Source of the DNA: a virus
Taxonomy: Duplodnaviria > Heunggongvirae > Uroviricota > Caudoviricetes
IMG/VR virus record: IMGVR_UViG_3300020578_005505
Direction: 5' to 3' (one strand)
Length of the DNA: 64,000 nucleotides
The notes beneath the pieces are model-generated. The model was not told where the DNA came from. It saw only the letters and a program-made list of their open reading frames with translations, and searched no databases. Positions 1 to 64,000 of this stretch are shown here, in pieces. The translations under genes were made by a program, and so were the position numbers. How positions within the stretch are numbered: the first letter of the stretch is position 1; every line of letters begins with the position of its first letter.

Positions 1-99
1 GAAGATCAACGATATCCTTTGAATGTAAGTGAGGAAAGTCTCCTCCGTCAATATGTATCCAATCGTTCCCGAAATCTCTTTTTCCGCAGCCTAAGTTTA
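1..99 (-). CDS. Partial CDS (N-terminus only; gene runs off the window start): class I SAM-dependent methyltransferase-like
   Basis: Minus-strand ATG at 99-97 then MLKINLGCGKRDFGNDWIHIDGGDF..., the Gly-rich LNLGCG motif I typical of SAM methyltransferases. Open to position 1. Confidence 0.4.
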
Positions 100-130
100 T
101 CTTTAACATTGAATATGAATATTATATTTC

Positions 131-754
131 TCACTTAAATTTAAATCCAGTTAATTTTTCTATTTTTTGAATATTAACTTTATTATTTTCTAATCCATCT
201 GCCTTAGTTGTATCATTATCAAATAAATAAGCTAACCATTCCTTTGTCTTTTTAACATAAATAACTTTCCAACATTGTTTAGGTACAGATACAGTTCCTA
301 TTTTTTTATCCTCACCTACTGAACCACACCATACTTTAGTTGAATCATTTTTTAAAGCTAGTTCACGAGTAAATGATTCTAATGTTTTCCAATCACCTCT
401 ATTTAAAGCTGGGTATTGAGCAGTCATATTACTAAAATAAAATGATTCATCATTAGCTACTTGATCACAAGCAGCATCAGCAGATGGAAAGTTATGTCCA
501 CGGTCAAATCCTTGTCCTGTATAACTTGATTGTAAATTAGTTTCATTAGCTAATTTAGGGTCAGAAATAAATTTATCACCACGTTTAGCTTTAGTATCAC
601 ATATTAACTTACTTTTAGTTAACCACCATTCTACTTTAACAGGATAGTGTTTTGATTTACTAAATGTAGTAGAATAAGCTTTATGATAAATTGTAATTGT
701 GTCTTGGGCAAAGACATTTGAAATAAGTAATAAAAATAATAATAATATTCTCAT
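131..754 (-). CDS. Secreted DNA/RNA non-specific endonuclease (Serratia nuclease/NUC1 family)
   Basis: N-terminal signal peptide MRILLLFLLLISNVFA and the DRGH active-site motif (FDRGHNFPSADAA). Confidence 0.7.
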   Translation of the reverse strand: MRILLLFLLLISNVFAQDTITIYHKAYSTTFSKSKHYPVKVEWWLTKSKLICDTKAKRGDKFISDPKLANETNLQSSYTGQGFDRGHNFPSADAACDQVANDESFYFSNMTAQYPALNRGDWKTLESFTRELALKNDSTKVWCGSVGEDKKIGTVSVPKQCWKVIYVKKTKEWLAYLFDNDTTKADGLENNKVNIQKIEKLTGFKFK

Positions 755-757
755 AGA

Positions 758-1171
758 TTAATCTATAAATGTTTTATCTAAAGCTTGTCCTTCATAAGGA
801 CCTGTTTTATACTCGTAAACCAAAGTATTGTCTTCTAGTATTAAATAATTATGTCCTCCTTGAAGAGTAAAGCTTGCATCTCCTGGTTCTAAAATACGCT
901 CAGCAATAATAGTATCATCTAAATCGTAGAAAATACATTTTACTTTGCCTTGAACTACAATCCAACTCTCTTGTGCAATTACATCTCTTGTTCTCTCTTT
1001 CCAAATATGTCTGTGAGGTCTAAAAGTTTTACCCTGTTCCATATTGAGGATAGAACATTGAATAAAATTCTCTTCAGAAACGATATCTTTTCTTCCAGGA
1101 GCCATATCTTCTTTTCGAACGATAATGTGAAGTAAAACTTCAGTCTCATGCTTACTGTAAATATTTTCCAT
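758..1171 (-). CDS. Cupin-fold sugar 3,4-ketoisomerase/epimerase-like protein (WxcM/FdtA-like)
   Basis: 137 aa, small beta-rich protein with His-containing cupin-like motifs, sitting in the glycosyltransferase cluster. Family assignment by resemblance only. Confidence 0.35.
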   Translation of the reverse strand: MENIYSKHETEVLLHIIVRKEDMAPGRKDIVSEENFIQCSILNMEQGKTFRPHRHIWKERTRDVIAQESWIVVQGKVKCIFYDLDDTIIAERILEPGDASFTLQGGHNYLILEDNTLVYEYKTGPYEGQALDKTFID

Positions 1172-1172
1172 G

Positions 1173-1976
1173 CTATAGTTTTATCCAAGTTTCAGGGATC
1201 AGATCTCGTGTATCTAGATCTATTCTTGCAGGACCGAACCACTCCTTAGGTGCTATGACTATTTTATTTTGATTTTGATTAAGCCATGCTCCCCACCAGC
1301 TGAAAGTACTATTGGCGATAATATTATGATTACAGTATGACATTAGGTATAGATCGATATAGTCTTCTTCTCTTTCAATATAAGTAATATCTTCTGATTC
1401 TCCAAATACTCCTTTACAGTAGTTTATATCATCACTAAAAATTACATAACTATCAATCTGAGTATTTGAAGTTAGATACTTGATTGCTCTTGTATAGTAC
1501 TCACTACTTGCAATCGGATGATGGTTAGGCAAGTTTACATAATCGCCTCTCCGTATATGAATTGATAAAGCATTACAGCTTAGAATTTTTCTGTATTTAT
1601 CTTCAATATACTTTTTTATCTGATCGGTAGGAGAAAATAGATCTAGGATTAATTGACGGTTATGAGCAAAATATCTTTCAGATTGCATATAACCTCTATA
1701 GATAATATCATCATGTGATTTGAGATCATGATATCCATAATTCAATTCTAGATAAAAAAACTTACTAGCATCAATATCTTCTCGAGGTACCTTAGAAAAA
1801 ATATTATGGTGATAGTTACCAAAAGAAGGATTCTTAATTTGAGGAAATGTAACTTTAAGGTTATTATCATAAGCATGACTATACAAAGCTGCTACCTGAA
1901 ACATTTGGTTACATAATCCGAAATTATACTTACCGTCTCCTGGACCTAAAATATCACAGGTTATGAATCCTGTCAT
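1173..1976 (-). CDS. Glycosyltransferase family 11 (alpha-1,2-fucosyltransferase-like)
   Basis: HIRRGDYV motif, matching the GT11 HxRRGDY signature. 267 aa. Confidence 0.6.
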   Translation of the reverse strand: MTGFITCDILGPGDGKYNFGLCNQMFQVAALYSHAYDNNLKVTFPQIKNPSFGNYHHNIFSKVPREDIDASKFFYLELNYGYHDLKSHDDIIYRGYMQSERYFAHNRQLILDLFSPTDQIKKYIEDKYRKILSCNALSIHIRRGDYVNLPNHHPIASSEYYTRAIKYLTSNTQIDSYVIFSDDINYCKGVFGESEDITYIEREEDYIDLYLMSYCNHNIIANSTFSWWGAWLNQNQNKIVIAPKEWFGPARIDLDTRDLIPETWIKL

Positions 1977-2712
1977 AGACTTTCTGCTTTGTTCTAATAA
2001 TCGCTTCTGTTTCTTTTTGTTTATTCAACCCTAATTTAGCTTCATTCATTTCATTCTCTCTATTCAAAATCAAGAGTATGTCATCTGTTTTAATAGCTCT
2101 TTTATTCCCAGCCATTTCAAGCATAGGAAACATAAGCGCTAGATCACTCGCTTCAGTATAAATCTTACCTGTTCTAGGATCTAACAGATCGTTCCTATCG
2201 ACTTTTTTAAAAAGGCCTGCTTTGTAAGTCCGTAAGTGACTGGATACAAAAGGATATTGCTTGTAAGCATTTGCATCACTTACTTCATTCGGAATAGAAA
2301 GAGATGCGTGTCCGCCTAATTGTCCGCTTGGGTACATTTGATAGTTACCATAAGTCAGCCAACATTGTGTGTTATTGTAGACGCTATTTAGATACTGTAA
2401 AACGAACACTGAAGCTAGCCAATCGTCCCCGTCTATATTAACAATGATATCTTCATCTGCAGGATTAGCATAATCGAAGGCTTTAACAATATTTTCTAAT
2501 GGGGATCCGGCATTAAATTCGTTTTTAAAAATATGAAACCTGGTATCTCCAGCTATCTCTTCTATCAACCTCCCTATAGTATTATCTGGAGATGCATCAT
2601 CAACAAAATACACCTCGAAGTTTTTATAGGATTGAAACTTAAGCATATTAACGTACATCTCAATCCATCTAGAAACCTTATATGCTGCTGTAAGAATAAT
2701 AAATTTATTCAT
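1954..2712 (-). CDS. Glycosyltransferase family 2
   Basis: FVDDASPDNT (DxD/DDxS-type GT-A motif) close to the N-terminus. Confidence 0.65.
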   Translation of the reverse strand: MNKFIILTAAYKVSRWIEMYVNMLKFQSYKNFEVYFVDDASPDNTIGRLIEEIAGDTRFHIFKNEFNAGSPLENIVKAFDYANPADEDIIVNIDGDDWLASVFVLQYLNSVYNNTQCWLTYGNYQMYPSGQLGGHASLSIPNEVSDANAYKQYPFVSSHLRTYKAGLFKKVDRNDLLDPRTGKIYTEASDLALMFPMLEMAGNKRAIKTDDILLILNRENEMNEAKLGLNKQKETEAIIRTKQKVYDRIHNL

Positions 2713-2714
2713 AG

Positions 2715-3293
2715 TTAATCAAAAAGAACTATACCTGTTCCGCTAAAATGTCCTAAATTAGTAATGTCTTTTTTTTCATAAGTTATTTCATTCCAATAAC
2801 TTACCATAGCATCATTTAAATAAATGTCATCGAGAAGTAAAATTCCTTTCCAGTTTATTTTTTTAAGATATTCATAAACGGCGTTTTCAAAAGGACCGTC
2901 ATGAGCTGTATCTAAAATTATTATACTACTTTTCTCAAACAGTTGAATCTTTTCAGTATCTAAAATATTCTCTACATAAAAATAGCAGTTATCAGTAGGC
3001 TGATTTACCATTCTTCTATCAACTAGGTCAAACGAATGAACAGTATTAGTTTTATTTGATGCTAGTGCTAAACATGAACATCCTATGTGAGTCCCTAGGT
3101 CTATAATAATTTCATTACTAACTAAACTGGCAATATTTACTAGCAGTCTATAATGCTCTCTTCCTGCTTTGTCAGTAAAAAAATTCCTATAATTATGATC
3201 TGTAATATTCAAGGATAGTTCCTCTACTTCAACATTATTAATTGTTTCAGGTGTAGTACTAATAATTGTTTCGTAAATTTTTTTTAGAATCAT
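2715..3293 (-). CDS. Putative SAM-dependent methyltransferase (FkbM-like)
   Basis: IIDLGTHIGCSCLALA resembles methyltransferase motif I. Confidence 0.35.
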   Translation of the reverse strand: MILKKIYETIISTTPETINNVEVEELSLNITDHNYRNFFTDKAGREHYRLLVNIASLVSNEIIIDLGTHIGCSCLALASNKTNTVHSFDLVDRRMVNQPTDNCYFYVENILDTEKIQLFEKSSIIILDTAHDGPFENAVYEYLKKINWKGILLLDDIYLNDAMVSYWNEITYEKKDITNLGHFSGTGIVLFD

Positions 3294-3304
3294 TTTGTAT
3301 AGTT

Positions 3305-3940
3305 TTATACAGTTCTATAATAACCTCCTATCTGGAATTTAGTTTTAGTATTTATAGAACCATACTCACTTGGCTTGTATCTAGAATAAGTCATAACCCT
3401 AAAGTCTACACTAACTCGGCACTTACCTGTTATATTAATTTTATTTCCATGTCTTAGATTGGCACCATCCCACTGTACCAATTCTCCATACTTACACTCT
3501 ATAGGTAGATAATCCCCTTTATCTTCTTCAGATTCTACCCAAATAGTATTAGTATCGAAGGCCTCAGTAAAAGGTAAGAAGAAATTATCTTCATCTACTT
3601 CTCCTGCCCATTTAACGTCTCTATAATTTTTATCCTTATGAAACTCTCCAACGGCAATATTATTAGGGTAAGCAACTCTGAAGGTAGGAATTGCTTGATA
3701 TACTATCTGTTCGCCATATAAAGGTTTAACTACTTTAAGAATGAAACTATTGTAGAGCTTTTCGAATGAATCTGTTCGCGCCCACTCGTAGAAAGCTTTA
3801 TGGTACTTTGTACTTTGATCATTCTCTCTCTTGAAAACATCTACTTCATCATTTAATAAAGCAAGATCATTAACCTCAAATAGTTTTTCAATAGCTTCTT
3901 TAAATGGAAAGGTAGTAGTATCGTAAGTTACTGTAGTCAT
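3305..3940 (-). CDS. Putative Fe(II)/2-oxoglutarate dioxygenase (PhyH-like)
   Basis: HKD (HxD) followed by a distal His/Arg (NLRHG...R), the arrangement of the 2OG oxygenase facial triad. Weak call. Confidence 0.3.
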   Translation of the reverse strand: MTTVTYDTTTFPFKEAIEKLFEVNDLALLNDEVDVFKRENDQSTKYHKAFYEWARTDSFEKLYNSFILKVVKPLYGEQIVYQAIPTFRVAYPNNIAVGEFHKDKNYRDVKWAGEVDEDNFFLPFTEAFDTNTIWVESEEDKGDYLPIECKYGELVQWDGANLRHGNKINITGKCRVSVDFRVMTYSRYKPSEYGSINTKTKFQIGGYYRTV

Positions 3941-3941
3941 A

Positions 3942-4874
3942 TCACTTGTTTGAAAGTATATTAAAAAATTCTATCATTCTTTGTTTCCATGTATGCTTTT
4001 CAAGACATATTTGATTTGCTCTTAATGCTAGCTCCGCTCTTAGATCAGGTTTATCTAAGTAAAAGTCAATAGCGTCTATCCAATCCTCTTTCGAAATATA
4101 AGGAATAGCCCCGTCAAAAACATTTAACACCTCGGGATGATCGCTTATTTGGAAATTATTACTTAATGCTATTTCATAAACCCTAGTATTAAAATCTAAC
4201 TTAAATCCTTCTTGGTCTAACTGCTCTCTTTTTTGTTGGTCGTAATGGAAGTTCAAATTTACTTTGGTAGCGTTATATACTTCATTTAAAAAAGAGTATT
4301 TAACGGTAGGATAGTTTATACCTTTATAATAGAAGCCTCCAAAGAAACCCTTATAACCTCTATCGATCACAGGAAATAAATAAACATCTTGATATCTATA
4401 TCCATGTCCTTGGCCTCCGAATCCTCCTACAAAGCTTACATCGTAGGTTTTACTAAATTCGTTTACAGTTTTATAGTAAATACTTTGAGTAGCTGCTAGA
4501 GGTAAGAATGCTACCGGCAGTCCATTTTCTTCAAACTTCTTTTTAACATATTCATGCTTCATAAATGGCTCTATCCAAAGATCTACTACCCCTTTTAATC
4601 TTAAAAAGTAATCTTTAAAGCCAGAAAAATTAACAATAATTTTAGTGCTTGGATGTTTGTCTTTAAACGTTAAAACAGGTATTAACATCTCAGGAGTTAT
4701 TCCCATAATAACTAAGAGATCTGGACTTTCTGGAAGCTCGTATGCGTTTAAGTCATATTTAAATTCAAGAATATAAGGTTCGTGACCTAGGTTTTCTAGT
4801 CCTTCATACCATCCAACTCCTCCAGGAACGAAATGATCTAATGATTCATATATTGCTACTTTTAAACTTTTCAT
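3942..4874 (-). CDS. CgeB-like/GT1-fold glycosyltransferase
   Basis: C-terminal NTRVYEIALSNNFQISD resembles the GT-B C-terminal domain of CgeB/DUF3880 proteins. Confidence 0.35.
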   Translation of the reverse strand: MKSLKVAIYESLDHFVPGGVGWYEGLENLGHEPYILEFKYDLNAYELPESPDLLVIMGITPEMLIPVLTFKDKHPSTKIIVNFSGFKDYFLRLKGVVDLWIEPFMKHEYVKKKFEENGLPVAFLPLAATQSIYYKTVNEFSKTYDVSFVGGFGGQGHGYRYQDVYLFPVIDRGYKGFFGGFYYKGINYPTVKYSFLNEVYNATKVNLNFHYDQQKREQLDQEGFKLDFNTRVYEIALSNNFQISDHPEVLNVFDGAIPYISKEDWIDAIDFYLDKPDLRAELALRANQICLEKHTWKQRMIEFFNILSNK

Positions 4875-5488
4875 TAAAATGTATTATAAAAAGCATTTTG
4901 ACTTTCTTGTCTCTCTATTCCTTTCTTATGTATTAAACAAAACTCTTCAGTTGCAGGAAGCATAACATAATTACTATGTCCGATAATTACTTCATGTACT
5001 TTACTTACCCAGCTAATCTTCGGGGAATTTTGGAGTATTCTTGTTTGGTAATCAGGGAAGTTAACATAGCCGGTATCGTTTACATGCCATCTCCATTTCT
5101 GAATATGCTCTTGAGTTAGACCTTCTACTAAATTTATTCTAGGTACCAAGAAAAGATCTACAGTAGGATTTGCAGCTAATATTTCAGGTAAATTCAATAA
5201 TAATTCAGGGTATAGATATTCATCTGCATCGATCTGGAATATCCATTCTCCAGTACATTTGCTCTTCAGATTATTCTTGAATGCAGCAAAGTTGCCCTTC
5301 AACGGAAACTGCCATAGTGAGAATGCCGGATACCTGCTTATAACTTCCAATACCTCTTTAGTTACAGAAGTATCAACTTGAATAACTACCTCGTCTACGT
5401 CTCTGATACCTCTATCTAGCTGATCAAGTAGACGAGCTAATTCCTCGTGCTCGTTATGAGCGGTAACAGCGTAACTTATTCTGAACAT
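4874..5488 (-). CDS. Glycosyltransferase family 2-like
   Basis: N-terminal ISYAVTAHNEHEELARLL and a DxD-like QIDADEY motif. Start overlaps the stop of the upstream ORF. Confidence 0.5.
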   Translation of the reverse strand: MFRISYAVTAHNEHEELARLLDQLDRGIRDVDEVVIQVDTSVTKEVLEVISRYPAFSLWQFPLKGNFAAFKNNLKSKCTGEWIFQIDADEYLYPELLLNLPEILAANPTVDLFLVPRINLVEGLTQEHIQKWRWHVNDTGYVNFPDYQTRILQNSPKISWVSKVHEVIIGHSNYVMLPATEEFCLIHKKGIERQESQNAFYNTF

Positions 5489-5931
5489 TATTCTTGATTA
5501 AATACTCCAATATAATCACACGCTTCTATAAAATCACTTCCAAAGTGCTTGATTGATTTAGCATCAGATTTATAGGATAAATTTTTATACTTCGGTTGCT
5601 TTTTTTCTTCCTCGGTTAAAGGAATTACTTTAATAGCCGACCATTGCGTTTCTTCTTTAGTCTTTCCATTCAGAAAAACAGTGCCTCTATCGGATATGTT
5701 GATACTAATTGGATACCATACTCTCTGTTGATTATCTACAAATTTAGTATCCTTATAAAGTTCAGGTAGAGTTTCTTCGTATTCTTCAAAATTAAACTCT
5801 CCTTGCTTCATTAAATCGTTAGTCTGAAAGCCACATCCCCAGCAGAAATAATTAAATTTAGTTTCGTTTATGGGTGTTACGTAGCAGCCGTCGCATCCAC
5901 ATTTAGGGCATATTATCATCTGATCAGTCAT
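5488..5931 (-). CDS. Hypothetical Zn-ribbon protein
   Basis: CPKCGCDGC...CWGCG cysteine pairs. Confidence 0.3.
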   Translation of the reverse strand: MTDQMIICPKCGCDGCYVTPINETKFNYFCWGCGFQTNDLMKQGEFNFEEYEETLPELYKDTKFVDNQQRVWYPISINISDRGTVFLNGKTKEETQWSAIKVIPLTEEEKKQPKYKNLSYKSDAKSIKHFGSDFIEACDYIGVFNQE

Positions 5932-6166
5932 TCAGTAGCGTTTTATCTTTTAGAAGTAGATTAGTGTTAGTAGAATGCCAAATCTTTATAGGTTCGGGCA
6001 TATCTGATGTTGCATTAGGCTTAGGACTATAATCAGGAAAAGACAACGTGTCTTGTACTTTATTAAGTTCTTCTAGAATAGTATCCCATTGCTCGGGAGT
6101 AATATTGTACGAATTAGCTGCTTTAGAAAATCCTTTTAACCAGGTAGTAAATTCTTTAGATGTCAT
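5924..6166 (-). CDS. Hypothetical protein
   Basis: ORF in an operon-like array, overlapping its neighbours by a few nucleotides. Confidence 0.3.
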   Translation of the reverse strand: MTSKEFTTWLKGFSKAANSYNITPEQWDTILEELNKVQDTLSFPDYSPKPNATSDMPEPIKIWHSTNTNLLLKDKTLLND

Positions 6167-7476
6167 AAAGTTAATTTTGTAAGTTTAGGAAGTTCAATTT
6201 TTTTTAGCTTAGGTAATACTATCTCTTTTTGTTCAGGTACGTAACGGTTTAAATATTCATTTAAAACTAAGACCATGTTGTCCCAGTTAAATTCATTTTT
6301 AATTTTATAAGCTTGCCTCTTAGCAGGTCCTTCAAATTTACTATAATTTTTATAAACGTCAACTAAAGCTTGGGCAGCTGCAGAATGATTGACTGAGAAC
6401 CAAGATGAGCCTTCTATAATTAGCCCTTTTGCAAATGCTGAAGGATGTACGGGAGTTATTTCTCCTGGGAGAAGGATGCTAAATTCAGGGTTCAAAAAAT
6501 CAGTATGACCGGACCATCCTGAAGCGATTAAAGGTTTTTTAGATAGACTGAATTCAGCTAATGGTCTACCGAAGCCTTCTCCTTTAGTTAGAGATACGAA
6601 AGCCTTCACTTTTGGATGATTATATAAATTGTTAATCTCCTTATCATCTAAATCACCGTGTACGAGATAAATATTTGGAAGTTTTTTTGCTTCTACGCTT
6701 TCTCTAATTATATCTATTTTTCTTAATACCTCATCTCTATCCATTATGCTAGCACCAGCTTGAGAAGTTTTTAAAATCAAGGCTGGTTGTTCTTTTTTAT
6801 CTTTAAACGATTCTAAAAATATCTTAATTAAAAGACTCGTATTCTTTCTATCTTCGCCGAAGTCTCCTGGGAGCCAATGCCCCACAAATAAGTAACTAAA
6901 TTGCTCTGAAATACTATTTAGATTATTGACAAGAGGAGTACACTCTAATTGTTCTTTAGGGATATAAAAATACTTATTTAAATCTACACCTTCAAATAAT
7001 ATCTCTACAGGGGCTTTTATTTTAATTATTTCAACTACAGCGTTACTATTTTTATCCCTCTGCTCATAAGTAGTACTTTCAAATACTTTTTTAGCATGAT
7101 TAGAAGATACTAAAACTAAATTCATTTTATTACATCCTATAATGAATTCGGGGTCGCATACAGTAGTCTCTATTCCGGCAGTTACTCCGATATTTACTTT
7201 ACCTACAGGCTGAAATTCATTTGGAACCGTAATCTGTATCCATACATCTGGTTGCTTAGGTAACTGATTGTTTATTAAAAGAGGTTTCATCCATCCCCAC
7301 TCCTCTAGATTATCATCTATAAAACCCCAAGGAGTACTACCCCATCTCTGAGACATAATTTTTATATCCCATTGATCTTTTTTTAGTTCGTAAACTGCTT
7401 TTATAAAATCCCTCGCTCTTGCTCCATAACCGCTATAAGTATCCGGCGGAGCTGAAATAACACAGAACTGCTTCAT
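6163..7476 (-). CDS. Glycosyltransferase family 4 (GT-B fold)
   Basis: TKGEGFGRPLAEF matches the EX7E-type GT4 motif. Confidence 0.6.
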   Translation of the reverse strand: MKQFCVISAPPDTYSGYGARARDFIKAVYELKKDQWDIKIMSQRWGSTPWGFIDDNLEEWGWMKPLLINNQLPKQPDVWIQITVPNEFQPVGKVNIGVTAGIETTVCDPEFIIGCNKMNLVLVSSNHAKKVFESTTYEQRDKNSNAVVEIIKIKAPVEILFEGVDLNKYFYIPKEQLECTPLVNNLNSISEQFSYLFVGHWLPGDFGEDRKNTSLLIKIFLESFKDKKEQPALILKTSQAGASIMDRDEVLRKIDIIRESVEAKKLPNIYLVHGDLDDKEINNLYNHPKVKAFVSLTKGEGFGRPLAEFSLSKKPLIASGWSGHTDFLNPEFSILLPGEITPVHPSAFAKGLIIEGSSWFSVNHSAAAQALVDVYKNYSKFEGPAKRQAYKIKNEFNWDNMVLVLNEYLNRYVPEQKEIVLPKLKKIELPKLTKLTL

Positions 7477-7477
7477 T

Positions 7478-8923
7478 TTAATAAGTTAGCTTATGTATAA
7501 TTTTTTTCTTAGGTAATTTTGATATCTTAATAAATTCGTGACTTGGTCTCGGCTTCCATTTAGCAAAAGTCTCTTCAAGTGTATCTATAACATTTTTACA
7601 CATAGCTCTAGCTGACATCATAGATTCGTCCGAAGTTACCCATTTTCGAGCTTCCGCTCCGATAAACTTACGGAAATTCTCGCCTGATTTATAACAAGCA
7701 GATATTTGAATAGCGATATCTCGGAAGTCGGCTTTGTCGTCAAAGATATACGGAGTAGGTACGGACCCTACAAGACTAATATTGCTAGGAAATATGGGGA
7801 ATGCCCAATTGCCGTGAGTCTTATAAGTTCCGAAATGATTGCTACAAAAGTTTTCGTTAAACTCTATCCAATTGCCTTGCTTATCTTCAAATCTAATTTG
7901 ATCTTGCATTCCTCCGGTAACTGTTGCAATTATAGGCCTACCACACATCATACCTTCAGTAAGCGACAGTCCCCATCCTTCATTAGAAGAGACGAGGGCT
8001 ACTACGTCACAGCAGTTATATAATATATTCATATCATAAGGAGAGTTTCTATCAGTAGAAAATACTACCCTATGTCTCTCAGGATCACATAACAGCTCGA
8101 TAACTGCCGGAAGATCGGTTCCGTTATCATCTACAGGCTGTGTGTGTAGGAGTAATGCACATTTTTTAGCTTCTTCTAGAGGCAACTGATTGCAAAATTC
8201 AACATAACCTACTATCAAATCAGGTACACACTTCCTTCTAATATTTCGCGCGTTATAAAGAATAACGAAATTAGGTTGATTTTCTCCAAAAAACTTCTTT
8301 TTCTTCTCTTTAACCTTACTATAGTCTTCTGTCATTTCAGGAGTAATGGGATAGAATACTTCCTCGTTGATACCGTGAGGAACATATTTTATTACTTTGT
8401 CCTTAGCTTTTTCTCCAAGTACTAGCTTATTAATATTAAAAGTTTGCTTTGAGATAGCCATCAATGCATCACAAGATTCATAATAAGCTTTATTATAGAG
8501 AGGTGCAGGTAAATCGTCCCATATATTAAGATATACCATTGGTATTTTCTTTCTTACTTCATTCTCTATCTGAAAAAGCCAGATCCAATATCTAGGATCA
8601 GTAAAGAAAACGATAGCATCAGGCTTTTCGATTTCAATTAATTGACGTAAGATCTCTTGAGATCCATAACCTGAGTGAGGATATATAAAAACCGAAGCAT
8701 CTTCGATCTTCGCTAAAGTGTTTGTATCTGCGCATAAATCAAGTTTTTTACCTGCTTCTGGGTGTGTAATAGCTGCGCCTAAGTTAACCCAGTTTAAGCG
8801 ATGAGAGGTTCCGATAACTATCTCTTTAGCCATTGTAGATATTCCAGAGGTAAATCGAATATCGTCTGCAAGCAAAAGTATTTTTTTTCTCTGCTCTTTT
8901 GGAATATAACCTTCTTTTGACAT
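7478..8923 (-). CDS. Glycosyltransferase family 4 (GT-B fold)
   Basis: NEGWGLSLTEGMMCGRPIIAT, the classic GT4 sugar-donor-binding motif. Confidence 0.65.
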   Translation of the reverse strand: MSKEGYIPKEQRKKILLLADDIRFTSGISTMAKEIVIGTSHRLNWVNLGAAITHPEAGKKLDLCADTNTLAKIEDASVFIYPHSGYGSQEILRQLIEIEKPDAIVFFTDPRYWIWLFQIENEVRKKIPMVYLNIWDDLPAPLYNKAYYESCDALMAISKQTFNINKLVLGEKAKDKVIKYVPHGINEEVFYPITPEMTEDYSKVKEKKKKFFGENQPNFVILYNARNIRRKCVPDLIVGYVEFCNQLPLEEAKKCALLLHTQPVDDNGTDLPAVIELLCDPERHRVVFSTDRNSPYDMNILYNCCDVVALVSSNEGWGLSLTEGMMCGRPIIATVTGGMQDQIRFEDKQGNWIEFNENFCSNHFGTYKTHGNWAFPIFPSNISLVGSVPTPYIFDDKADFRDIAIQISACYKSGENFRKFIGAEARKWVTSDESMMSARAMCKNVIDTLEETFAKWKPRPSHEFIKISKLPKKKIIHKLTY

Positions 8924-9089
8924 GTAATTTATAGATTTATATCTTTCACTTTTTTAATTGCTTGAGACAGTATATTATCATAGTATAATTCATAGAACTA
9001 TAATTAAAGTTTTCGTATAATTTTAAATAATTTTATAAGTTTCCAACAAAATATATAACAATCTCATGCCTATTTTTGAATACTTAAAC

Positions 9090-9296
9090 TTATTCTGTTG
9101 GTTTGATATAACGAGCACTTAATTGATTATTAATAGTTCTTTTGAAGTCTTCGTTTGTAAGGTAAAGGAACATAGCTCTTTCTAAAAGATTTCTCATTGT
9201 AATCCTATTCTTTAAGCCCTCTTGCTTAAAGGCTTCAAATAATTCATCTTGAAGCCTGACTGTTGTCAGGATATCTCCTTTTTTGCCGATATGCAT
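9090..9296 (-). CDS. Small hypothetical protein, possibly a ribbon-helix-helix DNA-binding protein
   Basis: 68 aa, basic/helical C-terminus. Speculative. Confidence 0.25.
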   Translation of the reverse strand: MHIGKKGDILTTVRLQDELFEAFKQEGLKNRITMRNLLERAMFLYLTNEDFKRTINNQLSARYIKPTE

Positions 9297-9347
9297 ATAC
9301 TTGGTTTATTAATAAATAGTACGATCTATATCTAAAACTATATATCA

Positions 9348-10217
9348 CTAGTTGTTTTTTCTGTCGCAAAGATCTGGTTTATCGAAATAGGGGCAAAATT
9401 TGCACTTAGCTATATTTTTAAAATAAATCTTTTCTTGATACCCTCCTTCTAAATTAAAGACATCATTTACGAAACTTTGAAAATCTTCAAAAGCATTCTT
9501 TACTTTCCTAATCCCGTGTGGGGGTATAAACTCCTGTACTCTCTTAGGGGCAAACTCAAGATTCTCATTGATTTTTCTACGTACTATAAAAAACTGTATG
9601 TCTATCTTATCTTCAGGAACATTGCGTAAAGCTGAGAAAAACCGTTTATACAAAAGAATTTGATTAATTTTAGTTTGATCTTTCTTCTCGTAGTCAGACC
9701 AGCCTCTTGTAGAAGTCTTAATATCGTAAATAGTATACTTATCGAGAATTTTATTATATATAACGAGATCAATGAAACCTTTCATCTTAACGAACTTCAA
9801 TTCTTCTACAATAGTCCCGTTAATAGGAATCTCTATACCAACGAGCTCGTGATTCTTTCTCTTAAAAAATAACCCTCGCTTTCTTTTAATAAAATTTAAT
9901 ATCGCTACTGCATCGTCATTGAACTCGCTTAGTTCTTCAGGATTTGAGAAATGGCTTACTACTGAGTTCTCCTTATATAATTCTATAAACCTAGTTTTAA
10001 AATAAGTAGGTAGATCGATCTTATCTGCTGCAGAGATCGATACCTCGAACATTACCTTTAAATAGTTTTGTAATGTTTCATGGAAGGCTGTACCGAAAAT
10101 TAAATGTACTGAAGGCTTAAAAGGTTGTAGCTTTTTAACATAAGATAGGTACCATTGGTGTGGACAAGTCTTATAGATTTGATATTGAGAAAATGATACA
10201 GTTTTATCTTTTGTCAT
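9348..10217 (-). CDS. Cas4-like PD-(D/E)XK exonuclease with Fe-S cysteine cluster
   Basis: N-terminal Cys (YKTCPHQWYLSY), D in GFIDLVIY, the DIK (E/DxK) motif, and a C-terminal CKFCPYFDKPDLC cluster. Confidence 0.6.
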   Translation of the reverse strand: MTKDKTVSFSQYQIYKTCPHQWYLSYVKKLQPFKPSVHLIFGTAFHETLQNYLKVMFEVSISAADKIDLPTYFKTRFIELYKENSVVSHFSNPEELSEFNDDAVAILNFIKRKRGLFFKRKNHELVGIEIPINGTIVEELKFVKMKGFIDLVIYNKILDKYTIYDIKTSTRGWSDYEKKDQTKINQILLYKRFFSALRNVPEDKIDIQFFIVRRKINENLEFAPKRVQEFIPPHGIRKVKNAFEDFQSFVNDVFNLEGGYQEKIYFKNIAKCKFCPYFDKPDLCDRKNN

Positions 10218-10515
10218 ATAACGCTCTTATTTTATTACCTAACTCTTGATCGTTAGGGTACTGTTTAACTAAATCCTGAACAGTATTAAGAGTCGTTATT
10301 TCTTTCTTTAAGTATTGAGCGAAATCTAAAGCTTCTTCATAAGCATGCTGAAGCATATTTTCGTGATTATTTTGACTAAGTGTTGAATTATACTTTTTCC
10401 AACCTCTATCAGCTCTACTGTTTAAATCGCTAATAACCGCTTTCGTAATACTATCCTCAGGTCTTCCAGGTCCGTTTGTAATTGTAATAGCCCCTAAATC
10501 TCTATTCCAAGTCAT
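10204..10515 (-). CDS. Hypothetical protein
   Basis: Shares the C-terminal motif PNDQELGxK(I/V)RxL with ORF 29421-29756. Confidence 0.3.
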   Translation of the reverse strand: MTWNRDLGAITITNGPGRPEDSITKAVISDLNSRADRGWKKYNSTLSQNNHENMLQHAYEEALDFAQYLKKEITTLNTVQDLVKQYPNDQELGNKIRALYDKR

Positions 10516-10735
10516 TAGCTAAATTTTTAGGTTGAAACTCTTTATTTACGTATCCGCATTTACTACAAGCAAAACTCGGAATAGGTATAAGAGCGTCGCT
10601 GTCAGTACCGGCAATGAATTTGCTTACTTTTCGTAAGAAGGTTACTTGCGTAAATTTATCATTTCCACACTCGTCGCATGTAATGGAAATAGTCTTATCA
10701 AGAGATATGTTAAGATTCACTTGCTTTTGCAGCAT
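10502..10735 (-). CDS. Hypothetical Zn-ribbon protein
   Basis: CDECGN...CSKCGY. Confidence 0.3.
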   Translation of the reverse strand: MLQKQVNLNISLDKTISITCDECGNDKFTQVTFLRKVSKFIAGTDSDALIPIPSFACSKCGYVNKEFQPKNLANDLE

Positions 10736-10792
10736 ATTATCTAGTTTATACTTTTATTATAAGAAAAAAGTTACTGCTCTTCAACTTGTTTT

Positions 10793-11092
10793 TTATTTTT
10801 TGTTAGTTAATTTATTTTCTAATCTATCAAAACGTGAATCCATTTGACTGTAAATATCTCTTTCAACATTATCAACATGTCTAGATACGTTTTGAATTTC
10901 AGTATTAATTATTCTGAGAATGTTTTCATTTTCACGAGATAATAACGTTTCTAGATCATTAACTCGTATTTGTACTTTATTTACCTTAACGAATGCGTAA
11001 ACAGCAACTATTGCCGTAGCAATAACCACCACAGACGCTATCCCTAAAATGAATGATAGTGTTTCCATAATTTGTCTCTCCTTATATGTCAA
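10793..11092 (-). CDS. Small membrane/coiled-coil protein
   Basis: N-terminal transmembrane helix followed by a coiled-coil-like segment. Confidence 0.3.
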   Translation of the reverse strand: MTYKERQIMETLSFILGIASVVVIATAIVAVYAFVKVNKVQIRVNDLETLLSRENENILRIINTEIQNVSRHVDNVERDIYSQMDSRFDRLENKLTNKK

Positions 11093-11106
11093 AGAGCAGT
11101 AACTTG

Positions 11107-11204
11107 GAACAGGGGAAGGAATCGAACCTTCACGCCTTGCGGCAGACTTTCGTCTACGTCTAACCTTCGGCGGTCATATGCCCGCTCTTTTTCGCCACCC
11201 TGTT
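11107..11204 (-). tRNA. tRNA-like gene of unusual length (about 98 nt), possibly with a long variable arm; anticodon unresolved
   Basis: Minus strand. 5' AACAGGG pairs with 3' CCCTGTT. Canonical T arm GAAGG-TTCGATT-CCTTC. The interior holds two GNRA-capped hairpins (AGAC-GAAA-GTCT and GCC-GCAA-GGC) and a GCGG/CCGC hairpin around a CATATG palindrome. No standard cloverleaf could be folded by eye. Confidence 0.35.
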
Positions 11205-11206
11205 CG

Positions 11207-11280
11207 TTGACTCTACTGGAATCGAACCAGTCACCTACTGATTATGAGTCAGCCGCTCTCACCAACTGAGCTAAGAGTCA
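11207..11280 (-). tRNA. tRNA-Met (anticodon CAT; could be initiator, elongator or a lysidine-modified Ile)
   Basis: Full cloverleaf on the minus strand: acceptor TGACTCT/AGAGTCA, D stem GCTC/GAGC with 9-nt loop, anticodon stem GCTGA/TCAGT, loop CTCATAA, T arm ACTGG-TTCGATT-CCAGT, discriminator A. CCA not encoded. Confidence 0.8.
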
Positions 11281-11287
11281 GTATAAG

Positions 11288-11360
11288 GTGACTATACTGG
11301 AATCGAACCAGTGGCACGGCCTGATTTAGGGCTTGCTCTAACCTTCTGAGCTAATAGTCA
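11288..11360 (-). tRNA. tRNA with atypical anticodon arm (anticodon ambiguous; possible 8-nt loop CTAAATCA)
   Basis: Acceptor TGACTAT/ATAGTCA, D stem GCTC/GAGC, T arm ACTGG-TTCGATT-CCAGT are all canonical. The anticodon stem AGCCC/GGCCG pairs only 3 of 5, leaving 3 bp with an 8-nt loop, or a mismatched stem around loop TAAATCA. Confidence 0.45.
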
Positions 11361-11580
11361 CTCCGTTTTGTAAACGCTTTCAAACCGTCTTCAGTATACT
11401 AATATAAGTATTTTATTTTAAATTACAAACATTTAAATAAAAAAAAAGAGTTTACAGCAAATCTCTTCTCTTAGATAGTGGCGTTTTCCTTTTTTGCCTC
11501 TTTGGTAGCATACTTTATACCCATAATTGTTCCGACTATTGCCTCTAACCTGCTTACCAACTCCTCTTTTGACAGATTTT

Positions 11581-11823
11581 TCATTTTTCGTCGCTTTTGT
11601 TCTTATTGATAAACTTGTCGACTGATGCAATACCAAAAGAGCCGAGAACTATTATCATAAAACCATCAAATACAAATTCATGTATAGGCATATCTTTTCC
11701 CATTACTCCTGTAATAATATCTATTACTAGAGTAATTACCATCATAATAAATGCACCAAATCCTACAACTGCTTTTTCATTAATTGTGTTGCTGTCATCA
11801 AACAGCGATTTAAACCATCTCAT
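11581..11823 (-). CDS. Small membrane protein
   Basis: 80 aa with two predicted transmembrane helices. Confidence 0.3.
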   Translation of the reverse strand: MRWFKSLFDDSNTINEKAVVGFGAFIMMVITLVIDIITGVMGKDMPIHEFVFDGFMIIVLGSFGIASVDKFINKNKSDEK

Positions 11824-11915
11824 ACTCTTGATTTTTGATTATTATTAATGACTATTTGTATGTAGTGTTATTTTTGATTATTATTTAGCTTGCTACATAA
11901 ACTTAATTCTTATTT

Positions 11916-12239
11916 TTATACTGCAAACGATTCTCCGCAACCGCAGGTTCTATTTGCATTTGGGTTTATAAATTGAAATCCTTTACCATTTAATCCATCA
12001 CTAAATTCTAATTCAGTGCCAAATAAATATAATAAAGATTTCATGTTAACTAAAATTTTTACGTTCTTATCTTCAAATAATTCATCACCTTGTTTTTTAT
12101 CCGTATCAAATTCTAATTCATAAGTTAAGCCTGAGCAGCCTCCACCTTTAACTCCAACACGAAGATATGGTTTATTGAATCCACTTTGATTTATTAATTC
12201 ATGGATTTTTTTACTTGCTGTTTCTGTTACTGTAATCAT
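11916..12239 (-). CDS. Iron-sulfur cluster insertion protein (IscA/HesB/ErpA family)
   Basis: GCSGLTYELEFD and a C-terminal CGCGESF motif, the hallmark of A-type Fe-S carriers. 107 aa. Confidence 0.75.
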   Translation of the reverse strand: MITVTETASKKIHELINQSGFNKPYLRVGVKGGGCSGLTYELEFDTDKKQGDELFEDKNVKILVNMKSLLYLFGTELEFSDGLNGKGFQFINPNANRTCGCGESFAV

Positions 12240-12240
12240 A

Positions 12241-13098
12241 TTAAAAATTAAACCCAGTTCCTAACCAAAACGTCTTTCTAAATGGGTCATAATCTGCAGA
12301 AATTGATACAAATTTATAATCATGAGTAATTCCAACACTTGTTGAAACGTAATTGTCTATAAAGTTTTTAAACGAGTATCTTCCATTATTAGAAAGTATT
12401 TTCAGCTCATCATAAAACTGAAAATTTTCCTGCTCGTTTCCTATACCAAATGATAAATTAACACCAAAATGTTTCATTTCCCTTCCTACTCCAAAATATA
12501 CTGACCATCCTTTAATTATATCTACTAATCTCTGGTCATTCCAAACTGTTGAAGCATTATAAAAATTCACATTTGAGTGATTATAAAATTCAGAGCGGTC
12601 ACCACTCATAATTTTGTTAAACTGCCCTTTTAAATAAACGCCTTTTCCAATTGTAAACCATGCTCCAAGTTCATTATTCGTTGATAAATTAATACCAACT
12701 CTAACTTTATTTTTTTTACTAATAATAGTATCTCTTTTACCATTTAAATGCTGAAATATTTTTGCAGGTTTTTTATATCCCCATCTGTCGTATACATTCC
12801 AATCATAAACATTATTGTAGAAATATGGAGCTCCCCATCTACGCCATTGATTCCATCCGCCAATTCCACCCCACATCGGTGGAGAAGGCGGTTTAAAAGT
12901 GTTTTGTTTAGACCTATATTGTTCTCTTTTTATTTCTTGTTTATCGAAACTTTCGGTGGTTGTGATTCGCGATGTAGCAGTAGTTGATTGTGAAGAAATA
13001 TTATTACGAATTGATAATTTCTGGTCTTTTTCAGTTTGAGAAAAAGTTGAAAATTGTAATAAGAATATTAAAAAAACAAATAAAATACATTTTTTCAT
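12241..13098 (-). CDS. Putative outer-membrane beta-barrel protein
   Basis: Signal peptide MKKCILFVFLIFLLQFSTFSQ, alternating aromatic/Gly-rich beta-strand pattern, and a C-terminal aromatic beta-signal (...WLGTGFNF). Confidence 0.45.
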   Translation of the reverse strand: MKKCILFVFLIFLLQFSTFSQTEKDQKLSIRNNISSQSTTATSRITTTESFDKQEIKREQYRSKQNTFKPPSPPMWGGIGGWNQWRRWGAPYFYNNVYDWNVYDRWGYKKPAKIFQHLNGKRDTIISKKNKVRVGINLSTNNELGAWFTIGKGVYLKGQFNKIMSGDRSEFYNHSNVNFYNASTVWNDQRLVDIIKGWSVYFGVGREMKHFGVNLSFGIGNEQENFQFYDELKILSNNGRYSFKNFIDNYVSTSVGITHDYKFVSISADYDPFRKTFWLGTGFNF

Positions 13099-13269
13099 AA
13101 TACTTTATTTAACTATGTATCATTTTTGTTACCTTTTATAGGCCCGGTCTTTAATTTATTTGAAAAATTTCCTGTATATACACCAGTAGGTTGTACTACT
13201 ATAAAGGTGCTTAATGAAAAAGATATAGATGTAAGTAACGTTTTCATACTCTTTTACATCTATAAATAG

Positions 13270-13677
13270 TGGAGGAGACGGGAATCGAACCCGTGTATCC
13301 ATAAGGAACAATAACACCAGCGTATCACATGCTTAGATCTGCAAGCTGATCAGTAGTTGGGGCCACTAGTTTTGGTTAGCGTGCCTTCCACCACCTAATT
13401 TTACTCTAAACTAGGAAACTCACGGCTCGCAATATGCGTCCGGATGCCGTCTCTATAGCGTACGACTCGCTGCTGTTCTGTTGCGAGGCTATCAGCTGCC
13501 CCAAGCTTACTAAGCCGCGTATGCGTACTCTTCAGCACCTACAAATGCCACTAGGTCATCATAGGTCATTGTTGACATTTCGTCATTTATTGTTTGAAAA
13601 TTTGTTTAAAGGCGACATATCCAAACGCCTGCATGTAGTATTACCTTCACATTACGGAGCAATACCTGGACTCCCCC
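13270..13677 (-). ncRNA. ssrA: tmRNA (SsrA); predicted tag GAEEYAYAA followed by two stop codons
   Basis: Minus strand. 5' GGGGGAG pairs with 3' CTCCTCC including a G3-U70 wobble, plus discriminator A73, which are the alanine identity elements. T arm ACGGG-TTCGATT-CCCGT. Internal reading frame GGT GCT GAA GAG TAC GCA TAC GCG GCT TAG TAA encodes GAEEYAYAA, the same pattern as Bacteroidetes tags such as GENNYALAA. Confidence 0.8.
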
Positions 13678-13756
13678 ATATTATAAAGAACTAACTATAA
13701 AGCAAAAGATATTGATCCTGCGTAGCCTTAGCGGCTGATTATTAGATGAAATCTTT

Positions 13757-14647
13757 TTACTTTACCTTTAAGGTTGAAGCACTATCACCTGAACCTGGTT
13801 GTAGGTCAGCTGTAAATCCTATAAATGTACAAATGACTTGACCACCTTGACCTTGTCTATTTGTTTGAGACGTATTTATTTGTCCCCATTTATCAGAACA
13901 TTTTACAGGATAGGAAGGATTACTACATGCTGGAGGTGGTGAATACTGTCTGTATCCCCAATCACATTGGTAAGGGAATACACCAGGAATATTTACACAT
14001 TCAGCAAAAGTAGCACCGTTTGTTGAACCAACGAATGGCTTAAGTTTTCCTGTGTTATCTTTATATCCGAAATCCCAAAATGCTCCGAAATTTGGAGAAA
14101 GGACGGAATCTACTCTCGGACCGAATGAAGTTACGTTTTGTTGTAGTATGGAATGTAGTCCATCAACACATGTGATATCAAATGATTCGCCCGCACCTGT
14201 TAGCTCACCGTTTTGCCACCATGTATTTACCGTAAATTCGAAATTATTAATACCGAATGGATAACCTGCAGCTTGTGCAGCTGTACACGCTTGGTTTTGA
14301 ACTCCCCATGTAACGATAACACCAGTTAAAGCGGTTGTATCGCCTAAGTGATATTCAATACCTTTTTTAGCCCAAAAGTTACCAACATCTGATTGACTGT
14401 TGAACATGTTCGAAGAGTCCATACCAAATAGACCAACAATTGATTCTCCTGCTTGGAGGGTAACCCACACTTGAACTGAATCAAGTTGTGATTTGTTTAC
14501 TAACACGACATCAGTGTATTGTGTTGTATCTACTGTTGGTAATGGTTGAGGTGGAGTTGGAGTTGGTTGATTCCAATTCCATAAAATTGCTCCTGCTATG
14601 AGAGAACCAATTCCGAGTGCAATTAAAATTTTTGCAATTTTTTTCAT
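13757..14647 (-). CDS. Secreted or membrane-anchored Cys-rich protein of unknown function
   Basis: N-terminal hydrophobic anchor/signal, Pro/Thr-rich linker (PTPTPPQPLPT), then a domain with about 10 Cys. Confidence 0.4.
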   Translation of the reverse strand: MKKIAKILIALGIGSLIAGAILWNWNQPTPTPPQPLPTVDTTQYTDVVLVNKSQLDSVQVWVTLQAGESIVGLFGMDSSNMFNSQSDVGNFWAKKGIEYHLGDTTALTGVIVTWGVQNQACTAAQAAGYPFGINNFEFTVNTWWQNGELTGAGESFDITCVDGLHSILQQNVTSFGPRVDSVLSPNFGAFWDFGYKDNTGKLKPFVGSTNGATFAECVNIPGVFPYQCDWGYRQYSPPPACSNPSYPVKCSDKWGQINTSQTNRQGQGGQVICTFIGFTADLQPGSGDSASTLKVK

Positions 14648-14783
14648 GATTTTATTTTATTTTTATTTTATGTGTAATTATTAGTTATAAATATATAAAA
14701 TTAGACTAAAAAGTAAAGATAAGGCTTGTAAGGTGTCAAGGTATTACAAGAATATAGATGGTTGCTAGAGTTTACGATATAAT

Positions 14784-15035
14784 TTACCTGAATTGTGATA
14801 AAGCTTGTTTTAATTGCGATTTTGATATAACGCCGGAATTTCTATATAAAACACTTCCGTTGTTTTCAATCATTATAGTTGGAACACTTGTTACACCGTA
14901 CTTCATCGCCATATCTCTCTGCTGATCTACGTCTACATAAACTATGCCGATTTCAAGTTCCGAGCTTACTTCTTGGACTATTGGCTTAAACATTTTACAA
15001 GGTCCACACCAGGCTGCAGTAAAATAATATACCAT
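14784..15035 (-). CDS. Thioredoxin
   Basis: WCGPCK active site, 83 aa. Confidence 0.7.
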   Translation of the reverse strand: MVYYFTAAWCGPCKMFKPIVQEVSSELEIGIVYVDVDQQRDMAMKYGVTSVPTIMIENNGSVLYRNSGVISKSQLKQALSQFR

Positions 15036-15052
15036 ACTTCTTTTTTGTAAAA

Positions 15053-15403
15053 TTAAGAATTTTTCTCTGATGAAACAATATCTACAGAATGTTTTTGCTG
15101 TTCACCTGGAATCGATACTATTTGTGGTTCAATTTTATAAGTAGAGTTAAGAGTTTTCACTAAATCATATCCTTCATGTTCCCAAATTTCTAAAACCTGT
15201 GATGTATGAAAGTAGCGGTCAGGTCCGTCTAGAATAAACACGCATTGGTACTTATTGGAATTCTCTAAATGAAGAAGTCCTTTTTCTACACGTCCGACCT
15301 CAACGCCATTAGGGTGATTATCAGAAAATCTTCTATCTTCTGTTTTAGTGAGTTTTAACAAGACTCCTTGATACTTTGCAAAATCAAAAGTTTTATTTTC
15401 CAT
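15053..15403 (-). CDS. Hypothetical protein
   Basis: ORF only. Confidence 0.3.
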   Translation of the reverse strand: MENKTFDFAKYQGVLLKLTKTEDRRFSDNHPNGVEVGRVEKGLLHLENSNKYQCVFILDGPDRYFHTSQVLEIWEHEGYDLVKTLNSTYKIEPQIVSIPGEQQKHSVDIVSSEKNS

Positions 15404-15405
15404 TA

Positions 15406-16170
15406 TTAATAAATTACATTTTTATTTTTAATATCAATATCAATTACAATAGGTTTATTTATAGGGTCATAAAATCGATCGCATATGCTAGCGTTTACAT
15501 ATACTGTACCGTTAACTATACTTTCTCCATACCCTTCGTGTATATGTCCACATACATGTAGTACTGGTTTTATTTCTTCAATCTTATTTCTTAATTCTTC
15601 ACATCCTGCATATTCTTTAGTAGATGGAACATAATCTAACCGACCTATAACAGGACAGTGGGTTATTATAATATCAGTATCTACTGGAATTTTATTCCAA
15701 ACCTCTTTTATTTCAGCTCCTCTTTGTTTATTGAAAGCCCACTTTTCTCCAAAAAACCAAGGCGTTACAGGAGATCCCCATATCTTAAGTTTATTTACAG
15801 TTACGTCCTGGTTTTCCAAATAAGTAACGCTAGAACTGCTAGATTTAAGATCAGATAAAATATTACAAACCCACTCGGGCTTTTTAAGGTGCGAAAAATC
15901 GCCCCATAAATCGTTATCTTCATACTCTCTAAAATATTTTGGATCAAAACTCCTATCATGATTTCCAGCTATAAAAATAGCTCCGTATGTATAGTTTTTT
16001 GATTGCTGGTCTAACCATTTAATAAAATTTTGAACTTCTCCTTTTTGACCAACACTAGAAAAATCTCCTGCATGTATTAACAAGTCGCCTTCTTTGAGAA
16101 TGTTTCCCGTTCCCTTCGAAGTTAAATACTTATGTCTAGTATGAGTATCACTTATAAGAACTACTCTCAT
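15406..16170 (-). CDS. Calcineurin-like metallophosphoesterase
   Basis: Motifs LISDTH, HAGD, GNHD and CGHIHEG (DxH...GD...GNH[DE]...GHxH). Confidence 0.65.
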   Translation of the reverse strand: MRVVLISDTHTRHKYLTSKGTGNILKEGDLLIHAGDFSSVGQKGEVQNFIKWLDQQSKNYTYGAIFIAGNHDRSFDPKYFREYEDNDLWGDFSHLKKPEWVCNILSDLKSSSSSVTYLENQDVTVNKLKIWGSPVTPWFFGEKWAFNKQRGAEIKEVWNKIPVDTDIIITHCPVIGRLDYVPSTKEYAGCEELRNKIEEIKPVLHVCGHIHEGYGESIVNGTVYVNASICDRFYDPINKPIVIDIDIKNKNVIY

Positions 16171-16258
16171 ACCTTAAATTTAAATTATTAAAAACTTAAT
16201 ATAAACATCCATAAATAAATAGGAATTCTAGTTAAATCAGAAGCTATTAGTATATTTT

Positions 16259-17881
16259 TTAAATTTCTTCATCTTTTTTCTTATCGTCTTTTTTTTCGAA
16301 AATTACTGATTCTGTTGTTAGTATAGTACCTGCTACGGAGGCAGCATTTTCAAGAGCAGTACGTGTGACTTTAGTCGGATCAAGAAGACCTGCTTCAGTT
16401 GCCTCTACTACTTTTTGATTTTTAGCATCATAAGTGTGAGCTGATTCTTGACTTTCATAATTCTTAATTTCACTTAAAATACGGTAGTGATCTTCAATAC
16501 CACAGTTTGTTAAAATTACTTTGAAAGGAGCATGACAAGCTCTTTTAACTATATTCCAACCTTTTTGCTCATCGCTTGATGTTAAAGGTAATTTAATATT
16601 TTCGAATGCTGTAATTAATGCAAGTCCTCCACCAGGAACTACGCCTTCTACTAGAGCTGCTTTAGTAGCAAACAAAGCATCTTCTACCCTATCTTTCTTT
16701 TCTTTAATCTCAATATCGGAATTTCCTCCTACTGAAATAATAGCTACTCCGCCAACTAATTTACCAAGCCTCTCCTGAAGCTTTTCTTTCTCATAAAATG
16801 ATGTAGCTTTTTCAATTTGATCTTTTATCTCTTCAGCTCTTAAGCTTATAGCATCTATATTACCTTTGCCATCAACTATAGTAGTGGTTTCTTTAGATAC
16901 CGTAACAGTTCTTGCGACTCCGAAAAATTCCGTTAACTGTAACGGGGTTATTTTCTCTAGTTTATGTCCTTTATTTTTAGAAATTACCTGTCCCCCGGTT
17001 AAAATAGCTAGATCTTCTAAGATTAAAGTACGGCGTTCCCCAAAGTCAGGAGCTTTTACTCCTGCTACATAAACTATACCGCGCATTTTATTTACTATCA
17101 AAGTAGCAAGCGCTTCGTCTTCTATATCTTCAGCTACTATTAGTAAAGCTTTTTGATCGGAGTTGGCTTTAGTTAACGAATTTAAAATATCAGCAGCTTT
17201 AGTGATACGGCCATCGTAAATAAGAATATAAGGTTCATTCAAGACTGCATGCATTGTAGTATTATTAGTAACGAAGTATGGGGATTTGTATCCTCTATCA
17301 AACTGCATACCTTCTACTATCTCCAAAGCAGTTTCACCTGTTTTAGATTCTTCAATAGTAACAATACCTTCTCTTCCTACTTTTTCAATAGCAGCTGATA
17401 TTAGATTGCCTATCTCAATATCGTTATTTGCAGAGATAGCTGCTACTTGACGAATTTGATCTTGAGAGGAAATATCTTTCGATATTTTTTTTAAGTTATC
17501 GATAACTTCTTTTACGTAAACCTCAATAGCTTTCTTAACCTCTACTGGGTTAGATCCTTGATTAATAAGCTTTAATCCTTCTTCAACCATTGTTGTAGCA
17601 AGAAGAGTAGAGGTAGTAGTTCCGTCTCCTGCTTCATTAGCAGACTTTATGGATACCTGCTTTACTAGCTGGGCACCAAGGTCTTCAACCTGGTCTTCAA
17701 GTTCGTGAAAGGAACGAGCTACTGTAACTCCGTCTTTAGTTACTTTTACTTCGCCAGATTTTTCTTTAATTAACACTGTACGGCCTCCTGGCCCTAAAGT
17801 GGAAGTTACCGATTCATTTAATTTTTTAATACCCGCAAGTAACTTATTTTTTAATTCAATTCCAAATACTGTTGTTGTCAT
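16259..17881 (-). CDS. groEL: Chaperonin GroEL (Cpn60)
   Basis: Full-length GroEL homology, including a GGM-type C-terminal tail variant. The likely true start is [13 protein letters not shown] at 17881, one nucleotide after the GroES stop. The track ORF extends to 17926 through an in-frame upstream ATG. Confidence 0.9.
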
Positions 17882-17882
17882 T

Positions 17883-18254
17883 TTATGATACTTTACTGTT
17901 GTTGTATTTTTCAAAATCAGGATCAACTACTGTCTCTTTAAGAACTGATAAAACACTTAATTGTCCGCTTAATTTTGCGTAGACGTCTTGCTCTTTGCAA
18001 ATAAAATATTCTTCGCTTTCTACAGTGATTCTTAGAGAACCTAGTTTAGGGATAAGAACTTTGTCTCCTAATTCAAGATTTGAAAGTACTAGTTTATCAG
18101 AATTAAAATTATACGTAGCAGAGACAGCAATCACTTCTCCCATCTCAGGCCTCTCTTTTCCTAAATCTGGAATAACAATATTACCATACATTTGTTCCTC
18201 TTCTTCTATAGGTCTTAAAATTAAATACCCATTTAACGGTTGTAACTTCGACAT
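17883..18254 (-). CDS. groES: Co-chaperonin GroES (Cpn10)
   Basis: GroES-like N-terminus (LQPLNGYLILRPIEEEE...GNIVIPD...GEVIAV), directly upstream of groEL. Longer than usual at 123 aa. Confidence 0.65.
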   Translation of the reverse strand: MSKLQPLNGYLILRPIEEEEQMYGNIVIPDLGKERPEMGEVIAVSATYNFNSDKLVLSNLELGDKVLIPKLGSLRITVESEEYFICKEQDVYAKLSGQLSVLSVLKETVVDPDFEKYNNSKVS

Positions 18255-18274
18255 ACTTTTTATTTTAATTTAAT

Positions 18275-18463
18275 TTAAGAAATAATCTCCAAATCTTCAA
18301 CTGTTACTAAAAAATAAAGTAATCCTTCTTTCTTTAATATTGTATCGGCCTGAAGATACTCTTTCCAGACTTCTATTACGGGAAAATCATCTTCCTTAAT
18401 AATTTTTTTAATTAAAAAGAGTTTGCTATTAAATGGAATAAACTGCTTAGTAAGTGTAAACAT
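18275..18463 (-). CDS. Small hypothetical protein
   Basis: 62 aa ORF. Confidence 0.25.
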   Translation of the reverse strand: MFTLTKQFIPFNSKLFLIKKIIKEDDFPVIEVWKEYLQADTILKKEGLLYFLVTVEDLEIIS

Positions 18464-18488
18464 AACTGGTACTTAGTAGGCTACTTAT

Positions 18489-18926
18489 TTAATTCTCAAG
18501 AAAAGCTTTAGGTGTAGTAATAGAAATTTTTCGAGTAGCTTTACCTACAGCAATTGGTATATTTAAAGTCAAAAGACCTTTATCGAGAGATGCTTCAAGG
18601 TTACTTAAGTCGAACTTAGTTGAAATTTTCCAAGTAAGATCAAAACTTGATCTCTTAATACCCTTATAAATTGGATGATTTTCTTCCTGTTGTGCAGGTT
18701 TATCGTAACAAATTCTAAGAGAATCATTCTCAACAGAAATAAGAATATCCTCGACACTAAGGCCTACTGCGGCTATTTCAAAACGAATACCGCTTTTAGT
18801 TTCGAAAATATCAACAGGATGGGTTACTCTCTGCGTAATTGCAGAAAAATGTGCTTGTGCTTCTTTTAGGTCTTTCCATAGCAAGTCAAACGGATCGAGC
18901 TCGAACGCACGAAAAAGTGCTGTCAT
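18489..18926 (-). CDS. Small heat-shock protein (Hsp20/alpha-crystallin family)
   Basis: Alpha-crystallin domain pattern (DIFETKSGIRFEIAAVGLSVEDILISVENDSLRI...GLLTLNIP). Confidence 0.6.
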   Translation of the reverse strand: MTALFRAFELDPFDLLWKDLKEAQAHFSAITQRVTHPVDIFETKSGIRFEIAAVGLSVEDILISVENDSLRICYDKPAQQEENHPIYKGIKRSSFDLTWKISTKFDLSNLEASLDKGLLTLNIPIAVGKATRKISITTPKAFLEN

Positions 18927-19034
18927 AGTTTTAAATTTGTGTTCCCTTACGGTGAACGATTAATAAATGTTTCAAAACTTAAGGCCTACTAAGTACCTTA
19001 TTTATTTATAATAAATATATCTGTTTAAAGAAAA

Positions 19035-21344
19035 CTAGTGTCCATCACGAAAATTAACCGAAACTTCCGGATCGGCAATAAGTTGCACACCTTCTAGCTT
19101 AGTTGTATTCTCCATACAGTCTTGTACTATTTCGCATGCACGTTTTACGTCTTCTTCTTTAACTTGGCATACTAGTTGGTCATGAATTTGACAAATTACC
19201 TGCCCTCTAATGCCTTCTCCCTTGAATCTCCTATTGATTTGTAGGGCTGCACGGTTTACTATGCTTGCTGAATAACTCTGAATTTGAAAGTTTAAACAGT
19301 TGTTAAGTGCATTTTTATAATCTCTATACAAACCAGTTGTGTACTCTACTCCATACTCTCTCTCCAAATCTTTTCTAAACCTCCAGTCTTCAATAAGCCT
19401 ATCCCCTAGGGCAGAATAGATTTCCTTAGCCTGTGGCAAATGCCTGATTCGACCTACCTTATTCTTAATATAGCCGTTCTCTTTAACAAACTTTCTAGAA
19501 TTCTCTCTCCACTTTCTTAATTCAGGAAATCCATCTAAGTAACCTTCTACAAGTCTTTCTCCTTCTTTCCTATCTACTCCTAACGACATTGCTAGGGCAT
19601 ATCCGGACATTCCGTACGGTACACCTAACGCATAACCTTTTGCAGTCTGTCTTTTGACGGGATCTATTTTTTTAAGAAAATTAGGAGCTTTGGTATGGGC
19701 ACTTACTCCTTCAAGCTTTTCGGTTTTTATAGCAATATGAGAATAAAAATCTAAATCATTATTAAAAATATCTTTCAGACCTTGATCACCTGCTACTGTA
19801 GCAAATACCCGAGGTTCCAGAGATGCATAATCAGTATCAAGTATCTTAGTGCCTTCGTCAGCAATAAAGAAAGCTCTTACAAGGTTTGTATATCCAATAA
19901 TTAAATCTTCCTCTTGACCTGGCTCTAGTGGCTTAGGCAACTGCTGCATATCTGATCCGTATCTTCCTGATACAGTACCGTTCTGCTTGAAATAAGGATA
20001 AAATCTACCATCCTCAGCTGAATCAAAAAATCGATCTACGTATGCAGTTTTAATTTTAGTAAGTTTATTGTATAAGCGTAAATGATTTGCCCATAAATAT
20101 TTGTCCTTTATGGATTGGATCATATCTTCGTCAAATTGAGCCTTTCCTTTAGTAGTTGTTGAAATCGATTTCTCACCTAATACATCAAAAGCTATCTTAC
20201 CCATTTGATCTTTAGACTGTATATTAAAGAACTGGCCGTCATTATCCTCTTTCCATAAAGATAAACTAACTTTAACAATTTGATCTTTAGTGAGATTTTC
20301 TATATCACCAGTCATCAAGTAATCCTTTATAGTAGAAGGAGATAGAGCTAATATAGCCGCTTTATTTATAGTAAATTTACCTGTCTTATTTGATTTAGGT
20401 AGATCGATATTATTTTGCTCGAGTAGACGTTGGGCAAATATACCTTTGCTTTTTGGAGGATACGCTTCTACCGCTTGATCAATAATCCATTTGCGTACTT
20501 TAGGCTCTTTTAATAACTCTTTGAGTACTGCTGTTGCCTGCACTTCGAGGTCTTTAGTTATTCTATCTTTAGTTTCTTTAATAAGAGAGATATCTAATCT
20601 AATACCGTGTTTCTCCATCGGTATAGTAACCTCTCTATAAACAGGCATCACCTCGTCTTCAAAGAAAAACTTTTCAAGACCTTCCTCTACTAATATTTTG
20701 TAAAAGTGATGATAGATACGTAGCGTCAAGTCGGTATCGGCTGCTGCATACTTTGATAGTACCACTAAATCAGCTTTGTATATCTCATAATTCTCCTTAG
20801 AAGTTGAACCGCCATTTGCTTTTATACTCTCTTTAAGAGCTATTTGTTCTTCATTAGCTTCAGTTTCTACATCTAAACCGATTTCCTTTTGAACCATTAT
20901 AGCAATACTTTTTAATCCAAAAGGATTACCGTATCCAAATGCTCCTTCTTCTTTTACTGTATGCACAAGTAGAGAAGTATCAGCATGCAAATAATTTAAC
21001 AAGTTAATTCCGTAAAAATTCTCTATATAACGTAAGTCGAAAGAAGCGTTATGACAAATAACTTTCTTCCCTATTAATTGCTTAATAACATATTTAGCTA
21101 AAACGTTAGCGTTTTTTCCTTCAATAACTACTTCTTCGAGTCTATCAGTATTCCATACCATTATAGGCATATAGTAACCTTTACCTACTTCACCAGAAAT
21201 AGAAAAGCCGATAATTCGACCCTTTCTAGGATTCAAACTATCGGTTTCAGTATCTAACGCTACGTACTCGCTAGTTGCTATATGCTGAACTAACTCTTTT
21301 AACGTTTCTTTATTATTTACTATAACATAACTTTTTTGCTGCAT
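19035..21344 (-). CDS. Family A DNA polymerase with 3'-5' proofreading exonuclease domain (no 5'-3' exonuclease domain)
   Basis: Exo I motif ALDTETDSL. Pol motif B RQTAKGYALGVPYGMSGYALA, motif C CQIHDQLV. 769 aa. Confidence 0.85.
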   Translation of the reverse strand: MQQKSYVIVNNKETLKELVQHIATSEYVALDTETDSLNPRKGRIIGFSISGEVGKGYYMPIMVWNTDRLEEVVIEGKNANVLAKYVIKQLIGKKVICHNASFDLRYIENFYGINLLNYLHADTSLLVHTVKEEGAFGYGNPFGLKSIAIMVQKEIGLDVETEANEEQIALKESIKANGGSTSKENYEIYKADLVVLSKYAAADTDLTLRIYHHFYKILVEEGLEKFFFEDEVMPVYREVTIPMEKHGIRLDISLIKETKDRITKDLEVQATAVLKELLKEPKVRKWIIDQAVEAYPPKSKGIFAQRLLEQNNIDLPKSNKTGKFTINKAAILALSPSTIKDYLMTGDIENLTKDQIVKVSLSLWKEDNDGQFFNIQSKDQMGKIAFDVLGEKSISTTTKGKAQFDEDMIQSIKDKYLWANHLRLYNKLTKIKTAYVDRFFDSAEDGRFYPYFKQNGTVSGRYGSDMQQLPKPLEPGQEEDLIIGYTNLVRAFFIADEGTKILDTDYASLEPRVFATVAGDQGLKDIFNNDLDFYSHIAIKTEKLEGVSAHTKAPNFLKKIDPVKRQTAKGYALGVPYGMSGYALAMSLGVDRKEGERLVEGYLDGFPELRKWRENSRKFVKENGYIKNKVGRIRHLPQAKEIYSALGDRLIEDWRFRKDLEREYGVEYTTGLYRDYKNALNNCLNFQIQSYSASIVNRAALQINRRFKGEGIRGQVICQIHDQLVCQVKEEDVKRACEIVQDCMENTTKLEGVQLIADPEVSVNFRDGH

Positions 21345-22363
21345 TAAAAACCTTCTTGATTTTCTATCAATTTTTTTGCTTGATCGTAAGACATAGTTAA
21401 CTCTTTTTTTCTACCCCTAGACTCTCTAGCGATTTCGAGCTCTTGACATAAAGTAGTAAACGCTTTTAGGTCTTTCTGAAAGCAGTATAAGCCTGCAGTC
21501 TGTACAAGAGATTGAAATTTGCTGAAAGATAGAGTAGGGTCACCAGCTAACTTCTTACCGTTTTGATAGTACAATTTAAGTAGTTTTAAGTTAAGCTCCA
21601 ACTGCTTGAATTTGGGAGTTTGTAGGAGTTTCTTAGTTTCGTCGTAACTCCCTATAGTATAGTATGCGTTAAAACCTACGCCTACTAAGATTAATAATTC
21701 CAAAAATACAGTTATAAAGAAAAATGCTGTTGAATTCTCGCTACTTACGTCCAGCTTGCTAGCCGTTTTTTCTTTAGACTTATCCTCTATTTCGTTTAAT
21801 TTCGTCTCTTTACTTTTTTGCAGGGAAGCAACTATTGAATCCCTATATTGTCTATCTACCCTTGACTTAGAAGGCTGGGTTCTGTAATAATTAATCTCTT
21901 TATCGTAATATTTCGCAATAGAATCGGCTTTCAATGAAATACTAGTTTCAAGAGTGGTTTGAATAGTCTCTGAATCATCAATTAATCTATGAGCTCCTTT
22001 TATTGATAGGTAGAAGCTTCCTGCCATTAATCCCATAAAAATAACTGATCCTACAGCTATAGAATAAGTAAATTTTTTTATTTGCAAAATGCTAATTGAC
22101 AATTGTTCTAAGACAAACCTTTTAGTTAGTTCATAGCCAGTAAGGAAAAGTGCTACGAAAATAGCAAAAAAAGTATCCTGAAAAGGAAATAAAGGAGGGA
22201 TACTATCAGTAATTGACTTTACAAAAAAGTATCCAAAGTAAATAAGGAATATATTACCAAGAAAAGAAAAGTAGTAGAGTATTCTATCTAAAGTAAAATA
22301 GTTTTGCTCAAGCTTATGCACCTCAAGCTTTACTCTTAGCTTATTATATTTATCTATCTTCAT
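21344..22363 (-). CDS. Membrane protein of unknown function
   Basis: Several transmembrane helices in the N-terminal half. Its start overlaps the bS21 stop (ATGA). Confidence 0.35.
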   Translation of the reverse strand: MKIDKYNKLRVKLEVHKLEQNYFTLDRILYYFSFLGNIFLIYFGYFFVKSITDSIPPLFPFQDTFFAIFVALFLTGYELTKRFVLEQLSISILQIKKFTYSIAVGSVIFMGLMAGSFYLSIKGAHRLIDDSETIQTTLETSISLKADSIAKYYDKEINYYRTQPSKSRVDRQYRDSIVASLQKSKETKLNEIEDKSKEKTASKLDVSSENSTAFFFITVFLELLILVGVGFNAYYTIGSYDETKKLLQTPKFKQLELNLKLLKLYYQNGKKLAGDPTLSFSKFQSLVQTAGLYCFQKDLKAFTTLCQELEIARESRGRKKELTMSYDQAKKLIENQEGF

Positions 22364-22539
22364 TTTATTTTTTTAGACTCTACGTATCGAGCCTTTAAAA
22401 TTTCAGTTCTACGTTTAACTGAAGGTTTAATAAAGGTCTTTCTATCTCTTAATTCTTTTATTATTCCTATTTTATTATGTTTATTTTTATATTGCTTCAA
22501 AGCATGTTCAACTGAGCCATTTATATTTACTATTATCAT
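22360..22539 (-). CDS. rpsU: Ribosomal protein bS21 homolog; 59 aa, so below the ORF-track cutoff
   Basis: Manual translation MIIVNINGSVEHALKQYKNKHNKIGIIKELRDRKTFIKPSVKRRTEILKARYVESKKIK. Matches the bS21 pattern ALK(R)YK(R)K...G...ELR.R..F.KPS.KRR...K. Confidence 0.65.
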   Translation of the reverse strand: MIIVNINGSVEHALKQYKNKHNKIGIIKELRDRKTFIKPSVKRRTEILKARYVESKKIK

Positions 22540-22542
22540 ATT

Positions 22543-22866
22543 TTATACTTCTTCTAATATTCCGTCCCTTACTAAATTTAATATATTATTACGAATTTTA
22601 CTTGTTTTAGCTACGTGTATAGTTGTACCTTGCTTAAATAGAGTACTATCGTGCTTAAAATCTTTTAAGACTTTAAATTCTCTGACGGAGTGATTATATG
22701 GAAACAATTCGTTAAGTAGATCCTTACGTCTACTACAACCACAATCTTTAGCCCCCGCTAATTTAGCTAAACCTTCAGCTACTTTATCTATACCTAGAAA
22801 ATTAGTAACCTTAGCAATGGTGTCGCCAAGACCTTCAGATTCTTTATTTGGATCAAAATTTTCCAT
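22543..22866 (-). CDS. Hypothetical protein
   Basis: 107 aa ORF. Confidence 0.3.
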   Translation of the reverse strand: MENFDPNKESEGLGDTIAKVTNFLGIDKVAEGLAKLAGAKDCGCSRRKDLLNELFPYNHSVREFKVLKDFKHDSTLFKQGTTIHVAKTSKIRNNILNLVRDGILEEV

Positions 22867-23023
22867 ATCAAGGGTTACTGCTGTCTAAATTTACTAATAA
22901 TCCGTTCGTAACCACTGCAGTAGAGATTTAAAATTTATCTGAACGCTACTAGTTTGATTCTTTAATGAATAGACCTGTTTCTTAAAGTGTTTAAAAATGT
23001 TTTTACAAATATAAATATATACT

Positions 23024-23560
23024 TTACAGGGAAGATCGCTGCTTATCGTTTTGCCACTGACCGTTATATTCTTCAGCTGGAGTGCATTCGTGAAAATATA
23101 TTTGAGCTACACGAGCGTCTTTTTCGATAAAAATCGTTTGAGTTACTAACATAATTGTTCCTATATTTTCAGTCTCAAAACCAGGATCAAATACGGGCGA
23201 ATTAATTAAAGTACCGTTACGCCATAATGATGATCGTTGTTTAATAAAAGCTACACGATTATCTGGAATTCTACAGCCTTCCCAAAATGCAATATCATAT
23301 GTACCTGGATGCAAAAGCCATCCTTGAACTTCTTCAAGACGAATAGTTTCAACTGGAGTATAAGTAGTTAATTCAGTTTTATTCTTTAAAACTTTACCTA
23401 TCTTGAATTTTCTATATACAAGTTTTTCGTCGATTCCGTTTGGATCACCTACTCTATTTACCTCTTTAAGGGTTATATCATAACCAACTTGAGCTACTTT
23501 ACCTTTAGTATTATCTAACTTAAGTAATCCTTCTTCGAGGATTTGTTGTGCATTTAACAT
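23024..23560 (-). CDS. dCTP deaminase / dUTPase-superfamily protein
   Basis: VGYDITL, DPGFETENIGTIMLV and RVAQIYF resemble the Dcd motifs GYDLRL, DPGF.G and RIAQL.F. Confidence 0.55.
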   Translation of the reverse strand: MLNAQQILEEGLLKLDNTKGKVAQVGYDITLKEVNRVGDPNGIDEKLVYRKFKIGKVLKNKTELTTYTPVETIRLEEVQGWLLHPGTYDIAFWEGCRIPDNRVAFIKQRSSLWRNGTLINSPVFDPGFETENIGTIMLVTQTIFIEKDARVAQIYFHECTPAEEYNGQWQNDKQRSSL

Positions 23561-23569
23561 TTTTGTAAA

Positions 23570-24280
23570 TTATTTCCTAGGGTAACCTTTAATAAACTCA
23601 TAAAATTCAGCTCGTGCAGCATCTTCTACTAAAAAGCATCCTGATAGCTTAGAGGTCTTCATATTAGCACCTTGATGCTTTACACCTCTACAGCTTACAC
23701 AGTTATGAGTTGCTTCAATCATTACTGCAACACCAATATTATCTTCGCAAATTTTATCTACAGCATTATGAATAGCTACAGTTAATTGTTCTTGAATTGA
23801 ACCTCTTCTACTAAAATGCTCTACAATTCGGTTAAGTTTACTTAGACCTACTACCCTACTTTTAAGGGTCGGCACGTAAGCGATATGACACAGGCCGTTA
23901 ATAGTCTGATGATGGTGACTACACATACTCGTAATAGGGATACCTCCTTCAAATACTACTCCGTCATAACCGTCAGCCGGAAAGCTAGTCACAGAATCTA
24001 GCTGCTCATATCTACCTTTCCATAAGTCGTTTACGTAGGCCTTAGCCACTCTCATAGGAGTATTCGAGCTATTAGGGTCGTTTTCCCAGTCAACTCCTAA
24101 AGCAGTTAGAAAATTGCCGTAATGTAAAGAAGCAGCTTCAATAATAAGCTTCTTTTCACCTTCAGTTAAACAATTTCTTCCTTCTTTAATTGCGTCTCGC
24201 AAAAAAGTACTAATACCGTTAGCATGGCCAGCTTGTGCAAGCTCTAGTTTTTCAATTTTAATATGTTTATCTCTACTCAT
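23570..24280 (-). CDS. folE: GTP cyclohydrolase I (FolE)
   Basis: CSHHHQTINGLCHIAYVP...VGLSKLNRIVEHFSRRGSIQEQLT, the conserved FolE core with the Cys/His zinc ligands. Confidence 0.8.
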   Translation of the reverse strand: MSRDKHIKIEKLELAQAGHANGISTFLRDAIKEGRNCLTEGEKKLIIEAASLHYGNFLTALGVDWENDPNSSNTPMRVAKAYVNDLWKGRYEQLDSVTSFPADGYDGVVFEGGIPITSMCSHHHQTINGLCHIAYVPTLKSRVVGLSKLNRIVEHFSRRGSIQEQLTVAIHNAVDKICEDNIGVAVMIEATHNCVSCRGVKHQGANMKTSKLSGCFLVEDAARAEFYEFIKGYPRK

Positions 24281-24283
24281 AAT

Positions 24284-24793
24284 TCAAAGATATAAGGATA
24301 TCGATTTTAAACGTTCTTCTACTGTACCTTTTAATATAACTACTTTTTCTTTAGGAATATAATTTATCATAAATTCTCTTATAACTTGATCTATTTTTAA
24401 TTGCAATTCTTGACTTAAGCGATCAGGATCGGCTTCAAAATCAAACTCAACAGGTATATAAAAAAAACGTTCTACTTGATCTTTAGTTTCTTCAAATAGA
24501 GTAATAAGGTTTTCAATATCAAGATTAGGGGCTAAAATTTGGGAGTAAATAATACAATCAACAATACTTCGAGTACTAATTACATTTTTATGTGTTAAGT
24601 AATTTTGATAAGCCCAAGCAGATAGTTCATTTATTACGTATTGCTTTTCATAACCTGATAATTCCAGCTGCTTGCCTATCTTAATAACAGGTCTTGAGAA
24701 ACCATCAGTAACATAATACCCGGGATAATTAGTAGCAACCTCTTTAAGTAAGGTAGTTTTTCCGGTCCCGTGAGATCCAAGTAATATTTTCAT
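24284..24793 (-). CDS. P-loop NTPase (kinase/ATPase-like) of unknown role
   Basis: Walker A GSHGTGKTTLL at the N-terminus. 169 aa. Embedded in the deazaguanine gene run. Confidence 0.4.
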   Translation of the reverse strand: MKILLGSHGTGKTTLLKEVATNYPGYYVTDGFSRPVIKIGKQLELSGYEKQYVINELSAWAYQNYLTHKNVISTRSIVDCIIYSQILAPNLDIENLITLFEETKDQVERFFYIPVEFDFEADPDRLSQELQLKIDQVIREFMINYIPKEKVVILKGTVEERLKSISLYL

Positions 24794-24821
24794 TTAAATA
24801 TTTTATATAATATATGAATAT

Positions 24822-25388
24822 TTACTGAAAGGTCCAAGTATTCTTAAAAAATTCTACCCAAGTAAGAAGAGACGTAGTCCGTAAAATAGAATATGCTTCG
24901 TCTACAGTTTTTGCGGTATTTTCGATACTAGCTGTTATTATAACTTCCCCTGAATCTAATTCCGGAATTACTTCGTGAATTACTGAGCCGCAAACGGGGT
25001 ACTTTTCATGATTTTTAACAATATCTTCTTGTTTATTAAAGCCTTTTAATTCAGGATAGCGAGTAATGAGTGCAGGATGACCGTTATAAATTTTGCCTTT
25101 GTATTCACTAAAAAACCCAGTAGGTAATATTCTCAAAAATCCATGTAAAGTAATTAGCTTTTTTTCAAGTAGTTCAGGAAAAAGATAATCTTTTAATACA
25201 GGCTTAAACGGTATTGTCTTTATTGTTACACTATTTTCTCCAAAGAATCTCAGGTTATCATCAGATATCTTACTTAATCTATTAGTAACAAGGAGACTAG
25301 GGAGAAACCCGGTTTCTTTAGCTATAGCAATAATCTCGGATCCGGTCTGAGATATTAGTATTCCCCAGTTTTCTTGAACTTTTATCAT
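24822..25388 (-). CDS. PurN/Fmt-like formyltransferase (candidate preQ1-DNA formyltransferase, DpdN-like)
   Basis: NGHPALI resembles the NxHPSLLP motif. GSVIHEVIPELDSGEVIIT carries the catalytic His and Asp region of formyltransferases. Overlaps queF by ATGA. Confidence 0.55.
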   Translation of the reverse strand: MIKVQENWGILISQTGSEIIAIAKETGFLPSLLVTNRLSKISDDNLRFFGENSVTIKTIPFKPVLKDYLFPELLEKKLITLHGFLRILPTGFFSEYKGKIYNGHPALITRYPELKGFNKQEDIVKNHEKYPVCGSVIHEVIPELDSGEVIITASIENTAKTVDEAYSILRTTSLLTWVEFFKNTWTFQ

Positions 25389-26302
25389 TGCCCCATTGCT
25401 TTTGTACTAAACATTCTAACGTTATTTAAAACGCTATTAAGAAGTCTTTCGTTTGAAACACGTACTGGACAGATATCTAAAGAACCTCTACGGGCATATA
25501 ATAACATTACGCTACAGTCTTCTACGTTAGGGTTCGACATAATTTCAGTAAATAACTTCTCGGCACAGAATTCATGAAATTCGTTTACCTCGCGTAAGGA
25601 AATAACAAGCTTTAGCAGTTCTAATTTATTTACAACACCTTGCTTAGTTTTAATAGCAAAGTAAGCAGCTCCAGTATCTTTTTGCTTTGTATGTCGACAT
25701 CTAGATCTTAGAATATTAGTAAAGTACATATACATATTAGGACCACTACCTTCTTTAGTTACTACATTATACTTTCCTTGTCCTTTATAATCAGCAATTT
25801 CCATAGACTCTAATTCTTGGGAGTTTATTTCAGTAAACAAGTCACTATAACCACGGCCTGGATCTTGATTCAATCTAGTATCGTCTCCTGATCTAAAGAA
25901 GCCTACTCTCACTTCAGCTCCAATTGCTTTACTGATATCTTTTTTTACCTGTTTTTCGTAATTGTCGATAGCTTCTTCTAAAGTATCTCCCATCTTACAC
26001 ATATCAAAGGTATTCAAATAGAGTTTAAAAGATTTAGATTCTACCATGAATTCTGAATTTGCAGGGCAGATAACTTTTAAGGTACCTGCTACTGGAAGTC
26101 CATTGCTAAGTAGAAAAGTAGCTTCGTGACAATGCCAAGTATCAAAGCCTACAAATTCATCTCCTTTAATACCCCAATCTTGACGTGCAAGAATACGTGG
26201 CATAGGATTTAACTGTGAAGGATCAAATGTATCTGTATAAACAGCATAGGAATTAGCCGAACCAAGGGTTTTAGAGGCTACATCGGTCATATTACTTAAC
26301 AT
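25385..26302 (-). CDS. queF: NADPH-dependent 7-cyano-7-deazaguanine reductase (QueF, preQ0 to preQ1)
   Basis: VESKSFKLYLNTF, the QueF signature E(S/L)K(S/A)hK(L/Y)(Y/F/W). Confidence 0.7.
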   Translation of the reverse strand: MLSNMTDVASKTLGSANSYAVYTDTFDPSQLNPMPRILARQDWGIKGDEFVGFDTWHCHEATFLLSNGLPVAGTLKVICPANSEFMVESKSFKLYLNTFDMCKMGDTLEEAIDNYEKQVKKDISKAIGAEVRVGFFRSGDDTRLNQDPGRGYSDLFTEINSQELESMEIADYKGQGKYNVVTKEGSGPNMYMYFTNILRSRCRHTKQKDTGAAYFAIKTKQGVVNKLELLKLVISLREVNEFHEFCAEKLFTEIMSNPNVEDCSVMLLYARRGSLDICPVRVSNERLLNSVLNNVRMFSTKAMGQ

Positions 26303-27071
26303 AGGAGCGGAAGGTTTTTACGTTTTCGAAAATTAAATTTATTTGTTCTTCTTTTAGCTTAATATCTAAATTATCAGCTAATTTATCTTTTGGTTTAGAG
26401 GATGTAAGTCCGTTAGGTCCTAATCTATTACCGGACCAGCCGTTGACGATTGGTGAGCTAGTATCAAGAGAATAAATGTAGCGTTGCAAATGACTTTGAT
26501 TATACCTATAGAGTTGAAACTCTACAGGGTTTTGACATCCTAAAAGATGAAACCTATAGGAACCTCCAAAAAACTTATACCTACTGGCATACCACCAATT
26601 CAAAAACCTAAACCGTACAGTTACATGATCAGAATCAGGTACTAGATCGAAAGGCAAGGCAATAATATCAATATCTTTTTCAACATAAAAATCGATACAA
26701 TCAGCAATTTGCTCAAAAGTATCTCCTTGACATACCCCGATATACTTTAAATTATCGGATTTATATTTACCTAAGTACTCTACTGCATTTGCAATAGTTT
26801 GCCTGTAGTCGTTAACCTTATCAGGTAATACAAGGTGGCTAGGTCTAAATTCTTCTCCTAGTTCGTACAACTCTTCCCCGGATATTGATTGACCTAATTC
26901 AAATGCAGAATTATCGAGAATAGAATAAGAGGCTTCTTTAAGCTTCTTTTTATAAAACTCAGTATAACCTCTATCGTTATTTAGTAAATGCCCTAGTACA
27001 TAAGGGTAGTCACTGATTAGGTCATGATAAGGAAATAACTGTTTAGGTATTTCGTGACTTATTTTTGTCAT
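26292..27071 (-). CDS. Putative DpdA-like (tRNA-guanine transglycosylase-fold) DNA 7-deazaguanine transglycosylase
   Basis: 259 aa between queC and queF, with Asp-containing LDNSAFE and LDTSSP segments reminiscent of the TGT fold. Context-driven assignment. Confidence 0.4.
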   Translation of the reverse strand: MTKISHEIPKQLFPYHDLISDYPYVLGHLLNNDRGYTEFYKKKLKEASYSILDNSAFELGQSISGEELYELGEEFRPSHLVLPDKVNDYRQTIANAVEYLGKYKSDNLKYIGVCQGDTFEQIADCIDFYVEKDIDIIALPFDLVPDSDHVTVRFRFLNWWYASRYKFFGGSYRFHLLGCQNPVEFQLYRYNQSHLQRYIYSLDTSSPIVNGWSGNRLGPNGLTSSKPKDKLADNLDIKLKEEQINLIFENVKTFRSYVK

Positions 27072-27958
27072 ATGTTTACTTTTTTATGTTCTAATAATAC
27101 TTGCTCAACATGTGCTCTAGCTACTTCCCAACTTACAGGCCCGTTTTCATCAGCATATTCTACAGGATCGGGACGATCTAGTTTAATAAATGCTTCAATA
27201 CGTTCTACTGATGCAGCTGATTTATAATCTGAATACCATTTAAATGCGTAGGTCTCTGGACGGTAATAATGCTTAATTGGTTTATATGAAGTATTAGTAC
27301 GCTTGTATACTTCGTTAAAGTCTAAGCCTAATTCTTCACAGCAGTCTTCACCATCTACCAGGATATCGTACTTATTCATTTCAAGATAGGGAGTGTAGAC
27401 GCTGACTAACTCTGAATTCCAATTGCCGATTCTAAATGCTTCCATATCAGCGTCTCTAAATTCTTGACGGCAATCCGGATAGATGTCATGATCGCCCGCA
27501 TGCACACCTAATGCAATCATAACATTCTGTCCTATAGTGCAATCATCAGTTATTGGCCTGGTAGCAATAGATAAAGCTACTGCCTGTATAATTGAACTAA
27601 AGATCTTATTCCGGTTAGGAACTACTGTCTCTTTCATATTCTCTTGTTGATAGTGGCCCTCCGGTACATCTTGTCCGCCTTCAACTAATGCTGAATTAAG
27701 TAGTTCTTGTAATCCTTTTAATTTAATAGTTTGATGTGTTACAAAATAAGGATAATCTACTGTTTTAGATTCTTCGTCTACAACACAATATGAATTGATG
27801 TACTTTACTAATGATTGAGCACGCTCTAATTCAACACGATGTTTTTGTCCATAATCAAAAGATAGAGCTGTTACTTCGTAACCGTTAGCTAATAAATGAA
27901 GAAGTAATGACGAAGAATCCATCCCGCCACTAAGTGAAAGCACAACTTGTTTTTTCAT
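27068..27958 (-). CDS. queC: 7-cyano-7-deazaguanine synthase (QueC-like PP-loop ATPase)
   Basis: PP-loop VLSLSGGMDSSSLL (SGGxDS) at the N-terminus. Longer C-terminal region than the bacterial enzyme. Confidence 0.65.
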   Translation of the reverse strand: MKKQVVLSLSGGMDSSSLLLHLLANGYEVTALSFDYGQKHRVELERAQSLVKYINSYCVVDEESKTVDYPYFVTHQTIKLKGLQELLNSALVEGGQDVPEGHYQQENMKETVVPNRNKIFSSIIQAVALSIATRPITDDCTIGQNVMIALGVHAGDHDIYPDCRQEFRDADMEAFRIGNWNSELVSVYTPYLEMNKYDILVDGEDCCEELGLDFNEVYKRTNTSYKPIKHYYRPETYAFKWYSDYKSAASVERIEAFIKLDRPDPVEYADENGPVSWEVARAHVEQVLLEHKKVNI

Positions 27959-28009
27959 CTGTTAAAAATTTAAATAAAGAGCGTATTATTTTATTATCCG
28001 ATTAGCTCC

Positions 28010-28222
28010 TTAACCGGCTTTTTTATCTTCTTTACTACCGAGATCTTTCTGAATAGAAATTATTTGATTGGTAACACCAGATACTAAGGTACCTAATTGC
28101 TCCCAAATCCTGTCACATTCGTTCTGCAGTTTTTTAATTGCTACCCATTGAATTACTTGTAAAACAATTAAAAGTACTATTATACCTATATAAATTGTTT
28201 CTTTTGTTAAAGTTATTGTCAT
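28010..28222 (-). CDS. Small membrane protein
   Basis: Single transmembrane helix, 70 aa. Confidence 0.3.
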   Translation of the reverse strand: MTITLTKETIYIGIIVLLIVLQVIQWVAIKKLQNECDRIWEQLGTLVSGVTNQIISIQKDLGSKEDKKAG

Positions 28223-28233
28223 CTTTTAATATA

Positions 28234-28491
28234 CTAATTTTCTACTGAGTCTTCAAAATCTCCACGCATAAATTCGTAAGCTTCAGGCGTTCCAGGAAAG
28301 GCTATAAAATCGGGACGCTCCATAACTCTCTTTAAAATCTTTATTGTAAGATCTCTGTCCTTAGTGTCTATGACTAAGGGTTCGAAAACAAATTCAGATT
28401 CTACATCATTTTTATAAGTCAGATAGTATAGGCTACCGGCACCGACGTGCTTAATTGCTTCGTAAAAACTTTCAGCTGTTGTCTTTTTCAT
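28234..28491 (-). CDS. Hypothetical protein
   Basis: 85 aa ORF. Confidence 0.3.
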   Translation of the reverse strand: MKKTTAESFYEAIKHVGAGSLYYLTYKNDVESEFVFEPLVIDTKDRDLTIKILKRVMERPDFIAFPGTPEAYEFMRGDFEDSVEN

Positions 28492-29419
28492 ATAACGAAT
28501 TTATATATTCTTTTAAACGATCTACAGGCTGCCATCCTAGACGCTCAATAGCGTCGTTATTTAGTCTAATAGTTTCACGGTAATTTCCCTTTTGCTCAGA
28601 TATTAATATTTTTTCGCATTTAAACTTTTTAATAAACATATCTGCTACCTCATTGATCGAATAATTTTTACCTGTACCAAGCTCCCAAGCATCCTCATGC
28701 TTTTCATTCGATTCGGCTACTCTAATCAATCCGTCTACAATATCATCTATATAGGTAAAGTCACGGCGTTGTTCTCCGTCACCTATAATTGTTATAGGAT
28801 TATTTTTTCTAATTTGTGCTCTCCAAACTCCAATGACTGCAGCCATATGCGAATCTACTAATTCGCCTCTTCCATATACGTTATAGAATCTGACTATCTC
28901 TGCATTTAAACCATATACTCCTTTAAGCATCTTAATCCATTCTTCTCCCATATGTTTTGTTAATGCATAAGGAGAAATCAACGGATCATGGTGTCTTGAA
29001 GACGATCCTGCATATATTAACTTAGCATTAGCTTTTTTTGCATATCGAGCTACTTCTACTGTTCCGACTGTATTGATTGAGATTGTTAGCTGCTCAGCCT
29101 TAAATGATGGTTGTATTCTACTTAATGCTGCTAAATGAAATATATACTTATACTCTTTTAAAGGTATATTTTCCATTGCTCTCACATCACCTCCTAAAAA
29201 GCTTGAACCTTTAGCTATTTTTGCTTCTCTACCAATATAAAAGTTATCGATAATATCTACTTCGTAACCCCTGCGCAATAAGTCTTTTGTTAAAGCATAG
29301 CCAATAAATCCACATCCGCCTGTTACAAGTACTTTTCTATTTACCATACCCCTACCGCTCTTTTTAGTAATCCACTTATACATAAAGTTAGCATCTAGAG
29401 TTGGTTGTGTAGCTATCAT
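28472..29419 (-). CDS. NAD-dependent nucleotide-sugar epimerase/dehydratase (SDR family)
   Basis: VLVTGGCGFIGYAL Rossmann motif and a YxxxK-type catalytic region. 315 aa. Confidence 0.7.
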   Translation of the reverse strand: MIATQPTLDANFMYKWITKKSGRGMVNRKVLVTGGCGFIGYALTKDLLRRGYEVDIIDNFYIGREAKIAKGSSFLGGDVRAMENIPLKEYKYIFHLAALSRIQPSFKAEQLTISINTVGTVEVARYAKKANAKLIYAGSSSRHHDPLISPYALTKHMGEEWIKMLKGVYGLNAEIVRFYNVYGRGELVDSHMAAVIGVWRAQIRKNNPITIIGDGEQRRDFTYIDDIVDGLIRVAESNEKHEDAWELGTGKNYSINEVADMFIKKFKCEKILISEQKGNYRETIRLNNDAIERLGWQPVDRLKEYINSLYEKDNS

Positions 29420-29420
29420 T

Positions 29421-29756
29421 TTAATTAAAAGTATCCCAAAATAATTTTCTAACCTTTGCTCCTAACTCTTGATCATTAGGTGTAGATTTAACTGTATGAA
29501 ATGATACTAAAAAATGTTTTAAGTGATCATTTGGTGGATCAATAGGTTCTATTAACTTATTGCAAACTTGGGGTTGATAGCAACCTTGTCCTGCTCCTTC
29601 TACATATCCATACCTTAGATCAATATGAGTTGATCTTGTATAAGGTGTCTTTTTACCACATATCAAACACTCATCATAGTTATCATCGTTAACTGATCCT
29701 ACAGCTATAACATAGCCTTTATCATCAATTTTAAGAGGTACGTGTTGTTGTCCCAT
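29421..29756 (-). CDS. Cys-containing hypothetical protein
   Basis: CLICGKK...C...C. The C-terminus shares PNDQELGAKVRKLF with ORF 10204-10515. Confidence 0.3.
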   Translation of the reverse strand: MGQQHVPLKIDDKGYVIAVGSVNDDNYDECLICGKKTPYTRSTHIDLRYGYVEGAGQGCYQPQVCNKLIEPIDPPNDHLKHFLVSFHTVKSTPNDQELGAKVRKLFWDTFN

Positions 29757-29922
29757 ATTATAAAGAATTTAAAAGTTCTTTAATTCTCTCTTCTAATACA
29801 TTGACTGTAGTGCGAAGATGACCTGTATCAGTAGGTTCAAATCTTGATCTTAATACTTGTATCTCAGCAAGTAAAAATTCAATATGTTGTTTTTTGTCTT
29901 TAATTTCCATTTCGTAAAATTT

Positions 29923-30129
29923 TTAATTTATTACAATTATTTCTCCGGGATTATGAGCTGGAGTGTGATATTTAAATTTATGTTTATCTAATATATTTAT
30001 AGTTAGTTTTTTCATTCTTTCAGAATATCCTGTTATTATTCTAAACGGAGTATTATTTATTAAAATAAAATTTTCAACTAAATCTTGTAAATCATAACGG
30101 GATATACCATGAAGATCTAACTCTTTCAT
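29923..30129 (-). CDS. Hypothetical protein
   Basis: 68 aa ORF. Confidence 0.3.
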   Translation of the reverse strand: MKELDLHGISRYDLQDLVENFILINNTPFRIITGYSERMKKLTINILDKHKFKYHTPAHNPGEIIVIN

Positions 30130-30700
30130 AAATCCTTAGTTTGATTGAAAACATCTACGATCATATAAATCATAAGAGCAGATATTCCAATAATAAAAAT
30201 TAAAAATATAATATCATCCATTTATTGTTTTTTACTATTAATAAAATTTATTAAGCTTAACATTGTTGGGGGCCATAAACCAATAAATATTGCTTTATGT
30301 GGTTCATTTTGAACTAAGTAAATATATTCAGTAACGAAAATACAAGCTATAGTTACTATAAGAATAAGAAGTTCACTAGTGCTGAATTTTTTCATGTTTT
30401 ATTTTTTTATAGAGTTATTAATATCTTCTATTGTTATTAATGTAAGGTAGGATAGTATTATAATTATAAAAAATTTTGATAATCCAATTCCTATCATAAT
30501 TTTAATTTTTATCAATTAATGTATCAACTAATACATAACCAAAGAACATAAAGCCTATTGGTAAACTAATCTCAAAACCTATTCCTACTGATAATCCTAG
30601 TCCAATAATTAATTTAATTGCTTTTAAAGCATCACTAATAATTCGTTTTGACCAGAAACTATAATAGTTTTTCATATTATACATTTAATGTTATTTTATA
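30130..30700 (-). other. Cluster of four or more tiny hydrophobic single-TM peptide genes (about 30-60 aa each)
   Basis: Manual minus-strand translation gives MDDIIFLIFIIGISALMIYMIVDVFNQTKDL (stop overlapping the next ATG), MKKFSTSELLILIVTIACIFVTEYIYLVQNEPHKAIFIGLWPPTMLSLINFIN..., MIGIGLSKFFIIIILSYLTLITIEDINNSIKK, plus the 60-aa track ORF 30502-30684. Confidence 0.45.
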
Positions 30701-30883
30701 ACTAGCATCAAATACTTCTTCCCAAAACGGCTTTTCTTCTGTTCCATAATTCTCATATACCTTTCCATCTAAACCTAGTACTATTGTTCCCGGTCCAAAA
30801 TTATTACCTTGTATAAAATTATTTTCATTAAATATACATTTTCTTTCTACTGTTTCTTCATCAAATATTACTGTTATTTTCAT
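30677..30883 (-). CDS. Hypothetical protein
   Basis: 68 aa ORF. Confidence 0.3.
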   Translation of the reverse strand: MKITVIFDEETVERKCIFNENNFIQGNNFGPGTIVLGLDGKVYENYGTEEKPFWEEVFDASYKITLNV

Positions 30884-30884
30884 A

Positions 30885-31721
30885 TTATACGTTTAATGTT
30901 TTATTCCAAGCGGCAATATGTAAACGTGTTAATCCTCTGAATCTATACTTCTTAGCCATCTCTAAACAGAATTGAGTACGCTCTTCAAAATCCTTAACAT
31001 CATCTAAACCAGGCATACACACTACATTTTTAAGTGGTATATCTAACGGTTTAACAAAATCTTCAAATATTTCTATAACATCATTTTCAGTACTAATAAC
31101 AAATTTAAACTGGTAATTACTATGTTCCATAATACGTCTAAGACCAGCTTCAACAAAACGTTGCTTTTTAGTCATACCTGAATTAGCTAGTTTAGGTGAG
31201 CAGTTAATTTGATCTAAAATATTAAAGAGATCTTCTTCAATAACTACAGTGCCATTTGTTTCAACTTCATTAAAGACTTTGTAGTTTTCAAAGTTTTCTA
31301 TAGTACTCCAATACTTAAAGAAGTTAGTTATAGCTTCCTGATGACCTTTAATTGTAGGCTCACCACCAGTCCAAATGATATGTATATTACCGTTTTTAAT
31401 ATCGTCATATACGCCTTGTCCTTTCCATCTATTAATTAAATACTGGAACTCTTTTTCTTCTCCTCTCCATAACCACTGACTTGTAGAATCACAAGTCCAA
31501 GTTGCTTTACCTTCTTTAACTAAATCACCTTCAAATATTTCTCCATCTTCTAATGATGCTTCTTTTGCTAAATTATTAGCAAATGCTCTACTCATGCCGC
31601 AGGTTAGATTACATATACCTAAACGGACAAAGTATGAAGGTACACCTGATGATATACCTTCACCTTGGATAGAGTAAAAGTCACTAGAAATTAATAGTTT
31701 ATGCGGATCGATTTTGCTCAT
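30885..31721 (-). CDS. queE: 7-carboxy-7-deazaguanine synthase (QueE, radical SAM)
   Basis: YSIQGEGISSGVPSYFVRLGICNLTC and WTGGEPT, the QueE N-terminal signature and cluster-binding region. Confidence 0.65.
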   Translation of the reverse strand: MSKIDPHKLLISSDFYSIQGEGISSGVPSYFVRLGICNLTCGMSRAFANNLAKEASLEDGEIFEGDLVKEGKATWTCDSTSQWLWRGEEKEFQYLINRWKGQGVYDDIKNGNIHIIWTGGEPTIKGHQEAITNFFKYWSTIENFENYKVFNEVETNGTVVIEEDLFNILDQINCSPKLANSGMTKKQRFVEAGLRRIMEHSNYQFKFVISTENDVIEIFEDFVKPLDIPLKNVVCMPGLDDVKDFEERTQFCLEMAKKYRFRGLTRLHIAAWNKTLNV

Positions 31722-32263
31722 ACGCTTTCGTTTACTGGAATTATTTTAGACTGGTGTGTTGCATCTTGAATTATACGTATAGAACTGGCAATTTGTAGAT
31801 CAGTTAATGTAACTTTTTCTACTTTGATTCCCCATTTTTTTACAAACTTTCCTACCTCAAAGGTTAACTTTTTATCAATTTCAATAATATTAACCCACTC
31901 CGTATCTTCTATAATATCTCGAATCATTCCCCCGGTAGTATCAGTAAGGACGTCTTGGGGCTGGGTTATAGTTAGCAGAAAAGTTTTTATGTCAACTATT
32001 GTAAATCGAATAATACCTTTTACTACTACATTTTTGTTATCGGCAGTAGTTATCGATTGAGGGGGTATATCGATTGACTGTGTAATTGTTGCATGTTTCC
32101 AAACAGAATCAAAGAATGGCATTTTAAAATATAGTCCTGGTTTGACTGTTTTAATATATTTTCCATTACGTAATACAATAGCCTCCTCCCATTCATCAAT
32201 AATGAATACAGGCCACAGTTCGTATATGAACTGCTGTATAAGGGATATTAATTTATCAAACAT
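31718..32263 (-). CDS. SPFH/Band-7 (stomatin/prohibitin-like) domain protein
   Basis: GLYFKMPFFDSV...QSIDIPPQSITTADNKNVVVKGIIRF...WGIKVEKVTLTDLQI fits the SPFH domain pattern. Confidence 0.5.
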   Translation of the reverse strand: MFDKLISLIQQFIYELWPVFIIDEWEEAIVLRNGKYIKTVKPGLYFKMPFFDSVWKHATITQSIDIPPQSITTADNKNVVVKGIIRFTIVDIKTFLLTITQPQDVLTDTTGGMIRDIIEDTEWVNIIEIDKKLTFEVGKFVKKWGIKVEKVTLTDLQIASSIRIIQDATHQSKIIPVNESV

Positions 32264-32613
32264 TATTGACGTTGCTTCGCTTTAAGCTTTTTGCGCTTAA
32301 GAGCCTTCTCGCTAATAGTCTGCCCTTTTTTTCCCATCTCTACCTCATATTTTTCAGTTTTACGGCTAACAGCTTTCCATTCAGACTTAGGAATAAACTT
32401 CCAAATACTACCGACCTTAGCATCGGCTTGACGATCGTCTACTCGTTGGATATCACCAGTATTGATATTTTTAATGCACTTCATAGGTTTTAACCTCCAT
32501 GTTTTAATATAATTAAATATATGATTAATCTGCGGATATTCCAAAAAAATACCTAAAATAGTTGGATGCTGTTCTCCGCAAAGACCGAGGGAGTGTATAA
32601 CTGATTCAAACAT
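32263..32613 (-). CDS. Hypothetical protein
   Basis: 116 aa ORF. Confidence 0.3.
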   Translation of the reverse strand: MFESVIHSLGLCGEQHPTILGIFLEYPQINHIFNYIKTWRLKPMKCIKNINTGDIQRVDDRQADAKVGSIWKFIPKSEWKAVSRKTEKYEVEMGKKGQTISEKALKRKKLKAKQRQ

Positions 32614-32617
32614 TTTT

Positions 32618-32884
32618 TTATTTATAAGATTGTAGTTTCATTTTTAATCTATTGATCATAATTTGACAATACCATTTTCCCATATTACTAGAAGCATTTT
32701 TGTATTTTTTTTCCCACTCTACTATCTTACGCATGATAGGCACATTAGCTTTATTCTTAATATCATTATAGTAGTAACAGTTATTTTCTAACATAGCTTC
32801 TTCCAAATTTCCTTCACTGCACGGAGGAGGTTGCTGTACCATAAGTTCCTTACCTTCGGCTTTTTTAGATTTTTTTATAGGCAT
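32618..32884 (-). CDS. Hypothetical protein
   Basis: 88 aa ORF. Confidence 0.3.
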   Translation of the reverse strand: MPIKKSKKAEGKELMVQQPPPCSEGNLEEAMLENNCYYYNDIKNKANVPIMRKIVEWEKKYKNASSNMGKWYCQIMINRLKMKLQSYK

Positions 32885-32893
32885 ATAGCTAGT

Positions 32894-33358
32894 TTATTCG
32901 AAATAAGATGCTGAATTTTTATTGTTCTCCATAAATTCTACTTTTACTACTCTAACTCTACCGCTAGATTCTTCTTGAACAAATCTATTAACCCTCTCGA
33001 AAATAAATTTCGCAAACTGTTCGGCGCCGACTGTTGGAAGTATCCTTAGTTGGATAATCCCCTCTTTATCCATATTATGAAAATAAGAACGATATGGATC
33101 ATCTTCAGCTATAACAGTTGTATGATCAAACATATAATCCATCCATTCTTTAGGCTTCATACCATCAATATTACCTTTAGCACGCTTCATACCTCCAAAA
33201 TCCCAAACCCAATTGCGTTCATCTAGTTCACCCTCAAACCATACTCTGAATGATACTCCATAGCCATGCAAAAAGCGGCAATGGGTCGCGTCTGCTTTCC
33301 ATTGACGAAATACGCAGCTATATCCGTCAAATAACTTAGTTGATTGGAATATAGTCAT
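32894..33358 (-). CDS. queD: 6-carboxy-5,6,7,8-tetrahydropterin synthase (QueD)
   Basis: CRFLHGYGVSF, the CxxxHGH zinc/catalytic motif of QueD/PTPS. 154 aa. Confidence 0.7.
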   Translation of the reverse strand: MTIFQSTKLFDGYSCVFRQWKADATHCRFLHGYGVSFRVWFEGELDERNWVWDFGGMKRAKGNIDGMKPKEWMDYMFDHTTVIAEDDPYRSYFHNMDKEGIIQLRILPTVGAEQFAKFIFERVNRFVQEESSGRVRVVKVEFMENNKNSASYFE

Positions 33359-33378
33359 AATAGATTATTTATAATAAT

Positions 33379-33576
<198 letters not shown>

Positions 33577-33585
33577 TTACTCTGT

Positions 33586-35925
33586 TTAGATTCCAAGGCT
33601 TGCTGTTACCCATCCGGTTACACTGTTTCCTGTATAGATCCATAGCTCGTTAGCGGCAGGATTAACATACATACTACCGGTAGCTGGATTTGCATCTGTT
33701 TGAGCAGGTACTATAAAGCTTCCAGTCACGATGAAAGAACCGGTTACTGTTAGAGGGCCGCCAACTATACCTACGGATCCGCTAATTATATGGCTATCTG
33801 TGAGGCTAGTACCTAACGATACCGCGTTTTTAGATAGAATGCTTCCTGAAACTGTTAATACGTGGTCTCTTCCATTTTGTTGTGAATAAGTGTAGTTGGT
33901 ACTGCCGTCTTCGAGAGAAAAGTTGTTACTTATGATAGTATAGATCGGAATTTTTCCTTCGCCAGCTCCAAAAGATCCTCCAATTAGAGTATCTGCTTGT
34001 TGCCTTACGAGTTTAATTGCACCGGCGGGGATATTTCCTGCAGCATTTGGTACTGCGTGTCCTATATTAGTATCGTTATAATAAAAAGTATATCCTAGCG
34101 TGCTTGCAGTACTAAGATAAACGTCTCCGCGGAGAATAGTACCAAAAGCAGGTACTTGTGTTCCGCCAAACTTAATACTTGCCCAGTTAGTTCCTACTAC
34201 TGAATTGCCTTGAATGTAATCAGTGCCTATTATCGAGCCGGTTACTGTTAGTCCGTTTGCATAGTTACCGCTTCCGCTTACGTCTAATGTATATTGAGGT
34301 AGTGATTTATTGATGCCTACCTTTGCTTGAGTCATTGATCCAGAGAAGCCAGTATTATTAATGTCTCCATAAGAGCCGGTTGCAAAAATTACACCACCTA
34401 TATTTATAGAATCTTTTCTATTATTTTGCAGGGTTATACCGGTTCCGATAATAATATTGTTAGTACCTATCTGATTTTCTCCCGGATTTCCTGGGAATAA
34501 ATATCCAGCTCTATACCCTATTATTGTAGAGTAAGAAGCAGTACTAGCTTGATTCCCTGCAAACTGTCCGATAAAGGTTGAATTAGAAGCAGAAACGGCT
34601 GCATATCCTGCATTCTCACCAACAAAGAAAGAGCCTTCAGCTTCTCTTGCTCCTGATCCAGCAGAAGTACCTAGGAATGTTGCTCCGGCAGCATTTGTAG
34701 CTTCGTTTCCTGCATTAGCACCTATGAAAATAGAGGTTTGAGCATTAGTAGCAAAATGGCCTGCTTGATATCCTATAAAAGTAGAATTGCTAGCGTTAGT
34801 TGCTCCTTGACCTGCCGAGTTACCTAGGAAGTTAGATAGATGAGCAGAGGTCGCATTAACTCCTGCATTTGGTCCTATGAAGTTAGAATTATAAGCATTA
34901 GTAGAGCCGGATCCTGCAAACTCGCCTAAAAAGTTTGAGTGATTTGCCCCGTTTGCTCCATATCCAGCCTGGTTGCCTAAGAAGTTGGAATCGGTGGCAG
35001 TAGTGGCTTGAAAACCTGCCGAGTTACCTAGGAAGTTGGAATCGGTGGCATTAGTGGCTTGAAAACCTGCCGAGTTACCTAGGAAGTTAGAGTGATTAGC
35101 ATTGGTCGCATCAACTCCTGCCGAGTTACCTAGGAAGTTAGATTGATTAGCATTGGTCGCATTATTTCCTGCATTTGTTCCAATGAAACTTGAAAAACTT
35201 GCGGTTGCTGCTCCTGCTCCTGCGTTTAATCCAATAAAATTTGAATTATTGGCTTCTCCTGCATTTTGACCGGCATTAGTACCGATAAAATTTGAGAACT
35301 GTGCGTTGGTAGCTGTATATCCTGCTGCATTGCCGATCATCACAGAGTTACCGGCTCCTGGTACAATATACCCTGCTACATCCCCAATAAACACCGAAGA
35401 CGAAGCGTTAGTAGAGTTTTGACCGGTTCCGTTATTTCCAATAGCTACAGTTCTAATTGCATTAGTAGCAGATTGTCCGGCTGCATATCCTATAAAAATA
35501 CCTTGGCCAGCATTACTGTTACCTGCTCCTGCAGCTACTCCTATAGCTACCATATTATCTGATCCGTTACTACCGTTACCGGCATTGAGCCCTAAAAATA
35601 TACCGTCTGTAGTATCGAACGCAGTTGTAGGAGGGATCGTTGAATATATTGAAGATCCGCTACTTGATACTGCAAGTACTACGTTAGCTCCTGGTGCATA
35701 CGATGCTGATACGGCAAACGAGCTGCTTACTGCAAAAGAAGCTGATACAGCATTCAATACGAAGCTAGCCGTTTGTGCAGTTATAGACGATGTTACTTGT
35801 GGTAACGAGTTTGCTAGATTCGTTATAGATAATTTCGAAGTCGTAGCTGTAGCTACTACAGGTAACACATCAGTACTTGTTACTGAAGTAACTGCAGGAA
35901 GTTGGGATATTCTTACGTTTGCCAT
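33586..35925 (-). CDS. Gly/Asn/Ala-rich repetitive tail fiber or fibrous virion protein
   Basis: 779 aa. The central region is built from about 17-aa repeats (NFLGNSAGFQATNATDS...) and the DNA shows perfect 51-bp periodicity. N- and C-terminal domains are unique. Confidence 0.55.
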   Translation of the reverse strand: MANVRISQLPAVTSVTSTDVLPVVATATTSKLSITNLANSLPQVTSSITAQTASFVLNAVSASFAVSSSFAVSASYAPGANVVLAVSSSGSSIYSTIPPTTAFDTTDGIFLGLNAGNGSNGSDNMVAIGVAAGAGNSNAGQGIFIGYAAGQSATNAIRTVAIGNNGTGQNSTNASSSVFIGDVAGYIVPGAGNSVMIGNAAGYTATNAQFSNFIGTNAGQNAGEANNSNFIGLNAGAGAATASFSSFIGTNAGNNATNANQSNFLGNSAGVDATNANHSNFLGNSAGFQATNATDSNFLGNSAGFQATTATDSNFLGNQAGYGANGANHSNFLGEFAGSGSTNAYNSNFIGPNAGVNATSAHLSNFLGNSAGQGATNASNSTFIGYQAGHFATNAQTSIFIGANAGNEATNAAGATFLGTSAGSGAREAEGSFFVGENAGYAAVSASNSTFIGQFAGNQASTASYSTIIGYRAGYLFPGNPGENQIGTNNIIIGTGITLQNNRKDSINIGGVIFATGSYGDINNTGFSGSMTQAKVGINKSLPQYTLDVSGSGNYANGLTVTGSIIGTDYIQGNSVVGTNWASIKFGGTQVPAFGTILRGDVYLSTASTLGYTFYYNDTNIGHAVPNAAGNIPAGAIKLVRQQADTLIGGSFGAGEGKIPIYTIISNNFSLEDGSTNYTYSQQNGRDHVLTVSGSILSKNAVSLGTSLTDSHIISGSVGIVGGPLTVTGSFIVTGSFIVPAQTDANPATGSMYVNPAANELWIYTGNSVTGWVTASLGI
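34930..35190 (-). repeat. In-frame 51-bp tandem repeats within the tail-fiber gene
   Basis: gaagttggaatcggtggca recurs at 34981 and 35032. aggaagttag recurs at 35081 and 35132. Units are near-identical. Confidence 0.7.
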
Positions 35926-35949
35926 TTTTAGCTATTAGTTTAACTTATA

Positions 35950-36237
35950 CTATTCTATATTAGTACCTGTTATTAGATTATCGTCGTTTTCAGTCATTAA
36001 AAAGTGATCTATTTCCGTAACCATATAATATGTAACTTCTACAGGAGCTGGTGACCCAGCGACAGCGCCTGTCTCTTCGTACCTTATATATTGATCAAAG
36101 TTTGTGCCTGGTGAAATATTTGCTGGGAATTTTATATTCCTTAATTTTAATATTCCGTCTTGATATGGGGTAGGTTTGTTACCATCAGGGGTATTAATCT
36201 TTAACCTACTTTTTCTGAATAAATCAAGGAGACTCAT
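35950..36237 (-). CDS. Hypothetical protein
   Basis: 95 aa ORF. Confidence 0.3.
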   Translation of the reverse strand: MSLLDLFRKSRLKINTPDGNKPTPYQDGILKLRNIKFPANISPGTNFDQYIRYEETGAVAGSPAPVEVTYYMVTEIDHFLMTENDDNLITGTNIE

Positions 36238-36269
36238 GTTAATAAATAGCGAGAAAACTAACTCTAAGC

Positions 36270-36869
36270 TTATTTAACCCATGTTCTTTGATTATAGTGA
36301 TAAGCGAGGCTACAGTTTTGATCATCGTAGATCTGACTGCTATCAAAAAATTTAACATCATCTCTACTTAAACACCACTCAGTAAGTGCGTATACGCTGA
36401 ATGGTTCAGCCTGATCTTCTCTTAAATTAGTACGAGCTAAACAATACTCTATATATTTTTTAGTTAATCCAGGTCTAGCTAAGATAACATAATCATCTAA
36501 AAGATATATCTTTTTAGGGGGGGTGTAAGAATAGTAGCTATTCCTTCGGACGAAAATTAAATTACAATTATCAAAAAGACTATAAACTGAATCGAAATTC
36601 GCTTTCCATTCTATATCAAAATCACAGCAGATACCGCCTTTATAATTTAATACTAAATACTTTGCAAGCTGTAGCTTATGGAAAACCGTAGAGGATAAAA
36701 ATAAATTGCTAAACTCTCCAAGAATCGGGATCAACTTATCCTCAGTCCAGATTTCGAAATTGTATCCTGTATTCGATTCTTTAGCTCTATTATAATTCTT
36801 AATAAAACGTTCAGGAATATCTTTATCGCCAACCCATATATAATGTACAAAATTATTATACGATTTCAC
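36270..36869 (-). CDS. Putative glycosyltransferase (GT32/DXD sugar-binding region-like)
   Basis: N-terminal HYIWVGDKDIPE resembles the Gly_transf_sug motif. DxD-like CDFD. Confidence 0.4.
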   Translation of the reverse strand: MKSYNNFVHYIWVGDKDIPERFIKNYNRAKESNTGYNFEIWTEDKLIPILGEFSNLFLSSTVFHKLQLAKYLVLNYKGGICCDFDIEWKANFDSVYSLFDNCNLIFVRRNSYYSYTPPKKIYLLDDYVILARPGLTKKYIEYCLARTNLREDQAEPFSVYALTEWCLSRDDVKFFDSSQIYDDQNCSLAYHYNQRTWVK

Positions 36870-38712
36870 AAGCCCCTCCTGCGCATGCTAACTCTCCCAT
36901 AAGATTTGTAGTATCAAAAAATTCTACTACCTTTGATAAGTCAATATCATTCAAACTCTTTATAAGTTCATCGTATTGTTCTTTTGAACAATCTTGAAAA
37001 GGTGCTTGTTTGTAGGTATGATCAGAAAATGGAAGTACTGATAATCCGTTGTAAAATTTGCGATTTTGCCACATCCACTTGCCTACTTCATCCCATTCGT
37101 TATCCTTAATTGAAACTGTTGCTGAGATATTATGAGTATTCTGTCCAGTTCTATGACCGGGTTTTATCCAGTGCTGATAGAAAAATTTAACTCTTTCTAG
37201 CAATTGCAAAGCCGATTCATGACGTAAGATAGATCCTTCAGGTGCTTTTTGAGGAACAGAAATTACTGCTGTATCGTGAGGACGAAAATACTCGTCTTCA
37301 ACAAGCTCTGGATGATAGATTGAAAGGTATGAGTAAATAGCTTCATTCTTACCTACACGAACCCTACGAATATAGTAATCATTGTGCCATGCATGAATAC
37401 CGCTTGATGTCCCTAGGGTTAAGGAAGAGGTACCGGAGGGTTTGATAGTAGTACATCTTGCAGCAGGATTAATACCGATCAGCTTAGCAACTCTTTCATT
37501 TTCTTCTTTTGTGACCTGAGCTGCTTGTTTGAGGTCTAATTTCAGTACCGCACCCGAACCTATCCCCGTCATACCTACTCCAATTAATGCGTCTTTTTCA
37601 GTCGTACGCTGCCATACAGGACGTAAGTAGTGAAAATTGGTGTAAGAAGTCTGCAGGGTACCTATAAATGCTGCTGCTTTAACTCTTTGGTTTAGATCTT
37701 CTTGATCATTAACGTCAGAAACGTTTACTTCGCATAAGTTACAAAACTGATAAGGACGCAAAGCGATTTCACAGCACGGGTTAGTTCCCCAATCTTTATC
37801 GTTGCTAAAATAAATCCCGGGCTCGCCAGCTCCCGATGCTTTAATTTTATCCCAGAGTGCTGTAAAAAACTCTTCAGTAACCTTGCTACGTAAAAGTACA
37901 GCAGAATTATTAGCGCGACCTCTTTGAGGATGGCGTTCCCACCATGCACCAGACTTGGCAGCAATCATGTCTTCATCGTCGGCGCTAAAAAGGCTAATTA
38001 AAGCAGCTCTACGGATACCCCCTGTTAGTACTGCATCTGCTATATGACATACAATATCGTGAACCTCGATAGGATTTAATTTTTCGTTATCCTCCTTGCT
38101 ATCTAAAACTCCTTGAATCTTAAGTAAACATTCTTTTAGAGGTTGAGGGCCAGGCGCTTTACCACCAGATGTAATTAATTGTGTGCCTTTAGGTCTTATA
38201 TCAGAAAAATCAAATACCGGTGTGGATCCGCCTTCGAAGTAAGTTCGCACTAATACCTTAACAGCATCAGCCCAACCTTCAATACTATCACCAATTAAAA
38301 AACGGCGATGTTTTTTAGGGTCAGGTTTTCTAATCTCAGGTAGTTTATCGACGTGATGTTTTTGTACAGAGTAGCCTACTCCAGTACCGCCAAGAAGTAA
38401 GAACATCGTTTCGCCAAAAGCACGCCAATCATCTATAGGTAAGTAAGCACAATTATATATACGATTAGGGCTAATTTCAATAGGCTTGCCAGCAAACTGC
38501 ATAGAGCGCATTGAAGGTAAAGCCTTTTTATTATAAACAAAAATGTAAGCATCTTCAATTTCCTTTTTTAACTTAGGAAATTTTTTTAAGTGCATTTGCT
38601 TATTTCTATCAACTAAATCACGCCAGGTCTCTCTTTTTTTTAGCTCTTGATTGAATTTCGCGTATTTCATATACACGGTAATGTCACTTAAGATACTCCG
38701 GGAAATATCCAT
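36856..38712 (-). CDS. Ribonucleotide reductase catalytic chain (likely class II adenosylcobalamin-dependent, monomeric)
   Basis: TNPCCEIALRPYQFCNLCEVNVS matches the RNR active-site signature NPCGE...CNLGS.NL. C-terminal Cys pair (ACAGGACEIV). No small-subunit gene nearby. Confidence 0.7.
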   Translation of the reverse strand: MDISRSILSDITVYMKYAKFNQELKKRETWRDLVDRNKQMHLKKFPKLKKEIEDAYIFVYNKKALPSMRSMQFAGKPIEISPNRIYNCAYLPIDDWRAFGETMFLLLGGTGVGYSVQKHHVDKLPEIRKPDPKKHRRFLIGDSIEGWADAVKVLVRTYFEGGSTPVFDFSDIRPKGTQLITSGGKAPGPQPLKECLLKIQGVLDSKEDNEKLNPIEVHDIVCHIADAVLTGGIRRAALISLFSADDEDMIAAKSGAWWERHPQRGRANNSAVLLRSKVTEEFFTALWDKIKASGAGEPGIYFSNDKDWGTNPCCEIALRPYQFCNLCEVNVSDVNDQEDLNQRVKAAAFIGTLQTSYTNFHYLRPVWQRTTEKDALIGVGMTGIGSGAVLKLDLKQAAQVTKEENERVAKLIGINPAARCTTIKPSGTSSLTLGTSSGIHAWHNDYYIRRVRVGKNEAIYSYLSIYHPELVEDEYFRPHDTAVISVPQKAPEGSILRHESALQLLERVKFFYQHWIKPGHRTGQNTHNISATVSIKDNEWDEVGKWMWQNRKFYNGLSVLPFSDHTYKQAPFQDCSKEQYDELIKSLNDIDLSKVVEFFDTTNLMGELACAGGACEIV

Positions 38713-38802
38713 TTTTTACTCTTTTTTTTTATAATTTTAAAGATAAGTAATTCTATCGGTTATCTTACGATACCGTCAAAATCGTAACTGTGATCATTAA
38801 TA

Positions 38803-39018
38803 CTAGCTCAAATTGGAATTAAGTCCTTTTTGAAATCTTTGGGCTTGATAGCTATCAGAAGCTTGCGGAGGGCGAAAGGTAGGATCGACCATATCTCTTT
38901 CTACTAGGTCGTTAGTACCGTTTCTTTCCATGTTAAATACAAACTGCTCATAAGTTGTCTGATTAGCAGGAGGTGCTAGGGGAGTTCTCTTTTCAACGTA
39001 TAATTCAGCAATATTCAT
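38803..39018 (-). CDS. Hypothetical protein
   Basis: 71 aa ORF. Confidence 0.25.
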   Translation of the reverse strand: MNIAELYVEKRTPLAPPANQTTYEQFVFNMERNGTNDLVERDMVDPTFRPPQASDSYQAQRFQKGLNSNLS

Positions 39019-39046
39019 AGTAATAACTTTTGTAATAATAAATAGC

Positions 39047-40420
39047 TTATTTCCCTAATTCAAAAAACCTTTGCTGTAAAAAATTTCGTTCTTCTGCACT
39101 AAATCTAGTAACAGGCTTCATAGGTACTGCAGCACCTTCCTGAACAAACTCTTCTTCGCCCATCTCACGTGATTGTATCTCGATATTCCCATTTTCAGTA
39201 TTAATTTTTACAGGATATGTCATACCGTCCCCTCCATAACGGTTTTTCATAATATGTGCTCTACCTGTACCGTTAACTTTATCTAACCTCTTCCTAGACA
39301 AGGACATCGCAAAGTCTGCAATCATTATTTTATTATAACTACCAGCAGCCTTATCTCCTTCTATTACATCATCTTTTGCGCCAGCTCGATTTACTTGAGA
39401 TACGGTCCAAACAGGAATCTTTAAATCTCTAGCCAAGGCTTTAGTTGAAACATAAATATCGTCTATTTCGTCTTTTCTCTCAACTGATTTTCTTTTTGAT
39501 TTCAAAAGATCAACATAGTCAATAATAATGAGATTAGGTCTGTTTCCTAGATCAGTAAGTTTCTGAATATGACTCTCAATAGTAGATATAGATGCTTTAC
39601 CCATAGTAAATTCTTTGATAATAAGTTTACCGGGCAGTTTGCTGACTGCTTCATCTACTTCTTTTCTATGTAAGTAAAGATCCTGAATTCTTATACCAGT
39701 AAATATAGAGTCATATCTTTTACCCATATATGTTTCTGAAAGTTCGAGAGTATAGTGAGCTACAGTCCCTCCGCTTGAAACTATCATTGCTCCTAAAGCT
39801 ACGAGCATCCAACTCTTACCCCCTCCGGGATTGCCGAATATAATACCTAAATCCCCTGAACCTAATCCGCCCTGTAGTAGCCCGTTTATATGCTCCCATG
39901 GAGTAGGTTGAGGGCTTCTCTCTTCCGTTCTATAACGAGTCTCAGCATCTTTTTCATACTCGTGGCCAATATTTTTATCTTGACCCGCCTTAAGGGCAGT
40001 ATCAATAAGGTAACGAATATCATCATATTGACCTTTTTCGAGTAATTCAACAGATGATAGTAATGCTTTTTTTAACTGCTGATTTTTGCAGAAGTTAGAA
40101 AATTCTTGCTCAACAAAATCTCTATCTTCGTTTGATGCTTTATAAGCCTCTTTTAATTGCTCAATTACAGATACTTTCAGTATTTCATTTTCAATTTTTT
40201 TTATTTCTACAGTTAATACATCTAGTGTTGGTGTAGTATGAAATTTATAATGGTATTTTAAAATTTCCTCTACAATCCATTTATGAGCTGGATTATCGAA
40301 ATAGTCTTCTTCGAGAATATCGAATATACTAAGCAGAAATTCTCTATGCTTAAGAAGACTAGATAGGACTTTTATTTGAAAGCTTACGCCGTACTGGTTC
40401 AGCTGATTTAAAACACTCAT
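39047..40420 (-). CDS. DnaB-like replicative DNA helicase
   Basis: Walker A GNPGGGKSWMLVALGA, Walker B IIIDYVDLL, and a DnaB N-terminal domain. Confidence 0.8.
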   Translation of the reverse strand: MSVLNQLNQYGVSFQIKVLSSLLKHREFLLSIFDILEEDYFDNPAHKWIVEEILKYHYKFHTTPTLDVLTVEIKKIENEILKVSVIEQLKEAYKASNEDRDFVEQEFSNFCKNQQLKKALLSSVELLEKGQYDDIRYLIDTALKAGQDKNIGHEYEKDAETRYRTEERSPQPTPWEHINGLLQGGLGSGDLGIIFGNPGGGKSWMLVALGAMIVSSGGTVAHYTLELSETYMGKRYDSIFTGIRIQDLYLHRKEVDEAVSKLPGKLIIKEFTMGKASISTIESHIQKLTDLGNRPNLIIIDYVDLLKSKRKSVERKDEIDDIYVSTKALARDLKIPVWTVSQVNRAGAKDDVIEGDKAAGSYNKIMIADFAMSLSRKRLDKVNGTGRAHIMKNRYGGDGMTYPVKINTENGNIEIQSREMGEEEFVQEGAAVPMKPVTRFSAEERNFLQQRFFELGK

Positions 40421-40439
40421 ATTCTAATATAACAATCTT

Positions 40440-41837
40440 TTATTGATCTTTTAACTTATATTGAATTAATTTTGCAAAAGTTTCATTAAGCCATAATTGA
40501 GGATTTAGCAATGTTTTTCCTAGCTGATCTTCTTTGTATAATCTTACAAAACAATTAGGGTCGAAATTATTTTTAGGATTTGCAACAATATTTTCAAGAG
40601 CTAACTTATCGGAATCGGGAATATTTGGATTCTCTAAGTCCATTAACTGTTTATTTATAAGAAGTTGATTTCTGAAGTTATAAATGTTAGCATACTTCTT
40701 ATCTTTTCCTTCGCACTCCTTTATCAGTTCCTCTATAGTAAATCTATCTTCAGTTGCAATCGCAGGAAATAATTTTATAAGGGTTTTTGCTGCTATACCT
40801 CTTACCCCAGGTACGTTATCTCCTTTATCCCCTACTATAATTTTATGGGTTAAAAAGTTATGGGGTGGTATACCGTAATCGGTCAGGACTTGATATGGGT
40901 TGTAAATAATTTTCTTTACTGGACTGAAAACAGTAACATCTTTCTTTACCAATTGGAGGTAATCTTGATCAGTCGATATAATAAATACTTTATCTTTAAA
41001 TTTCCCTGTTAAGAAGCCTATTACGTCGTCAGCTTCAATTTTATCTACGACTACGAGATCAACAGGGAGACATTTGAGATAATCAATTAGACGTACTATT
41101 TGAGCAGTTATCGATTCTGACTCCTCTTCTTGGTCGTCAAAAGCATCCCAATTAGAAATTTTTGTAATATGTCTATTAGCTTTATACTCTGGATAAAGAT
41201 ATCTCTTGTTAGTAGACCCCCCTTGTCCGTCAAACACTAAAATAACTCTTGTCGGATGCAATTGTTTTATCAGAGACCCTATAGATTTTAAAAATCCCCC
41301 TAAACCTCCGATATGTGCCCCGCTTAGATTGATATGACTAATAGCTGTAAAGCTACGAAGGAAAGTATTTAAAGAATCAACAATAAGTACTCTACTATTC
41401 TTATGTAACTCTACCGGCTCTTGCTTCTCCATCTGTTCAAAGATTTTCCTGTAGTCCATTTTTTTTTGTTTTGCGATTGGATTTGCAAGCCTGTCCGCTA
41501 TCCTTTCACGTATTATATGAATATCTTTTTCGGTAGGCGTATAACCGTTCATTAACTCTTGAGGTATACAGTCCCATGACTTTAAGTAATTCTGTACATT
41601 AAATCCTCTTGATATGCATTCGTTGTATAATTCAATATACCTCTCTTTTAAATGCCCTAATTTATCGTAGAAAAAAGATACATGACCTTTTCCTAAGCTA
41701 AATTCTTGAGGTATACTACTAAGATTAAATCTACCTTTAGCTACAACGTTCGGTATACGTTTTAACTCTCTATGTTCAGCAATAAGATGCTTATTTGTTA
41801 GTTCTTTAGGTGGTATACCTAAGTTTATTCTTGTCAC
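40440..41837 (-). CDS. 5'-3' exonuclease / flap endonuclease (RNase H-like, PIN domain) with an N-terminal extension
   Basis: VILVFDGQGGSTNKRYLYPEYKANR, the FEN/Pol I 5'-exo signature. 465 aa. Confidence 0.6.
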   Translation of the reverse strand: MTRINLGIPPKELTNKHLIAEHRELKRIPNVVAKGRFNLSSIPQEFSLGKGHVSFFYDKLGHLKERYIELYNECISRGFNVQNYLKSWDCIPQELMNGYTPTEKDIHIIRERIADRLANPIAKQKKMDYRKIFEQMEKQEPVELHKNSRVLIVDSLNTFLRSFTAISHINLSGAHIGGLGGFLKSIGSLIKQLHPTRVILVFDGQGGSTNKRYLYPEYKANRHITKISNWDAFDDQEEESESITAQIVRLIDYLKCLPVDLVVVDKIEADDVIGFLTGKFKDKVFIISTDQDYLQLVKKDVTVFSPVKKIIYNPYQVLTDYGIPPHNFLTHKIIVGDKGDNVPGVRGIAAKTLIKLFPAIATEDRFTIEELIKECEGKDKKYANIYNFRNQLLINKQLMDLENPNIPDSDKLALENIVANPKNNFDPNCFVRLYKEDQLGKTLLNPQLWLNETFAKLIQYKLKDQ

Positions 41838-41862
41838 AACTTTAATTCAAACCGAACATAAG

Positions 41863-42939
41863 CTATTCTTCAGTAGGATCAAAAACGTCTTTGTTATCTT
41901 CGTCAGTTTCAATAATTACATCGAAATCTTTAGAGCCAAGAGTTTTAAGCCAATCTTTTGAATATTGCTTCTTATAAGCATCAATTGCTTGTTTTGTATC
42001 ATCAATAAAGCCATGAGCAGTCATAATTACCCGTCCAGTAGATGTAACATCATTTACGTGATTCTTATCGCAACTTATTTTAGTACGTTTAGCAAATTCA
42101 ACGTCCTTTCCGTTCTTAGTTGCTTTAATCTTATTAGTTCCTGAATTAGTTACATTACCAAAAGTAATAATTAGAGAAGCATCAAAATACATTGTATCAC
42201 CGCCTTTATTTTTCATCTTAGGCTGGGCCATAATATTCTCAGCTTTAGCAACCCAGATTTTATTAACCGCAAGCATAGTATTAGTATAAGGTTGGCTTTG
42301 TTTGCGTGATAAAACAATCTTTTGATTGATAAAATTACCAAACTGCTGTGACATAGAACCTGCATTCCACTCATTATTATTTTTATTAGACTCGACTGAT
42401 AAACGGCAAGGAATAGATCCTACTGAATCCCAAAGAAACAGTAAGTTGTAGGGTAGATTACCTTTCTTTTGTTCATCAAGAAGATCTGCAATAAATGCTG
42501 CTACATCTTCGATAGTATTTAGTCTTTCTCTATCTATATAAATAAAAAACCCTTTGTAATCAGCAACCTCACCTTCCTCGTTAGGGACTTCTTCGAATAC
42601 AAGTCCCATTTGCTTAGCATGATCCCAATTCCATTTCATCTCAGTAATAATAAATACAGGTAAGATACCAGTCTTTTGAGCGCTAACTGCAGCTTCTAAA
42701 AGAGCAGTAGTCTTACCAGTATCTGAATGTCCACGTAGCAACGAGATATGCCCAACCGGAATACCGGGGATAGAAAGACAGTCTTGAAAAGCCTTTGATA
42801 AAGGAATCCAAGTTTGCTCTTTCATTTTTATTGAGGTACTTGAAAGATTTTTAGATTGAATAAACTTTTCTAAATTAAAAGTACCTTTAACAGCTCCCGC
42901 TATACTTTCGTTTAACGAGGCTTTAGCTAGTTTAACCAT
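41863..42939 (-). CDS. RecA/UvsX-like recombinase ATPase (putative)
   Basis: Walker A GHSDTGKTT and Walker B-like LLFLWDSVGS. Size and gene neighbourhood (SSB, helicase) are consistent. Confidence 0.45.
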   Translation of the reverse strand: MVKLAKASLNESIAGAVKGTFNLEKFIQSKNLSSTSIKMKEQTWIPLSKAFQDCLSIPGIPVGHISLLRGHSDTGKTTALLEAAVSAQKTGILPVFIITEMKWNWDHAKQMGLVFEEVPNEEGEVADYKGFFIYIDRERLNTIEDVAAFIADLLDEQKKGNLPYNLLFLWDSVGSIPCRLSVESNKNNNEWNAGSMSQQFGNFINQKIVLSRKQSQPYTNTMLAVNKIWVAKAENIMAQPKMKNKGGDTMYFDASLIITFGNVTNSGTNKIKATKNGKDVEFAKRTKISCDKNHVNDVTSTGRVIMTAHGFIDDTKQAIDAYKKQYSKDWLKTLGSKDFDVIIETDEDNKDVFDPTEE

Positions 42940-42945
42940 AAATAT

Positions 42946-43749
42946 TTACTTAAATAGATCATCGAATTCTTCGTCAATGCTAGGTTTAGCCTTTGGAGTA
43001 TTTAGAGAAAGAGAGCTTGGTTTTGCAGGAGGTGTAGCTTCCTGTTTAGCGGTAGGAGGAAGCTCTTCAGAGGTTTCTTCTGGATTCAACCATCCAAGTA
43101 GGGCTTCTTTCATATCTTCGTAGCTATACTTCCTGAAACTACTAAATAAATCCGGTTGATTTGCTAGCCACTTCTCTACCTCTTTTGAATCTTCAGATAG
43201 TGGTGTTGTTTTTGTACGTACTCGTACTTTCGATTGGTTAAAAGAAGTACCGTTAGTTTCAGGCCCGGTGGTTTCGATAGTTATATCGCGGCCTTGAATA
43301 ATGTCAGTAAAGTCTCCGATATCAGGATCATCAGCTAGACTTAATAATTCAGCATAAATTTGCTTGCCGAATTCCCAAAGGCGTACACCTTTTTCTTCTT
43401 CGCTGCGTACGATAACAGGAGTAAATACACGCATCTTTGGTTCTAATTTACGAGACATAATCCAGTTCTCTTTATCGCCGCTAGAAGCAAGCTGTTTGGA
43501 AAACTCTACAATAGGATCCTTTTCCCCGTAGTTAGTTAAGGCTAGCATTACCTTGTTTCCAATACCGTAATGGAACATTACCTCTTTAAAAGGATTTGAT
43601 TTATCCCATAAAGCCGGAACAATACGGACAACATGCTTACCTATTGACGGTTTCCATAAAATAAGAGACATATCTCTCTTTTGACCGCTTTGCCTTTGAT
43701 TTTGCAAGGCGGTTAGTTTAGACTTAATTGCGCCTAAATCCATACCCAT
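42946..43749 (-). CDS. gp32-like single-stranded DNA-binding protein
   Basis: ILWKPSIGKHVVRIVP...PFKEVMFHYGI and VRLWEFGKQIYAEL parallel T4 gp32 (KLKLDNAGNGQAVIRFLP...PFAILVNHGF; VFKYRFGKKIWDKI). Acidic C-terminal tail EEFDDLFK. Confidence 0.6.
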   Translation of the reverse strand: MGMDLGAIKSKLTALQNQRQSGQKRDMSLILWKPSIGKHVVRIVPALWDKSNPFKEVMFHYGIGNKVMLALTNYGEKDPIVEFSKQLASSGDKENWIMSRKLEPKMRVFTPVIVRSEEEKGVRLWEFGKQIYAELLSLADDPDIGDFTDIIQGRDITIETTGPETNGTSFNQSKVRVRTKTTPLSEDSKEVEKWLANQPDLFSSFRKYSYEDMKEALLGWLNPEETSEELPPTAKQEATPPAKPSSLSLNTPKAKPSIDEEFDDLFK

Positions 43750-43815
43750 AACTTATAGTTTTAATTAAAAATAGGTTTAAATGAGAATATAAGAAAAGGT
43801 CCTCAAACTAACAAC

Positions 43816-44235
43816 TTATAGATTGATTATTTTGTGAATCTTTGTGGAAAGCTTTTTAAGTTCGTCGCCTTGAGAAAGGAGGACAGTATTTCTGAAATCA
43901 TTCCAGTTTATTCTAAATGATATATCAAGTACACCTTCGTTAAGTGATTTTATAAGAAGATTAAGACTGTTAATAGTATATAACGTATTTGTCTCTTTCT
44001 TTCGATGTAAAAGAATTGTATTAGGTAAAACTTTTGTAGTGGAATTTTCAACTTCAATATTATAAGTACACAGAAGCTCTTCAGAATCATAAGATTCAAG
44101 CACAAAGATCTTACTGTACATTATTGAGTACTCTTTCTGGATTATAGCTAATGTATCTTCTAGCTTGTTTTTAGGAGAAAACGTACAAAATAACTTATTT
44201 TTCAATTGTTCCTGCGTTAATTCAATGTATGCCAT
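43816..44235 (-). CDS. Hypothetical protein
   Basis: 139 aa ORF in the replication module. Confidence 0.3.
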   Translation of the reverse strand: MAYIELTQEQLKNKLFCTFSPKNKLEDTLAIIQKEYSIMYSKIFVLESYDSEELLCTYNIEVENSTTKVLPNTILLHRKKETNTLYTINSLNLLIKSLNEGVLDISFRINWNDFRNTVLLSQGDELKKLSTKIHKIINL

Positions 44236-44256
44236 AATAAATATCTATAATTACTT

Positions 44257-45552
44257 CTAAAAGTTATAGTTGTATCCTTTTTGTGCTTTAACCCTATATC
44301 CATCTTGTTCTAGCACTTCTTTTATTTGCTTTAGAAATCCTTTTCCGTCCTCAGTTGAATAGTCAACAAGAATTGAGTCGTAAACTATTAAAATTACTTT
44401 GCTTTTTTTACCTTTGAATAATATACGTAAATCATTTAGCTTTTTTACGTTATTAACAGTTTCTAGGCATTGAACATAGTAATTAAAAAGTTTTTGCGGG
44501 TTAGCATTCTCTATCTTTAATTTTCTTTTATTTGGTAGTTCTAAAAAACTATTTCTTTTATATTTTACCCATACTGCTTCTAGTAACTGATCAACCTTAA
44601 AAAACAACTCTATATTTTTATATTTCTCTTCGATTCCGTTATAGAGTTGCCTGAAGGTTATTTTCTTAGATTCTTGGTACTCTTCAGGTGATAGTTCTTG
44701 CTTTCCGAAGTATTGCTTACCTAGTATTACATGTATAGATTCGTCAGAGGGAAGCGGTACGTTTAACATGTTAGCTATTAACCTTATGTGATAACCATCA
44801 AAATCAAATTCAATTAAGATATCATTTTGAGGTATAAAACTTGCTCTAGAACCATTTTCTTTATTTAAAGCAAGAAAATTAATTCCATTAAAAGCATTAG
44901 TAGGTCTAGAAGTAATATTATAAAGGTTGTAGCTTGTATAGATTCTATTATCTTTAAAAGATCTAGCCTTCCATGTAGGTTCAAAAAACTTATCAAATAC
45001 CCGTTCATTTACTGTTATACCTTGTTCTTCTACCCATTTATAGGCTTCGACATACTCATTTTGCCATTTCTGATCGTTTTCAGATCCTACATAGCTCTTA
45101 ACTGTTTCAAATATAGATTCACTCTTTTCATAATGCTTTGAAATAGGTATAAGAGTATTTACTTGCTCTTTATATTTAAACTTATTATAAAAGTCAAGAT
45201 GTACGGGTGTATTAAATTGGAGATCTTTTATTTCTCCTGCTTTATCTAGGATATTAAAATACAGATCTATTCCTTGCGGAATATGAAAAAAATAAGAATG
45301 CCATTTTTTATCTAGTAAATATACTTTTTTAATATCAAAAATTAAATTTTGTATATCGTCAAGACTTAAGGAAAACCCTTCAGAATGGTTTATAGGAAAA
45401 ATGTATCCTTTTTTAAAATCGTTATAATACAGGACGCATGGAGATGTTAGTAGTGGGTGGGTTTCTTCGGAAAGTGAAACTAGATCTATAAAACATTGAT
45501 TTGTTTTTGGAAGATGTTTTAATTGTTCTATAGTTTCGACTATATAGTACAT
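44257..45552 (-). CDS. Hypothetical replication-module protein
   Basis: 431 aa. No confident motif. FDFDGYHIR is only vaguely primase-like. Confidence 0.3.
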   Translation of the reverse strand: MYYIVETIEQLKHLPKTNQCFIDLVSLSEETHPLLTSPCVLYYNDFKKGYIFPINHSEGFSLSLDDIQNLIFDIKKVYLLDKKWHSYFFHIPQGIDLYFNILDKAGEIKDLQFNTPVHLDFYNKFKYKEQVNTLIPISKHYEKSESIFETVKSYVGSENDQKWQNEYVEAYKWVEEQGITVNERVFDKFFEPTWKARSFKDNRIYTSYNLYNITSRPTNAFNGINFLALNKENGSRASFIPQNDILIEFDFDGYHIRLIANMLNVPLPSDESIHVILGKQYFGKQELSPEEYQESKKITFRQLYNGIEEKYKNIELFFKVDQLLEAVWVKYKRNSFLELPNKRKLKIENANPQKLFNYYVQCLETVNNVKKLNDLRILFKGKKSKVILIVYDSILVDYSTEDGKGFLKQIKEVLEQDGYRVKAQKGYNYNF

Positions 45553-45608
45553 AACATTTATTTATAACCTTTATTAAAGGTAAATGAAAACAAGGTCTAA
45601 TTCAACTT

Positions 45609-46277
45609 TTAAGGAGTTATTTTTGCAAACTTCGTGTAATCTTCACCTATAAATTCAAGCAATCCGTTAAAGACTTTGTTTTTTGCTTCAGTAACCCGTT
45701 TATTAGTATTATATACTCCGCCCTTAATTTGATACTGAGATACTCTTGTATCTTTTAGCGGACCGGTTAATTGCCACAGCATATCTATACTTTCATAACC
45801 TAAAATATTTTCAACAGCAATATCACCGTTTTGTATTTTTGTCCAATTGATTTTTGATATTTCAAAAACATACCCGGGACCACTAACTGTCTTTGCAAAA
45901 TACCGTGTAAAATAACCACGTGCATAATCATCAGCTTGCGGATCAGGAAAATAAGATGTAAGCTCAGTAAGTACTAAACTACTTCCTTGGCTATTCTGTA
46001 TTCTTGACGCTGCATAAGGTCCTGATATTTCAAGATTCTGTCCTGATAAAAGGGATCTTTGGGAGGCTAGTAAAGATGCATCAGTTAGTTCGGGTTCATT
46101 GATAGGTGTTAGAGGTAAGTTTGCACCTAGTACTGGATTTATTCCTGTAAAAGATCTACCGTTATACAGTGTATAATATCTCCCTGTATACGGAGTTTTA
46201 TCAGGAAGCAAAAATTGATTACCTCTAGTGTATTTATTTTGCTGAATTGCTGCTAATGGATAATATCTTAGTGGCAT
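45609..46277 (-). CDS. Hypothetical protein (possibly virion-associated)
   Basis: 222 aa, adjacent to the large tail proteins. Confidence 0.3.
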   Translation of the reverse strand: MPLRYYPLAAIQQNKYTRGNQFLLPDKTPYTGRYYTLYNGRSFTGINPVLGANLPLTPINEPELTDASLLASQRSLLSGQNLEISGPYAASRIQNSQGSSLVLTELTSYFPDPQADDYARGYFTRYFAKTVSGPGYVFEISKINWTKIQNGDIAVENILGYESIDMLWQLTGPLKDTRVSQYQIKGGVYNTNKRVTEAKNKVFNGLLEFIGEDYTKFAKITP

Positions 46278-46279
46278 AT

Positions 46280-49200
46280 TTAAATCGTTATTCCTATAGT
46301 TCCGTAGTATTGTCTAAGTCTTGGAATAGCGCTAGCGGTAGTTTCTTTCCACTTATTATCACTCCATAGCTTATATTCCTCATTTGCTTTACTTATTATC
46401 GCCTGTACTAAACTAGCAGGGGGTCTTAAAATAACAAAAAACTTAGGGTTTTGAGCAGTACCGGTCTGAAGTTTTCCATCTATAAGCGGAATAGAATATT
46501 TGCTTACCGTTTCGCTTAAATTACCTCCCACACCGCTAGCGCTATTGCCGCTTACGCTAACTACTATATCCCCGTGGGAACTTCCTGACCATGGATTTGT
46601 ATTAAACGTAAGATTATTGTCTCGGTTTGCTACTATTATATCACCTGCTTTTACTATATTGGTTGCTGGATTTAAAATCTCAAAGCTTCTGCTACTGTTT
46701 CTTAACGATTGTGCATAAACCGTATGTTGTGCGTTAAAAGGAAATGATACTCCTGCTTGCTTCATAACATAGCTTATAAATCCAGCACTCCATGGCGTTG
46801 TTCTAATTTTTTCAACTACACTATTTCCGGCAGAAGCAGGTGCTGCGTATTCGCTTTGTTTTTTCTTGAGTGCGAAAGTTGTAAAAGTACGTAAAAGTGA
46901 ATCATCTCTCAATTTAATCATCTGACCTTTTATCTTTGTTAGCCATTGATTACTGTCGACAGTATGTGAGAGTCCAGTAACAATAAATCCTACTTTTGTA
47001 TATCCGTCTTCAGCTCTCAAAGATAAAGGCAATCTACTTTCCGGTATTGTAAAAGCATTCCCCATTATTATTCCGCTTATACCATCTATTTCAATTTCGA
47101 GATCGGCGGGTATAAACGGTGCTGCTGTAGTTGTAATATCTGAAGACTTAACTTTAGACATTCTTTCGATATAATAGTTTTTTGCCATCTCGATTCTATC
47201 TTCAGCAAGCTGAGCGTTAGAATAAATACTAGCGACATGGGCATTGAAAGTATCGGCTGCTTTTTGATCGTTAGATGCTTGGTTTACTTTACTAGTGTCA
47301 TTATTGTTAGTTCCTTTATTTTTATTAGAAGGGTCTTGAATAATCGGTTTATATCTGTCTTGAAAATTTCTATTTAAATAGCTTAAAGAAGAATGATCTT
47401 TTGCATTAATTGATCCGGTAGCAGCTTGAGCAGATATTGCTATCATACTAGCTAGCTTAGTAGACATAGTTGTCCTAAATTGAAAATCTCTAGCTAAACT
47501 GAAAGTTCCATTAGGTTGATCAAGTCCAAGACTTGGTGCTTCAAATACCGGTAACTGTCCGGATAAAATAGGATCTTTAGCCTGGTTAAGAGTATCTAAA
47601 TATTTTTGTCTATCTATGAGGGACTTTTCTCCTTGCAAGTTAGGTACCCATTGATCATCTACTATTTGAACTACGTTAGCATCGTCCCTATAAGCAACCC
47701 TTAAGGTATTTATATTACCTAATGATTTATTAACATCAGCAACTATTCTCTCAAGAAAAGGCTGTAAGTTTACTGCATGTTCTTTATCTGCTCCGGCATA
47801 TTCTCTGACAAGTCTTAATAAATAATCAACGTTTAAAAGAATATTCATTATTTTACCTTGGTAGGGATTAGATAAAGATTTATAAAATAGTTTATAGCTA
47901 TTTAAGGCTGCAGTAATTATATTCTGGTTTTCGGGATCAAAAAAACCGTTAGTTTTTATTCCTTCTCCAAAAAGTGATTTATAATCGGTGTCAGATGAAT
48001 TAAAAGGTATCAAGCAAATGTTAGGATCGATCGACATCTGCTGTGGAGAACTTAAACAAAAATTCGTTTCAGGATTAAAATCAATATAAATGTATGGTCG
48101 CTTTTCGGTTCCTGCTGCTTCTTGAAAAGTAGATGTTTGTAACTTTGAATCGTATATCAAACACATATTATTTAGGAAGGCAAGTAAGTATCCAAATTGC
48201 AGATATACAGGTAAGCGTACGGTATCTAAACTACCGTCCGGTGCCTGTTTTGGATATCTAACTACGTAAGCTTTGCTGAGAGCTTTGAAGTCAACGTCTG
48301 GGATAATAGTTAATCCATCCAAAAATCCGCCTTCAACCACTTTGTCGTCAGGATATGCCAACAAATCACTATTAAAGCCTCTCTTTGCGTATTGAGTAAT
48401 ATCAAATCTACTGCCTGGTATTATCTTATTGACTGATGTATCAAAAACTTTATCAAATATTCCGGCTTTATAAAAATCTTGCGTAATTGTCGATATATCG
48501 GCTTGTATAACAGGTTTTTCGAGCTTTTCACCAGCAGCAATAACTTGACTCTCTGACTGCACTATCGCAAGCATAGCATGTAAAGCTGATTGAAATCCTT
48601 CAGCAGAGTCTATCTGCTCTGTATCAGGTTGATTAACTTGCCCAGCAGTATCACCAGAATTAGGTTCCTGTGCTGGTTGAGATGTAGGTTGTTGTGTTTG
48701 ACTAGACTCAGCTGATGACAATATAAAGCCTGGATTGTTAGTTTCAAAATACCAGTTGATCTGTACTGGTGTTGTTCTATTTCGAACAGTAACCGGAATA
48801 GATATTTGGAAAAATCCTTCTATTTTTACTAATCCTCCACTCGTTGCTTCGACGCTAGAAACAGTTGCACTTCTATCGTTCAGAGCCCATTTAGCTAGTG
48901 CTTCGAGTGCTAGTCTTCTTGAAACAGGAAAATTAGGTTCCGGTCTAGGTATTTCTGCCCGTAAATTAAAGAAAATCTCTTTCTTTATACCTGTAGCTCC
49001 TAGTTCTACAGGGTATTTTATAAACAATCCTGCTTTATTATCTTCTTTATTACCGCGTAAAGAGGTAGTTAGTATATCATCAAGATTTAGGTCAAGAACT
49101 TGGCTTCCTAATACATAAAAACTAGAAGCATCTTGAAAAAGTTTAACTAAAGGAACTTCAGGTGCAATTTGATCTTCAGCGGCATTACTGATTCTTTCAT

Positions 49201-50509
49201 TTATTCGTGCAAGATTTGGAAAGTTATCTAAAAAATTACTTATTGAACCTCCACCGTTTAGATTGAATGTAATTAATGTAGGAGTAACAGTATTAATGTT
49301 ATAATAAACGTTACCTCTAGAGATCCATAAGCCGCCAAATTTTAAATTTGCAGCTTCTAATTTCCCAAGATTTATACCGGCTGCTGGTTTTTTTAAATCA
49401 ACAAATTGAGCATCAGAGTAGGTAGCTGTATTTGAACTATTGAAACTACTGATCTCAATTGCTCTATAATCCAGTATAAACTGTTCAAATGAAAGGTTGC
49501 TAGGTCCTGAATATTTTTTTACTATTTCCCATAATTGGGTAGAGTTACCTGGTAACGACTCTAGGTTATTATCATCTTGAGTATCAGCTGCTGTTTGTGT
49601 TACTAGTGCTGCTACTGTTTTAGTAAGTTCCGCTAAAGCATTTTGTTGCTCTTTAAATTTTTTTATTTGCCCATCAGGAAGGGTGTAGGATTGATTGATC
49701 CTGACTGAATCCATAATAGCTCCAAGACCAATTAGCCTTAAAGTACAGTCATAGCCTCCATCTTGGTTAAAAGCCCAATTAAAATTTGAAACTATACCCA
49801 ACATTCCATCATAGTTACCAGAAGTTCTTTTCGACTTTCTAGCAATATCTTGTTGAACAGTTTCTTTAGTTCTTCCTTCGCTAAAAGGATTATCAATACC
49901 ATAGATATCATTAGAAACGAATATTCCTGTTGGAATTTGACTGTTATTAGAGTCTTTATTACTAAAGTACTGTGAATGTCCCCATTCTAATAGCATCGAA
50001 TACCCTAATCTAAAGTAGAGTGCTTCAATTGCGTTAAGTTGGTTCATATTCCAGACTTTTAAGCTTATAGTTGCTTGCCGTAAAGAACCTAAGCGTCCGG
50101 TCGTTTCTACTTGTACAGAAACTAATCCGGGTATTGGCCTGAAGCCTAATTCTTCAGTTCCGCCCAATCCGTAAGCACCGTTCAAGCCTATACCTTTTCT
50201 TAGTGAGATACCATTACCTTTCTGTATAGAAGTACCAGCTTCGAGAATCCAATTCTGTGCTAGTGAATTAGGATTTTGATAATCGCCTGGATCAAGATTA
50301 AGTCTTGAAAAAAAATTTTTTCTTTCGTTGCCACTGAGTATAATATCGACTGAAGATGTAAGGCGTGCCCATCCAGTTTTATTTGCAAGAAATAAAACCT
50401 CTTCGTCGGACCTACTGACAGTACTATTACGACGTGCTCTTATTGCGAGCTGTCTTAAAACGTCATCATTGAAAGGCGCTCCAATAACGTTTGATAACTT
50501 AATAGCCAT
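46280..50509 (-). CDS. Very large (1409 aa) virion-associated protein, possibly baseplate/central-fiber with a C-terminal cell-wall-hydrolase-like region
   Basis: Size and position downstream of the tape measure protein. C-terminal SAGFISYVMKQAGVSFPF segment is only loosely amidase/CHAP-like. Speculative. Confidence 0.3.
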   Translation of the reverse strand: MAIKLSNVIGAPFNDDVLRQLAIRARRNSTVSRSDEEVLFLANKTGWARLTSSVDIILSGNERKNFFSRLNLDPGDYQNPNSLAQNWILEAGTSIQKGNGISLRKGIGLNGAYGLGGTEELGFRPIPGLVSVQVETTGRLGSLRQATISLKVWNMNQLNAIEALYFRLGYSMLLEWGHSQYFSNKDSNNSQIPTGIFVSNDIYGIDNPFSEGRTKETVQQDIARKSKRTSGNYDGMLGIVSNFNWAFNQDGGYDCTLRLIGLGAIMDSVRINQSYTLPDGQIKKFKEQQNALAELTKTVAALVTQTAADTQDDNNLESLPGNSTQLWEIVKKYSGPSNLSFEQFILDYRAIEISSFNSSNTATYSDAQFVDLKKPAAGINLGKLEAANLKFGGLWISRGNVYYNINTVTPTLITFNLNGGGSISNFLDNFPNLARINERISNAAEDQIAPEVPLVKLFQDASSFYVLGSQVLDLNLDDILTTSLRGNKEDNKAGLFIKYPVELGATGIKKEIFFNLRAEIPRPEPNFPVSRRLALEALAKWALNDRSATVSSVEATSGGLVKIEGFFQISIPVTVRNRTTPVQINWYFETNNPGFILSSAESSQTQQPTSQPAQEPNSGDTAGQVNQPDTEQIDSAEGFQSALHAMLAIVQSESQVIAAGEKLEKPVIQADISTITQDFYKAGIFDKVFDTSVNKIIPGSRFDITQYAKRGFNSDLLAYPDDKVVEGGFLDGLTIIPDVDFKALSKAYVVRYPKQAPDGSLDTVRLPVYLQFGYLLAFLNNMCLIYDSKLQTSTFQEAAGTEKRPYIYIDFNPETNFCLSSPQQMSIDPNICLIPFNSSDTDYKSLFGEGIKTNGFFDPENQNIITAALNSYKLFYKSLSNPYQGKIMNILLNVDYLLRLVREYAGADKEHAVNLQPFLERIVADVNKSLGNINTLRVAYRDDANVVQIVDDQWVPNLQGEKSLIDRQKYLDTLNQAKDPILSGQLPVFEAPSLGLDQPNGTFSLARDFQFRTTMSTKLASMIAISAQAATGSINAKDHSSLSYLNRNFQDRYKPIIQDPSNKNKGTNNNDTSKVNQASNDQKAADTFNAHVASIYSNAQLAEDRIEMAKNYYIERMSKVKSSDITTTAAPFIPADLEIEIDGISGIIMGNAFTIPESRLPLSLRAEDGYTKVGFIVTGLSHTVDSNQWLTKIKGQMIKLRDDSLLRTFTTFALKKKQSEYAAPASAGNSVVEKIRTTPWSAGFISYVMKQAGVSFPFNAQHTVYAQSLRNSSRSFEILNPATNIVKAGDIIVANRDNNLTFNTNPWSGSSHGDIVVSVSGNSASGVGGNLSETVSKYSIPLIDGKLQTGTAQNPKFFVILRPPASLVQAIISKANEEYKLWSDNKWKETTASAIPRLRQYYGTIGITI

Positions 50510-50807
50510 TATTTACTAAGTTATAATTATTTAGTATGGTCGATATATTAGTTGGTATTCTTAATTGAACTCCAATAGGTGGATAGATAGAATCTCCTGG
50601 TAAAGAGTTAGCGGAAGCGATTACCCACCAGAGACTTGAATCTTGATAGAAATCGAATGCAATCAAATCTAATCTATCGTTTACAGTAGTAATTACGTAA
50701 TAATCAGTATCTGTGGGCTGAACGGTTGGATAAACGTTTGTTTGATAATAAACACTCCCTGTTAAGTTTAACTTAGTAATCGGTATATTTTGATATCTTG
50801 ATTGCAT
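50499..50807 (-). CDS. Hypothetical tail-module protein
   Basis: 102 aa. Confidence 0.3.
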   Translation of the reverse strand: MQSRYQNIPITKLNLTGSVYYQTNVYPTVQPTDTDYYVITTVNDRLDLIAFDFYQDSSLWWVIASANSLPGDSIYPPIGVQLRIPTNISTILNNYNLVNNGY

Positions 50808-50814
50808 ATACTAA

Positions 50815-52803
50815 CTAAAACGGGCTATTAATATTTTCTAGGGCTTCACGTGCTACTGATAGTTGAGCTCTTGTGCCGCCTCTACCGCTTACTCCCCTTG
50901 GCGTGGTGTCTACTTCTTGCTGTACACGAGCGCTGTCAGCCGTTCCTCCTCTACTATTTTCATTTGCAGTAGGTGCGCTAGTTATAGGTGTTATAGGGTT
51001 GGGATTTCTAGCAGTATCTTTTGCTCTATCAGCAGGTGTTTTTGCGGTAGGATCAATAAAGTGATCTTTATTTGCAATAAGAGGTACAAAAGGATTACTC
51101 TTATTGACTCTTCTCGGAAGGATATCCATAATTGGTTTGAAACTACACTGAACAGTCACCATATGAGGTAGCTGTCTTACATCATCTTCGGGTCCAAACT
51201 GGTTTAGTAATATCTCCCATGGAGTATTTGAATTATCGATAGTTACATTTACGTTTTCTAAGAAGCCTGGCACTCTATAAAGATAGTCTCCAATAGTTAG
51301 TCTAACAACATTACCACGCATTAAATTATACTCAGGTGAATAGTCGGGATAAACTTGAGATATAAGCTGATTTAACTTTGTATACATCGGTAGCATTTCT
51401 TGTCTGCTCTGGGCAAACATCTTAAAACCGAATCCTATAGTTCTATCAAATCCTTGATAGGTTCTAAAATTCTCACCCCTCCCTAAATACTTAAAGGTAT
51501 TATACTCGCCAGTATTAGTATCGCTGATTTGACCTTCTATGAACGCTCTAAAAATTAACGCAGTAGTAAAGCTTAAATTATCATTATCTATACACTCGAA
51601 CGCAAATTTTATGATATCCTTCGATTCATTACCTGCTACTACCCACGGGTCTTTGTTTGAAGGATCGTAGAAGAACTGGTTTGGATTCTCGGCTCCCTTA
51701 GCTAGTAGGTTAAGCATATTCAACGAATCTTCTCCGTTGTTAGTAGTATCAATATACCTAGCTCTGACTCTAGCAGCACCTGGATTACCGATACCTAAAC
51801 CTCCTGTACCGGTAAATGGATTAGCGATATTAAAAACAAAGTAATCAGATCTAGGGGTTCCAGCAGGTAGTATGTCTCTAAAATCTCGTATAGGTTGATC
51901 GATAGGTGTACGGGTATTAGTTCCTTGTTTTGCTATCTGTTGGTAAGTAAGAGCGATAGTCGAATAAGCTACTCCTAATTTTCCTTGTACTGCAAATTTA
52001 GGATCAGGAATGGTTTCACTAGTCTTAGTTATATTAGTATCAGTGTATCTTGATATTCTAGTAAAACCTATACCGTATACGGAACCCGGCCCTCCTAAGT
52101 AATTAAAAATTTGATTTTGTACTGGAGAGATTCCTAATCTATCTACTAGAGTAGGGTCAATACCAGTACCCCCTACTTGATTTGGGTTTACTATGAAGTC
52201 AGTTGATCCTACTAGTTTAAGAGCTCTTAGAATCGAAAGTCTATTAGTAGCTTGTGTATTATTCTGTGGTGCACCTACAATATAAGCATATGTTTGTTGA
52301 GGTCTTTCGTAGATAGCAGGTCCAGTACCGTGTCTATTAAAGTGAGCACCAATACCTTGAAATTGTACTTGAGCTAGAGTGTTTAATGGATTATAAACGT
52401 TAGTGACAGGTAAAAAAGCATTACCTAAACTAGTACCTGCAAAAATCAATGCATTAGGTACCTGTATTCTAGGGTTAGTTAGCTGTAAACCTAGTTGTTT
52501 TTCTATAAAAGCAGTACCGCGCGGAGAATCTTTAAAAAATTTTTGTATTCTTTCTCTATCAATAGTAGATGTAATGATAGCTGAACCTCCAGTCAATCCA
52601 TTTAATAGCTGGGTTATTGCACCTCCGCGTACTGGAAAATCAAGAGCTGTTCTGTTTGTTTGATAAAAGCGTTTTATTGAATTAGGTGTATCATTATTAT
52701 CGATAGGGAACTGCACATATGGCTGTCCGCTATCGCCGCCTCCTGGTCTGTCGCCTCCGAATCTAAGGCTAGTTAAATCTGTCTTGAAATTAATTAGGGG
52801 CAT
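50815..52803 (-). CDS. Hypothetical tail/baseplate protein
   Basis: 662 aa, immediately after the tape measure protein and a small ORF. Confidence 0.35.
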   Translation of the reverse strand: MPLINFKTDLTSLRFGGDRPGGGDSGQPYVQFPIDNNDTPNSIKRFYQTNRTALDFPVRGGAITQLLNGLTGGSAIITSTIDRERIQKFFKDSPRGTAFIEKQLGLQLTNPRIQVPNALIFAGTSLGNAFLPVTNVYNPLNTLAQVQFQGIGAHFNRHGTGPAIYERPQQTYAYIVGAPQNNTQATNRLSILRALKLVGSTDFIVNPNQVGGTGIDPTLVDRLGISPVQNQIFNYLGGPGSVYGIGFTRISRYTDTNITKTSETIPDPKFAVQGKLGVAYSTIALTYQQIAKQGTNTRTPIDQPIRDFRDILPAGTPRSDYFVFNIANPFTGTGGLGIGNPGAARVRARYIDTTNNGEDSLNMLNLLAKGAENPNQFFYDPSNKDPWVVAGNESKDIIKFAFECIDNDNLSFTTALIFRAFIEGQISDTNTGEYNTFKYLGRGENFRTYQGFDRTIGFGFKMFAQSRQEMLPMYTKLNQLISQVYPDYSPEYNLMRGNVVRLTIGDYLYRVPGFLENVNVTIDNSNTPWEILLNQFGPEDDVRQLPHMVTVQCSFKPIMDILPRRVNKSNPFVPLIANKDHFIDPTAKTPADRAKDTARNPNPITPITSAPTANENSRGGTADSARVQQEVDTTPRGVSGRGGTRAQLSVAREALENINSPF

Positions 52804-53034
52804 CTATTTCTTATTGACAGTTTTAAGATAATTGAGATAGGTTGGTTGCGGAAGAGAATTATAAGTTACGTCAATAGGATCTTGTATTACAGGTACTACC
52901 GAGGAGGCGAGAGGTACAGAAGATCCTCTTATCACTGTAGCTACATTAGCGGGCGTACCCTCGAAAATACCCGAAGGGTTTGTTTTACCTTGTTTACTTA
53001 ATTTAGATTCTTTTATTTGATTAATTAGACTCAT
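52804..53034 (-). CDS. Hypothetical protein
   Basis: 76 aa. Confidence 0.3.
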   Translation of the reverse strand: MSLINQIKESKLSKQGKTNPSGIFEGTPANVATVIRGSSVPLASSVVPVIQDPIDVTYNSLPQPTYLNYLKTVNKK

Positions 53035-53037
53035 AGT

Positions 53038-55410
53038 TTACGCTTTATCTAATCCTGGAATTTGATTACTTTTATTAAATATAATCGCTCCTACCTTTTG
53101 TCCGTCTAAGTATACGTTTCCTACGCCGCCATTACTTACGCTAGAAGTTTCTTTACCAGTCATCTTAGTAGTACCTGATGTGTTTATACTTGGTTGTCTT
53201 ACACCTTGTTGTACGGTATTTCCTATAGAAGGAGCTGCTTCGCCAAAGTTCATGCCCCCTATAGTTTCAGATGCGCCTCTTAATCCTCCTGCAAATCCCG
53301 CAGTACCTGCTCTTACAGAGCTTGCAAGACCTCTAAACTTTTTTGAGTTACCGCCAAAAAATCCTGTCACGTCGGCTATAAGATCTAATATTGAAGCTAT
53401 CATACTACCTATTATTTCAACAGCTCCAGCTAGTCTATTTATTAACCCTGTAACGAAGCCTTGTATCTTTTGGGGGTTAGTTATAAAATCTAGTATTCCG
53501 GACTTTTCAATAAACTCAATGAATATTGTTTTAATTCTATTCATCGTCTCGGTAAGACGTTCGGCAGTTGAAGTTTGTGTAATATAATTATAGGCATCCT
53601 CTCCAATCTTTTTACTTATTTCAGCTTGTGTTAAGCCTCTTTCTTTCATTATACGAAGTTCTTCGGCAGCTTGCTTTAAATTACTTGCACCAAGTCTTCT
53701 AAAATATTCCTGTTGCTTAAGAACATCTGCTAAACCATCTCTAGTCATGCCTACTGATTCAGCTATCGCCTCTTGCTGAATCCTATTCATCTTCAAATAC
53801 TCATCTGCACTACCTACTTGTGTATTAATCTCTTTTGCCAGTGTTACAAGATCGTTATTAAGCGCAGCCTCTCTAGCTCTAGTTAAATTTAATTCTTTAC
53901 CGGTTAGAACCTGTGCTTCCATCTCTTTAGAAATACTACCTTCAAAATCAAGAAAGCTACTAGCAAGTCCATCTAGCTGTTTTATTTCAAAGCCCATAGC
54001 TTTGGTTATTACCAACGACTTGGCAAGTTTTTCAGGATACTTCGTAAATGTTAATCCCAATATACCGGCTTGTTTACTAGCTTGATTTAATACATCTCTG
54101 AATTCGAAAGCAACACCAGTCTCAAACTCAAACGCTTTTGACTGGGCTAAAATACTCTTTGTAAGTTTTTCGGCGCTTCTACCTGTTGTTATACTAGTCT
54201 GTGCAAGAGCCTTTCTAGTTTCTAATTCAAGACCGGCAATTTCTTTAAGCTTAATATTATTTTGAAGTATATCGCCAGTAAACTTATTTCTTACACCAAA
54301 TGCTTTTGTAAGTTCAACTTGGGACTCCATTAATCTGGTCTCGTTAACTACTATGTTATCGCTAGCCTTAGCTATAGCTCTGAACTCTTCTTTTACTCCA
54401 CTGGCTCTATCCTTTGAAATTCCAATATTACGTGCAAAATTAGTTAATGCCTGATCCTGACCTAATACTAAATCTACAACACCTTTTAGTATACCGACTA
54501 ACCCGCCAAGTAGACCGCCTATAACAGGAATCTTGCTAATTATATCTTGAAAGCCTCCAAGGAGACTTGTAGCGCCAGTACCTGAAATAGCTCCGCCACC
54601 GATTCCTACTCCACCGCCAATTCCTCCTGATACGAGATTGGATGCTTGTGCTAAAGGAGCTGTAAGATTACTCTTTACTAGTCCTCCTAAAGCTTTAAAT
54701 GGAGCAGATATCTTACTTAGACCTGCTGAGATGCCAGCTACTAGCCCAGCAATACCTAGTGCTCCTAAAATTCCGGCTCCTATCTTTTTACCCCCGCCGC
54801 TACTGCCTCCTGCTCCAGTAGCACCAGTTGTGGTTGCGCCTCCACCAGGAGGTAGATTTGCACCGCCGCCTACTTTTGCACGAGCGAGATCAATTTGTCG
54901 CTGTCTTTCTTCTTTTGTTCTAAAAAGATTTGCAAGTCTACCGCCAATACCTCTCTCTTTATTTATGTCTGCAATTAATTTTTTTTCAGCAATAAGGGCA
55001 TCTTTTTTCTTCTTCGCTTCGAATTCCATAGCCTTCAACTGCCCGCCTGCAGTTCTCTGTAAAGCTGTTTGTTTCTTTTTCTCTTCAGATAATTCTCTCT
55101 CAATTCGCTTAATTAAGTTTTTATTAGATGTAGTAGAATTTTGCTTTTTTCTTTCAGCTAATTCTTCTTCTAATTTCTTTATTTCTAAAGTTACCTTACT
55201 ATATTTGTTTGCATCTATTACGGCTTTTCTTCCTAGTTCTTTTATTTCTTTTTGTAGACCTAATTCTTCTTGCTTTGCCTTTTTAATTTTTAGAGACATA
55301 AGAAGATACTGATTCATCAGACTTAGGTCTTCTTCTCTTATGGTACCTACTTGGCTTCTTTCAAGAGCTTCCTGTTCTTCTCTTTGTTTCTTGTTCATTT
55401 TATCAGCCAT
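53038..55410 (-). CDS. Tail tape measure protein (putative)
   Basis: 790 aa. Long N-terminal coiled coil (EELGLQKEIKELGRK...), then Gly-rich hydrophobic segments (GGSSGGGKKIGAGILGALGIAGLVAGISAGL), then a helical C-terminus. Sits after the frameshift chaperone. Confidence 0.55.
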   Translation of the reverse strand: MADKMNKKQREEQEALERSQVGTIREEDLSLMNQYLLMSLKIKKAKQEELGLQKEIKELGRKAVIDANKYSKVTLEIKKLEEELAERKKQNSTTSNKNLIKRIERELSEEKKKQTALQRTAGGQLKAMEFEAKKKKDALIAEKKLIADINKERGIGGRLANLFRTKEERQRQIDLARAKVGGGANLPPGGGATTTGATGAGGSSGGGKKIGAGILGALGIAGLVAGISAGLSKISAPFKALGGLVKSNLTAPLAQASNLVSGGIGGGVGIGGGAISGTGATSLLGGFQDIISKIPVIGGLLGGLVGILKGVVDLVLGQDQALTNFARNIGISKDRASGVKEEFRAIAKASDNIVVNETRLMESQVELTKAFGVRNKFTGDILQNNIKLKEIAGLELETRKALAQTSITTGRSAEKLTKSILAQSKAFEFETGVAFEFRDVLNQASKQAGILGLTFTKYPEKLAKSLVITKAMGFEIKQLDGLASSFLDFEGSISKEMEAQVLTGKELNLTRAREAALNNDLVTLAKEINTQVGSADEYLKMNRIQQEAIAESVGMTRDGLADVLKQQEYFRRLGASNLKQAAEELRIMKERGLTQAEISKKIGEDAYNYITQTSTAERLTETMNRIKTIFIEFIEKSGILDFITNPQKIQGFVTGLINRLAGAVEIIGSMIASILDLIADVTGFFGGNSKKFRGLASSVRAGTAGFAGGLRGASETIGGMNFGEAAPSIGNTVQQGVRQPSINTSGTTKMTGKETSSVSNGGVGNVYLDGQKVGAIIFNKSNQIPGLDKA

Positions 55411-55439
55411 ACTATACTATTCTCTAAATAAATAGCTAT

Positions 55440-55718
55440 TTACTTCTTTTTTACCTTCGAGAAATAGGTAGGCGTTTCTGCCTTCGATTTAATGTCTGGC
55501 TTAGAAATTAAGGGTTTATCAGCTGTAACGGTTTGTCGTTCGTTCCGGATTTCTTGGAGCTTTTCTAAATGCTCATTGATAAACTTGATATTGAGACGGC
55601 GTTCGTTGATCGGCATATCCATGACTTCAGACCATGAAAAGCCTCCGCCGCCATGATAGGTAAGCTCGAAAACCTCTCTTTTATAAATTTGACGATATTC
55701 AACTCCCGGGAAAAAAAA
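55440..55718 (-). CDS. +1-frame extension of the tail assembly chaperone (frameshift product, putative)
   Basis: From the T9 run at 55711-55719 the +1 frame is open without stops through the track ORF 55440-55622 (FFFPGVEYRQIYKREVFELTYHGGGGFSWSEVMDMPINERR...). Confidence 0.4.
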   Translation of the reverse strand, partial: FFFPGVEYRQIYKREVFELTYHGGGGFSWSEVMDMPINERRLNIKFINEHLEKLQEIRNERQTVTADKPLISKPDIKSKAETPTYFSKVKKK

Positions 55719-56451
55719 ATTCCGCCGTTAGCGGTAGGCTCTCCTCAACCTCTTTTCCCGATGATAATGTAAAGTTAACTGTTAGATCAATATCAGGAGT
55801 AATTTTAGTGATATATGCCCTTAGTGGGTTAGAGTCTTTGGCAATTAATGCATTATCAACAAATTCTCTAACTGTTTTAGGTTCATAATCTCCGTTAACA
55901 GATATTATTTGTCTTTTTAGTCTTGTAGTAATCTCGCCGGCAGTTAGGTTGGCTTTCTTGAGACTTTTTATTTCGGCTTCAATAGCCTTTTCATCTTCTA
56001 CAGTAAACAGCTTAAATGATAGAGTATTTTTTGAATGAGGCAACTGAAAAGTAAATTCGTTTTTATTTTTAAAAATGCTAGTATCTACAGCTTTATTTTT
56101 TAAAGTCTGCAAATTAATAGTAATTGTTTCTTTAGTATCAGTTTCAGAATCTGTATACTCAAAGCTATACTGGGAGCCATAAGCGAGAATACGTGCTGCA
56201 ATTAATAAAGCATTTCTATCACCTAATAAAAGATCCTCGAATTTTATAGGGGATTTAATAAGAGATTGAAGCATTCTTTCGATTGCTACACCTTGCTTTA
56301 ATAAATTAACGTTTGTGAGAATATCTTCTTCACGTGCAGTCATGTATTTCATTTCTAAAGTTCCGGAAGAGAGAGGATTGGTGGTTTCGTAAACTTTACC
56401 TTGGGAAGGTAATTCGATAGTTTCAGTCGGGATTGTAAACTTTTCGGCCAT
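55699..56451 (-). CDS. Tail assembly chaperone (upstream frame), putative
   Basis: Sits between the tube gene and the tape measure protein. Ends ...LPLTAEFFFPGS with a T9 slippery run 10 nt before the stop. Confidence 0.4.
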   Translation of the reverse strand: MAEKFTIPTETIELPSQGKVYETTNPLSSGTLEMKYMTAREEDILTNVNLLKQGVAIERMLQSLIKSPIKFEDLLLGDRNALLIAARILAYGSQYSFEYTDSETDTKETITINLQTLKNKAVDTSIFKNKNEFTFQLPHSKNTLSFKLFTVEDEKAIEAEIKSLKKANLTAGEITTRLKRQIISVNGDYEPKTVREFVDNALIAKDSNPLRAYITKITPDIDLTVNFTLSSGKEVEESLPLTAEFFFPGS

Positions 56452-56499
56452 AATCTTAATTTAGTTATATATTGATAAATATATCAAATATAACTTTTC

Positions 56500-56889
56500 T
56501 TACTTGATCTTAAAAATATCTCGTACAAAACTTACGCCGTACTTATAGAGATCAAAGATTATAACTAAAATTATTCCAAGGATAGTTGAGTAGAGTATAA
56601 AGAAAAATATCCAGGTTTGTTGCCATCCATCAGTCTTACCTTCAATAAAGGCTACCCAGATTAAAGTAGAAGCACCTGATATCGTCGTTAGCACAAATAT
56701 AGTGCGTATAACGATAAAGATTAATGCAATCTCTAACCAGAATCTAGCTACTAGATACCCTAAAGCGATTACTGATAAACTAACGATAAATAATGTTAAC
56801 CAATTCATAACTTTTATTTTATACCTAAATATACGGATTCTCCGCTTTGGAAACAACTTTTTATAGTAAAATAACCTATTGAAAATCAA
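56500..56889 (-). CDS. Membrane protein
   Basis: 129 aa with 3-4 predicted transmembrane helices. Confidence 0.35.
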   Translation of the reverse strand: MIFNRLFYYKKLFPKRRIRIFRYKIKVMNWLTLFIVSLSVIALGYLVARFWLEIALIFIVIRTIFVLTTISGASTLIWVAFIEGKTDGWQQTWIFFFILYSTILGIILVIIFDLYKYGVSFVRDIFKIK

Positions 56890-56923
56890 TAAGTTATAAA
56901 CATTAATATTTCCGTAATACTAT

Positions 56924-56948
56924 AAAAAAAGCCGCTTTTTAGGCGGCT
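56924..56948 (-). terminator. Rho-independent terminator downstream of the tail tube gene
   Basis: Minus strand AGAGCCGCC-TAAAAA-GGCGGCT stem-loop followed by TTTTTTT. Flanked by the direct repeat TTGAAAATCAAT. Confidence 0.5.
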
Positions 56949-56976
56949 CTCTAACTCGTTGAAAATCAATTAGATA

Positions 56977-57462
56977 CTAGTAGTTTAATATACAATAATC
57001 CATTCCAATACCTAATTCAACTGTAATTGCGTCTTGATTGGACCAGTCATAAGATCCGAAGTTTGCAGTCTTAACGAAAGCTCCTTTAATAATCCATTCA
57101 GAAACTACATCTCCTACAGGACCTAGAATCGAAAGGTTCAAATCTTTCTTATAAAAGTCAGAATATCCGTCGCGTCCTGTTACAGACTCATGTGATAGAC
57201 GAATCCATTCCATACAAGCTTGTTGTCCGGAAGGTGAAATAGGATTGTAAAGATTTAAGGTCATATCTTGCCATTCAGCCTTACCTTTAATTTTACGATA
57301 TACGTTAATATGGTCTAGCTTTACTTCATTCAAGTTTATATTGGGTGCGGTAGCACTTTTAATCATGAAAGAAGGAATGCCGTCAATATACATAATAAAC
57401 CGGTTCTGAACGGTAGGTTCGTATGCGGTAAACATTATTTCGTTAGCGTCTAGTACTGGCAT
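56977..57462 (-). CDS. Tail tube protein (putative)
   Basis: 161 aa, the size of gp19-like tube proteins. Downstream of the sheath in the conserved sheath-tube order, and followed by a strong terminator. Confidence 0.45.
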   Translation of the reverse strand: MPVLDANEIMFTAYEPTVQNRFIMYIDGIPSFMIKSATAPNINLNEVKLDHINVYRKIKGKAEWQDMTLNLYNPISPSGQQACMEWIRLSHESVTGRDGYSDFYKKDLNLSILGPVGDVVSEWIIKGAFVKTANFGSYDWSNQDAITVELGIGMDYCILNY

Positions 57463-57505
57463 TTTATTCTATGTTTTATATAAATATCTATTAGTACAGA
57501 ACCTA

Positions 57506-58330
57506 TTACTTTTTGAGTGCTACAATAATTTTTGGATCTAATTTTGCTAGCGGATTCTTTCCTTCTCCTTCTTGTACATTACCGCCGCCTTTTGCTAGAT
57601 TTTTTAATGCTTGAGCAGCTTTTTTGATACCTGATTTAATATTATCGGCATACATTGCAAGTCCGAGGCCACCTAAACCAGCTATTCCGGTTGCTGCTGT
57701 TAATATATCGCCACCAAGTGTCATTAAGCCTTGCTCGTCTTTAACAGACAGGTTTAAAAGATCATTTGCCCATTGTCCAACTTCAATTAATCCTGTTTCA
57801 GCTGTAAGTACTTCGTTAACTTTCTCTTCAGCTGTCATAGTCTCCATTTCCCCTATTTCTTTCTTTTCAGCTACTTTACTCTTAATATTCCTTGTTGCAT
57901 TTTGAAACGCTTTATCAGCAATATTGATTTGATTTGCAACGCTCCCGTCCTTCAGCTTATTCATAATGTCGTCTATGAGTTTTCCAATAGCACTAGCTTC
58001 AGCATTATCAAAATTTTTCATCATATTAATCTTACGGCCAAGATCAATAAACTTTGCTTTTAAATCTTCCTTAGAGTAAAGCGTATTCGGTGTTTTATTT
58101 TTTGATATATTAAGTCCTCCTGATTTGACTTTTCCGGCGTCGTATCTAATCTCTTTTACACCTACTTCTTTCTCTTTATGCTCTTTTTCTTTTTTCTCTT
58201 TAGTTGCTTTTACTTCCTCCATACCTGCACCAAGGTTTTGCTTAGTCTTAGCTTCAGTTAATACTTGCTTGGCAAGAGATTCAAACAATTGCTTTGATAA
58301 ATGTAATCTAATCTTTGTACTATTTTTCAT
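57506..58330 (-). CDS. Lys/Glu-rich hypothetical protein
   Basis: 274 aa, between the sheath and tube genes. Confidence 0.3.
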   Translation of the reverse strand: MKNSTKIRLHLSKQLFESLAKQVLTEAKTKQNLGAGMEEVKATKEKKEKEHKEKEVGVKEIRYDAGKVKSGGLNISKNKTPNTLYSKEDLKAKFIDLGRKINMMKNFDNAEASAIGKLIDDIMNKLKDGSVANQINIADKAFQNATRNIKSKVAEKKEIGEMETMTAEEKVNEVLTAETGLIEVGQWANDLLNLSVKDEQGLMTLGGDILTAATGIAGLGGLGLAMYADNIKSGIKKAAQALKNLAKGGGNVQEGEGKNPLAKLDPKIIVALKK

Positions 58331-58349
58331 TTAGAATTTTTTTTTATTT

Positions 58350-60119
58350 TTATGCACCGAACGTTACTCCAGTTGGTAGAATGTTAAAGTCGAGTTGAAT
58401 AAATTCTGCAGTTCTAGTAGGTTGTAAGAAAATAGCACCTACAAGTAGATTGCGATCAATTACATCAGGTGTATTGTTGGTTTCGTCCATTACTACACGG
58501 AAAGCATAAAGACCTTGACGTTGCTGTACGTAATCTAGATATGGATTAACTTGAGAAAGAAACTTGTTGCGTGTGACAGCAGTGTTTTGTTCAAATACTA
58601 ATGTTTGTGCGATCTGACCAATAAATCCTTTTAAGGCTATTAGTAGACGACGAACATTTACTCTATCAAGTGCAGAAGCGCGAGCTTGTAGAGTCTTCTG
58701 CCCGTAGACTACTGTACCTTGTCCTGGAAATACTGCTATAGGGTTAACTCTGCCGCTGTATAATGTATTGCGTTGACCTACAGTTAAACGTCTTTCAGGC
58801 TGAATTACAGTAGGTAGGCCTCCGCGATTCAATCCTGCAGGAGCAAACCATTCAGCAGATACCTTATCATTATACTCGTATACTCCGGGGATGATTACTG
58901 AAGCAGGGACAAAGTTTAATTTTCCGGTTTCGTTAGAACGAACCTGTACCCATGGCCAATAAGTAGCACCATAACTGTTATCATAAGACTGCGCTGCTAT
59001 AGTTACAGAGCTAATAGATTGGTTATATCCGACCATATCTACTACTGCGATAGCGTCGCCGCGATTTTGTACTGTTGAAAGTAAACTACTAATTATTGTG
59101 CTAGCGTTTTGATTTGATATCCCTGGTGCGTAGATTGAATCGTAAACGTACTGATCTTGGTTGGATAGTAAGTTTATTGCAGTTGTATAGTTGTCGGGGA
59201 ATACGCCTTGAATATTAGTACCTGAGCTAGCGCCTGTAGAGCTAACGGTTGGAATAGCTTCAAATAGATTGAGAGCTGCTAAACCGAAGCATCCAAATAA
59301 AGGACCGCTTGCTGCACCAAATGAACCGTTCTCAGATCCGCTTCCGTTTATAGGAATGGATGCAGTATATTGTTGATAAGCAACACCTTGAGGATTCAAG
59401 TAGTTTGGCGTAGGTAAATTAACATTCTTTACTCTTACATACAATGAAGCATTTGGATAGCTTCCAGTAATCTCTAAATATTTTTGACCGTCACTATCAG
59501 TTGCTACGTTTTGAGTTTGATCTCCAATTACGTAAGCTATATAGTTATTTTGGTTAGGATCTAATGAAAGATTAGTCCAGGTTTCAAGTACTGTTTGATT
59601 TGAAGTATAATCATCACCTCTTCTAATTAATAAAGTAAACAAGCCAGAAGCTGAATCCGCTTGTGTGATCTGCCATCTAATATTACTTGCTGATCCAGAA
59701 GGTAAAATACCGTTAGTAGCCGTAGATGCACCTTGACTGTTGTTCATGATAGTTCCTACTGAAAGAGTCTCGAGAACAAAAGGAGATGTATTGGCTATAC
59801 TACATGATATAAGAGATGAAGTTGCTGCAGTATAAGACCCGCTAGCAACTCTAGTCACCAATAAAGACGTACCTCCTTGCTGGAAATAATTAAAAGCAGC
59901 TTGAGAGGTCAAATATTCGTAAGTATTGCTATGGGAAATAAAAGTAGTTCCGAATTTAGCTTTATACTGAGAATATGAAGTAACGAGGGTAGGGATATTA
60001 GGCTTTCCTATTACAGTAGGACCGATTAGAGCTGCGCCTACGGTTACTGGGCCTGCTGTTACTTGAGAAAGGTCGTTTTCTCTCAGGAATACGCCTGGTG
60101 AAATTAATGCTTCTGCCAT
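58350..60119 (-). CDS. Contractile tail sheath protein
   Basis: N-terminal MAEALISPGVFLRENDLSQV matches the conserved sheath start (LSPGVY.EE.D.S). 589 aa. Confidence 0.75.
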   Translation of the reverse strand: MAEALISPGVFLRENDLSQVTAGPVTVGAALIGPTVIGKPNIPTLVTSYSQYKAKFGTTFISHSNTYEYLTSQAAFNYFQQGGTSLLVTRVASGSYTAATSSLISCSIANTSPFVLETLSVGTIMNNSQGASTATNGILPSGSASNIRWQITQADSASGLFTLLIRRGDDYTSNQTVLETWTNLSLDPNQNNYIAYVIGDQTQNVATDSDGQKYLEITGSYPNASLYVRVKNVNLPTPNYLNPQGVAYQQYTASIPINGSGSENGSFGAASGPLFGCFGLAALNLFEAIPTVSSTGASSGTNIQGVFPDNYTTAINLLSNQDQYVYDSIYAPGISNQNASTIISSLLSTVQNRGDAIAVVDMVGYNQSISSVTIAAQSYDNSYGATYWPWVQVRSNETGKLNFVPASVIIPGVYEYNDKVSAEWFAPAGLNRGGLPTVIQPERRLTVGQRNTLYSGRVNPIAVFPGQGTVVYGQKTLQARASALDRVNVRRLLIALKGFIGQIAQTLVFEQNTAVTRNKFLSQVNPYLDYVQQRQGLYAFRVVMDETNNTPDVIDRNLLVGAIFLQPTRTAEFIQLDFNILPTGVTFGA

Positions 60120-60200
60120 TTTTATAATTTATTTCTAGTAATAAATATCAGTCCATAAAGGCAAAACCTAATTTATTCCCAAGGAGTAACTTATATTAGC

Positions 60201-60467
60201 TTATGCACGAGCTATTTCGCCAGTTTCTGGGTTTATAGTGCCATCTCCATACTTTTGACCAAACTCGTTTAGCTGTGTTCGTTGTTTTACAGCGTTAGCT
60301 TTTACAGCTTCTTTTAGGTTCTCTAATTCGAGATCGAGTAATGTTCTTTGAAAATGTAACTCGCCAAGTATTGCAGCTAGGCGATTGGCTTCTGTTCGGT
60401 GAATTTGAAACTCTTGTAACTCTTCAGGAGTTAATTTTTGATTTTGCATATTATTTTTTATTTGCAA
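60201..60467 (-). CDS. Hypothetical protein (start more likely the ATG at 60449)
   Basis: The track uses a TTG start at 60467, which overlaps the upstream small ORF. The ATG at 60449 directly follows that ORF's stop. Confidence 0.3.
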   Translation of the reverse strand: MQIKNNMQNQKLTPEELQEFQIHRTEANRLAAILGELHFQRTLLDLELENLKEAVKANAVKQRTQLNEFGQKYGDGTINPETGEIARA

Positions 60468-60585
60468 CTTTTTTAGTTAATTTTTTAGCTTTTTCAGGCT
60501 TTACTTCCACAACAGGAGCTTCCTTTGCAGGCTCAGGCTTTACAAAAAAGCTCTTTAATTTGTTGAGAATGTTTGCTAGCTTCAT
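60451..60585 (-). CDS. Small Lys-rich protein (44 aa, not in track)
   Basis: Manual translation MKLANILNKLKSFFVKPEPAKEAPVVEVKPEKAKKLTKKVANKK. Confidence 0.3.
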   Translation of the reverse strand: MKLANILNKLKSFFVKPEPAKEAPVVEVKPEKAKKLTKKVANKK

Positions 60586-60713
60586 GATTTTGAGGTTTTT
60601 TATAAATAGTAAGATTAATTAGTAGGTCTAATATATAAATATCAAAATATACGGTAGAATCAACTTACTGTAACTAGTTTTATAGAATCTATATCTACTT
60701 TATAATCAGCCGT

Positions 60714-61307
60714 TTATTGAAAATGTTCTCCGCCTACCCAGAATACTAGAGATCTACGTAAGCCTCTAGTAACTCTAGTAACTCTATGCATCATGTAAGA
60801 AGGGAATACAAATACAGCGCCTTTGTCTCTTGAAGCAGTAACGTAGTTGTCTCCGCCTAACCAATACTGTAAATCGCCTCCTCCATATTCATCAGGTCCA
60901 GCAAGCTGTACAACTAGAGAAACTTTTCTTAAAGATGCAGAACCAGGTCCGATGTCTTGATGCCATACGTAATGTCCGCTTTCAGATGCTAAATACTCAG
61001 TATACTGAATGTTATCAACTATATGGTGTAAATTAAAATTCCATAGAACGTCATTTGCTTCAATAACGCATGCCATTAAACGTTCATAAAGCCATTCCCA
61101 TTGAGTGTTTTTTGGAATCCATTTCAAACGTGAAGATCGTATTTTCTTAGCTTCGTTGCCATCCCCAATTACAGTAGCTTCTTCAAAATTAAGAGAATTT
61201 AAATCTTGATCGATTTTACCTAACTCTTCTATACTAAACTTAGTCAAGTAGTAGTAGTAATTTTGCGGATCGTTTTCCTTCTTGGGAAAGGTGTAGGTTG
61301 TTAACAT
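60714..61307 (-). CDS. Fe(II)/2-oxoglutarate dioxygenase-like (prolyl-hydroxylase/PKHD-type)
   Basis: HxD (VWHQDIG) with downstream His (YMMHRVTRVTRGLRRSLVFW). Confidence 0.45.
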   Translation of the reverse strand: MLTTYTFPKKENDPQNYYYYLTKFSIEELGKIDQDLNSLNFEEATVIGDGNEAKKIRSSRLKWIPKNTQWEWLYERLMACVIEANDVLWNFNLHHIVDNIQYTEYLASESGHYVWHQDIGPGSASLRKVSLVVQLAGPDEYGGGDLQYWLGGDNYVTASRDKGAVFVFPSYMMHRVTRVTRGLRRSLVFWVGGEHFQ

Positions 61308-61317
61308 TGCTTTTATT

Positions 61318-62097
61318 TTAAATATTGATTTGTTTGCTTCTAACGAATTCTAGATCAAAAGTAGTTGCTGAAATAGGAAAAGCCTCGTTATTGAAAGGAT
61401 TCTTATATGGATCAGTCATTCTCCAACCTTTACCCCATTTTTTATTCAAATATTCGAAATTAATTTTATTTATCTCTGAGAGACGGGTTTGAAGTTCTAA
61501 ACTTGATTTTACTGTTTGACTTCCGTGTTTATAGTATTCATGTGCGAATCCATCACCATGGTAATAAGATCTAGTCAAGCTATATATACGTTTGAGAGGT
61601 TTTGCCCAGACTCTCATAGTATAATCAGCATCTTCACAGTAAGCGGGAGATAGGTTCTCATCGAATAGTCCATATTCCTGTATTACCCAGTCTTTAATTA
61701 AAAATAAGTCCCATGAACCATCGTCAAAGTCTCCGCCATATCCGTGAACTATCCCTACATCCTGTTGTTGAGAGGCTTGTACCATCTCCTTCAAAAAGCC
61801 TTCAGTAAATGCTACATCGTCGTTTGTAATAATCCAGAAAGGGGCTAGTATATACGACTTTAATATAAGATTCCATACACAAGGGATCCCTAAATTAGAC
61901 GGTAGATGACAGATAGTTAGTTTATCTACAAAATAATTTTTATTCATATGCAGGTCTTCTAACTGCTGTGTTATCTCCCCTTTACCGTTGTTATTAAAAA
62001 TCACGAAATTCTCTACTGGATAATCGATACTATAATATAGTCGCTGAACCCACCGAGGATTTTTCATAACTGGAGCTCCTATAACTGGTATTTTCAT
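61318..62097 (-). CDS. Putative GT-A fold glycosyltransferase
   Basis: DxD-like EDADY and NDDVAF motifs. Weak. Confidence 0.3.
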   Translation of the reverse strand: MKIPVIGAPVMKNPRWVQRLYYSIDYPVENFVIFNNNGKGEITQQLEDLHMNKNYFVDKLTICHLPSNLGIPCVWNLILKSYILAPFWIITNDDVAFTEGFLKEMVQASQQQDVGIVHGYGGDFDDGSWDLFLIKDWVIQEYGLFDENLSPAYCEDADYTMRVWAKPLKRIYSLTRSYYHGDGFAHEYYKHGSQTVKSSLELQTRLSEINKINFEYLNKKWGKGWRMTDPYKNPFNNEAFPISATTFDLEFVRSKQINI

Positions 62098-62101
62098 ATC
62101 A

Positions 62102-63352
62102 TTAATTTAAATCTATGATTTTGATCCTTGGTAATAAAATAATAAATTTTGCTTGAATTTCCAACGCCAAGGACTTAATTATATACTCTGCAAAATTATG
62201 TGCAAGTATTAGTATGTAATCTGGGGGAAATACTTTAAGGGCAGATCTATCCACAACTTTTATTCCGGTACCGGGTATATACTTACCTTGCTTTAAATTA
62301 GTATCATCTACTACATAGTCTATATGTTCATCGGTAAGTTGCATAGCATTAAGATAGATACATCCTTTAGCGGCAGCCCCGAAACCTGCTATACTCTTTC
62401 CTTCTCTTTTTAAATTTAAAATAAAGTCTCTTGACTGTTCAATATGTAGCTTAACTTCTCTTCCCCATTCTAGATACTCTTCTATTGAAGACTTCTCATT
62501 CTCTAAAATAGGTTTAACACTATAATCACATGTTTGAAAAGCCTCACCTACCCCCCCTTTATGTGTAATAAGTAGTCTCATAGTACCGCCATGAATAGGA
62601 TAGTTAACGGCTTTTATGACTCTGAGATTATATTTATCAAATAATTTTGTTAACGGACCTACATTATAATAATAAACGTGTTCGTGATATACTTGATCGA
62701 ATTGGTTAGTTTCGATATTAGTTTTTAAATAAGGGAATTCAAGGCACCAAATTCCGAACTTCTCTAAGCTAGCTGAAATACCCTCAACGAAACTCTCTAT
62801 AGGTTCAGTATGCTGAAAGCAATTAGTAGTAACTATTAATTTGAACTGCTTATTAAGATCGCAAGCTGTTTTCGAATTCCAAAACGTATTGATAGAGTTT
62901 ATCCCGTTTTTGACTGCTATTTCAGTTAGATTTTTAGATGCGTCTACATTCAAAACATCTAGTCCGGGTTTTAATTTAAGAAACGTCTTTAGTAACGTAC
63001 CATCGTTTCCTCCTATATCTAAAATCTTATCTCCCTGTTTAAGTTGGAGATATACATTTAGGTAGTTAAACATCTCTTCACAATGTTCTATATAAGGATA
63101 AGATATACCTGATTTATAGGTATAGTTTGTATAAAGAATTTCTGGATTAATAATATGAGTTAAAGTGCAAAGTTCGCTTTCAGGAAAATATTGAACTGCT
63201 AACGGATAGCGGGGACAGTTCAAAGATTCTAGCCGGCTATAACATAAATTATTTACTAACGGTAGATCTCCTAAGTTAAAAAATTCAACAGGATTTTTAT
63301 CACCAGTTATAGGACAGACTCGTAAACCTTTTTTAATATTCATTAATCCCAA
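62102..63352 (-). CDS. NDP-hexose C-methyltransferase-like (Zn-ribbon + SAM-MTase + C-MeT C-terminal domain)
   Basis: N-terminal CPITGDK...C Zn-binding region, SAM motif I LDIGGNDGTL, and a size of 416 aa typical of the TylCIII-like family. Confidence 0.55.
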   Translation of the reverse strand: MGLMNIKKGLRVCPITGDKNPVEFFNLGDLPLVNNLCYSRLESLNCPRYPLAVQYFPESELCTLTHIINPEILYTNYTYKSGISYPYIEHCEEMFNYLNVYLQLKQGDKILDIGGNDGTLLKTFLKLKPGLDVLNVDASKNLTEIAVKNGINSINTFWNSKTACDLNKQFKLIVTTNCFQHTEPIESFVEGISASLEKFGIWCLEFPYLKTNIETNQFDQVYHEHVYYYNVGPLTKLFDKYNLRVIKAVNYPIHGGTMRLLITHKGGVGEAFQTCDYSVKPILENEKSSIEEYLEWGREVKLHIEQSRDFILNLKREGKSIAGFGAAAKGCIYLNAMQLTDEHIDYVVDDTNLKQGKYIPGTGIKVVDRSALKVFPPDYILILAHNFAEYIIKSLALEIQAKFIILLPRIKIIDLN

Positions 63353-64000
63353 ACTTGATCAAAAAAGAATATATGAAATAATCTACTATTTTCCATATTG
63401 TATCCAAAATAGTTAACACCGGAGTGAATAAGTCCGCCATCAAATATTACTAGTCTATTAAAGATGTTTCCCACTGTATCTACCATTTCATAAGGTGTAC
63501 CATCTAAGAAAGTATGCCCGGGAAACACTTTAAATCCATCGCCTAGCGGACCCCAGTCCATTTGAGTATTGTGGTGTATTTTTGTTTCTCTATGACGGTA
63601 GAAACAGGTTCCAGACTGTGGTGGTGCATCAGGCGTTAGGTAAATTACAGCTGCCCATTTTTGAGAATCACAATGGAATACTGAAGGCGTTCCTCCTGAA
63701 CAGTATTGAAAGCGTCCGTTAATACCTTCATCGTACCATCCTAGACCTGTTTCGGTATGATCGGCTATTTTTACACCGATAATACTCTCAAACCTTTCCT
63801 TCAATCCGTCAAAGAAAAATTGCTTACGAGTACGCATTCCTACAGAACCTTCTCCGGGAAAGTAAGTTTGTTTTAGTGCAAAATCTCTTACTCCAAAAGG
63901 ATCGTCGTAGAAGTGATCGACTACGAAAAAGCGCTTATCCTTGGCTCGGGATACGGTAAAATTATCGGCTTCAATTATTCCCCATTCTGAATCGGGATTA
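63343..64000 (-). CDS. Partial CDS (runs off the window end): 2OG-Fe(II) oxygenase-like protein
   Basis: The frame stays open upstream of the track ATG at 63837 through position 64000 (...NPDSEWGIIEADNFTVSRAKDKRFFVVDHFYDDPFGVRDF...). HxD in SVFHCDSQ and a distal His LIHSG. Confidence 0.4.
   Translation of the reverse strand, partial: NPDSEWGIIEADNFTVSRAKDKRFFVVDHFYDDPFGVRDFALKQTYFPGEGSVGMRTRKQFFFDGLKERFESIIGVKIADHTETGLGWYDEGINGRFQYCSGGTPSVFHCDSQKWAAVIYLTPDAPPQSGTCFYRHRETKIHHNTQMDWGPLGDGFKVFPGHTFLDGTPYEMVDTVGNIFNRLVIFDGGLIHSGVNYFGYNMENSRLFHIFFFDQVWD

What the first reader, a model, noticed from the sequence alone, without database searches (positions are those of the whole stretch)
758..8923. 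Unusually large phage-encoded glycan synthesis cluster (GT11 fucosyltransferase-like, 2x GT2, 2x GT4, CgeB-like GT, cupin sugar isomerase, methyltransferase, 2OG oxygenase)
At least six glycosyltransferases of different families plus sugar-tailoring enzymes lie in one co-directional operon-like block. More glycan genes sit elsewhere (an NAD epimerase at 28472, a GT32-like protein at 36270, an oxygenase/GT/C-methyltransferase cluster at 60714-64000). This density is far beyond the usual single glucosyltransferase of phages. It suggests the phage builds a complex oligosaccharide, for example to glycosylate virion proteins, to remodel host surface polysaccharide for superinfection exclusion, or to decorate hydroxylated DNA bases. 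The co-occurring 2OG-Fe(II) oxygenases could either hydroxylate sugars and proteins or act on nucleobases in the manner of TET/JBP enzymes.
Basis: partly seen in the sequence, partly recalled or inferred. Interest (0 to 1): 0.75.

Follow-up and report, generated by a model that had tools for sequence, protein, structure and literature searches.

The report
Conserved hypervariable phage glycan-synthesis locus
This uncultured freshwater phage, like every relative sampled, carries a large glycan-building gene block made of a fixed four-enzyme core and a strain-specific cassette, which most likely puts a variable sugar coat on the phage's own particle proteins rather than on its DNA or the host surface.

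Summary
Window 758-8923 holds six glycosyltransferases: GT11, two GT2, a CgeB-like GT and two GT4-like paralogs. It also holds a WbuC cupin, a COMT-type O-methyltransferase and a probable 2OG oxygenase.

The locus starts one gene earlier, at a small RHH-like gene (9090-9296). It runs off the window's left edge. A 99.99%-identical contig adds two methyltransferases, a seventh GT, a short DegT-like protein and GDP-mannose 4,6-dehydratase, giving at least 13.4 kb.

It is not a one-off. All 69 lineage members seeded through the neighbouring nuclease carry the same core: RHH, GT~480, GT~435, a Zn-ribbon protein and GT2~205. A cassette of about 8-10 kb follows and differs in nearly every phage (34 of 37 distinct).

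- No membrane protein is present, so no flippase, polymerase or priming transferase.
- DNA of the cultured relative "immuto" shows no glycosylated nucleoside.
- The locus carries the promoter-like motif shared with structural genes.
- The closest solved relatives are chlorovirus B736L and the flagellin glycosyltransferase GmaR.

Best reading: late, cytoplasmic glycosylation of virion proteins (about 0.5). This is a new variant of a known kind.

The parts
9312..9318 (-). Promoter-like motif TATTTAT, about 20 nt upstream of the first gene of the locus
   Evidence: Read. The motif lies upstream of the RHH gene in 80 of 80 related loci, mostly 22-30 nt from the start codon. In immuto it precedes 18 of 27 structural-module genes against 10 of 66 others (Fisher p 2e-6). 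In the window it also precedes the tail sheath, tail tube and baseplate hub genes.
9090..9296 (-). Small RHH-like protein (68 aa), the conserved first gene of the locus and a putative regulator
   Evidence: Present in 82 of 82 loci (cluster 1). The alignment shows an N-terminal strand 'TSVKV' followed by two helices. The RHH assignment comes from the sequence pattern only. In 78 of 80 loci it abuts the first GT.
7478..8923 (-). Core GT-B glycosyltransferase (481 aa, GT4-like, EX7E motif)
   Evidence: Pfam Glycos_transf_1 3.7e-11. The family profile best matches chlorovirus NY-2A B736L (PDB 3oy2) at 5.6e-12. Median identity across relatives is 62%. It lies directly downstream of the nuclease in 69 of 69 loci. 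At least 8000 homologs exist in the 5.8-billion-protein database.
6163..7476 (-). Core GT-B paralog (437 aa)
   Evidence: Clusters with the 481-aa GT. PHROG 2170 at 4.6e-21. EX7E-type residues E300 and E308 are invariant. No PDB sequence match.
5924..6166 (-). Small variable ORF (80 aa), function unknown
   Evidence: Present in only some loci (clusters 15 and 39). No family hit.
5488..5931 (-). Core Zn-ribbon protein (147 aa), function unknown
4874..5488 (-). Core small GT-A glycosyltransferase (204 aa, GT2)
   Evidence: Pfam GT2 1e-9. The family profile matches the GT domain of Listeria GmaR over its full length (2e-13), then the peptide S-glycosyltransferases SunS and ThuS at about 3e-8. DxD is invariant. 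There are 323 representatives at 50% identity with E<=1e-30; some are fused to FkbM methyltransferase, GT2 or GT32-like domains.
3942..4874 (-). Cassette: Glyco_trans_1_2 (CgeB-like) glycosyltransferase (310 aa)
   Evidence: Pfam PF13524 2.3e-14. Among the first 81 loci it is shared only with the closest relative.
3305..3940 (-). Cassette: probable 2OG-Fe(II) oxygenase (211 aa)
   Evidence: Partial NCBIfam TIGR04324 hit at 1.2e-7. HxD...H...RxS residues are visible in the translation. No PDB sequence hit.
2715..3293 (-). Cassette: class I SAM-dependent O-methyltransferase (192 aa, COMT/TrmR type)
   Evidence: Profile against PDB 1.6e-6. AlphaFold pLDDT 96.5 and Foldseek probability 1.0 to TrmR and COMT. 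Absent from the 92%-related locus L002.
1954..2712 (-). Cassette: GT2 glycosyltransferase (252 aa)
   Evidence: Pfam GT2 1.1e-10.
1173..1976 (-). Cassette: GT11 (alpha-1,2-fucosyltransferase family) glycosyltransferase (267 aa)
   Evidence: Pfam PF01531 1.2e-27, PHROG 2644 2.9e-51. HxRRGD motif present. Homologs occur in 103 phage records, mostly cyanomyophages.
758..1171 (-). Cassette: WbuC-family cupin (137 aa)
   Evidence: NCBIfam TIGR04366, 44.4 bits against a cut-off of 42.
131..754 (-). Secreted non-specific endonuclease, inserted into the locus and not a glycan gene
   Evidence: Pfam Endonuclease_NS 2.1e-41. An N-terminal signal-like segment is visible. In relatives L002 and L086 the same gene lies upstream of the PD-(D/E)XK nuclease.
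1..109 (-). Start of the next cassette gene (Methyltransf_11, 179 aa), which runs off the window
   Evidence: Contig L088 is 99.986% identical to window 1-14000. It continues with a methyltransferase, a GT2 (265 aa), a DegT-like protein (198 aa), an FkbM methyltransferase, GDP-mannose 4,6-dehydratase (TIGR01472 2.4e-114) and two more ORFs.
28472..29419 (-). Unlinked NDP-sugar epimerase/reductase (315 aa), a possible supplier of the donor sugar
   Evidence: Pfam Epimerase 5.5e-41. 38% identical to the epimerase inside immuto's glycan locus. Partial match to GDP-L-fucose synthase.

Best explanation
The block is this phage's copy of a lineage-wide glycosylation locus. It works entirely in the host cytoplasm and most likely decorates the phage's own virion protein(s) with a strain-specific oligosaccharide.

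Proposed mechanism:
1. A promoter-like element (TATTTAT), shared with the tail, head, chaperonin and lysis genes, drives an operon headed by a small RHH-like protein.
2. Three invariant glycosyltransferases lay down a conserved inner part of the glycan on the acceptor. They are a small GmaR/SunS-like GT-A enzyme and two B736L-like GT-B paralogs. An invariant Zn-ribbon protein of unknown fold may help them.
3. The variable cassette makes unusual donor sugars and adds and tailors the outer sugars. In this phage that means a GDP-mannose 4,6-dehydratase route to 6-deoxyhexoses, four more glycosyltransferases including a GT11 fucosyltransferase-type enzyme, up to four methyltransferases, a cupin and an oxygenase.
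4. Cassettes are swapped between close relatives, giving glycan 'types'.

Shown: gene content, conservation of the core, hypervariability of the cassette, absence of membrane components, and distribution of the motif.

Inferred: late timing, a protein acceptor, the division of labour between core and cassette, and the donor sugars.
For: - Enzyme identities.
- Core is universal: 69 of 69 loci seeded on the neighbouring nuclease have the GT directly downstream. The order RHH-GT-GT-Zn-GT2 holds in all loci listed, in cultured immuto and, without the RHH and Zn-ribbon genes, in the PolB phage Mel-JY01.
- Cassette is hypervariable: 130 families of at least 100 aa in 52 loci. 34 of 37 ordered cassettes are distinct. 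Median Jaccard is 0.17 for pairs with 85-95% identical core GT. The mosaic against a 91%-identical relative is shown.
- No export machinery: 0 of 815 ORFs have three or more hydrophobic segments.
- The core GT is phage-restricted: only 5 MAG contigs among 185,579 species genomes.
- Not DNA: immuto virion DNA contains dA, dC, dT and fdPreQ1 only (PMC10516641).
- Motif shared with structural genes.
- Closest solved relatives are a virus-encoded GT (B736L; PMC9614988) and protein or peptide glycosyltransferases (GmaR, SunS, ThuS; PMC3150276).
- Precedent: phage GTs glycosylate capsid and tail-tube subunits in mycobacteriophages (Freeman et al. 2023, as cited in PMC12619734 and PMC10877033).
Against: - No acceptor has been identified and no glycoprotein data exist for any member.
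- 'Late' rests only on a shared motif. The motif resembles a variant of the Bacteroidota -7 promoter box, and 10 non-structural immuto genes also carry it.
- The locus sits beside replication and recombination genes, and it stays linked to a PD-(D/E)XK nuclease even in a distant phage.
- Relatives of the small GT2 are fused to methyltransferase or other GT domains, not to TPR acceptor-binding domains as in GmaR and SunS.
- The acceptor of B736L is itself unknown.
- Soluble GTs can act on lipid-linked intermediates at the inner membrane face, so lack of membrane proteins does not exclude use of the host's export machinery.
- The nucleoside evidence comes from a relative with a different cassette and could miss rare or undigestable adducts.
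Confidence: 0.5

Rival explanations
1. Host-surface remodelling. The soluble phage enzymes build or modify a lipid-linked oligosaccharide at the inner membrane face. Examples are the host O-antigen or capsule unit, or the Bacteroidota general protein O-glycan. The host's own flippase and ligase then export it. This would change the cell surface during infection, for example to exclude other phages or to stop progeny binding to debris.
For: Gene content resembles bacterial surface-polysaccharide loci: DegT, Gmd, GT2, GT4, GT11, WbuC, PglI-like. Such clusters in cyanophages are conventionally read as 'LPS genes' (my knowledge of the P-SSM2 literature; GT11 neighbours). Hypervariability would also fit an arms race at the cell surface.
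Against: None of 815 ORFs is a multi-pass membrane protein, so no Wzx, Wzy, priming phosphoglycosyltransferase, ligase or GtrABC. The host machinery would have to accept more than 30 different glycans. The core GTs are phage-restricted rather than host-derived. The lineage appears lytic and myovirus-like, and the locus shares its motif with structural genes.
Confidence: 0.2
2. DNA hypermodification. The enzymes attach sugars to modified bases in phage DNA to evade restriction, as with T4 glucosyl-hmC, arabinosyl-hmC phages, or the roughly 1 kDa thymidine adduct of YerA41.
For: Phage GT-B enzymes often glycosylate DNA (Pyle et al. 2024, as cited; YerA41 abstract). The locus is linked to a nuclease and lies in the nucleotide and replication half of the genome. 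Diversifying selection would fit an anti-restriction role.
Against: LC-UV-MS/MS of immuto virion DNA shows canonical dA, dC and dT, with dG fully replaced by fdPreQ1, and no sugar adduct. The window carries the same 7-deazaguanine gene set. fdPreQ1 offers no hydroxyl. No hydroxymethylase homolog was seen in the window. No Pfam hit to T4-type DNA glucosyltransferase families.
Confidence: 0.05
3. Another cytoplasmic target. The locus could glycosylate a host protein or a small molecule, or make a soluble glycoconjugate, for example to disable a defence or reprogramme metabolism. The Zn-ribbon protein and the RHH protein would act as DNA-binding regulators.
Against: No match to any PADLOC model. 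About 14 kb of sugar-nucleotide and tailoring genes, replaced wholesale between strains, is hard to reconcile with one conserved intracellular target. The motif is shared with structural genes.
Confidence: 0.15

Closest known systems
[quoted passage not shown]
   Same: Same position and order: PD-(D/E)XK nuclease, small protein, GT 480 aa (59% identical), GT 436 aa (53%), Zn-ribbon protein (43%), GT2 (47%). The same genome backbone is shared: PolA 55%, GroEL, the 7-deazaguanine genes and the tail genes.
   Different: The cassette is entirely different. Immuto has aminotransferases, an acetyltransferase-like 'pilin glycosylation protein' and an epimerase, with no GT11, cupin or CgeB-like GT. 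No DNA-level similarity. The GenBank annotation names the genes, but no paper in the searched library discusses the locus.
Mycobacteriophage virion glycosylation (Che8/Corndog/Myrna type; Freeman et al. 2023)
   Same: Phage-encoded soluble glycosyltransferases, with methyltransferases, acting in the cytoplasm on the phage's own capsid and tail-tube subunits. This is the mechanism proposed here.
   Different: No detectable homology: no mycobacteriophage hit for the core GT at E<=1e-3. Those clusters have 2-4 genes, against at least 20 here. Glycans are demonstrated there and only inferred here.
Autonomous glycosylation of chloroviruses (PBCV-1 and NY-2A: A064R, A546L/B736L, GMD, sugar methyltransferases)
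   Same: Virus-encoded soluble GTs plus GDP-mannose 4,6-dehydratase and sugar methyltransferases build fucose- and rhamnose-rich, methylated glycans on the capsid protein. B736L is the closest solved relative of the core GT. GT-methyltransferase fusions occur in the GT2 family here, as in A064R.
   Different: Eukaryotic giant viruses, with genes scattered around the genome rather than in one cassette locus. The similarity to B736L covers only the C-terminal Rossmann domain (about 140 residues). The acceptor of B736L is unknown.
Bacterial O-antigen and capsule loci, and cyanophage 'LPS' gene clusters
   Same: Conserved flanks with a hypervariable middle. Same enzyme families: Gmd, DegT, GT2, GT4, GT11, WbuC, methyl- and acetyltransferases.
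   Different: No Wzx, Wzy, ABC transporter, priming transferase or ligase in any of about 80 loci. The core GTs are phage-restricted.

Membership tests
GT11 (alpha-1,2-fucosyltransferase family), gene 1173-1976 | Match to the family model above its curated cut-off, and the HxRRGD donor-binding motif | tested here: met
   PF01531, 97.3 bits against a cut-off of 23.9. 'IHIRRGDY' is in the translation. Donor and acceptor were not tested.
GT4-type retaining GT-B enzymes, genes 7478-8923 and 6163-7476 | Glycos_transf_1 domain with the EX7E motif | tested here: met
   481-aa protein: 43.3 bits against a cut-off of 26.4, with E315...E323 invariant. 437-aa paralog: below the Pfam cut-off (19.9 bits), but it clusters with the first, scores 4.6e-21 on PHROG 2170, and E300...E308 is invariant.
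GmaR/SunS-type protein or peptide glycosyltransferases (GT2 with acceptor-binding TPR region), gene 4874-5488 | (a) A GT-A catalytic domain most similar to this subgroup. (b) A TPR or other peptide-binding extension. (c) A protein acceptor. | tested here: inconclusive
   (a) Met: the profile matches the GmaR GT domain over its full length at 2e-13, and SunS/ThuS at about 3e-8, ahead of polysaccharide synthases. (b) Not met: the protein is the catalytic domain alone, and fused relatives carry methyltransferase or GT domains. (c) Not testable here.
Wzx/Wzy- or ABC-dependent surface-polysaccharide loci, and Gtr-type seroconversion modules | Integral-membrane flippase, polymerase, priming transferase or ligase (or GtrA/B/C) encoded in the locus | tested here: not met
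   Hydropathy scan: 0 of 815 ORFs from the nuclease onward in all loci have three or more segments. None of these families appeared among those shown in the Pfam census; that list shows only the top 25 families.
Phage DNA glycosylation systems (T4 alpha/beta-GT, hmC-arabinosyl, hmU-derived) | A hydroxymethyl-pyrimidine (or other hydroxylated base) pathway, a DNA glycosyltransferase, and glycosylated nucleosides in virion DNA | tested here: not met
   No hydroxymethylase homolog and no DNA-GT family hit in the window; only 64 kb of the genome was seen. The published nucleoside analysis of immuto shows only dA, dC, dT and fdPreQ1. DNA of the window phage itself has not been tested.
Phage virion-glycosylation systems (mycobacteriophage type) | Glycan demonstrated on capsid or tail subunits and dependent on the phage GT genes | not testable with these tools
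   Indirect only: soluble enzymes, a motif shared with structural genes, and a Ser/Thr-rich (34%) protein next to the immuto capsid gene as a candidate acceptor. No homology to the mycobacteriophage GTs.
Known anti-phage defence or conflict systems | Match of core proteins to PADLOC models | tested here: not met
   No hit for either GT-B, the GT2, the Zn-ribbon protein or the RHH protein. Only weak Cas4-like hits for the neighbouring nuclease.

The most novel reading that the evidence does not exclude
A globally abundant lineage of large freshwater and brackish phages of Bacteroidota wears a glycan coat whose inner part is fixed and whose outer part comes in dozens of 'serotypes'. These would be generated by cassette exchange at one locus, making a phage counterpart of bacterial O-antigen loci. 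A GmaR-like GT would start the chain on a virion protein, and an unrecognised Zn-ribbon protein of novel fold would act as an essential accessory factor.
Probability: 0.35. Interest if true: 0.8.

Novelty: new variant of a known kind. Interest (0 to 1): 0.6.

Why it matters
Virion glycosylation by phage-encoded enzymes is so far documented only in mycobacteriophages. Autonomous glycosylation of complex, methylated glycans is documented only in giant viruses.

If this locus glycosylates particles, three things would follow:
- A very common aquatic phage lineage invests about 9% of its genome in a variable sugar coat.
- Phages would have 'glycotypes' that evolve by cassette swapping.
- The locus would be a large, untapped source of soluble glycosyltransferases and sugar-tailoring enzymes.

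It would also raise the question of what selects for glycan diversity on a phage: adsorption, protection from defences or grazers, or particle stability. The question is directly testable because a relative (immuto, on Flavobacterium sp. LMO8) is in culture.

Tried and rejected
- Megablast of 9.5 kb and 20 kb of the window against 50,697 phage records found nothing. Relatives were reached only at protein level.
- 437-aa GT: no PDB hit with the family profile.
- 2OG oxygenase at 3305-3940: no PDB sequence hit.
- PADLOC scan of the core: negative.
- DNA-glycosylation reading: rejected on published nucleoside data for immuto.
- I looked for TPR or acceptor-binding fusions in the GT2 family to support a protein-initiating role. 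Only methyltransferase and GT fusions turned up, so that claim is kept weak.
- The literature search found no paper describing the immuto glycan locus. The Freeman 2023 paper is not held in the library and is cited second-hand.
- Ser/Thr-rich C-terminal tails, as seen on mycobacteriophage capsid proteins, are absent from the immuto capsid and tube proteins and from the window's tube and sheath.

Full report
**What the window is.** All genes lie on the minus strand and GC is about 34%. The window encodes:
- a family A DNA polymerase, GroEL, a class II ribonucleotide reductase, DnaB and a RecA-like protein;
- tail sheath, tail tube and tape-measure genes;
- a 7-deazaguanine DNA-modification set: FolE, QueC, QueD, a QueF-like protein, DpdA and a DpdN-like protein.

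No phage record matches at DNA level. [quoted passage not shown] A JGI metagenome contig, L088, is 99.986% identical to window 1-14000, so it comes from the same phage population.

**Checking the observation.** Profile searches confirm six glycosyltransferases in 758-8923: GT11, two GT2, a Glyco_trans_1_2 (CgeB-like) enzyme and two GT4-like GT-B paralogs. Catalytic motifs are intact:
- HxRRGD in the GT11 enzyme;
- DxD in the small GT2;
- EX7E in both GT-B enzymes.

The cupin belongs to the WbuC family. ORF 2715-3293 had no family hit at first. Its family profile and a confident structure model then placed it with COMT/TrmR-type O-methyltransferases. The 2OG oxygenase call rests on a partial hit and on visible active-site residues.

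- Upstream, the unit begins with a small conserved gene at 9090-9296.
- Downstream, the nuclease at 131-754 is an insertion. In relatives the same gene sits on the other side of the locus.
- The locus resumes at 1-109 and leaves the window.
- On L088 it continues with a methyltransferase, a seventh GT (GT2, PglI-like), a short DegT-like protein, an FkbM methyltransferase, GDP-mannose 4,6-dehydratase and at least two more ORFs. The total is at least 13.4 kb.
- In relatives the locus ends about 14-15 kb from its start, with a roughly 400-aa GT2 and then homologs of immuto gp168-gp164.

**The locus is lineage-wide, with a fixed core and a variable cassette.**
- A scan of IMG/VR with the 481-aa GT returned 122 relatives.
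- The protein database holds at least 8000 homologs, and the best 120 are all at least 69% identical.
- ORF clustering of 81 loci shows an invariant order: PD-(D/E)XK nuclease, a small protein of about 64 aa, GT~480, GT~435, sometimes a small ORF, a Zn-ribbon protein of about 145 aa, and GT2~205.
- Seeding independently on the nuclease, 69 of 69 loci with enough sequence have the GT directly downstream, down to 41% nuclease identity.
- Immuto has the same core.
- Microcystis phage Mel-JY01, which has a different (PolB) replication module, keeps nuclease, GT, GT and a GT-A enzyme.
- Among 185,579 species genomes the core GT occurs only on five MAG contigs, mostly binned with Bacteroidota. It is therefore a phage gene, not a recent host import.

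Everything after the core is different.
- The 52 loci hold 130 distinct families of at least 100 aa.
- These include many methyltransferases, GT2 and GT10-like enzymes, DegT aminotransferases, dehydratases, epimerases and reductases, UDP-glucose dehydrogenase, TPP enzymes, acetyltransferases, nucleotidyl- and cytidylyltransferases, HAD phosphatases, 2OG oxygenases and cupins.
- 34 of 37 ordered cassettes are distinct.
- Pairs whose core GT is 85-95% identical share few cassette families (median Jaccard 0.17), and some share none.
- Against its 91%-identical relative L002, the window differs by gain of the O-methyltransferase, loss of another gene, a divergent GT2 allele and the nuclease insertion.

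This architecture, with conserved flanks and an exchangeable middle, is that of a serotype locus.

**What is the target?** Five lines of evidence bear on this.

1. *No membrane proteins.* None of 815 ORFs in these loci has three or more hydrophobic segments. There is no flippase, polymerase, priming transferase, ligase or Gtr protein. An autonomous surface-polysaccharide pathway is excluded. A pathway that borrows host export would need the host to accept dozens of different glycans.

2. *DNA looks unmodified by sugars.* The DNA of immuto has been analysed by LC-UV-MS/MS. It contains canonical dA, dC and dT, with dG fully replaced by 7-(formylamino)methyl-7-deazaguanine and no sugar adduct (PMC10516641). 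The window carries the same modification genes and no hydroxymethylase. DNA glycosylation is therefore unlikely. The caveat is that the data come from a relative.

3. *A shared promoter-like motif.* The first gene of the locus is preceded by TATTTAT, mostly 22-30 nt from the start codon, in 80 of 80 loci, although the surrounding spacer is not conserved.
   - In immuto the motif precedes 18 of 27 structural-module genes that have an upstream gap, against 10 of 66 other genes (odds ratio 11, p 2e-6).
   - The ten exceptions include GroES, a gene just upstream of the lysis genes, the glycan locus, and the gene just after it.
   - In the window the motif precedes the sheath, tube and hub genes and the locus.
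   - I read this as a late-class promoter. That is an inference from association only.

4. *Closest solved relatives.*
   - The core GT-B family is most similar to chlorovirus NY-2A B736L (5.6e-12, five orders better than the next hit). B736L is a virus-encoded GT that binds GDP-mannose, and its acceptor is unknown (PMC9614988).
   - The small core GT2 matches the catalytic domain of Listeria GmaR over its full length (2e-13). It then matches the peptide S-glycosyltransferases SunS and ThuS, ahead of polysaccharide synthases.
   - GmaR is a bifunctional flagellar anti-repressor/glycosyltransferase (PMC3150276). That it O-GlcNAcylates flagellin is from my own knowledge.
   - The phage enzyme lacks the TPR region of GmaR and SunS. 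Its fused relatives carry methyltransferase or GT domains. The link to protein glycosylation is therefore suggestive only.

5. *Precedent.* Phage GTs glycosylate capsid and tail-tube subunits in mycobacteriophages (Freeman 2023, cited). Chloroviruses use their own GMD, GTs and methyltransferases to build methylated, fucose- and rhamnose-rich capsid glycans.

**Mechanism proposed.** The locus is expressed late. The invariant enzymes (GT2 and two GT-B, perhaps with the Zn-ribbon protein) build a conserved inner glycan on one or more virion proteins in the cytoplasm. The cassette supplies donor sugars and the outer, tailored residues.

In this phage the donor route would be GDP-mannose to GDP-4-keto-6-deoxymannose to a 6-deoxyhexose. 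The unlinked epimerase/reductase at 28472-29419 is a candidate for the last step. The outer residues would include a GT11-added 6-deoxyhexose with O-methylations.

A Ser/Thr-rich (34%) protein encoded next to the immuto capsid gene is a candidate acceptor; this is speculation. Confidence is about 0.5. The rivals are host-glycan remodelling through host export (0.2), another cytoplasmic target (0.15) and DNA (0.05).

**Unknowns.**
- The Zn-ribbon protein is invariant, models confidently (pLDDT 91) and has no structural relative.
- The small first gene looks like a ribbon-helix-helix protein, judged from its sequence pattern only.
- The persistent linkage to the PD-(D/E)XK (Cas4-like) nuclease, even in Mel-JY01, is unexplained.

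**Novelty and score.** Glycan gene clusters in large aquatic phages are known, as are virion glycosylation in mycobacteriophages and in giant viruses. The immuto genes are annotated in GenBank.

What I did not find described in the searched literature is the combination seen here:
- a universal, phage-restricted core;
- a serotype-like hypervariable cassette;
- a motif shared with structural genes;
- complete absence of export genes;
- occurrence in a very abundant lineage.

I rate it a new variant of a known kind, with interest 0.6. It is directly testable in a cultured relative.

Noticed in passing
window 13267-13677 (-): A phage-encoded tmRNA gene. Rfam RF00023 gives 56.2 bits against a gathering score of 47. 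ARAGORN predicts the tag peptide AEEYAYAA.
   Followed up: partly
window 11206-11280 and 11287-11360 (-): A tRNA-Met, confirmed by Rfam. Next to it ARAGORN calls a tRNA-like gene with a four-base anticodon (aaat). Rfam did not report that one at gathering threshold.
   Followed up: partly
window 23570-27958 and 32894-33358 (-): A 7-deazaguanine DNA-modification gene set: FolE, a DpdN-like formyltransferase, a QueF-like protein, DpdA, QueC and QueD. These are homologous to the genes of immuto, whose DNA has dG fully replaced by fdPreQ1. The DpdA, QueF-like and DpdN-like proteins are only 34-36% identical, so the end product here may differ.
   Followed up: partly
window 131-754 (-): A non-specific endonuclease with a signal-peptide-like N-terminus sits inside the glycan locus in this phage. 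In the close relatives L002 and L086 it lies upstream of the PD-(D/E)XK nuclease. This indicates recent relocation of a moron-like gene.
   Followed up: yes
window 60714-63837 (-), next to the tail sheath gene: A second small sugar-tailoring-like block, absent from immuto. It holds a DUF6445 protein, an NDP-hexose-type C-methyltransferase (Methyltransf_14 and Methyltransf_13 domains), an unassigned 259-aa ORF and a 2OG-Fe(II) oxygenase (PKHD/YbiX-like). It is cut by the right edge of the window.
   Followed up: partly
window 33586-35925 (-): A 779-aa ORF with no family hit lies in the only GC-rich patch of the window (41.6% against about 34%). It is Ser/Thr-rich at its N-terminus. Its upstream neighbour (35950-36237) carries the TATTTAT motif.
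   Followed up: no
window-wide and immuto genome (L001, L082-L084): The promoter-like motif TATTTAT(A/T) lies about 20-30 nt upstream of start codons. It is strongly enriched before structural, chaperonin and lysis-adjacent genes. It resembles the Bacteroidota -7 box TAnnTTTG with a final A, and may define the late regulon of this lineage.
   Followed up: partly
L085 (Microcystis phage Mel-JY01, PP395634 81375-89690): The nuclease and GT core module recurs in a phage with a family B polymerase and clamp loader. There the first GT is annotated as two ORFs (a possible frameshift or split). The module is therefore older or more mobile than the Immutovirus-like lineage.
   Followed up: partly
L088 17156-17752 and homologs (cluster 37; immuto gp172): A conserved protein of about 200 aa matches only the N-terminal part of DegT-type aminotransferases. 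It always lies just upstream of GDP-mannose 4,6-dehydratase and is 75-82% identical between otherwise different cassettes. It is too conserved to be a pseudogene, and its function is unclear.
   Followed up: no
L175 (CAYVDC010000001.1, 184.7 kb): A contig binned as a 'Candidatus Saccharibacteria' MAG carries the phage core GT (49% identity). Its size matches a complete phage genome of this lineage, so it is probably a mis-binned phage.
   Followed up: no

Follow-up and report, generated by a model that had tools for sequence, protein, structure and literature searches.

The window examined here (the whole 64,000-nt stretch of DNA) carries what an earlier note had called a phage-encoded tmRNA, and the locus raises two questions: whether the RNA is a functional tmRNA and which peptide it would add to proteins on stalled ribosomes. 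Both ARAGORN and the Rfam covariance model RF00023 returned a tmRNA at this place, on the minus strand (the earlier note had given no strand). The RF00023 match extended over 13267-13677 of the minus strand and over model positions 1-374 of 374, with a score of 56.2 bits (gathering score 47) and an E value of 2.4e-19; the relatives introduced below scored 59-66 bits. The two programs agreed on a collinear one-piece order, not the permuted two-piece order of the alpha, beta and cyano types. The gene and its tRNA-like domain are composed as follows.

13269-13677, minus strand: tmRNA (ssrA) gene, one-piece form, 409 nt (ARAGORN and Rfam RF00023).
13671-13677, minus strand: 5' strand of the acceptor stem, GGGGGAG, including G3 of the G3:U70 pair (sequence).
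13270-13277, minus strand: 3' strand of the acceptor stem, CUCCUCC (13271-13277), and discriminator A73 (13270) (sequence).
13278-13294, minus strand: T arm, ACGGG UUCGAUU CCCGU (Rfam alignment).

The acceptor stem has 7 bp and, with G3:U70 and A73, presents the alanine identity set. CCA is unencoded in the window copy, where CUA follows A73, and is encoded in about half of the relatives. These relatives came from pattern scans of viral and metagenome contigs, which yielded 61 and then 87 tmRNAs, giving 123 unique sequences with the window included; the second scan, whose anchors lay outside the tag, returned only long tags. The acceptor stem covaries among them (GGGGATG/CATCTCC, GGGCCTA/TAGGTCC, GGGGCAT/ATGCTCC), with G3:U constant in all. 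Across 55 relatives the T arm was paired in 100% of the cells with 4 of its 5 pairs covarying, and compensatory changes were found in helix 2 as well as in the acceptor stem and T arm. As judged by sequence comparison, the retention of acceptor stem, G3:U70, helix 2 and T arm by 147 related tmRNAs through many compensatory changes puts the identity of the RNA as a tmRNA far beyond chance, and the window RNA has every sequence feature predicted for alanine charging and tmRNA folding. The earlier description of a full-length one-piece tmRNA with an alanine identity set is thus borne out by both programs and by G3:U70, A73 and the T arm in the sequence.

That the tmRNA is carried by a phage genome also holds, as tail sheath, tape measure, DNA polymerase A, DnaB and RNR are encoded in the window. 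The window represents a myovirus whose genes all lie on one strand. It is a distant relative of Flavobacterium phage immuto, with which it shares gene order and whose DNA polymerase is 55% identical to its own; its host can be assigned, indirectly, to Bacteroidota. In immuto, the closest cultured relative, no tmRNA was found within the syntenic 42 kb. Since tmRNA genes occur in 402 of 18,146 phage genomes (PMC9004378), it was fair to call a phage tmRNA uncommon, but the occurrence is not novel. The surroundings of the gene include the following features.

13757-14647, minus strand: upstream ORF of 296 aa without family match, with a TATATTTA box at 14695 (ORF and family searches).
14784-15035, minus strand: thioredoxin (Pfam PF00085, 7e-20).
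16259-18926, minus strand: chaperone cluster upstream of the tmRNA, with GroEL (16259-17926), GroES (17883-18254) and Hsp20 (18489-18926) (PHROG 5725, 3e-145; Pfam Cpn10 and HSP20).
131-754: Endonuclease_NS (non-specific DNA/RNA endonuclease).

The immediate neighbours of the tmRNA in the window, proteins of 296 and 285 aa, belong to no family and are not conserved neighbours; the 296-aa ORF had no homologue in related loci. Recurrent neighbours in the relatives are thioredoxin, small proteins without known function, a nuclease and chaperonins. Thioredoxin lay less than 1 kb from the tmRNA in 16 of the 24 relatives with thioredoxin in the fetched flank, and Endonuclease_NS homologues lay at most 3 kb away in 14 of the 17 that had one there. 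In another sub-clade the tmRNA instead adjoins a homologue of ORF 44257-45552. No conserved protein partner adjoining the tmRNA was found in the window or the related loci, and a search with a probe verified as SmpB returned no homologue, either in the window translated in six frames or in 1.84 Mb of related loci.

The second question concerns the internal part of the molecule, where the following elements were placed.

13593-13629, minus strand: predicted pseudoknot 1, drawn with stem 1 GGCG/CGCC (RNA nt 49-52 with 64-67) and stem 2 UUUGGA/UUCAAA (nt 53-58 with 80-85) (read from sequence).
13513-13584, minus strand: tag reading frame of 24 codons, encoding DEMSTMTYDDLVAFVGAEEYAYAA (open frame, codon periodicity, indels in threes).
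13582-13584, minus strand: proposed resume codon GAC (Asp), RNA nt 94-96, after ACAAUAAAU (position and context match to GENNYALAA tmRNAs).
13534-13578, minus strand: in-frame insert of 45 nt (15 codons) absent from short-tag tmRNAs, encoding MSTMTYDDLVAFVGA (alignment).
13538-13565, minus strand: conserved hairpin within the insert, codons 7-16 (covariation).
13513-13539, minus strand: GAEEYAYAA, the C-terminal host-like module and putative degron (sequence; likeness to GETNYALAA and GENNYALAA).
13507-13512, minus strand: double stop UAG UAA (sequence, ARAGORN).

The tag read earlier, GAEEYAYAA with its double stop, is literally present, in the minus-strand frame GGU GCU GAA GAG UAC GCA UAC GCG GCU UAG UAA. 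It is, however, only the C-terminal third of the tag: the comparative data led us to count the 15 codons upstream of it as translated, giving 24 encoded residues. Automatic annotation was divided on this point. ARAGORN began the tag at the GAC position (DEMSTMT...) in most relatives and assigned a short tag to about a third of them and to the window, where its call, AEEYAYAA, starts one codon downstream of the GAEEYAYAA start. If the short tag were correct, translation would resume at GGU or GCU just past the hairpin and the 45-nt insert would be an untranslated structured spacer after pseudoknot 1. The site GUAGGU ahead of GCU, adjacent to the hairpin, does resemble a resume context, having the U at -5 and the A at -4 that are seen in E. 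coli, and the insert does form a covarying hairpin. Against a spacer stands the behaviour of the reading frame: of the 113 analysable unique sequences, all 113 were free of stops in frame 0, whereas one of the remaining frames was interrupted in 113 and the other in 75. Variation has the period of codons (entropy 5.6, 3.2 and 13.0 by codon position overall), and the period-3 pattern persists at unpaired positions outside the hairpin (0.32, 0.18, 0.74). Length changes in the region are all multiples of 3: the spacing between the resume anchor and the F-V-G codons takes just three values, 39, 42 and 45 nt, and the downstream indels are of 3 or 6 nt. Conservative replacements are made through unrelated codons, with Leu as CTT, CTA or TTA, Ser as TCN or AGT, and one bulky-residue position as ATG, TGG, TTC or TAC. 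In seven unique sequences AUY replaces GUA before GGN, so that the UA context of the downstream site is lost, whereas a canonical resume context at the proper distance is retained upstream. On this evidence the short tag is improbable.

In the upstream position, GAC sits 8 nt past pseudoknot 1. The GENNYALAA tmRNAs have their resume codon at nt 95-98 in the context aacaattaact ahead of GGCGAAA, and GAC, at nt 94, lies equally far from the 5' end in a context of the same kind; the proposed resume codons are G-initial throughout the relatives. The first seven tag codons are almost invariant, third positions included, which indicates an RNA-level constraint as well. The most likely resume codon, as far as position and context can tell, is GAC at 13582-13584. 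We consider it quite probable, on comparative grounds, that the phage tmRNA in the window is functional and that its tag is the whole 24-residue frame, DEMSTMTYDDLVAFVGAEEYAYAA. This long-tag reading implies tagged peptides containing ...DEMSTMTYDDLVAF....

Two other ways of using the same frame can be imagined. With two resume-like contexts in one frame and a stable conserved hairpin between them, both a long and a short tag might be written in a ratio set by the hairpin; the second context is absent in some relatives, no data require such an arrangement and no tmRNA is known to use two resume sites, and we regard it as very unlikely. Codon 3 of the frame in the window is AUG with an A-rich stretch upstream, from which an independent small protein (MSTMTYDD...) could start outside trans-translation. 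AUG is missing at this place from the relatives with DVELSTW..., AEELSSF... or VELSTM..., and yet they retain the frame and the peptide pattern, which leaves this idea with hardly any credibility.

Alignment with five GENNYALAA tmRNAs gave a single 45-column gap exactly at the insert. Its peptide follows the pattern E-[LM]-S-x-[MWFY]-T-F-[DE]-[DS]-[LAVM]-M-[AS]-F-[VI]-G. The hairpin within it was paired in 96.8% of the cells across 55 relatives, with double-sided changes in 5 of 8 pairs; because the insert is thus a well-supported RNA hairpin, part of its conservation lies at the RNA level. The pattern of substitutions shows the insert to be conserved both as a peptide and as an RNA hairpin. 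The C-terminal module does resemble, as had been noted, the Bacteroides tag GETNYALAA and the GENNYALAA tmRNAs that we retrieved, in the pattern G-x-x-x-Y-A-x-A-A. The weight that the earlier note put on YAYAA in place of YALAA, with a possible effect on ClpXP/SspB recognition, was misplaced: the position varies freely in the relatives (YAVAA, YALAA, YAYAA, LAVAA, ATFA). SspB is a proteobacterial adaptor. Judging by the relatives, it is the 15-codon insert, not the YAYAA ending, that is the conserved and unusual part of the tag.

Stem 1 of pseudoknot 1 also covaries (81.8% paired, double-sided changes in 3 of 4 pairs); stem 2 was 41.9% paired in an alignment put out of register by indels. The region of pseudoknots 2-4, which separates helix 5 from the 3' strand of helix 2, aligned to the Rfam model with low posterior probability, and its length ranges from about 100 to 300 nt among relatives, with large indels. 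An insertion of about 90 nt in the tmRNAs of some relatives was without Rfam match. Taken over the family, the sequence comparisons indicate that the tRNA-like domain, helix 2, stem 1 of pseudoknot 1 and the tag frame are held by selection.

The family of long-tag tmRNAs numbers at least 123 distinct members, carried by contigs of related uncultured phages. Against 50,697 GenBank phage records, blastn with the tmRNA gave no match, and neither did tblastn with the tag peptide, although queries of 23-25 residues are insensitive and the Bxz1 tag was missed in Bxz1 too. At the sensitivity that these searches had, cultured phages yielded no member of the family. A scan for the DEMSTMT-coding pattern alone, variant N-termini lying outside it, in one genome each of 185,579 species returned 48 chance matches inside proteins and no tmRNA. 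These results bear on whether the gene might be a passenger, that is, a copy of a host ssrA or an attachment-site remnant without a role of its own; ssrA is a common integration site, and ssrA fragments are found in prophages (PMC9004378). The window match covers the full model and so is not a fragment, the variants are maintained with compensatory changes, the DEMSTMT-coding signature gave only chance matches in the species genomes, and no integrase was found among the window ORFs scanned against PHROGs or Pfam. We give the passenger reading next to no weight.

Close architectural counterparts are the standard one-piece bacterial tmRNAs, especially those of Bacteroidota of the GENNYALAA and GETNYALAA kind, which share the architecture, the resume position, the A-rich context and a C-terminus like Y-A-x-A-A. 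Unlike the GENNYALAA type, the window tmRNA has the 45-nt in-frame insert with its hairpin, and 24 instead of 9 codons; unlike the bacterial genes, it is phage-borne, has no SmpB gene alongside and belongs to a family in which the region of pseudoknots 2-4 is very variable. Mycobacteriophage Bxz1 (cluster C), a large lytic myovirus, likewise has a full-length one-piece tmRNA with a long tag, of 25 residues (ATDTDATVTDAEIEAFFAEEAAALV), and the two tags share a layout: they open with acidic, Thr-rich residues, have a hydrophobic x-A-F-x patch some 10 residues before the C-terminus and continue with AEE. Bxz1 differs in the phylum of its host, in having no detectable nucleotide similarity and in ending in ALV instead of AA. 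Cellulophaga phage phi38:1, a phage of a marine flavobacterium, encodes GroEL and GroES and has, as called by ARAGORN, a 22-residue tag (AQIEANMEAVNAILNLEVAVGV); its genome is podovirus-like and its tag is unrelated, ending in VGV. The Mesoplasma florum and Mycoplasma tag (AANKNEENTNEVPTFMLNAGQANYAFA, 27 residues in Mesoplasma), which is read by Lon, is also long, with a polar and acidic start, a hydrophobic patch and a Y-A-x-A end, and provides a precedent for a lengthened tag that changes the reading protease, although it belongs to a bacterial chromosomal gene in a lineage without ClpXP. The similarity of the window tag was marginal both to the Bxz1 tag (p 0.05-0.15 against shuffles) and to the Mesoplasma tag (p about 0.03); for the insert peptide against these two tags it was marginal as well (p 0.02-0.15). 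With the phi38:1 tag included, p against shuffles ranged over 0.02-0.9, so homology of the insert with any of the three tags could not be demonstrated, and the resemblance is therefore treated as architectural only. Phage-borne ssrA is also found in marine phages (Melnitz, pelagimyophages, cyanophages), where the tmRNAs have been suggested to keep the hijacked translation machinery running or to let host protein be recycled (PMC9004378). Those molecules are circularly permuted and two-piece, some of them under a glutamine riboswitch, whereas the present tmRNA is in one piece, and the window yielded no riboswitch. Phage tmRNAs and long tags, in Bxz1 and phi38:1, were thus already known; what is added is the tag family with the 15-codon insert.

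As no SmpB is encoded, the phage RNA would need host factors. Host RNase P and the host CCA-adding enzyme would mature it, host AlaRS would charge it, and host SmpB and EF-Tu would bring it, during infection, to ribosomes that have stalled on broken mRNAs. The stalled protein would gain Ala and the 24-residue tag and then be released, with the C-terminal YA-x-AA module acting as the usual ClpXP-type degron. Ribosome rescue during phage takeover, as the earlier note had suggested, is plausible; the likely benefit to the phage would be ribosomes freed and amino acids recycled during host RNA destruction. The phage itself encodes the non-specific DNA/RNA endonuclease listed above. The missing SmpB could suit a decoy that soaks up host SmpB or AlaRS and thereby inhibits trans-translation by the host, a role put forward for the molecule of mycobacteriophage DS6A, which consists of the TLD alone; inhibition of tmRNA by a TLD-only form from a phage has been reported (PMC4131195). 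For such a purpose the tRNA-like domain would suffice, yet the RNA is retained in full and selection on its tag frame is of the coding type, so that a decoy has very little probability beside ribosome rescue.

For the insert, the hairpin would probably compact the lengthened coding region, so that the distance from pseudoknot 1 to helix 5 stays fit for loading into the mRNA channel. By analogy with the long Mesoplasma tag, which directs substrates to Lon, the acidic-then-hydrophobic patch of the peptide may act as a second recognition element for a protease or adaptor; this is our best guess for the insert, though somewhat less likely than not. The insert would then make phage-tagged proteins a distinct class, more efficiently cleared or re-routed. 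A tag-derived peptide, MSTMTFDDLMAFVGA, is proposed as bait for insert partners. A second signal of this kind would show a virus editing a host protein quality-control label, would add an orthogonal degradation tag to the few such tools available for Bacteroidota, and would make the reason why lytic phages carry tmRNA directly testable. A little more doubtful again is the wider idea that phage tmRNAs are a functional class of their own, which do not copy the short degron of the host but write a longer tag, its conserved acidic-hydrophobic insert serving as the signal for a different partner, so that the released proteins are re-routed or selectively cleared. Lon is one candidate for this partner; others are a different protease or adaptor of the host, a protein of the phage or even the chaperonin that the phage encodes nearby. 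If so, the phage would rewire the output of the host ribosome-rescue pathway, and the 22-27-residue tags in three unrelated phage groups (the window family, Bxz1 and phi38:1) would represent convergence.

Apart from these proposals, the comparisons define a large phage-restricted tmRNA lineage, and the insert, constrained as peptide and as hairpin, is a compact natural case of overlapping constraints. They also correct automatic annotation: the ARAGORN tag is truncated in about a third of the family and misplaced in others, so surveys of phage tags built on ARAGORN would miss the long insert.

Two elements flank the gene.

13224-13264, minus strand: terminator-like element directly 3' of the tmRNA, an AU-rich hairpin followed by CUUUUUC (fold -11 kcal/mol, z -2.4).
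13678-13692, minus strand: 5' leader AGUUCUUUAUAAUAU, a variant of AGTTCTTTAAAATAT (upstream comparison of 110 loci).

A G+C-based terminator scan missed the AU-rich hairpin. A sigma-70 and terminator scan around the gene gave nothing meaningful, and a fixed-spacing Bacteroidota promoter pattern matched once in the window against 0.38 expected. The plus-strand ORF at 13434-13694 (86 aa) is antisense to the tmRNA and was taken as spurious. The tmRNA is without a TATATTTA box of its own and may be co-transcribed with the upstream 296-aa ORF. In most relatives, among the 110 loci compared, the leader AGTTCTTTAAAATAT is conserved ahead of G1.

The feature described in the earlier note is a phage tmRNA, and every element listed there (the alanine set, the T arm, the internal frame and the double stop) was found in the sequence. 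Both searches proposed for it returned a tmRNA. ARAGORN called three genes in the window, one of them a tmRNA at 13269-13677 with the tag AEEYAYAA followed by two stops, and the Rfam tmRNA model (RF00023) matched 13267-13677 over all 374 model positions with 56.2 bits, above the gathering score of 47. Both calls lie on the minus strand, which the note had left unstated. The 5' GGGGGAG and 3' CUCCUCC-A-CUA ends pair to give a 7-bp acceptor stem with G3:U70 and the discriminator A73, CCA is absent from this copy of the gene, the T arm reads ACGGG-UUCGAUU-CCCGU and the tag frame terminates in GCU UAG UAA.

Relatives were collected by three kinds of pattern scan. Two were run on IMG/VR and targeted the tag end and a stretch of helix 2 that lies outside the tag; the third, for the conserved sequence following pseudoknot 1, covered metagenomes as well as IMG/VR. 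The yield was 61 and then 87 tmRNAs (148 in total including the window, 123 of them unique). GroEL, glycosyltransferases, nuclease and structural genes of the window recur on their contigs, which indicates that the carriers form one broad clade of related phages. The acceptor stems vary (GGGGATG/CATCTCC, GGGGGTA/TACCTCC, GGGCCTA/TAGGTCC, GGGGCAT/ATGCTCC and others) but are always paired, with G3:U and A73 always kept, and many compensatory changes are seen in helix 2 and the T arm. Thus, judging from these comparisons, the family is a working RNA under selection and not a relic. The family signature was not found in bacteria or archaea when one genome from each of 185,579 species was scanned (48 matches, all due to chance and none of them a tmRNA), and blastn with the window tmRNA gave no match in 50,697 GenBank phage records. 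No SmpB gene was detected in the window, nor in related loci totalling 1.84 Mb.

The relatives bear on the length of the tag, for which the nine residues of the earlier note (GAEEYAYAA) and the ARAGORN call (AEEYAYAA) would imply a start at RNA nt 139 or 142, 50 nt past pseudoknot 1. The tag frame is open further upstream, to a GAC at nt 94 that is preceded by ACAAUAAAU and lies 8 nt after pseudoknot 1. Six lines of evidence make this GAC the most likely resume codon. First, ARAGORN tags in most relatives begin at this position (DEMSTMTF.DLMAFVGADYAVAA type), and odd calls in others (VNKPEHYLSAP, nt 206) resolved to DVELSTWNFEDAMAFVGAYDYAVAA on inspection. Second, among 113 unique anchorable sequences, stops between GAC and the tag stop were present in none in frame 0, in all in frame +1 and in 75 in frame +2. 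Third, the variation is codon-like: the entropies summed over codon positions 1, 2 and 3 were 5.6, 3.2 and 13.0, the Leu codons are CTT, CTA or TTA and the Ser codons TCN or AGT, and one position is always bulky and hydrophobic (ATG, TGG, TTC or TAC). Fourth, lengths stay in frame, as the resume anchor and the F-V-G codons are 39 nt (n = 94), 42 nt (n = 16) or 45 nt (n = 2) apart, with one further sequence mis-anchored by the pattern and 10 of the 123 not anchorable, and gaps further downstream being of 3 or 6 nt. Fifth, the alternative N-termini (D, A, V) all begin with a G-initial codon, as is expected of tmRNA resume codons. An internal AUG was also considered as start codon and rejected, since relatives with DVELSTW..., AEELSSF... 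and VELSTM... have no AUG there.

The sixth line came from short-tag GENNYALAA tmRNAs fetched from IMG/VR, in which the resume codon lies at gene nt 95-98, after aacaattaact. On alignment, their ...AACU|GGCGAAA stands opposite ...AAAU|GACGAAA of the phage RNAs, and apart from one gap of 45 columns in the short-tag sequences no large difference is seen. The tag therefore extends most probably to about 24 residues, DEMSTMTYDDLVAFVGAEEYAYAA, in which a 15-codon insert separates two host-like codons from a Y-A-x-A-A end that is also host-like:
13513-13584, minus strand: probable tag frame
13507-13512, minus strand: the two stops
13534-13578, minus strand: insert
13538-13565, minus strand: hairpin within the insert
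The gene carries the features for charging with alanine and folding as a tmRNA, as well as the selected 24-codon frame.

RNAalifold on the conserved parts gave a stem pairing codons 7-10 with codons 12-16. Over 55 unique sequences 96.8% of cells were paired, and five of the eight pairs had changed on both sides. Position 3 of codon 8 and position 1 of codon 15 were C-G in 43, U-A in 8 and U-G in 4 sequences; position 3 of codon 9 and position 3 of codon 13 were U-A in 18, C-G in 16 and A-U in 11; and position 1 of codon 10 and position 2 of codon 13 were G-C in 42 and U-A in 10. Some amino-acid changes are therefore coupled through the RNA: D10S with A13E/D, and V15I with a synonymous change at F8. 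This hairpin is the main argument for regarding the insert as a structured spacer that is not translated, a reading that we consider very unlikely as codon periodicity persists outside the stem (mean entropies of 0.32, 0.18 and 0.74 for positions 1, 2 and 3) and the tag frame is never broken. By these alignments the insert is instead doubly constrained, as tag frame and as RNA hairpin, and the hairpin may hold the lengthened coding region compact.

In use, the RNA would be matured by host RNase P and CCA-adding enzyme and then employed by host AlaRS, SmpB and EF-Tu, so that Ala plus 24 residues would be added to stalled chains. The C-terminal module should serve as an ordinary degron; the Bacteroides tag GETNYALAA strongly destabilises GFP. 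We tentatively favour the view that the insert offers a protease or adaptor a second element to recognise. The best precedent is the 27-residue Mesoplasma tag, whose greater length is accompanied by recognition through Lon rather than ClpXP, and which has a comparable layout of polar and acidic start, hydrophobic and aromatic patch, small linker and Y-A-x-A. If the insert were a phage-specific targeting signal, the finding would be of higher interest.

Phage tmRNAs are known from Bxz1-group mycobacteriophages and Bacillus phage G (PMC4131195) and from huge phages (PMC7162821), and one survey found them in 402 of 18,146 phage genomes (PMC9004378). In a curated database, whose viruses were drawn from RefSeq, the commonest tag length is 10 (PMC11915505). 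Long tags are not unique to the present family: that of Bxz1 has 25 residues (ATDTDATVTDAEIEAFFAEEAAALV; tmRNA at 59-493, plus strand, of L300, AY129337) and that of Cellulophaga phage phi38:1 has 22 (AQIEANMEAVNAILNLEVAVGV; 26805-27164, minus strand, of L338, NC_021796), both in ARAGORN calls, and the feature tables for those record stretches hold no annotation of either tmRNA. The Bxz1 and window tags have x-A-F-x and AEE in common, a similarity that is statistically marginal, so we note a shared layout and do not claim homology. In the literature searched, neither the window family nor its insert is described, and long tags are not presented as a phage tmRNA feature. What is notable here is the conserved insert, rather than the Y of YAYAA that the earlier note had stressed.

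The sizeable ORFs of the window are all on the minus strand (G+C about 34%) and include tail sheath, a tape-measure-like protein, DNA polymerase A, a DnaB-like helicase, ribonucleotide reductase, a UvsX-like recombinase and glycosyltransferases. Among cultured phages the nearest relative is the myovirus vB_FspM_immuto of Flavobacterium (160 kb), with a 55% identical DNA polymerase and the same order of polymerase, GroES, GroEL, nuclease and glycosyltransferase genes; no tmRNA was found in its syntenic 42 kb. The tmRNA of the window lies directly downstream of genes for Hsp20, GroES, GroEL, a phosphoesterase and thioredoxin. Features of this setting, all on the minus strand, are:
131-754: DNA/RNA non-specific endonuclease (Pfam Endonuclease_NS, 2e-41)
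11916-12239: IscA-like Fe-S protein
14784-15035: thioredoxin
16259-18926: Hsp20, GroES and GroEL
23570-27958: 7-deazaguanine (queuosine precursor) genes FolE, QueF and QueC, also in immuto
The last set suggests modified DNA, and the chaperone, thioredoxin and IscA-like genes around the tmRNA resemble a protein-homeostasis cluster. Of the 11 relatives with GroEL in the fetched flank, 10 have it within 3 kb of the tmRNA, and of the 17 with an Endonuclease_NS homologue in that flank, 14 have it within this distance. The endonuclease is a possible source of broken mRNAs for the tmRNA to handle, and its proximity fits, circumstantially, with ribosomes having to be freed from cut mRNAs. In a sub-clade (L018, L028, L030, L076, L100, L103 and about 20 more loci) the tmRNA and a homologue of ORF 44257-45552 are some 65 nt apart, where the replication and structural modules meet and outside the chaperonin region, which indicates that the position of the gene has changed in these genomes.

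Upstream of the tmRNA many relatives have the boxes TTTG ... TATATTT(A/G), which we take to resemble the Bacteroidota -33/-7 promoter type, and a conserved leader, AGTTCTTTAAAATAT, immediately precedes G1 (about 60 related loci). In several loci this leader also forms the last codons and stop (..EVL, stop) of an upstream ORF. It may be a processing site or a promoter element. Its counterpart in the window is:
13678-13692, minus strand: leader AGTTCTTTATAATAT
No such box was found for the tmRNA itself in the window; as the nearest, at 14695, is ahead of ORF 13757-14647, the tmRNA is likely to be co-transcribed with that ORF and then processed. An AU-rich hairpin and a U run follow its 3' end. 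The promoter-like boxes, the relationship to immuto and the tag ends point, indirectly, to a Bacteroidota host.

A second sub-family of tags was seen in tmRNAs that carry the helix 2 signature (L203, L204, L209, L214, L222, L236, L258 and L267). These tags (VKSQSERVEEGASIIAMAFASELALAA, ADKTSRQEIGASIINMAFANAPVALAA, ATRQERIAEGEAILASIFNEEFALAA) have 26-27 residues and a different start; about 9-10 residues before the end they too have a hydrophobic patch, x-M/S-A/I-F. Some relatives have an insertion of about 90 nt (TACTCTGATACTGACAGCTCTTTAGGAGTGATGGGTGTGAAAGCAGAGTA...) within the pseudoknot region of the tmRNA:
L066, 1686-2127
L123, 7178-7619
L127, 126-603
L131, 806-1267
A copy lies outside the gene, just 3' of the tmRNA, in L257. 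The insertion, perhaps a small element that is mobile or structured, had no match in Rfam.

The window also holds, at 11288-11360 on the minus strand, a tRNA-like paralogue of the neighbouring tRNA-Met (11207-11280, minus strand) with an abnormal, shortened anticodon arm, whose anticodon ARAGORN gives as four bases, aaat. In a local search it scored 40.6 bits with the Rfam tRNA model, which missed it in the search of the whole window. A third, weaker tRNA-like stretch lies at 11107-11204 (23.8 bits).

What the first reader, a model, noticed from the sequence alone, without database searches (positions are those of the whole stretch)
22360..22539. Unannotated ribosomal protein bS21 gene (59 aa) between the membrane protein and the upstream ORF
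The ORF falls below the track's size cutoff, but its translation matches the bS21 consensus (ALKQYKNKHNKIGIIKELRDRKTFIKPSVKRR). It is tightly packed: 3 nt after the upstream stop, with its own stop overlapping the next ATG. Phage-borne bS21 is thought to bias translation initiation toward phage mRNAs.
Basis: seen in the sequence. Interest (0 to 1): 0.65.

Follow-up and report, generated by a model that had tools for sequence, protein, structure and literature searches.

The report
Phage-encoded ribosomal protein bS21 gene
A 59-codon gene in this bacteriophage genome really does encode a copy of the small ribosomal protein bS21, a well-documented kind of phage "ribosome hijacking" gene, so the call is correct but the phenomenon is already known.

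Summary
Both the observation and the identification hold. Window 22360-22539 (minus strand) is a 59-aa ORF. It starts 3 nt after the upstream stop and ends in an ATGA overlap with the next gene. It passes the curated cut-offs of Pfam Ribosomal_S21 (48.5 bits against 27) and TIGR00030 (39.4 against 28.95). It is under strong purifying selection (dN/dS about 0.10).

The window is a contractile-tailed phage. Its genes lack Shine-Dalgarno sequences, and the nearest bacterial bS21 proteins are all from Bacteroidota (44-58% identity).

The protein keeps the Bacteroidia signature tyrosine (Y52, equivalent to F. johnsoniae Tyr54), which holds the anti-SD tail of 16S rRNA. It has lost three arginines on the N-terminal helix, has a shorter and more basic tail, and lacks the strong SD that autoregulates Flavobacteriaceae rpsU.

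In relatives at 60% identity or above, the gene usually lies co-directionally in a FolE/dCTP-deaminase/DNA-polymerase/chaperone module. It does not lie antisense in the capsid block as in the published freshwater clades.

Phage bS21 is already described (Mizuno 2019; Chen 2022), and 264 IMG/VR contigs carry relatives. This is a new member of a known kind, of low to moderate interest. Ribosome incorporation and any bias toward phage mRNAs are inferred, not shown.

The parts
22360..22539 (-). bS21 (rpsU-like) coding sequence, 59 aa plus TGA stop
   Evidence: ORF listing and sequence. PF01165 48.5 bits against GA 27. TIGR00030 39.4 bits against 28.95. phrog_21469 'ribosomal protein S21'. 7JIL chain z E 3e-11. 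dN/dS about 0.10. AF2 model has two helices, pLDDT 84.7.
22360..22363 (-). ATGA stop/start overlap between bS21 and the downstream 339-aa gene (translational coupling)
   Evidence: Read directly from the sequence. The same overlap (…ATGAAGATAGATAA) is kept in relatives L062 and L056.
22540..22542 (-). 3-nt spacer between the upstream stop (TAA, 22545-22543) and the bS21 ATG. There is no Shine-Dalgarno sequence in the 30 nt upstream.
   Evidence: The upstream sequence is AGGGACGGAATATTAGAAGAAGTATAAAAT-ATG.
22543..22866 (-). Upstream 107-aa ORF, a small 'GLGDTIAK…DCGC…RRK…LN…FPY' protein of unknown function that recurs near bS21
   Evidence: phrog_32048, unknown function. A homologue lies immediately before bS21 or within about 1.5 kb in 12 of 80 IMG/VR loci.
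21344..22363 (-). Downstream 339-aa predicted membrane protein, coupled to bS21. Its stop also overlaps the DNA polymerase start at 21344.
   Evidence: Hydrophobic segments at residues 101-121 and 209-237. No Pfam or PHROG family. Conserved after bS21 in L001-L004, L056, L057 and L062.
19035..21344 (-). Family A DNA polymerase with 3'-5' exonuclease domain, last gene of the tightly packed 107aa-bS21-339aa-PolA string
   Evidence: PF00476 and PF01612. No terminator-like site lies in any gap between the four genes; the two minus-strand hits in this span fall inside coding sequence (22833-22807, 21224-21203) and the total is near chance (5 found, 2.8 expected).
22867..23023 (-). 157-nt non-coding gap upstream of the gene string. 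It holds a TATATTTG motif (23013-23006) matching the Bacteroidota -7 promoter consensus TAnnTTTG. This is a candidate promoter only.
   Evidence: The motif is not enriched in the window (86 found, 81 expected), so this is weak inference.
23024..24280 (-). dCTP-deaminase-like gene (23024-23560) and GTP cyclohydrolase I gene (23570-24280), the conserved syntenic partners of this bS21 lineage
   Evidence: PF22769 and PF01227. Both are found on the same strand within 5 kb of bS21: DCD in 15 and FolE in 17 of the 80 IMG/VR loci, 16 of those 18 loci having bS21 at 60% identity or above (23 loci); only 2 of the 57 loci below 60% carry one. Also.

Best explanation
The ORF is a functional, phage-encoded homologue of ribosomal protein bS21, carried by a contractile-tailed phage that most likely infects a member of Bacteroidota. 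The most likely mechanism has four parts.

1. The protein is made with the replication and nucleotide-metabolism genes, as part of a tightly packed, co-directional 107aa-bS21-membrane protein-DNA polymerase string.

2. It binds the platform and neck of host 30S subunits in place of, or in addition to, host bS21. bS21 is among the last proteins added during 30S assembly (PMC7797042), and phage-borne ribosomal proteins tend to be readily exchangeable ones (PMC6375957).

3. It keeps the KPS motif, the C-terminal helix and the Bacteroidia-specific tyrosine (Y52, equivalent to Tyr54) and the adjacent hydrophobic residue (V53, equivalent to Ile55). It should therefore keep the anti-Shine-Dalgarno tail of 16S rRNA sequestered. 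That is the ribosome state which initiates best on SD-less mRNAs, and essentially all genes of this phage are SD-less.

4. Its own mRNA has no SD, so its synthesis does not depend on the bS21-free ribosome subpopulation that drives host rpsU autoregulation. The phage can keep ribosomes replete with bS21 even when host gene expression is shut down.

Shown here: identity, purifying selection, phage context, residue conservation, and absence of SD sequences. Inferred: timing of expression, ribosome incorporation, and effect on translation.
For: Family membership rests.

Residue mapping onto F. johnsoniae bS21 comes together with PMC7797042 (Tyr54 stacks on A1534, Ile55 makes a contact). The tyrosine is invariant in 86/86 close metagenomic relatives and 23/23 IMG/VR relatives.

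Y54A or loss of bS21 raises translation of SD-led mRNA, and loss of bS21 lowers initiation on SD-less mRNAs (PMC9976891). Loss of bS21 releases the ASD (PMC13000457).

Purifying selection: window against L062 gives dS 0.51 and dN 0.051. Other pairs give pN/pS 0.06-0.17 with synonymous sites saturated.

Evidence for a Bacteroidota host:
- All 51 genome hits are Bacteroidota or Chlorobiota MAGs and isolates at 42-75% identity over the best segment; full-length matches are 42-56%.
- Only 9 of 78 upstream regions carry any 4-mer SD core, against 4.8 expected by shuffling. Upstream regions are A-rich at -10 to -13.

No SD lies upstream of the phage gene or of five diverged relatives, whereas 22 of 40 bacterial rpsU loci (Flavobacteriaceae and relatives) carry GAGGAGG-type SDs.

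A phage bS21 (pelagiphage HTVC008M) enters E. coli ribosomes (PMC6375957).
Against: No expression, proteomic or structural data exist for this protein. Co-transcription with the polymerase rests only on spacing and the absence of a terminator-like site.

The only in vitro test of a phage bS21 gave ribosomes with about 5% activity in a heterologous E. coli system (PMC6375957). Incorporation therefore need not be beneficial in itself.

The C-terminal tail is 3 residues shorter and more basic than in Bacteroidota genomes: net +6 against a mean of +3.7. A less basic C-terminal domain is a Bacteroidetes hallmark (PMC7797042). Three conserved arginines of the N-terminal helix are replaced. The protein is therefore not a simple copy of the host protein, and a pure 'supply' role does not explain these fixed changes.

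The Foldseek comparison with solved structures was not significant.
Confidence: 0.6

Rival explanations
1. Specialised-ribosome model. The phage bS21 replaces host bS21, and its altered N-terminal helix, which lines the mRNA exit and ASD region, changes mRNA selectivity so that phage transcripts are initiated preferentially over host transcripts. It overlaps with the best explanation on incorporation. It differs in claiming discrimination between mRNAs rather than maintenance of replete ribosomes.
For: Fixed, lineage-wide substitutions sit exactly on the N-terminal helix: Fj R14, R18, R21, F23, D24 and T26 become Q/H, Q/V, N/Q, H, N and I/L. The anchoring C-terminal helix and the tyrosine are kept. 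Chen et al. report the same positions (Arg21, Phe23, Thr28) as the significantly divergent ones in other Bacteroidetes phage bS21 proteins (PMC9723584). bS21 paralogues change translation of gene subsets in Francisella (PMC9578407).
Against: I found no feature that distinguishes phage from host translation-initiation regions. Phage upstream regions look like ordinary SD-less, A-rich Bacteroidia sites. No experiment has shown selectivity for any phage bS21. The substitutions could equally tune binding or exchange kinetics, or evade a host factor.
Confidence: 0.27
2. Host shut-off or extraribosomal role. The protein either poisons host ribosomes or blocks host bS21-dependent regulation, or it acts off the ribosome as a small basic RNA-binding protein.
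For: Ribosomes carrying pelagiphage bS21 had about 5% activity in vitro (PMC6375957). bS21 has been reported as a component of a non-ribosomal RNP, the OLE complex (PMC12054373, listed). The protein is very basic, with a C-terminal domain of net +6.
Against: A phage depends on host ribosomes, so a general poison is unlikely to be kept at dN/dS about 0.1 in a module with polymerase and chaperones. Every ribosome-contacting hallmark tested (KPS motif, Tyr54, Ile55) is retained. The low activity in E. coli is explained by heterologous mismatch, according to the authors themselves.
Confidence: 0.08
3. The ORF is a recently captured, functionless passenger copy of host rpsU. Alternatively, the window is bacterial DNA and this is simply the cell's own rpsU.
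For: Mizuno et al. infer multiple transfers of bS21 genes between hosts and viruses (PMC6375957). Several relatives carry NCBI records, and one distant hit is named as a Chitinophagales MAG protein.
Against: The closest bacterial proteins are only 44-58% identical. In contrast, 87 metagenomic relatives at 59-95% identity share phage-specific substitutions and phage contexts. Purifying selection is strong. The window carries tail sheath, tail tube and baseplate genes, with virtually all genes on one strand. 264 IMG/VR viral contigs carry relatives.
Confidence: 0.03

Closest known systems
Phage-encoded bS21 of freshwater Bacteroidetes-infecting myoviruses, clades a-e (Chen et al. 2022, ISME Commun, PMC9723584)
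   Same: Both are phage bS21 proteins whose nearest bacterial relatives are Bacteroidota, and both retain the aromatic residue at Tyr54. The divergent positions are the same ones on the N-terminal helix (R21, F23, T28). The genomes have similar GC content: about 33-35% here, 31-34% there. Both carry chaperones, many glycosyltransferase or sugar genes, and a contractile tail.
   Different: In those clades bS21 lies on the reverse strand inside the TerL/portal/protease/MCP block, and it was interpreted as a late gene. Here it is co-directional and translationally coupled within a FolE/DCD/DNA-polymerase/Hsp20/GroES-EL module, about 36 kb from the tail sheath gene. The sequence signature is distinct: KQYKNKHNKIG, a 2-residue shorter N-terminal loop, and a 59-aa length ending in a basic ESKKIK tail. 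IMG/VR relatives below 60% identity, which include contigs of 334-465 kb, show other signatures and lack this synteny.
bS21 of Flavobacterium johnsoniae and other Bacteroidia (Jha et al. 2020, PMC7797042; McNutt et al. 2023, PMC9976891)
   Same: This is the best solved-structure match (7JIL chain z, E 3e-11). The KPS motif, Tyr54 and Ile55 equivalents are retained, along with the two-helix architecture.
   Different: Identity to Bacteroidota genome copies is only 44-58%. R14, R18 and R21 are replaced by neutral residues and F23 by His. The tail is shorter and more basic. There is no strong SD upstream, so the SD-dependent autoregulation described for Flavobacteriia rpsU cannot apply.
Pelagibacter phage HTVC008M bS21 and metagenomic viral bS21 (Mizuno et al. 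2019, PMC6375957)
   Same: The concept is the same: an aquatic myovirus carries bS21, the commonest virus-encoded ribosomal protein, and the gene is under purifying selection. The average pN/pS there was 0.10, and it is about 0.10-0.17 here.
   Different: The host phylum differs. HTVC008M infects an Alphaproteobacterium that uses different initiation signals, and its protein is 67 aa. Ribosome incorporation was shown for that protein in E. coli, not for this one.
bS21 genes of huge phages (Al-Shayeb et al. 2020; GenBank LR7565xx records)
   Same: These are the best hits in the annotated phage collection: 41-53% identity over 93-95% of the protein. Those genomes also carry tRNAs, tmRNA and other translation genes (from my own knowledge of that paper).
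   Different: They are distant in sequence. There is no nucleotide similarity between the window and any deposited phage record.

Membership tests
Ribosomal protein bS21 (Pfam PF01165 / TIGR00030 S21p) | Score above the curated family threshold | tested here: met
   PF01165 scores 48.5 bits against GA 27, covering profile positions 3-52 of 55. TIGR00030 scores 39.4 bits against 28.95, covering positions 3-57 of 58.
Ribosomal protein bS21 (Pfam PF01165 / TIGR00030 S21p) | Small, single-domain basic protein (about 55-71 aa) made of two alpha-helices joined at the conserved KPS/T motif | tested here: met
   The protein is 59 aa. K38-P39-S40 is conserved. The AF2 model has helices 10-34 and 41-57 with mean pLDDT 84.7. 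Foldseek against the PDB was not significant on its own (top hit 8cai_U, a 30S entry, E 0.81).
Ribosomal protein bS21 (Pfam PF01165 / TIGR00030 S21p) | Physical component of the 30S subunit | not testable with these tools
   This needs ribosome proteomics or cryo-EM from infected cells. The only precedent is HTVC008M bS21 in E. coli ribosomes (PMC6375957).
Bacteroidia-type, ASD-sequestering bS21 | Signature Tyr54 (stacks on A1534) and Ile55 contact | tested here: met
   Y52 and V53 align with Y54 and I55 of 7JIL chain z. The tyrosine is invariant in all 109 close relatives. The role of these residues is taken from PMC7797042 and PMC9976891.
Bacteroidia-type, ASD-sequestering bS21 | C-terminal domain markedly less basic than in other phyla | tested here: inconclusive
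   The window's C-terminal domain has net charge +6, and the phage family mean is +5.7. The mean in 27 Bacteroidota genome copies is +3.7, range 0-8. The phage value is more basic than the typical host value but within its range. pI was not computed on the published scale.
Bacteroidia-type, ASD-sequestering bS21 | Strong SD upstream of rpsU, giving autoregulation through bS21-free ribosomes (a Flavobacteriia feature) | tested here: not met
   No SD core lies in the 30 nt upstream of the window gene or of relatives L056, L058, L060, L062 and L063. 22 of 40 bacterial loci have GAGGAGG-type SDs.
Virus-encoded bS21 (Mizuno 2019 / Chen 2022 class) | Encoded on a bona fide phage genome | tested here: met
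   The window carries tail sheath, tail tube, baseplate hub, DnaB, RNR, SSB, UvsX-like recombinase and PolA. Relatives occur on 264 IMG/VR contigs.
Virus-encoded bS21 (Mizuno 2019 / Chen 2022 class) | Purifying selection after transfer | tested here: met
   dN/dS is 0.10 (window against L062). pN/pS is 0.06-0.17 in five other pairs.
Chen et al. 2022 clades a-e specifically | bS21 on the reverse strand inside the conserved TerL / portal / prohead protease / MCP block | tested here: not met
   The gene is on the same strand as all its neighbours, which are DCD, FolE, a membrane protein and PolA. No terminase, portal or capsid gene was identified among the genes scanned (nearest structural hit about 33 kb away); several small neighbours were not scanned.

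The most novel reading that the evidence does not exclude
This bS21 sub-lineage has a KQYKNKHNKIG N-helix lacking three arginines, a short basic tail and no SD, and it is embedded in the replication and chaperone module. It may be an early- or middle-expressed exchange variant. On this reading it displaces host bS21, keeps ribosomes 'SD-blind', and so defeats the host's bS21-depletion and autoregulation response, while also altering the mRNA-exit surface to favour phage leaders. That would be a phage-built specialised ribosome acting from the start of replication rather than only late in infection.
Probability: 0.2. Interest if true: 0.6.

Novelty: new member of a known kind. Interest (0 to 1): 0.25.

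Why it matters
Phage bS21 is the commonest virus-encoded ribosomal protein, yet its function has never been shown in a native host. Recent F. johnsoniae work (Tyr54, ASD sequestration, bS21-free ribosomes) gives the Bacteroidota system a precise and testable molecular framework.

This gene adds a well-populated sub-lineage: 87 close metagenomic relatives with conserved synteny. It combines a retained ASD-clamping tyrosine with a recharged N-terminal helix and no autoregulatory SD, and it sits in a replication module rather than a capsid module.

That makes it a useful natural variant for testing whether phage bS21 maintains ribosomes or re-specifies them, and for annotation pipelines that drop ORFs under 60 aa. 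It does not change current understanding.

Tried and rejected
- **Nucleotide search.** Megablast of 7 kb around the gene against 50,697 phage records found nothing. The phage itself is not deposited, so no annotated relative could be used.

- **Structure search.** Foldseek of the AF2 model against the PDB gave no significant match: top hits 8cai_U and 8a22_Bt, both chains of ribosome entries, E 0.8-1.9. An isolated extended two-helix protein is a poor structural query. Sequence evidence carries the identification.

- **Sigma-70 promoter scan.** It found 24 sites against 25.3 expected, and terminator-like sites were barely above chance; none falls in a gap between the 107-aa ORF and PolA. This is no evidence for a dedicated promoter.

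- **Bacteroidota -7 motif TAnnTTTG.** It is not enriched in the window (86 against 81). The copy in the 157-nt gap upstream of the gene string is therefore only a candidate.

- **SD-led phage gene.** I tested whether the one strongly SD-led phage gene (ATG at 11068, TAAGGAGAG) is a meaningful partner of bS21, as a target of bS21-free ribosomes. 6-mer SDs occur in 2 upstream regions against 0.63 expected (P = 0.13), so I rejected it as not distinguishable from chance.

- **53-aa 'MQPKES…' membrane peptide.** It precedes bS21 in more distant relatives. I looked for it as an obligate partner, but it is absent from the window.

- **339-aa membrane protein.** I considered it as an obligate partner. 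It follows bS21 only in the closer relatives, and DCD takes that position in others. I rejected it as a universal partner.

- **Mimic of the F. johnsoniae bS21ΔC mutant.** That mutant frees the ASD. I rejected this reading because ΔC removes codons 43-64, including Tyr54, whereas the phage protein lacks only the last 3 residues.
Full report
**Observation**

Window 22360-22539 holds an ORF on the minus strand of 59 codons plus a TGA stop. It translates to MIIVNINGSVEHALKQYKNKHNKIGIIKELRDRKTFIKPSVKRRTEILKARYVESKKIK.

The packing is as described. The upstream 107-aa ORF (22543-22866) stops with TAA at 22545-22543. Three bases follow, then the ATG at 22539-22537. The TGA overlaps the ATG of the downstream 339-aa ORF as ATGA at 22363-22360. 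That ORF in turn overlaps the start of a family A DNA polymerase at 21344. At 59 aa the gene sits just under a 60-aa ORF cut-off.

**Identity**

The protein exceeds the curated thresholds of two independent family models:
- Pfam Ribosomal_S21: 48.5 bits against 27, E 6.9e-13, nearly full-length.
- NCBIfam TIGR00030: 39.4 bits against 28.95.
- It also hits the PHROG family annotated as ribosomal protein S21.

Among solved structures the best match is bS21 of the Flavobacterium johnsoniae 70S ribosome (7JIL chain z, E 3e-11). Next come another bS21 chain (9i5v, source organism not given) and then bS21 chains from other ribosome entries.

An AlphaFold model built from 34 relatives has mean pLDDT 84.7 and two helices, at residues 10-34 and 41-57. 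This matches the two-helix description of bS21 in PMC9723584. A Foldseek search of that model against the PDB was not significant, with top hits that are chains of ribosome entries at E about 1. The identification therefore rests on sequence.

**The gene is real and constrained**

An identical protein is on record in 39 blocks of the assembly collection, always in the same neighbourhood. Against a 90%-identical relative (L062), dS is 0.51 and dN is 0.051, a ratio of 0.10. Against more distant relatives synonymous sites are saturated (pS 0.77-0.95) while pN stays at 0.06-0.13.

**The replicon is a phage**

Nearly all ORFs are on the minus strand, and GC content is 31-39%. The window encodes:
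- tail sheath, tail tube and baseplate hub;
- DnaB helicase, class II-like ribonucleotide reductase, SSB, a UvsX-like recombinase, an endonuclease V/exonuclease fusion and DNA polymerase A;
- Hsp20, GroES and GroEL;
- FolE, QueC and QueF-like 7-deazaguanine genes;
- many glycosyltransferases.

It also carries a tRNA-Met and a tmRNA. No deposited phage shares nucleotide similarity.

**Likely host**

All 51 hits in 185,579 species genomes are Bacteroidota, plus one Chlorobiota MAG. They include Owenweeksia, Cryomorphaceae, Flavobacteriaceae, Chitinophagales and Saprospiraceae, at 42-56% identity for full-length matches.

The phage's own initiation regions fit that host range. Only 9 of 78 upstream regions contain any 4-mer SD core, against 4.8 expected by shuffling. 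G is depleted upstream, and A reaches 58-70% at positions -10, -11 and -13 (48% at -12). This is the SD-less, A-rich pattern described for Bacteroidia (PMC7797042, PMC13000457).

**Comparison with host bS21**

Mapping onto F. johnsoniae numbering gives K38-P39-S40 = K40-P41-S42, Y52 = Tyr54 and V53 = Ile55. In the 7JIL structure Tyr54 stacks on A1534 and redirects the 3' tail of 16S rRNA, with the anti-SD, into a pocket formed by bS21, bS18 and bS6. Ile55 adds van der Waals contacts (PMC7797042). Y54A or loss of bS21 increases translation of SD-led mRNA. Ribosomes lacking bS21 initiate less well on SD-less mRNAs (PMC9976891). Loss of bS21 releases the ASD (PMC13000457).

The tyrosine is invariant in 86/86 close metagenomic relatives and 23/23 close IMG/VR relatives. 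So the ASD-clamping half of the protein is conserved.

The N-terminal helix, by contrast, carries fixed lineage-specific replacements:

| F. johnsoniae residue | Replacement in this lineage |
|---|---|
| R14 | Q/H |
| R18 | Q/V |
| R21 | N/Q |
| F23 | H |
| D24 | N |
| T26 | I/L |

The N-terminal loop is two residues shorter. The C-terminal tail is three residues shorter and basic (ESKKIK), whereas hosts have an acidic or neutral LRDAEEI-type tail. The C-terminal domain has net charge +6, against a host mean of +3.7.

R21, F23 and T28 are among the positions Chen et al. found significantly divergent between phage and Bacteroidetes bS21.

Finally, 22 of 40 bacterial rpsU loci (Flavobacteriaceae and relatives) carry the strong GAGGAGG-type SD used for autoregulation. 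Neither the window gene nor five diverged phage relatives has any SD.

**Distribution and context**

The protein search returned 89 proteins. Of these, 87 form a tight 58-67-aa family at 59-95% identity, many already named 'small subunit ribosomal protein S21' by JGI. 264 IMG/VR contigs encode a relative.

In relatives whose contigs I inspected, the gene lies co-directionally among FolE, a dCTP-deaminase-like gene, a DNA polymerase, Hsp20, GroES and GroEL. The polymerase is PolA in the closer relatives and PolB in the more distant ones.

Across 80 IMG/VR loci, FolE or DCD lies within 5 kb on the same strand in 16 of the 23 loci with bS21 at 60% identity or above, and in only 2 of the 57 loci below that. 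The immediate neighbours vary. They include the 339-aa membrane protein, a 53-aa 'MQPKES' membrane peptide, a ferredoxin, or a small GLGD…DCGC protein like the window's 107-aa ORF. I therefore do not propose an obligate partner.

This context differs from the five published freshwater clades. There bS21 is antisense within the terminase/portal/protease/capsid block and was linked to late expression (PMC9723584). The same paper does note Hsp20 (n = 127) and DNA-processing genes near bS21 in other published phages.

**Mechanism**

Shown here:
- a constrained, full-length bS21 homologue on a phage;
- retention of the residues that in Bacteroidia clamp the ASD;
- SD-less phage genes;
- no SD on the gene itself;
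- tight co-directional packing with a replication gene.

Inferred:
- the protein is produced with the replication and nucleotide-metabolism module;
- it enters host 30S subunits, and bS21 is added late in 30S assembly (PMC7797042), while phage-borne ribosomal proteins tend to be exchangeable ones (PMC6375957);
- it keeps the ASD sequestered, so ribosomes stay in the state that initiates best on SD-less mRNAs, which includes the phage's own;
- its synthesis is independent of the host's SD-based feedback.

My confidence in the identity is about 0.97. My confidence in this incorporation-and-maintenance model is about 0.6.

The main rival is the specialised-ribosome idea, not exclusive with the above and rated about 0.27. 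In it the recharged N-terminal helix changes mRNA choice in favour of phage transcripts. The fixed substitutions argue for something beyond simple supply. However, I found no feature separating phage leaders from ordinary Bacteroidia leaders, and no experiment has shown selectivity.

A shut-off or extraribosomal role (about 0.08) draws on the 5% activity of E. coli ribosomes carrying pelagiphage bS21 (PMC6375957). It fits poorly with retention of every ribosome-contact hallmark tested. A functionless passenger gene or a bacterial origin (about 0.03) is contradicted by selection, by the phage-specific signature and by the context.

**Novelty and verdict**

Virus-encoded bS21 is established:
- Mizuno et al. 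2019: the commonest viral ribosomal protein, under purifying selection, and incorporated into E. coli ribosomes.
- Al-Shayeb et al. 2020: huge phages, which include the best hits in the annotated phage collection.
- Chen et al. 2022: Bacteroidetes-infecting freshwater myoviruses, with conservation of Tyr54.

This gene is a new member of that kind. It belongs to a sub-lineage with its own sequence signature and a replication-module context.

Its interest score is too high. I score 0.25.

Noticed in passing
window 13267-13677 (-): The phage encodes a tmRNA gene. ARAGORN reads the tag peptide as AEEYAYAA**, and Rfam RF00023 scores 56.2 bits against a gathering score of 47. With bS21, tRNAs and chaperones it forms a sizeable translation and proteostasis toolkit.
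   Followed up: partly
window 11206-11360 (-): tRNA-Met (CAT) at 11206-11280 is supported by both ARAGORN and Rfam. Next to it, ARAGORN calls a 'tRNA-???' at 11287-11360 with an 8-nt anticodon loop and a 4-base anticodon (aaat). Rfam did not report it. It folds as a cloverleaf with only a 3-bp anticodon stem. It could be a frameshift-suppressor-like tRNA, a degenerate tRNA or a false call.
   Followed up: partly
window 11102-11206 (-): A 105-nt stretch directly downstream of tRNA-Met has a tRNA-like acceptor stem, a GGUUCGAUUCC T-arm and a 3' CCA, but an oversized and irregular middle. Its folding energy is -36.3 kcal/mol (z = -2.65). Neither ARAGORN nor Rfam calls it.
   Followed up: partly
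window 10793-11092 (-): This is the only gene in the window with a strong Shine-Dalgarno sequence (TAAGGAGAG, 6 nt before the ATG at 11068). It encodes a 91-aa protein with an N-terminal hydrophobic segment and a weak DUF4446 hit. In Flavobacteriia, strong SDs mark mRNAs favoured by bS21-free ribosomes. Here, however, the count of 6-mer SDs is not above chance (2 against 0.63 expected, P = 0.13).
   Followed up: partly
window 23024-27958 (-): A run of genes points to a 7-deazaguanine (preQ0/preQ1-type) pathway, probably for DNA modification. It includes GTP cyclohydrolase I, an AAA_28 protein, a formyltransferase-like protein, a two-domain QueF-like protein, an unassigned 259-aa protein and QueC, with a dCTP-deaminase-like gene alongside. 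More distant relatives also carry PTPS (QueD-like) here.
   Followed up: no
window 16259-18926 (-): A phage chaperone module (Hsp20, a 62-aa ORF, GroES, GroEL) lies directly downstream of the DNA polymerase. It is conserved in relatives.
   Followed up: no
L056 vs L058/L059 (relatives of the window): At the same syntenic position, between bS21/DCD and Hsp20, closer relatives and the window carry a family A DNA polymerase. More distant relatives carry a family B polymerase instead. This looks like a replicative polymerase swap within one phage lineage.
   Followed up: no
window 22543-22866 (-) and L066, L072-L075, L079, L081-L084, L118: A small protein with the motif GLGDTIAK…(K/E)DCGC…RR…LN…(F/V)PY (55-107 aa, phrog_32048, unknown function) sits beside or near bS21 in 12 of 80 viral loci. 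In three loci checked (L079, L081, L083) its stop overlaps the bS21 start.
   Followed up: partly
window 46280-50509 (-), 50815-52803 (-), 53038-55410 (-), 33586-35925 (-): Four large ORFs (1409, 662, 790 and 779 aa) have no PHROG family at E <= 1e-5. The first three lie just downstream of the tail/baseplate genes and may be novel tail or baseplate components.
   Followed up: no
window 40440-41837 (-): A 465-aa ORF (GTG start) appears to fuse an endonuclease V / pyrimidine-dimer glycosylase domain (residues 1-120) to an exonuclease domain (residues 127-416). The longest-ORF start may instead be merging two genes.
   Followed up: no
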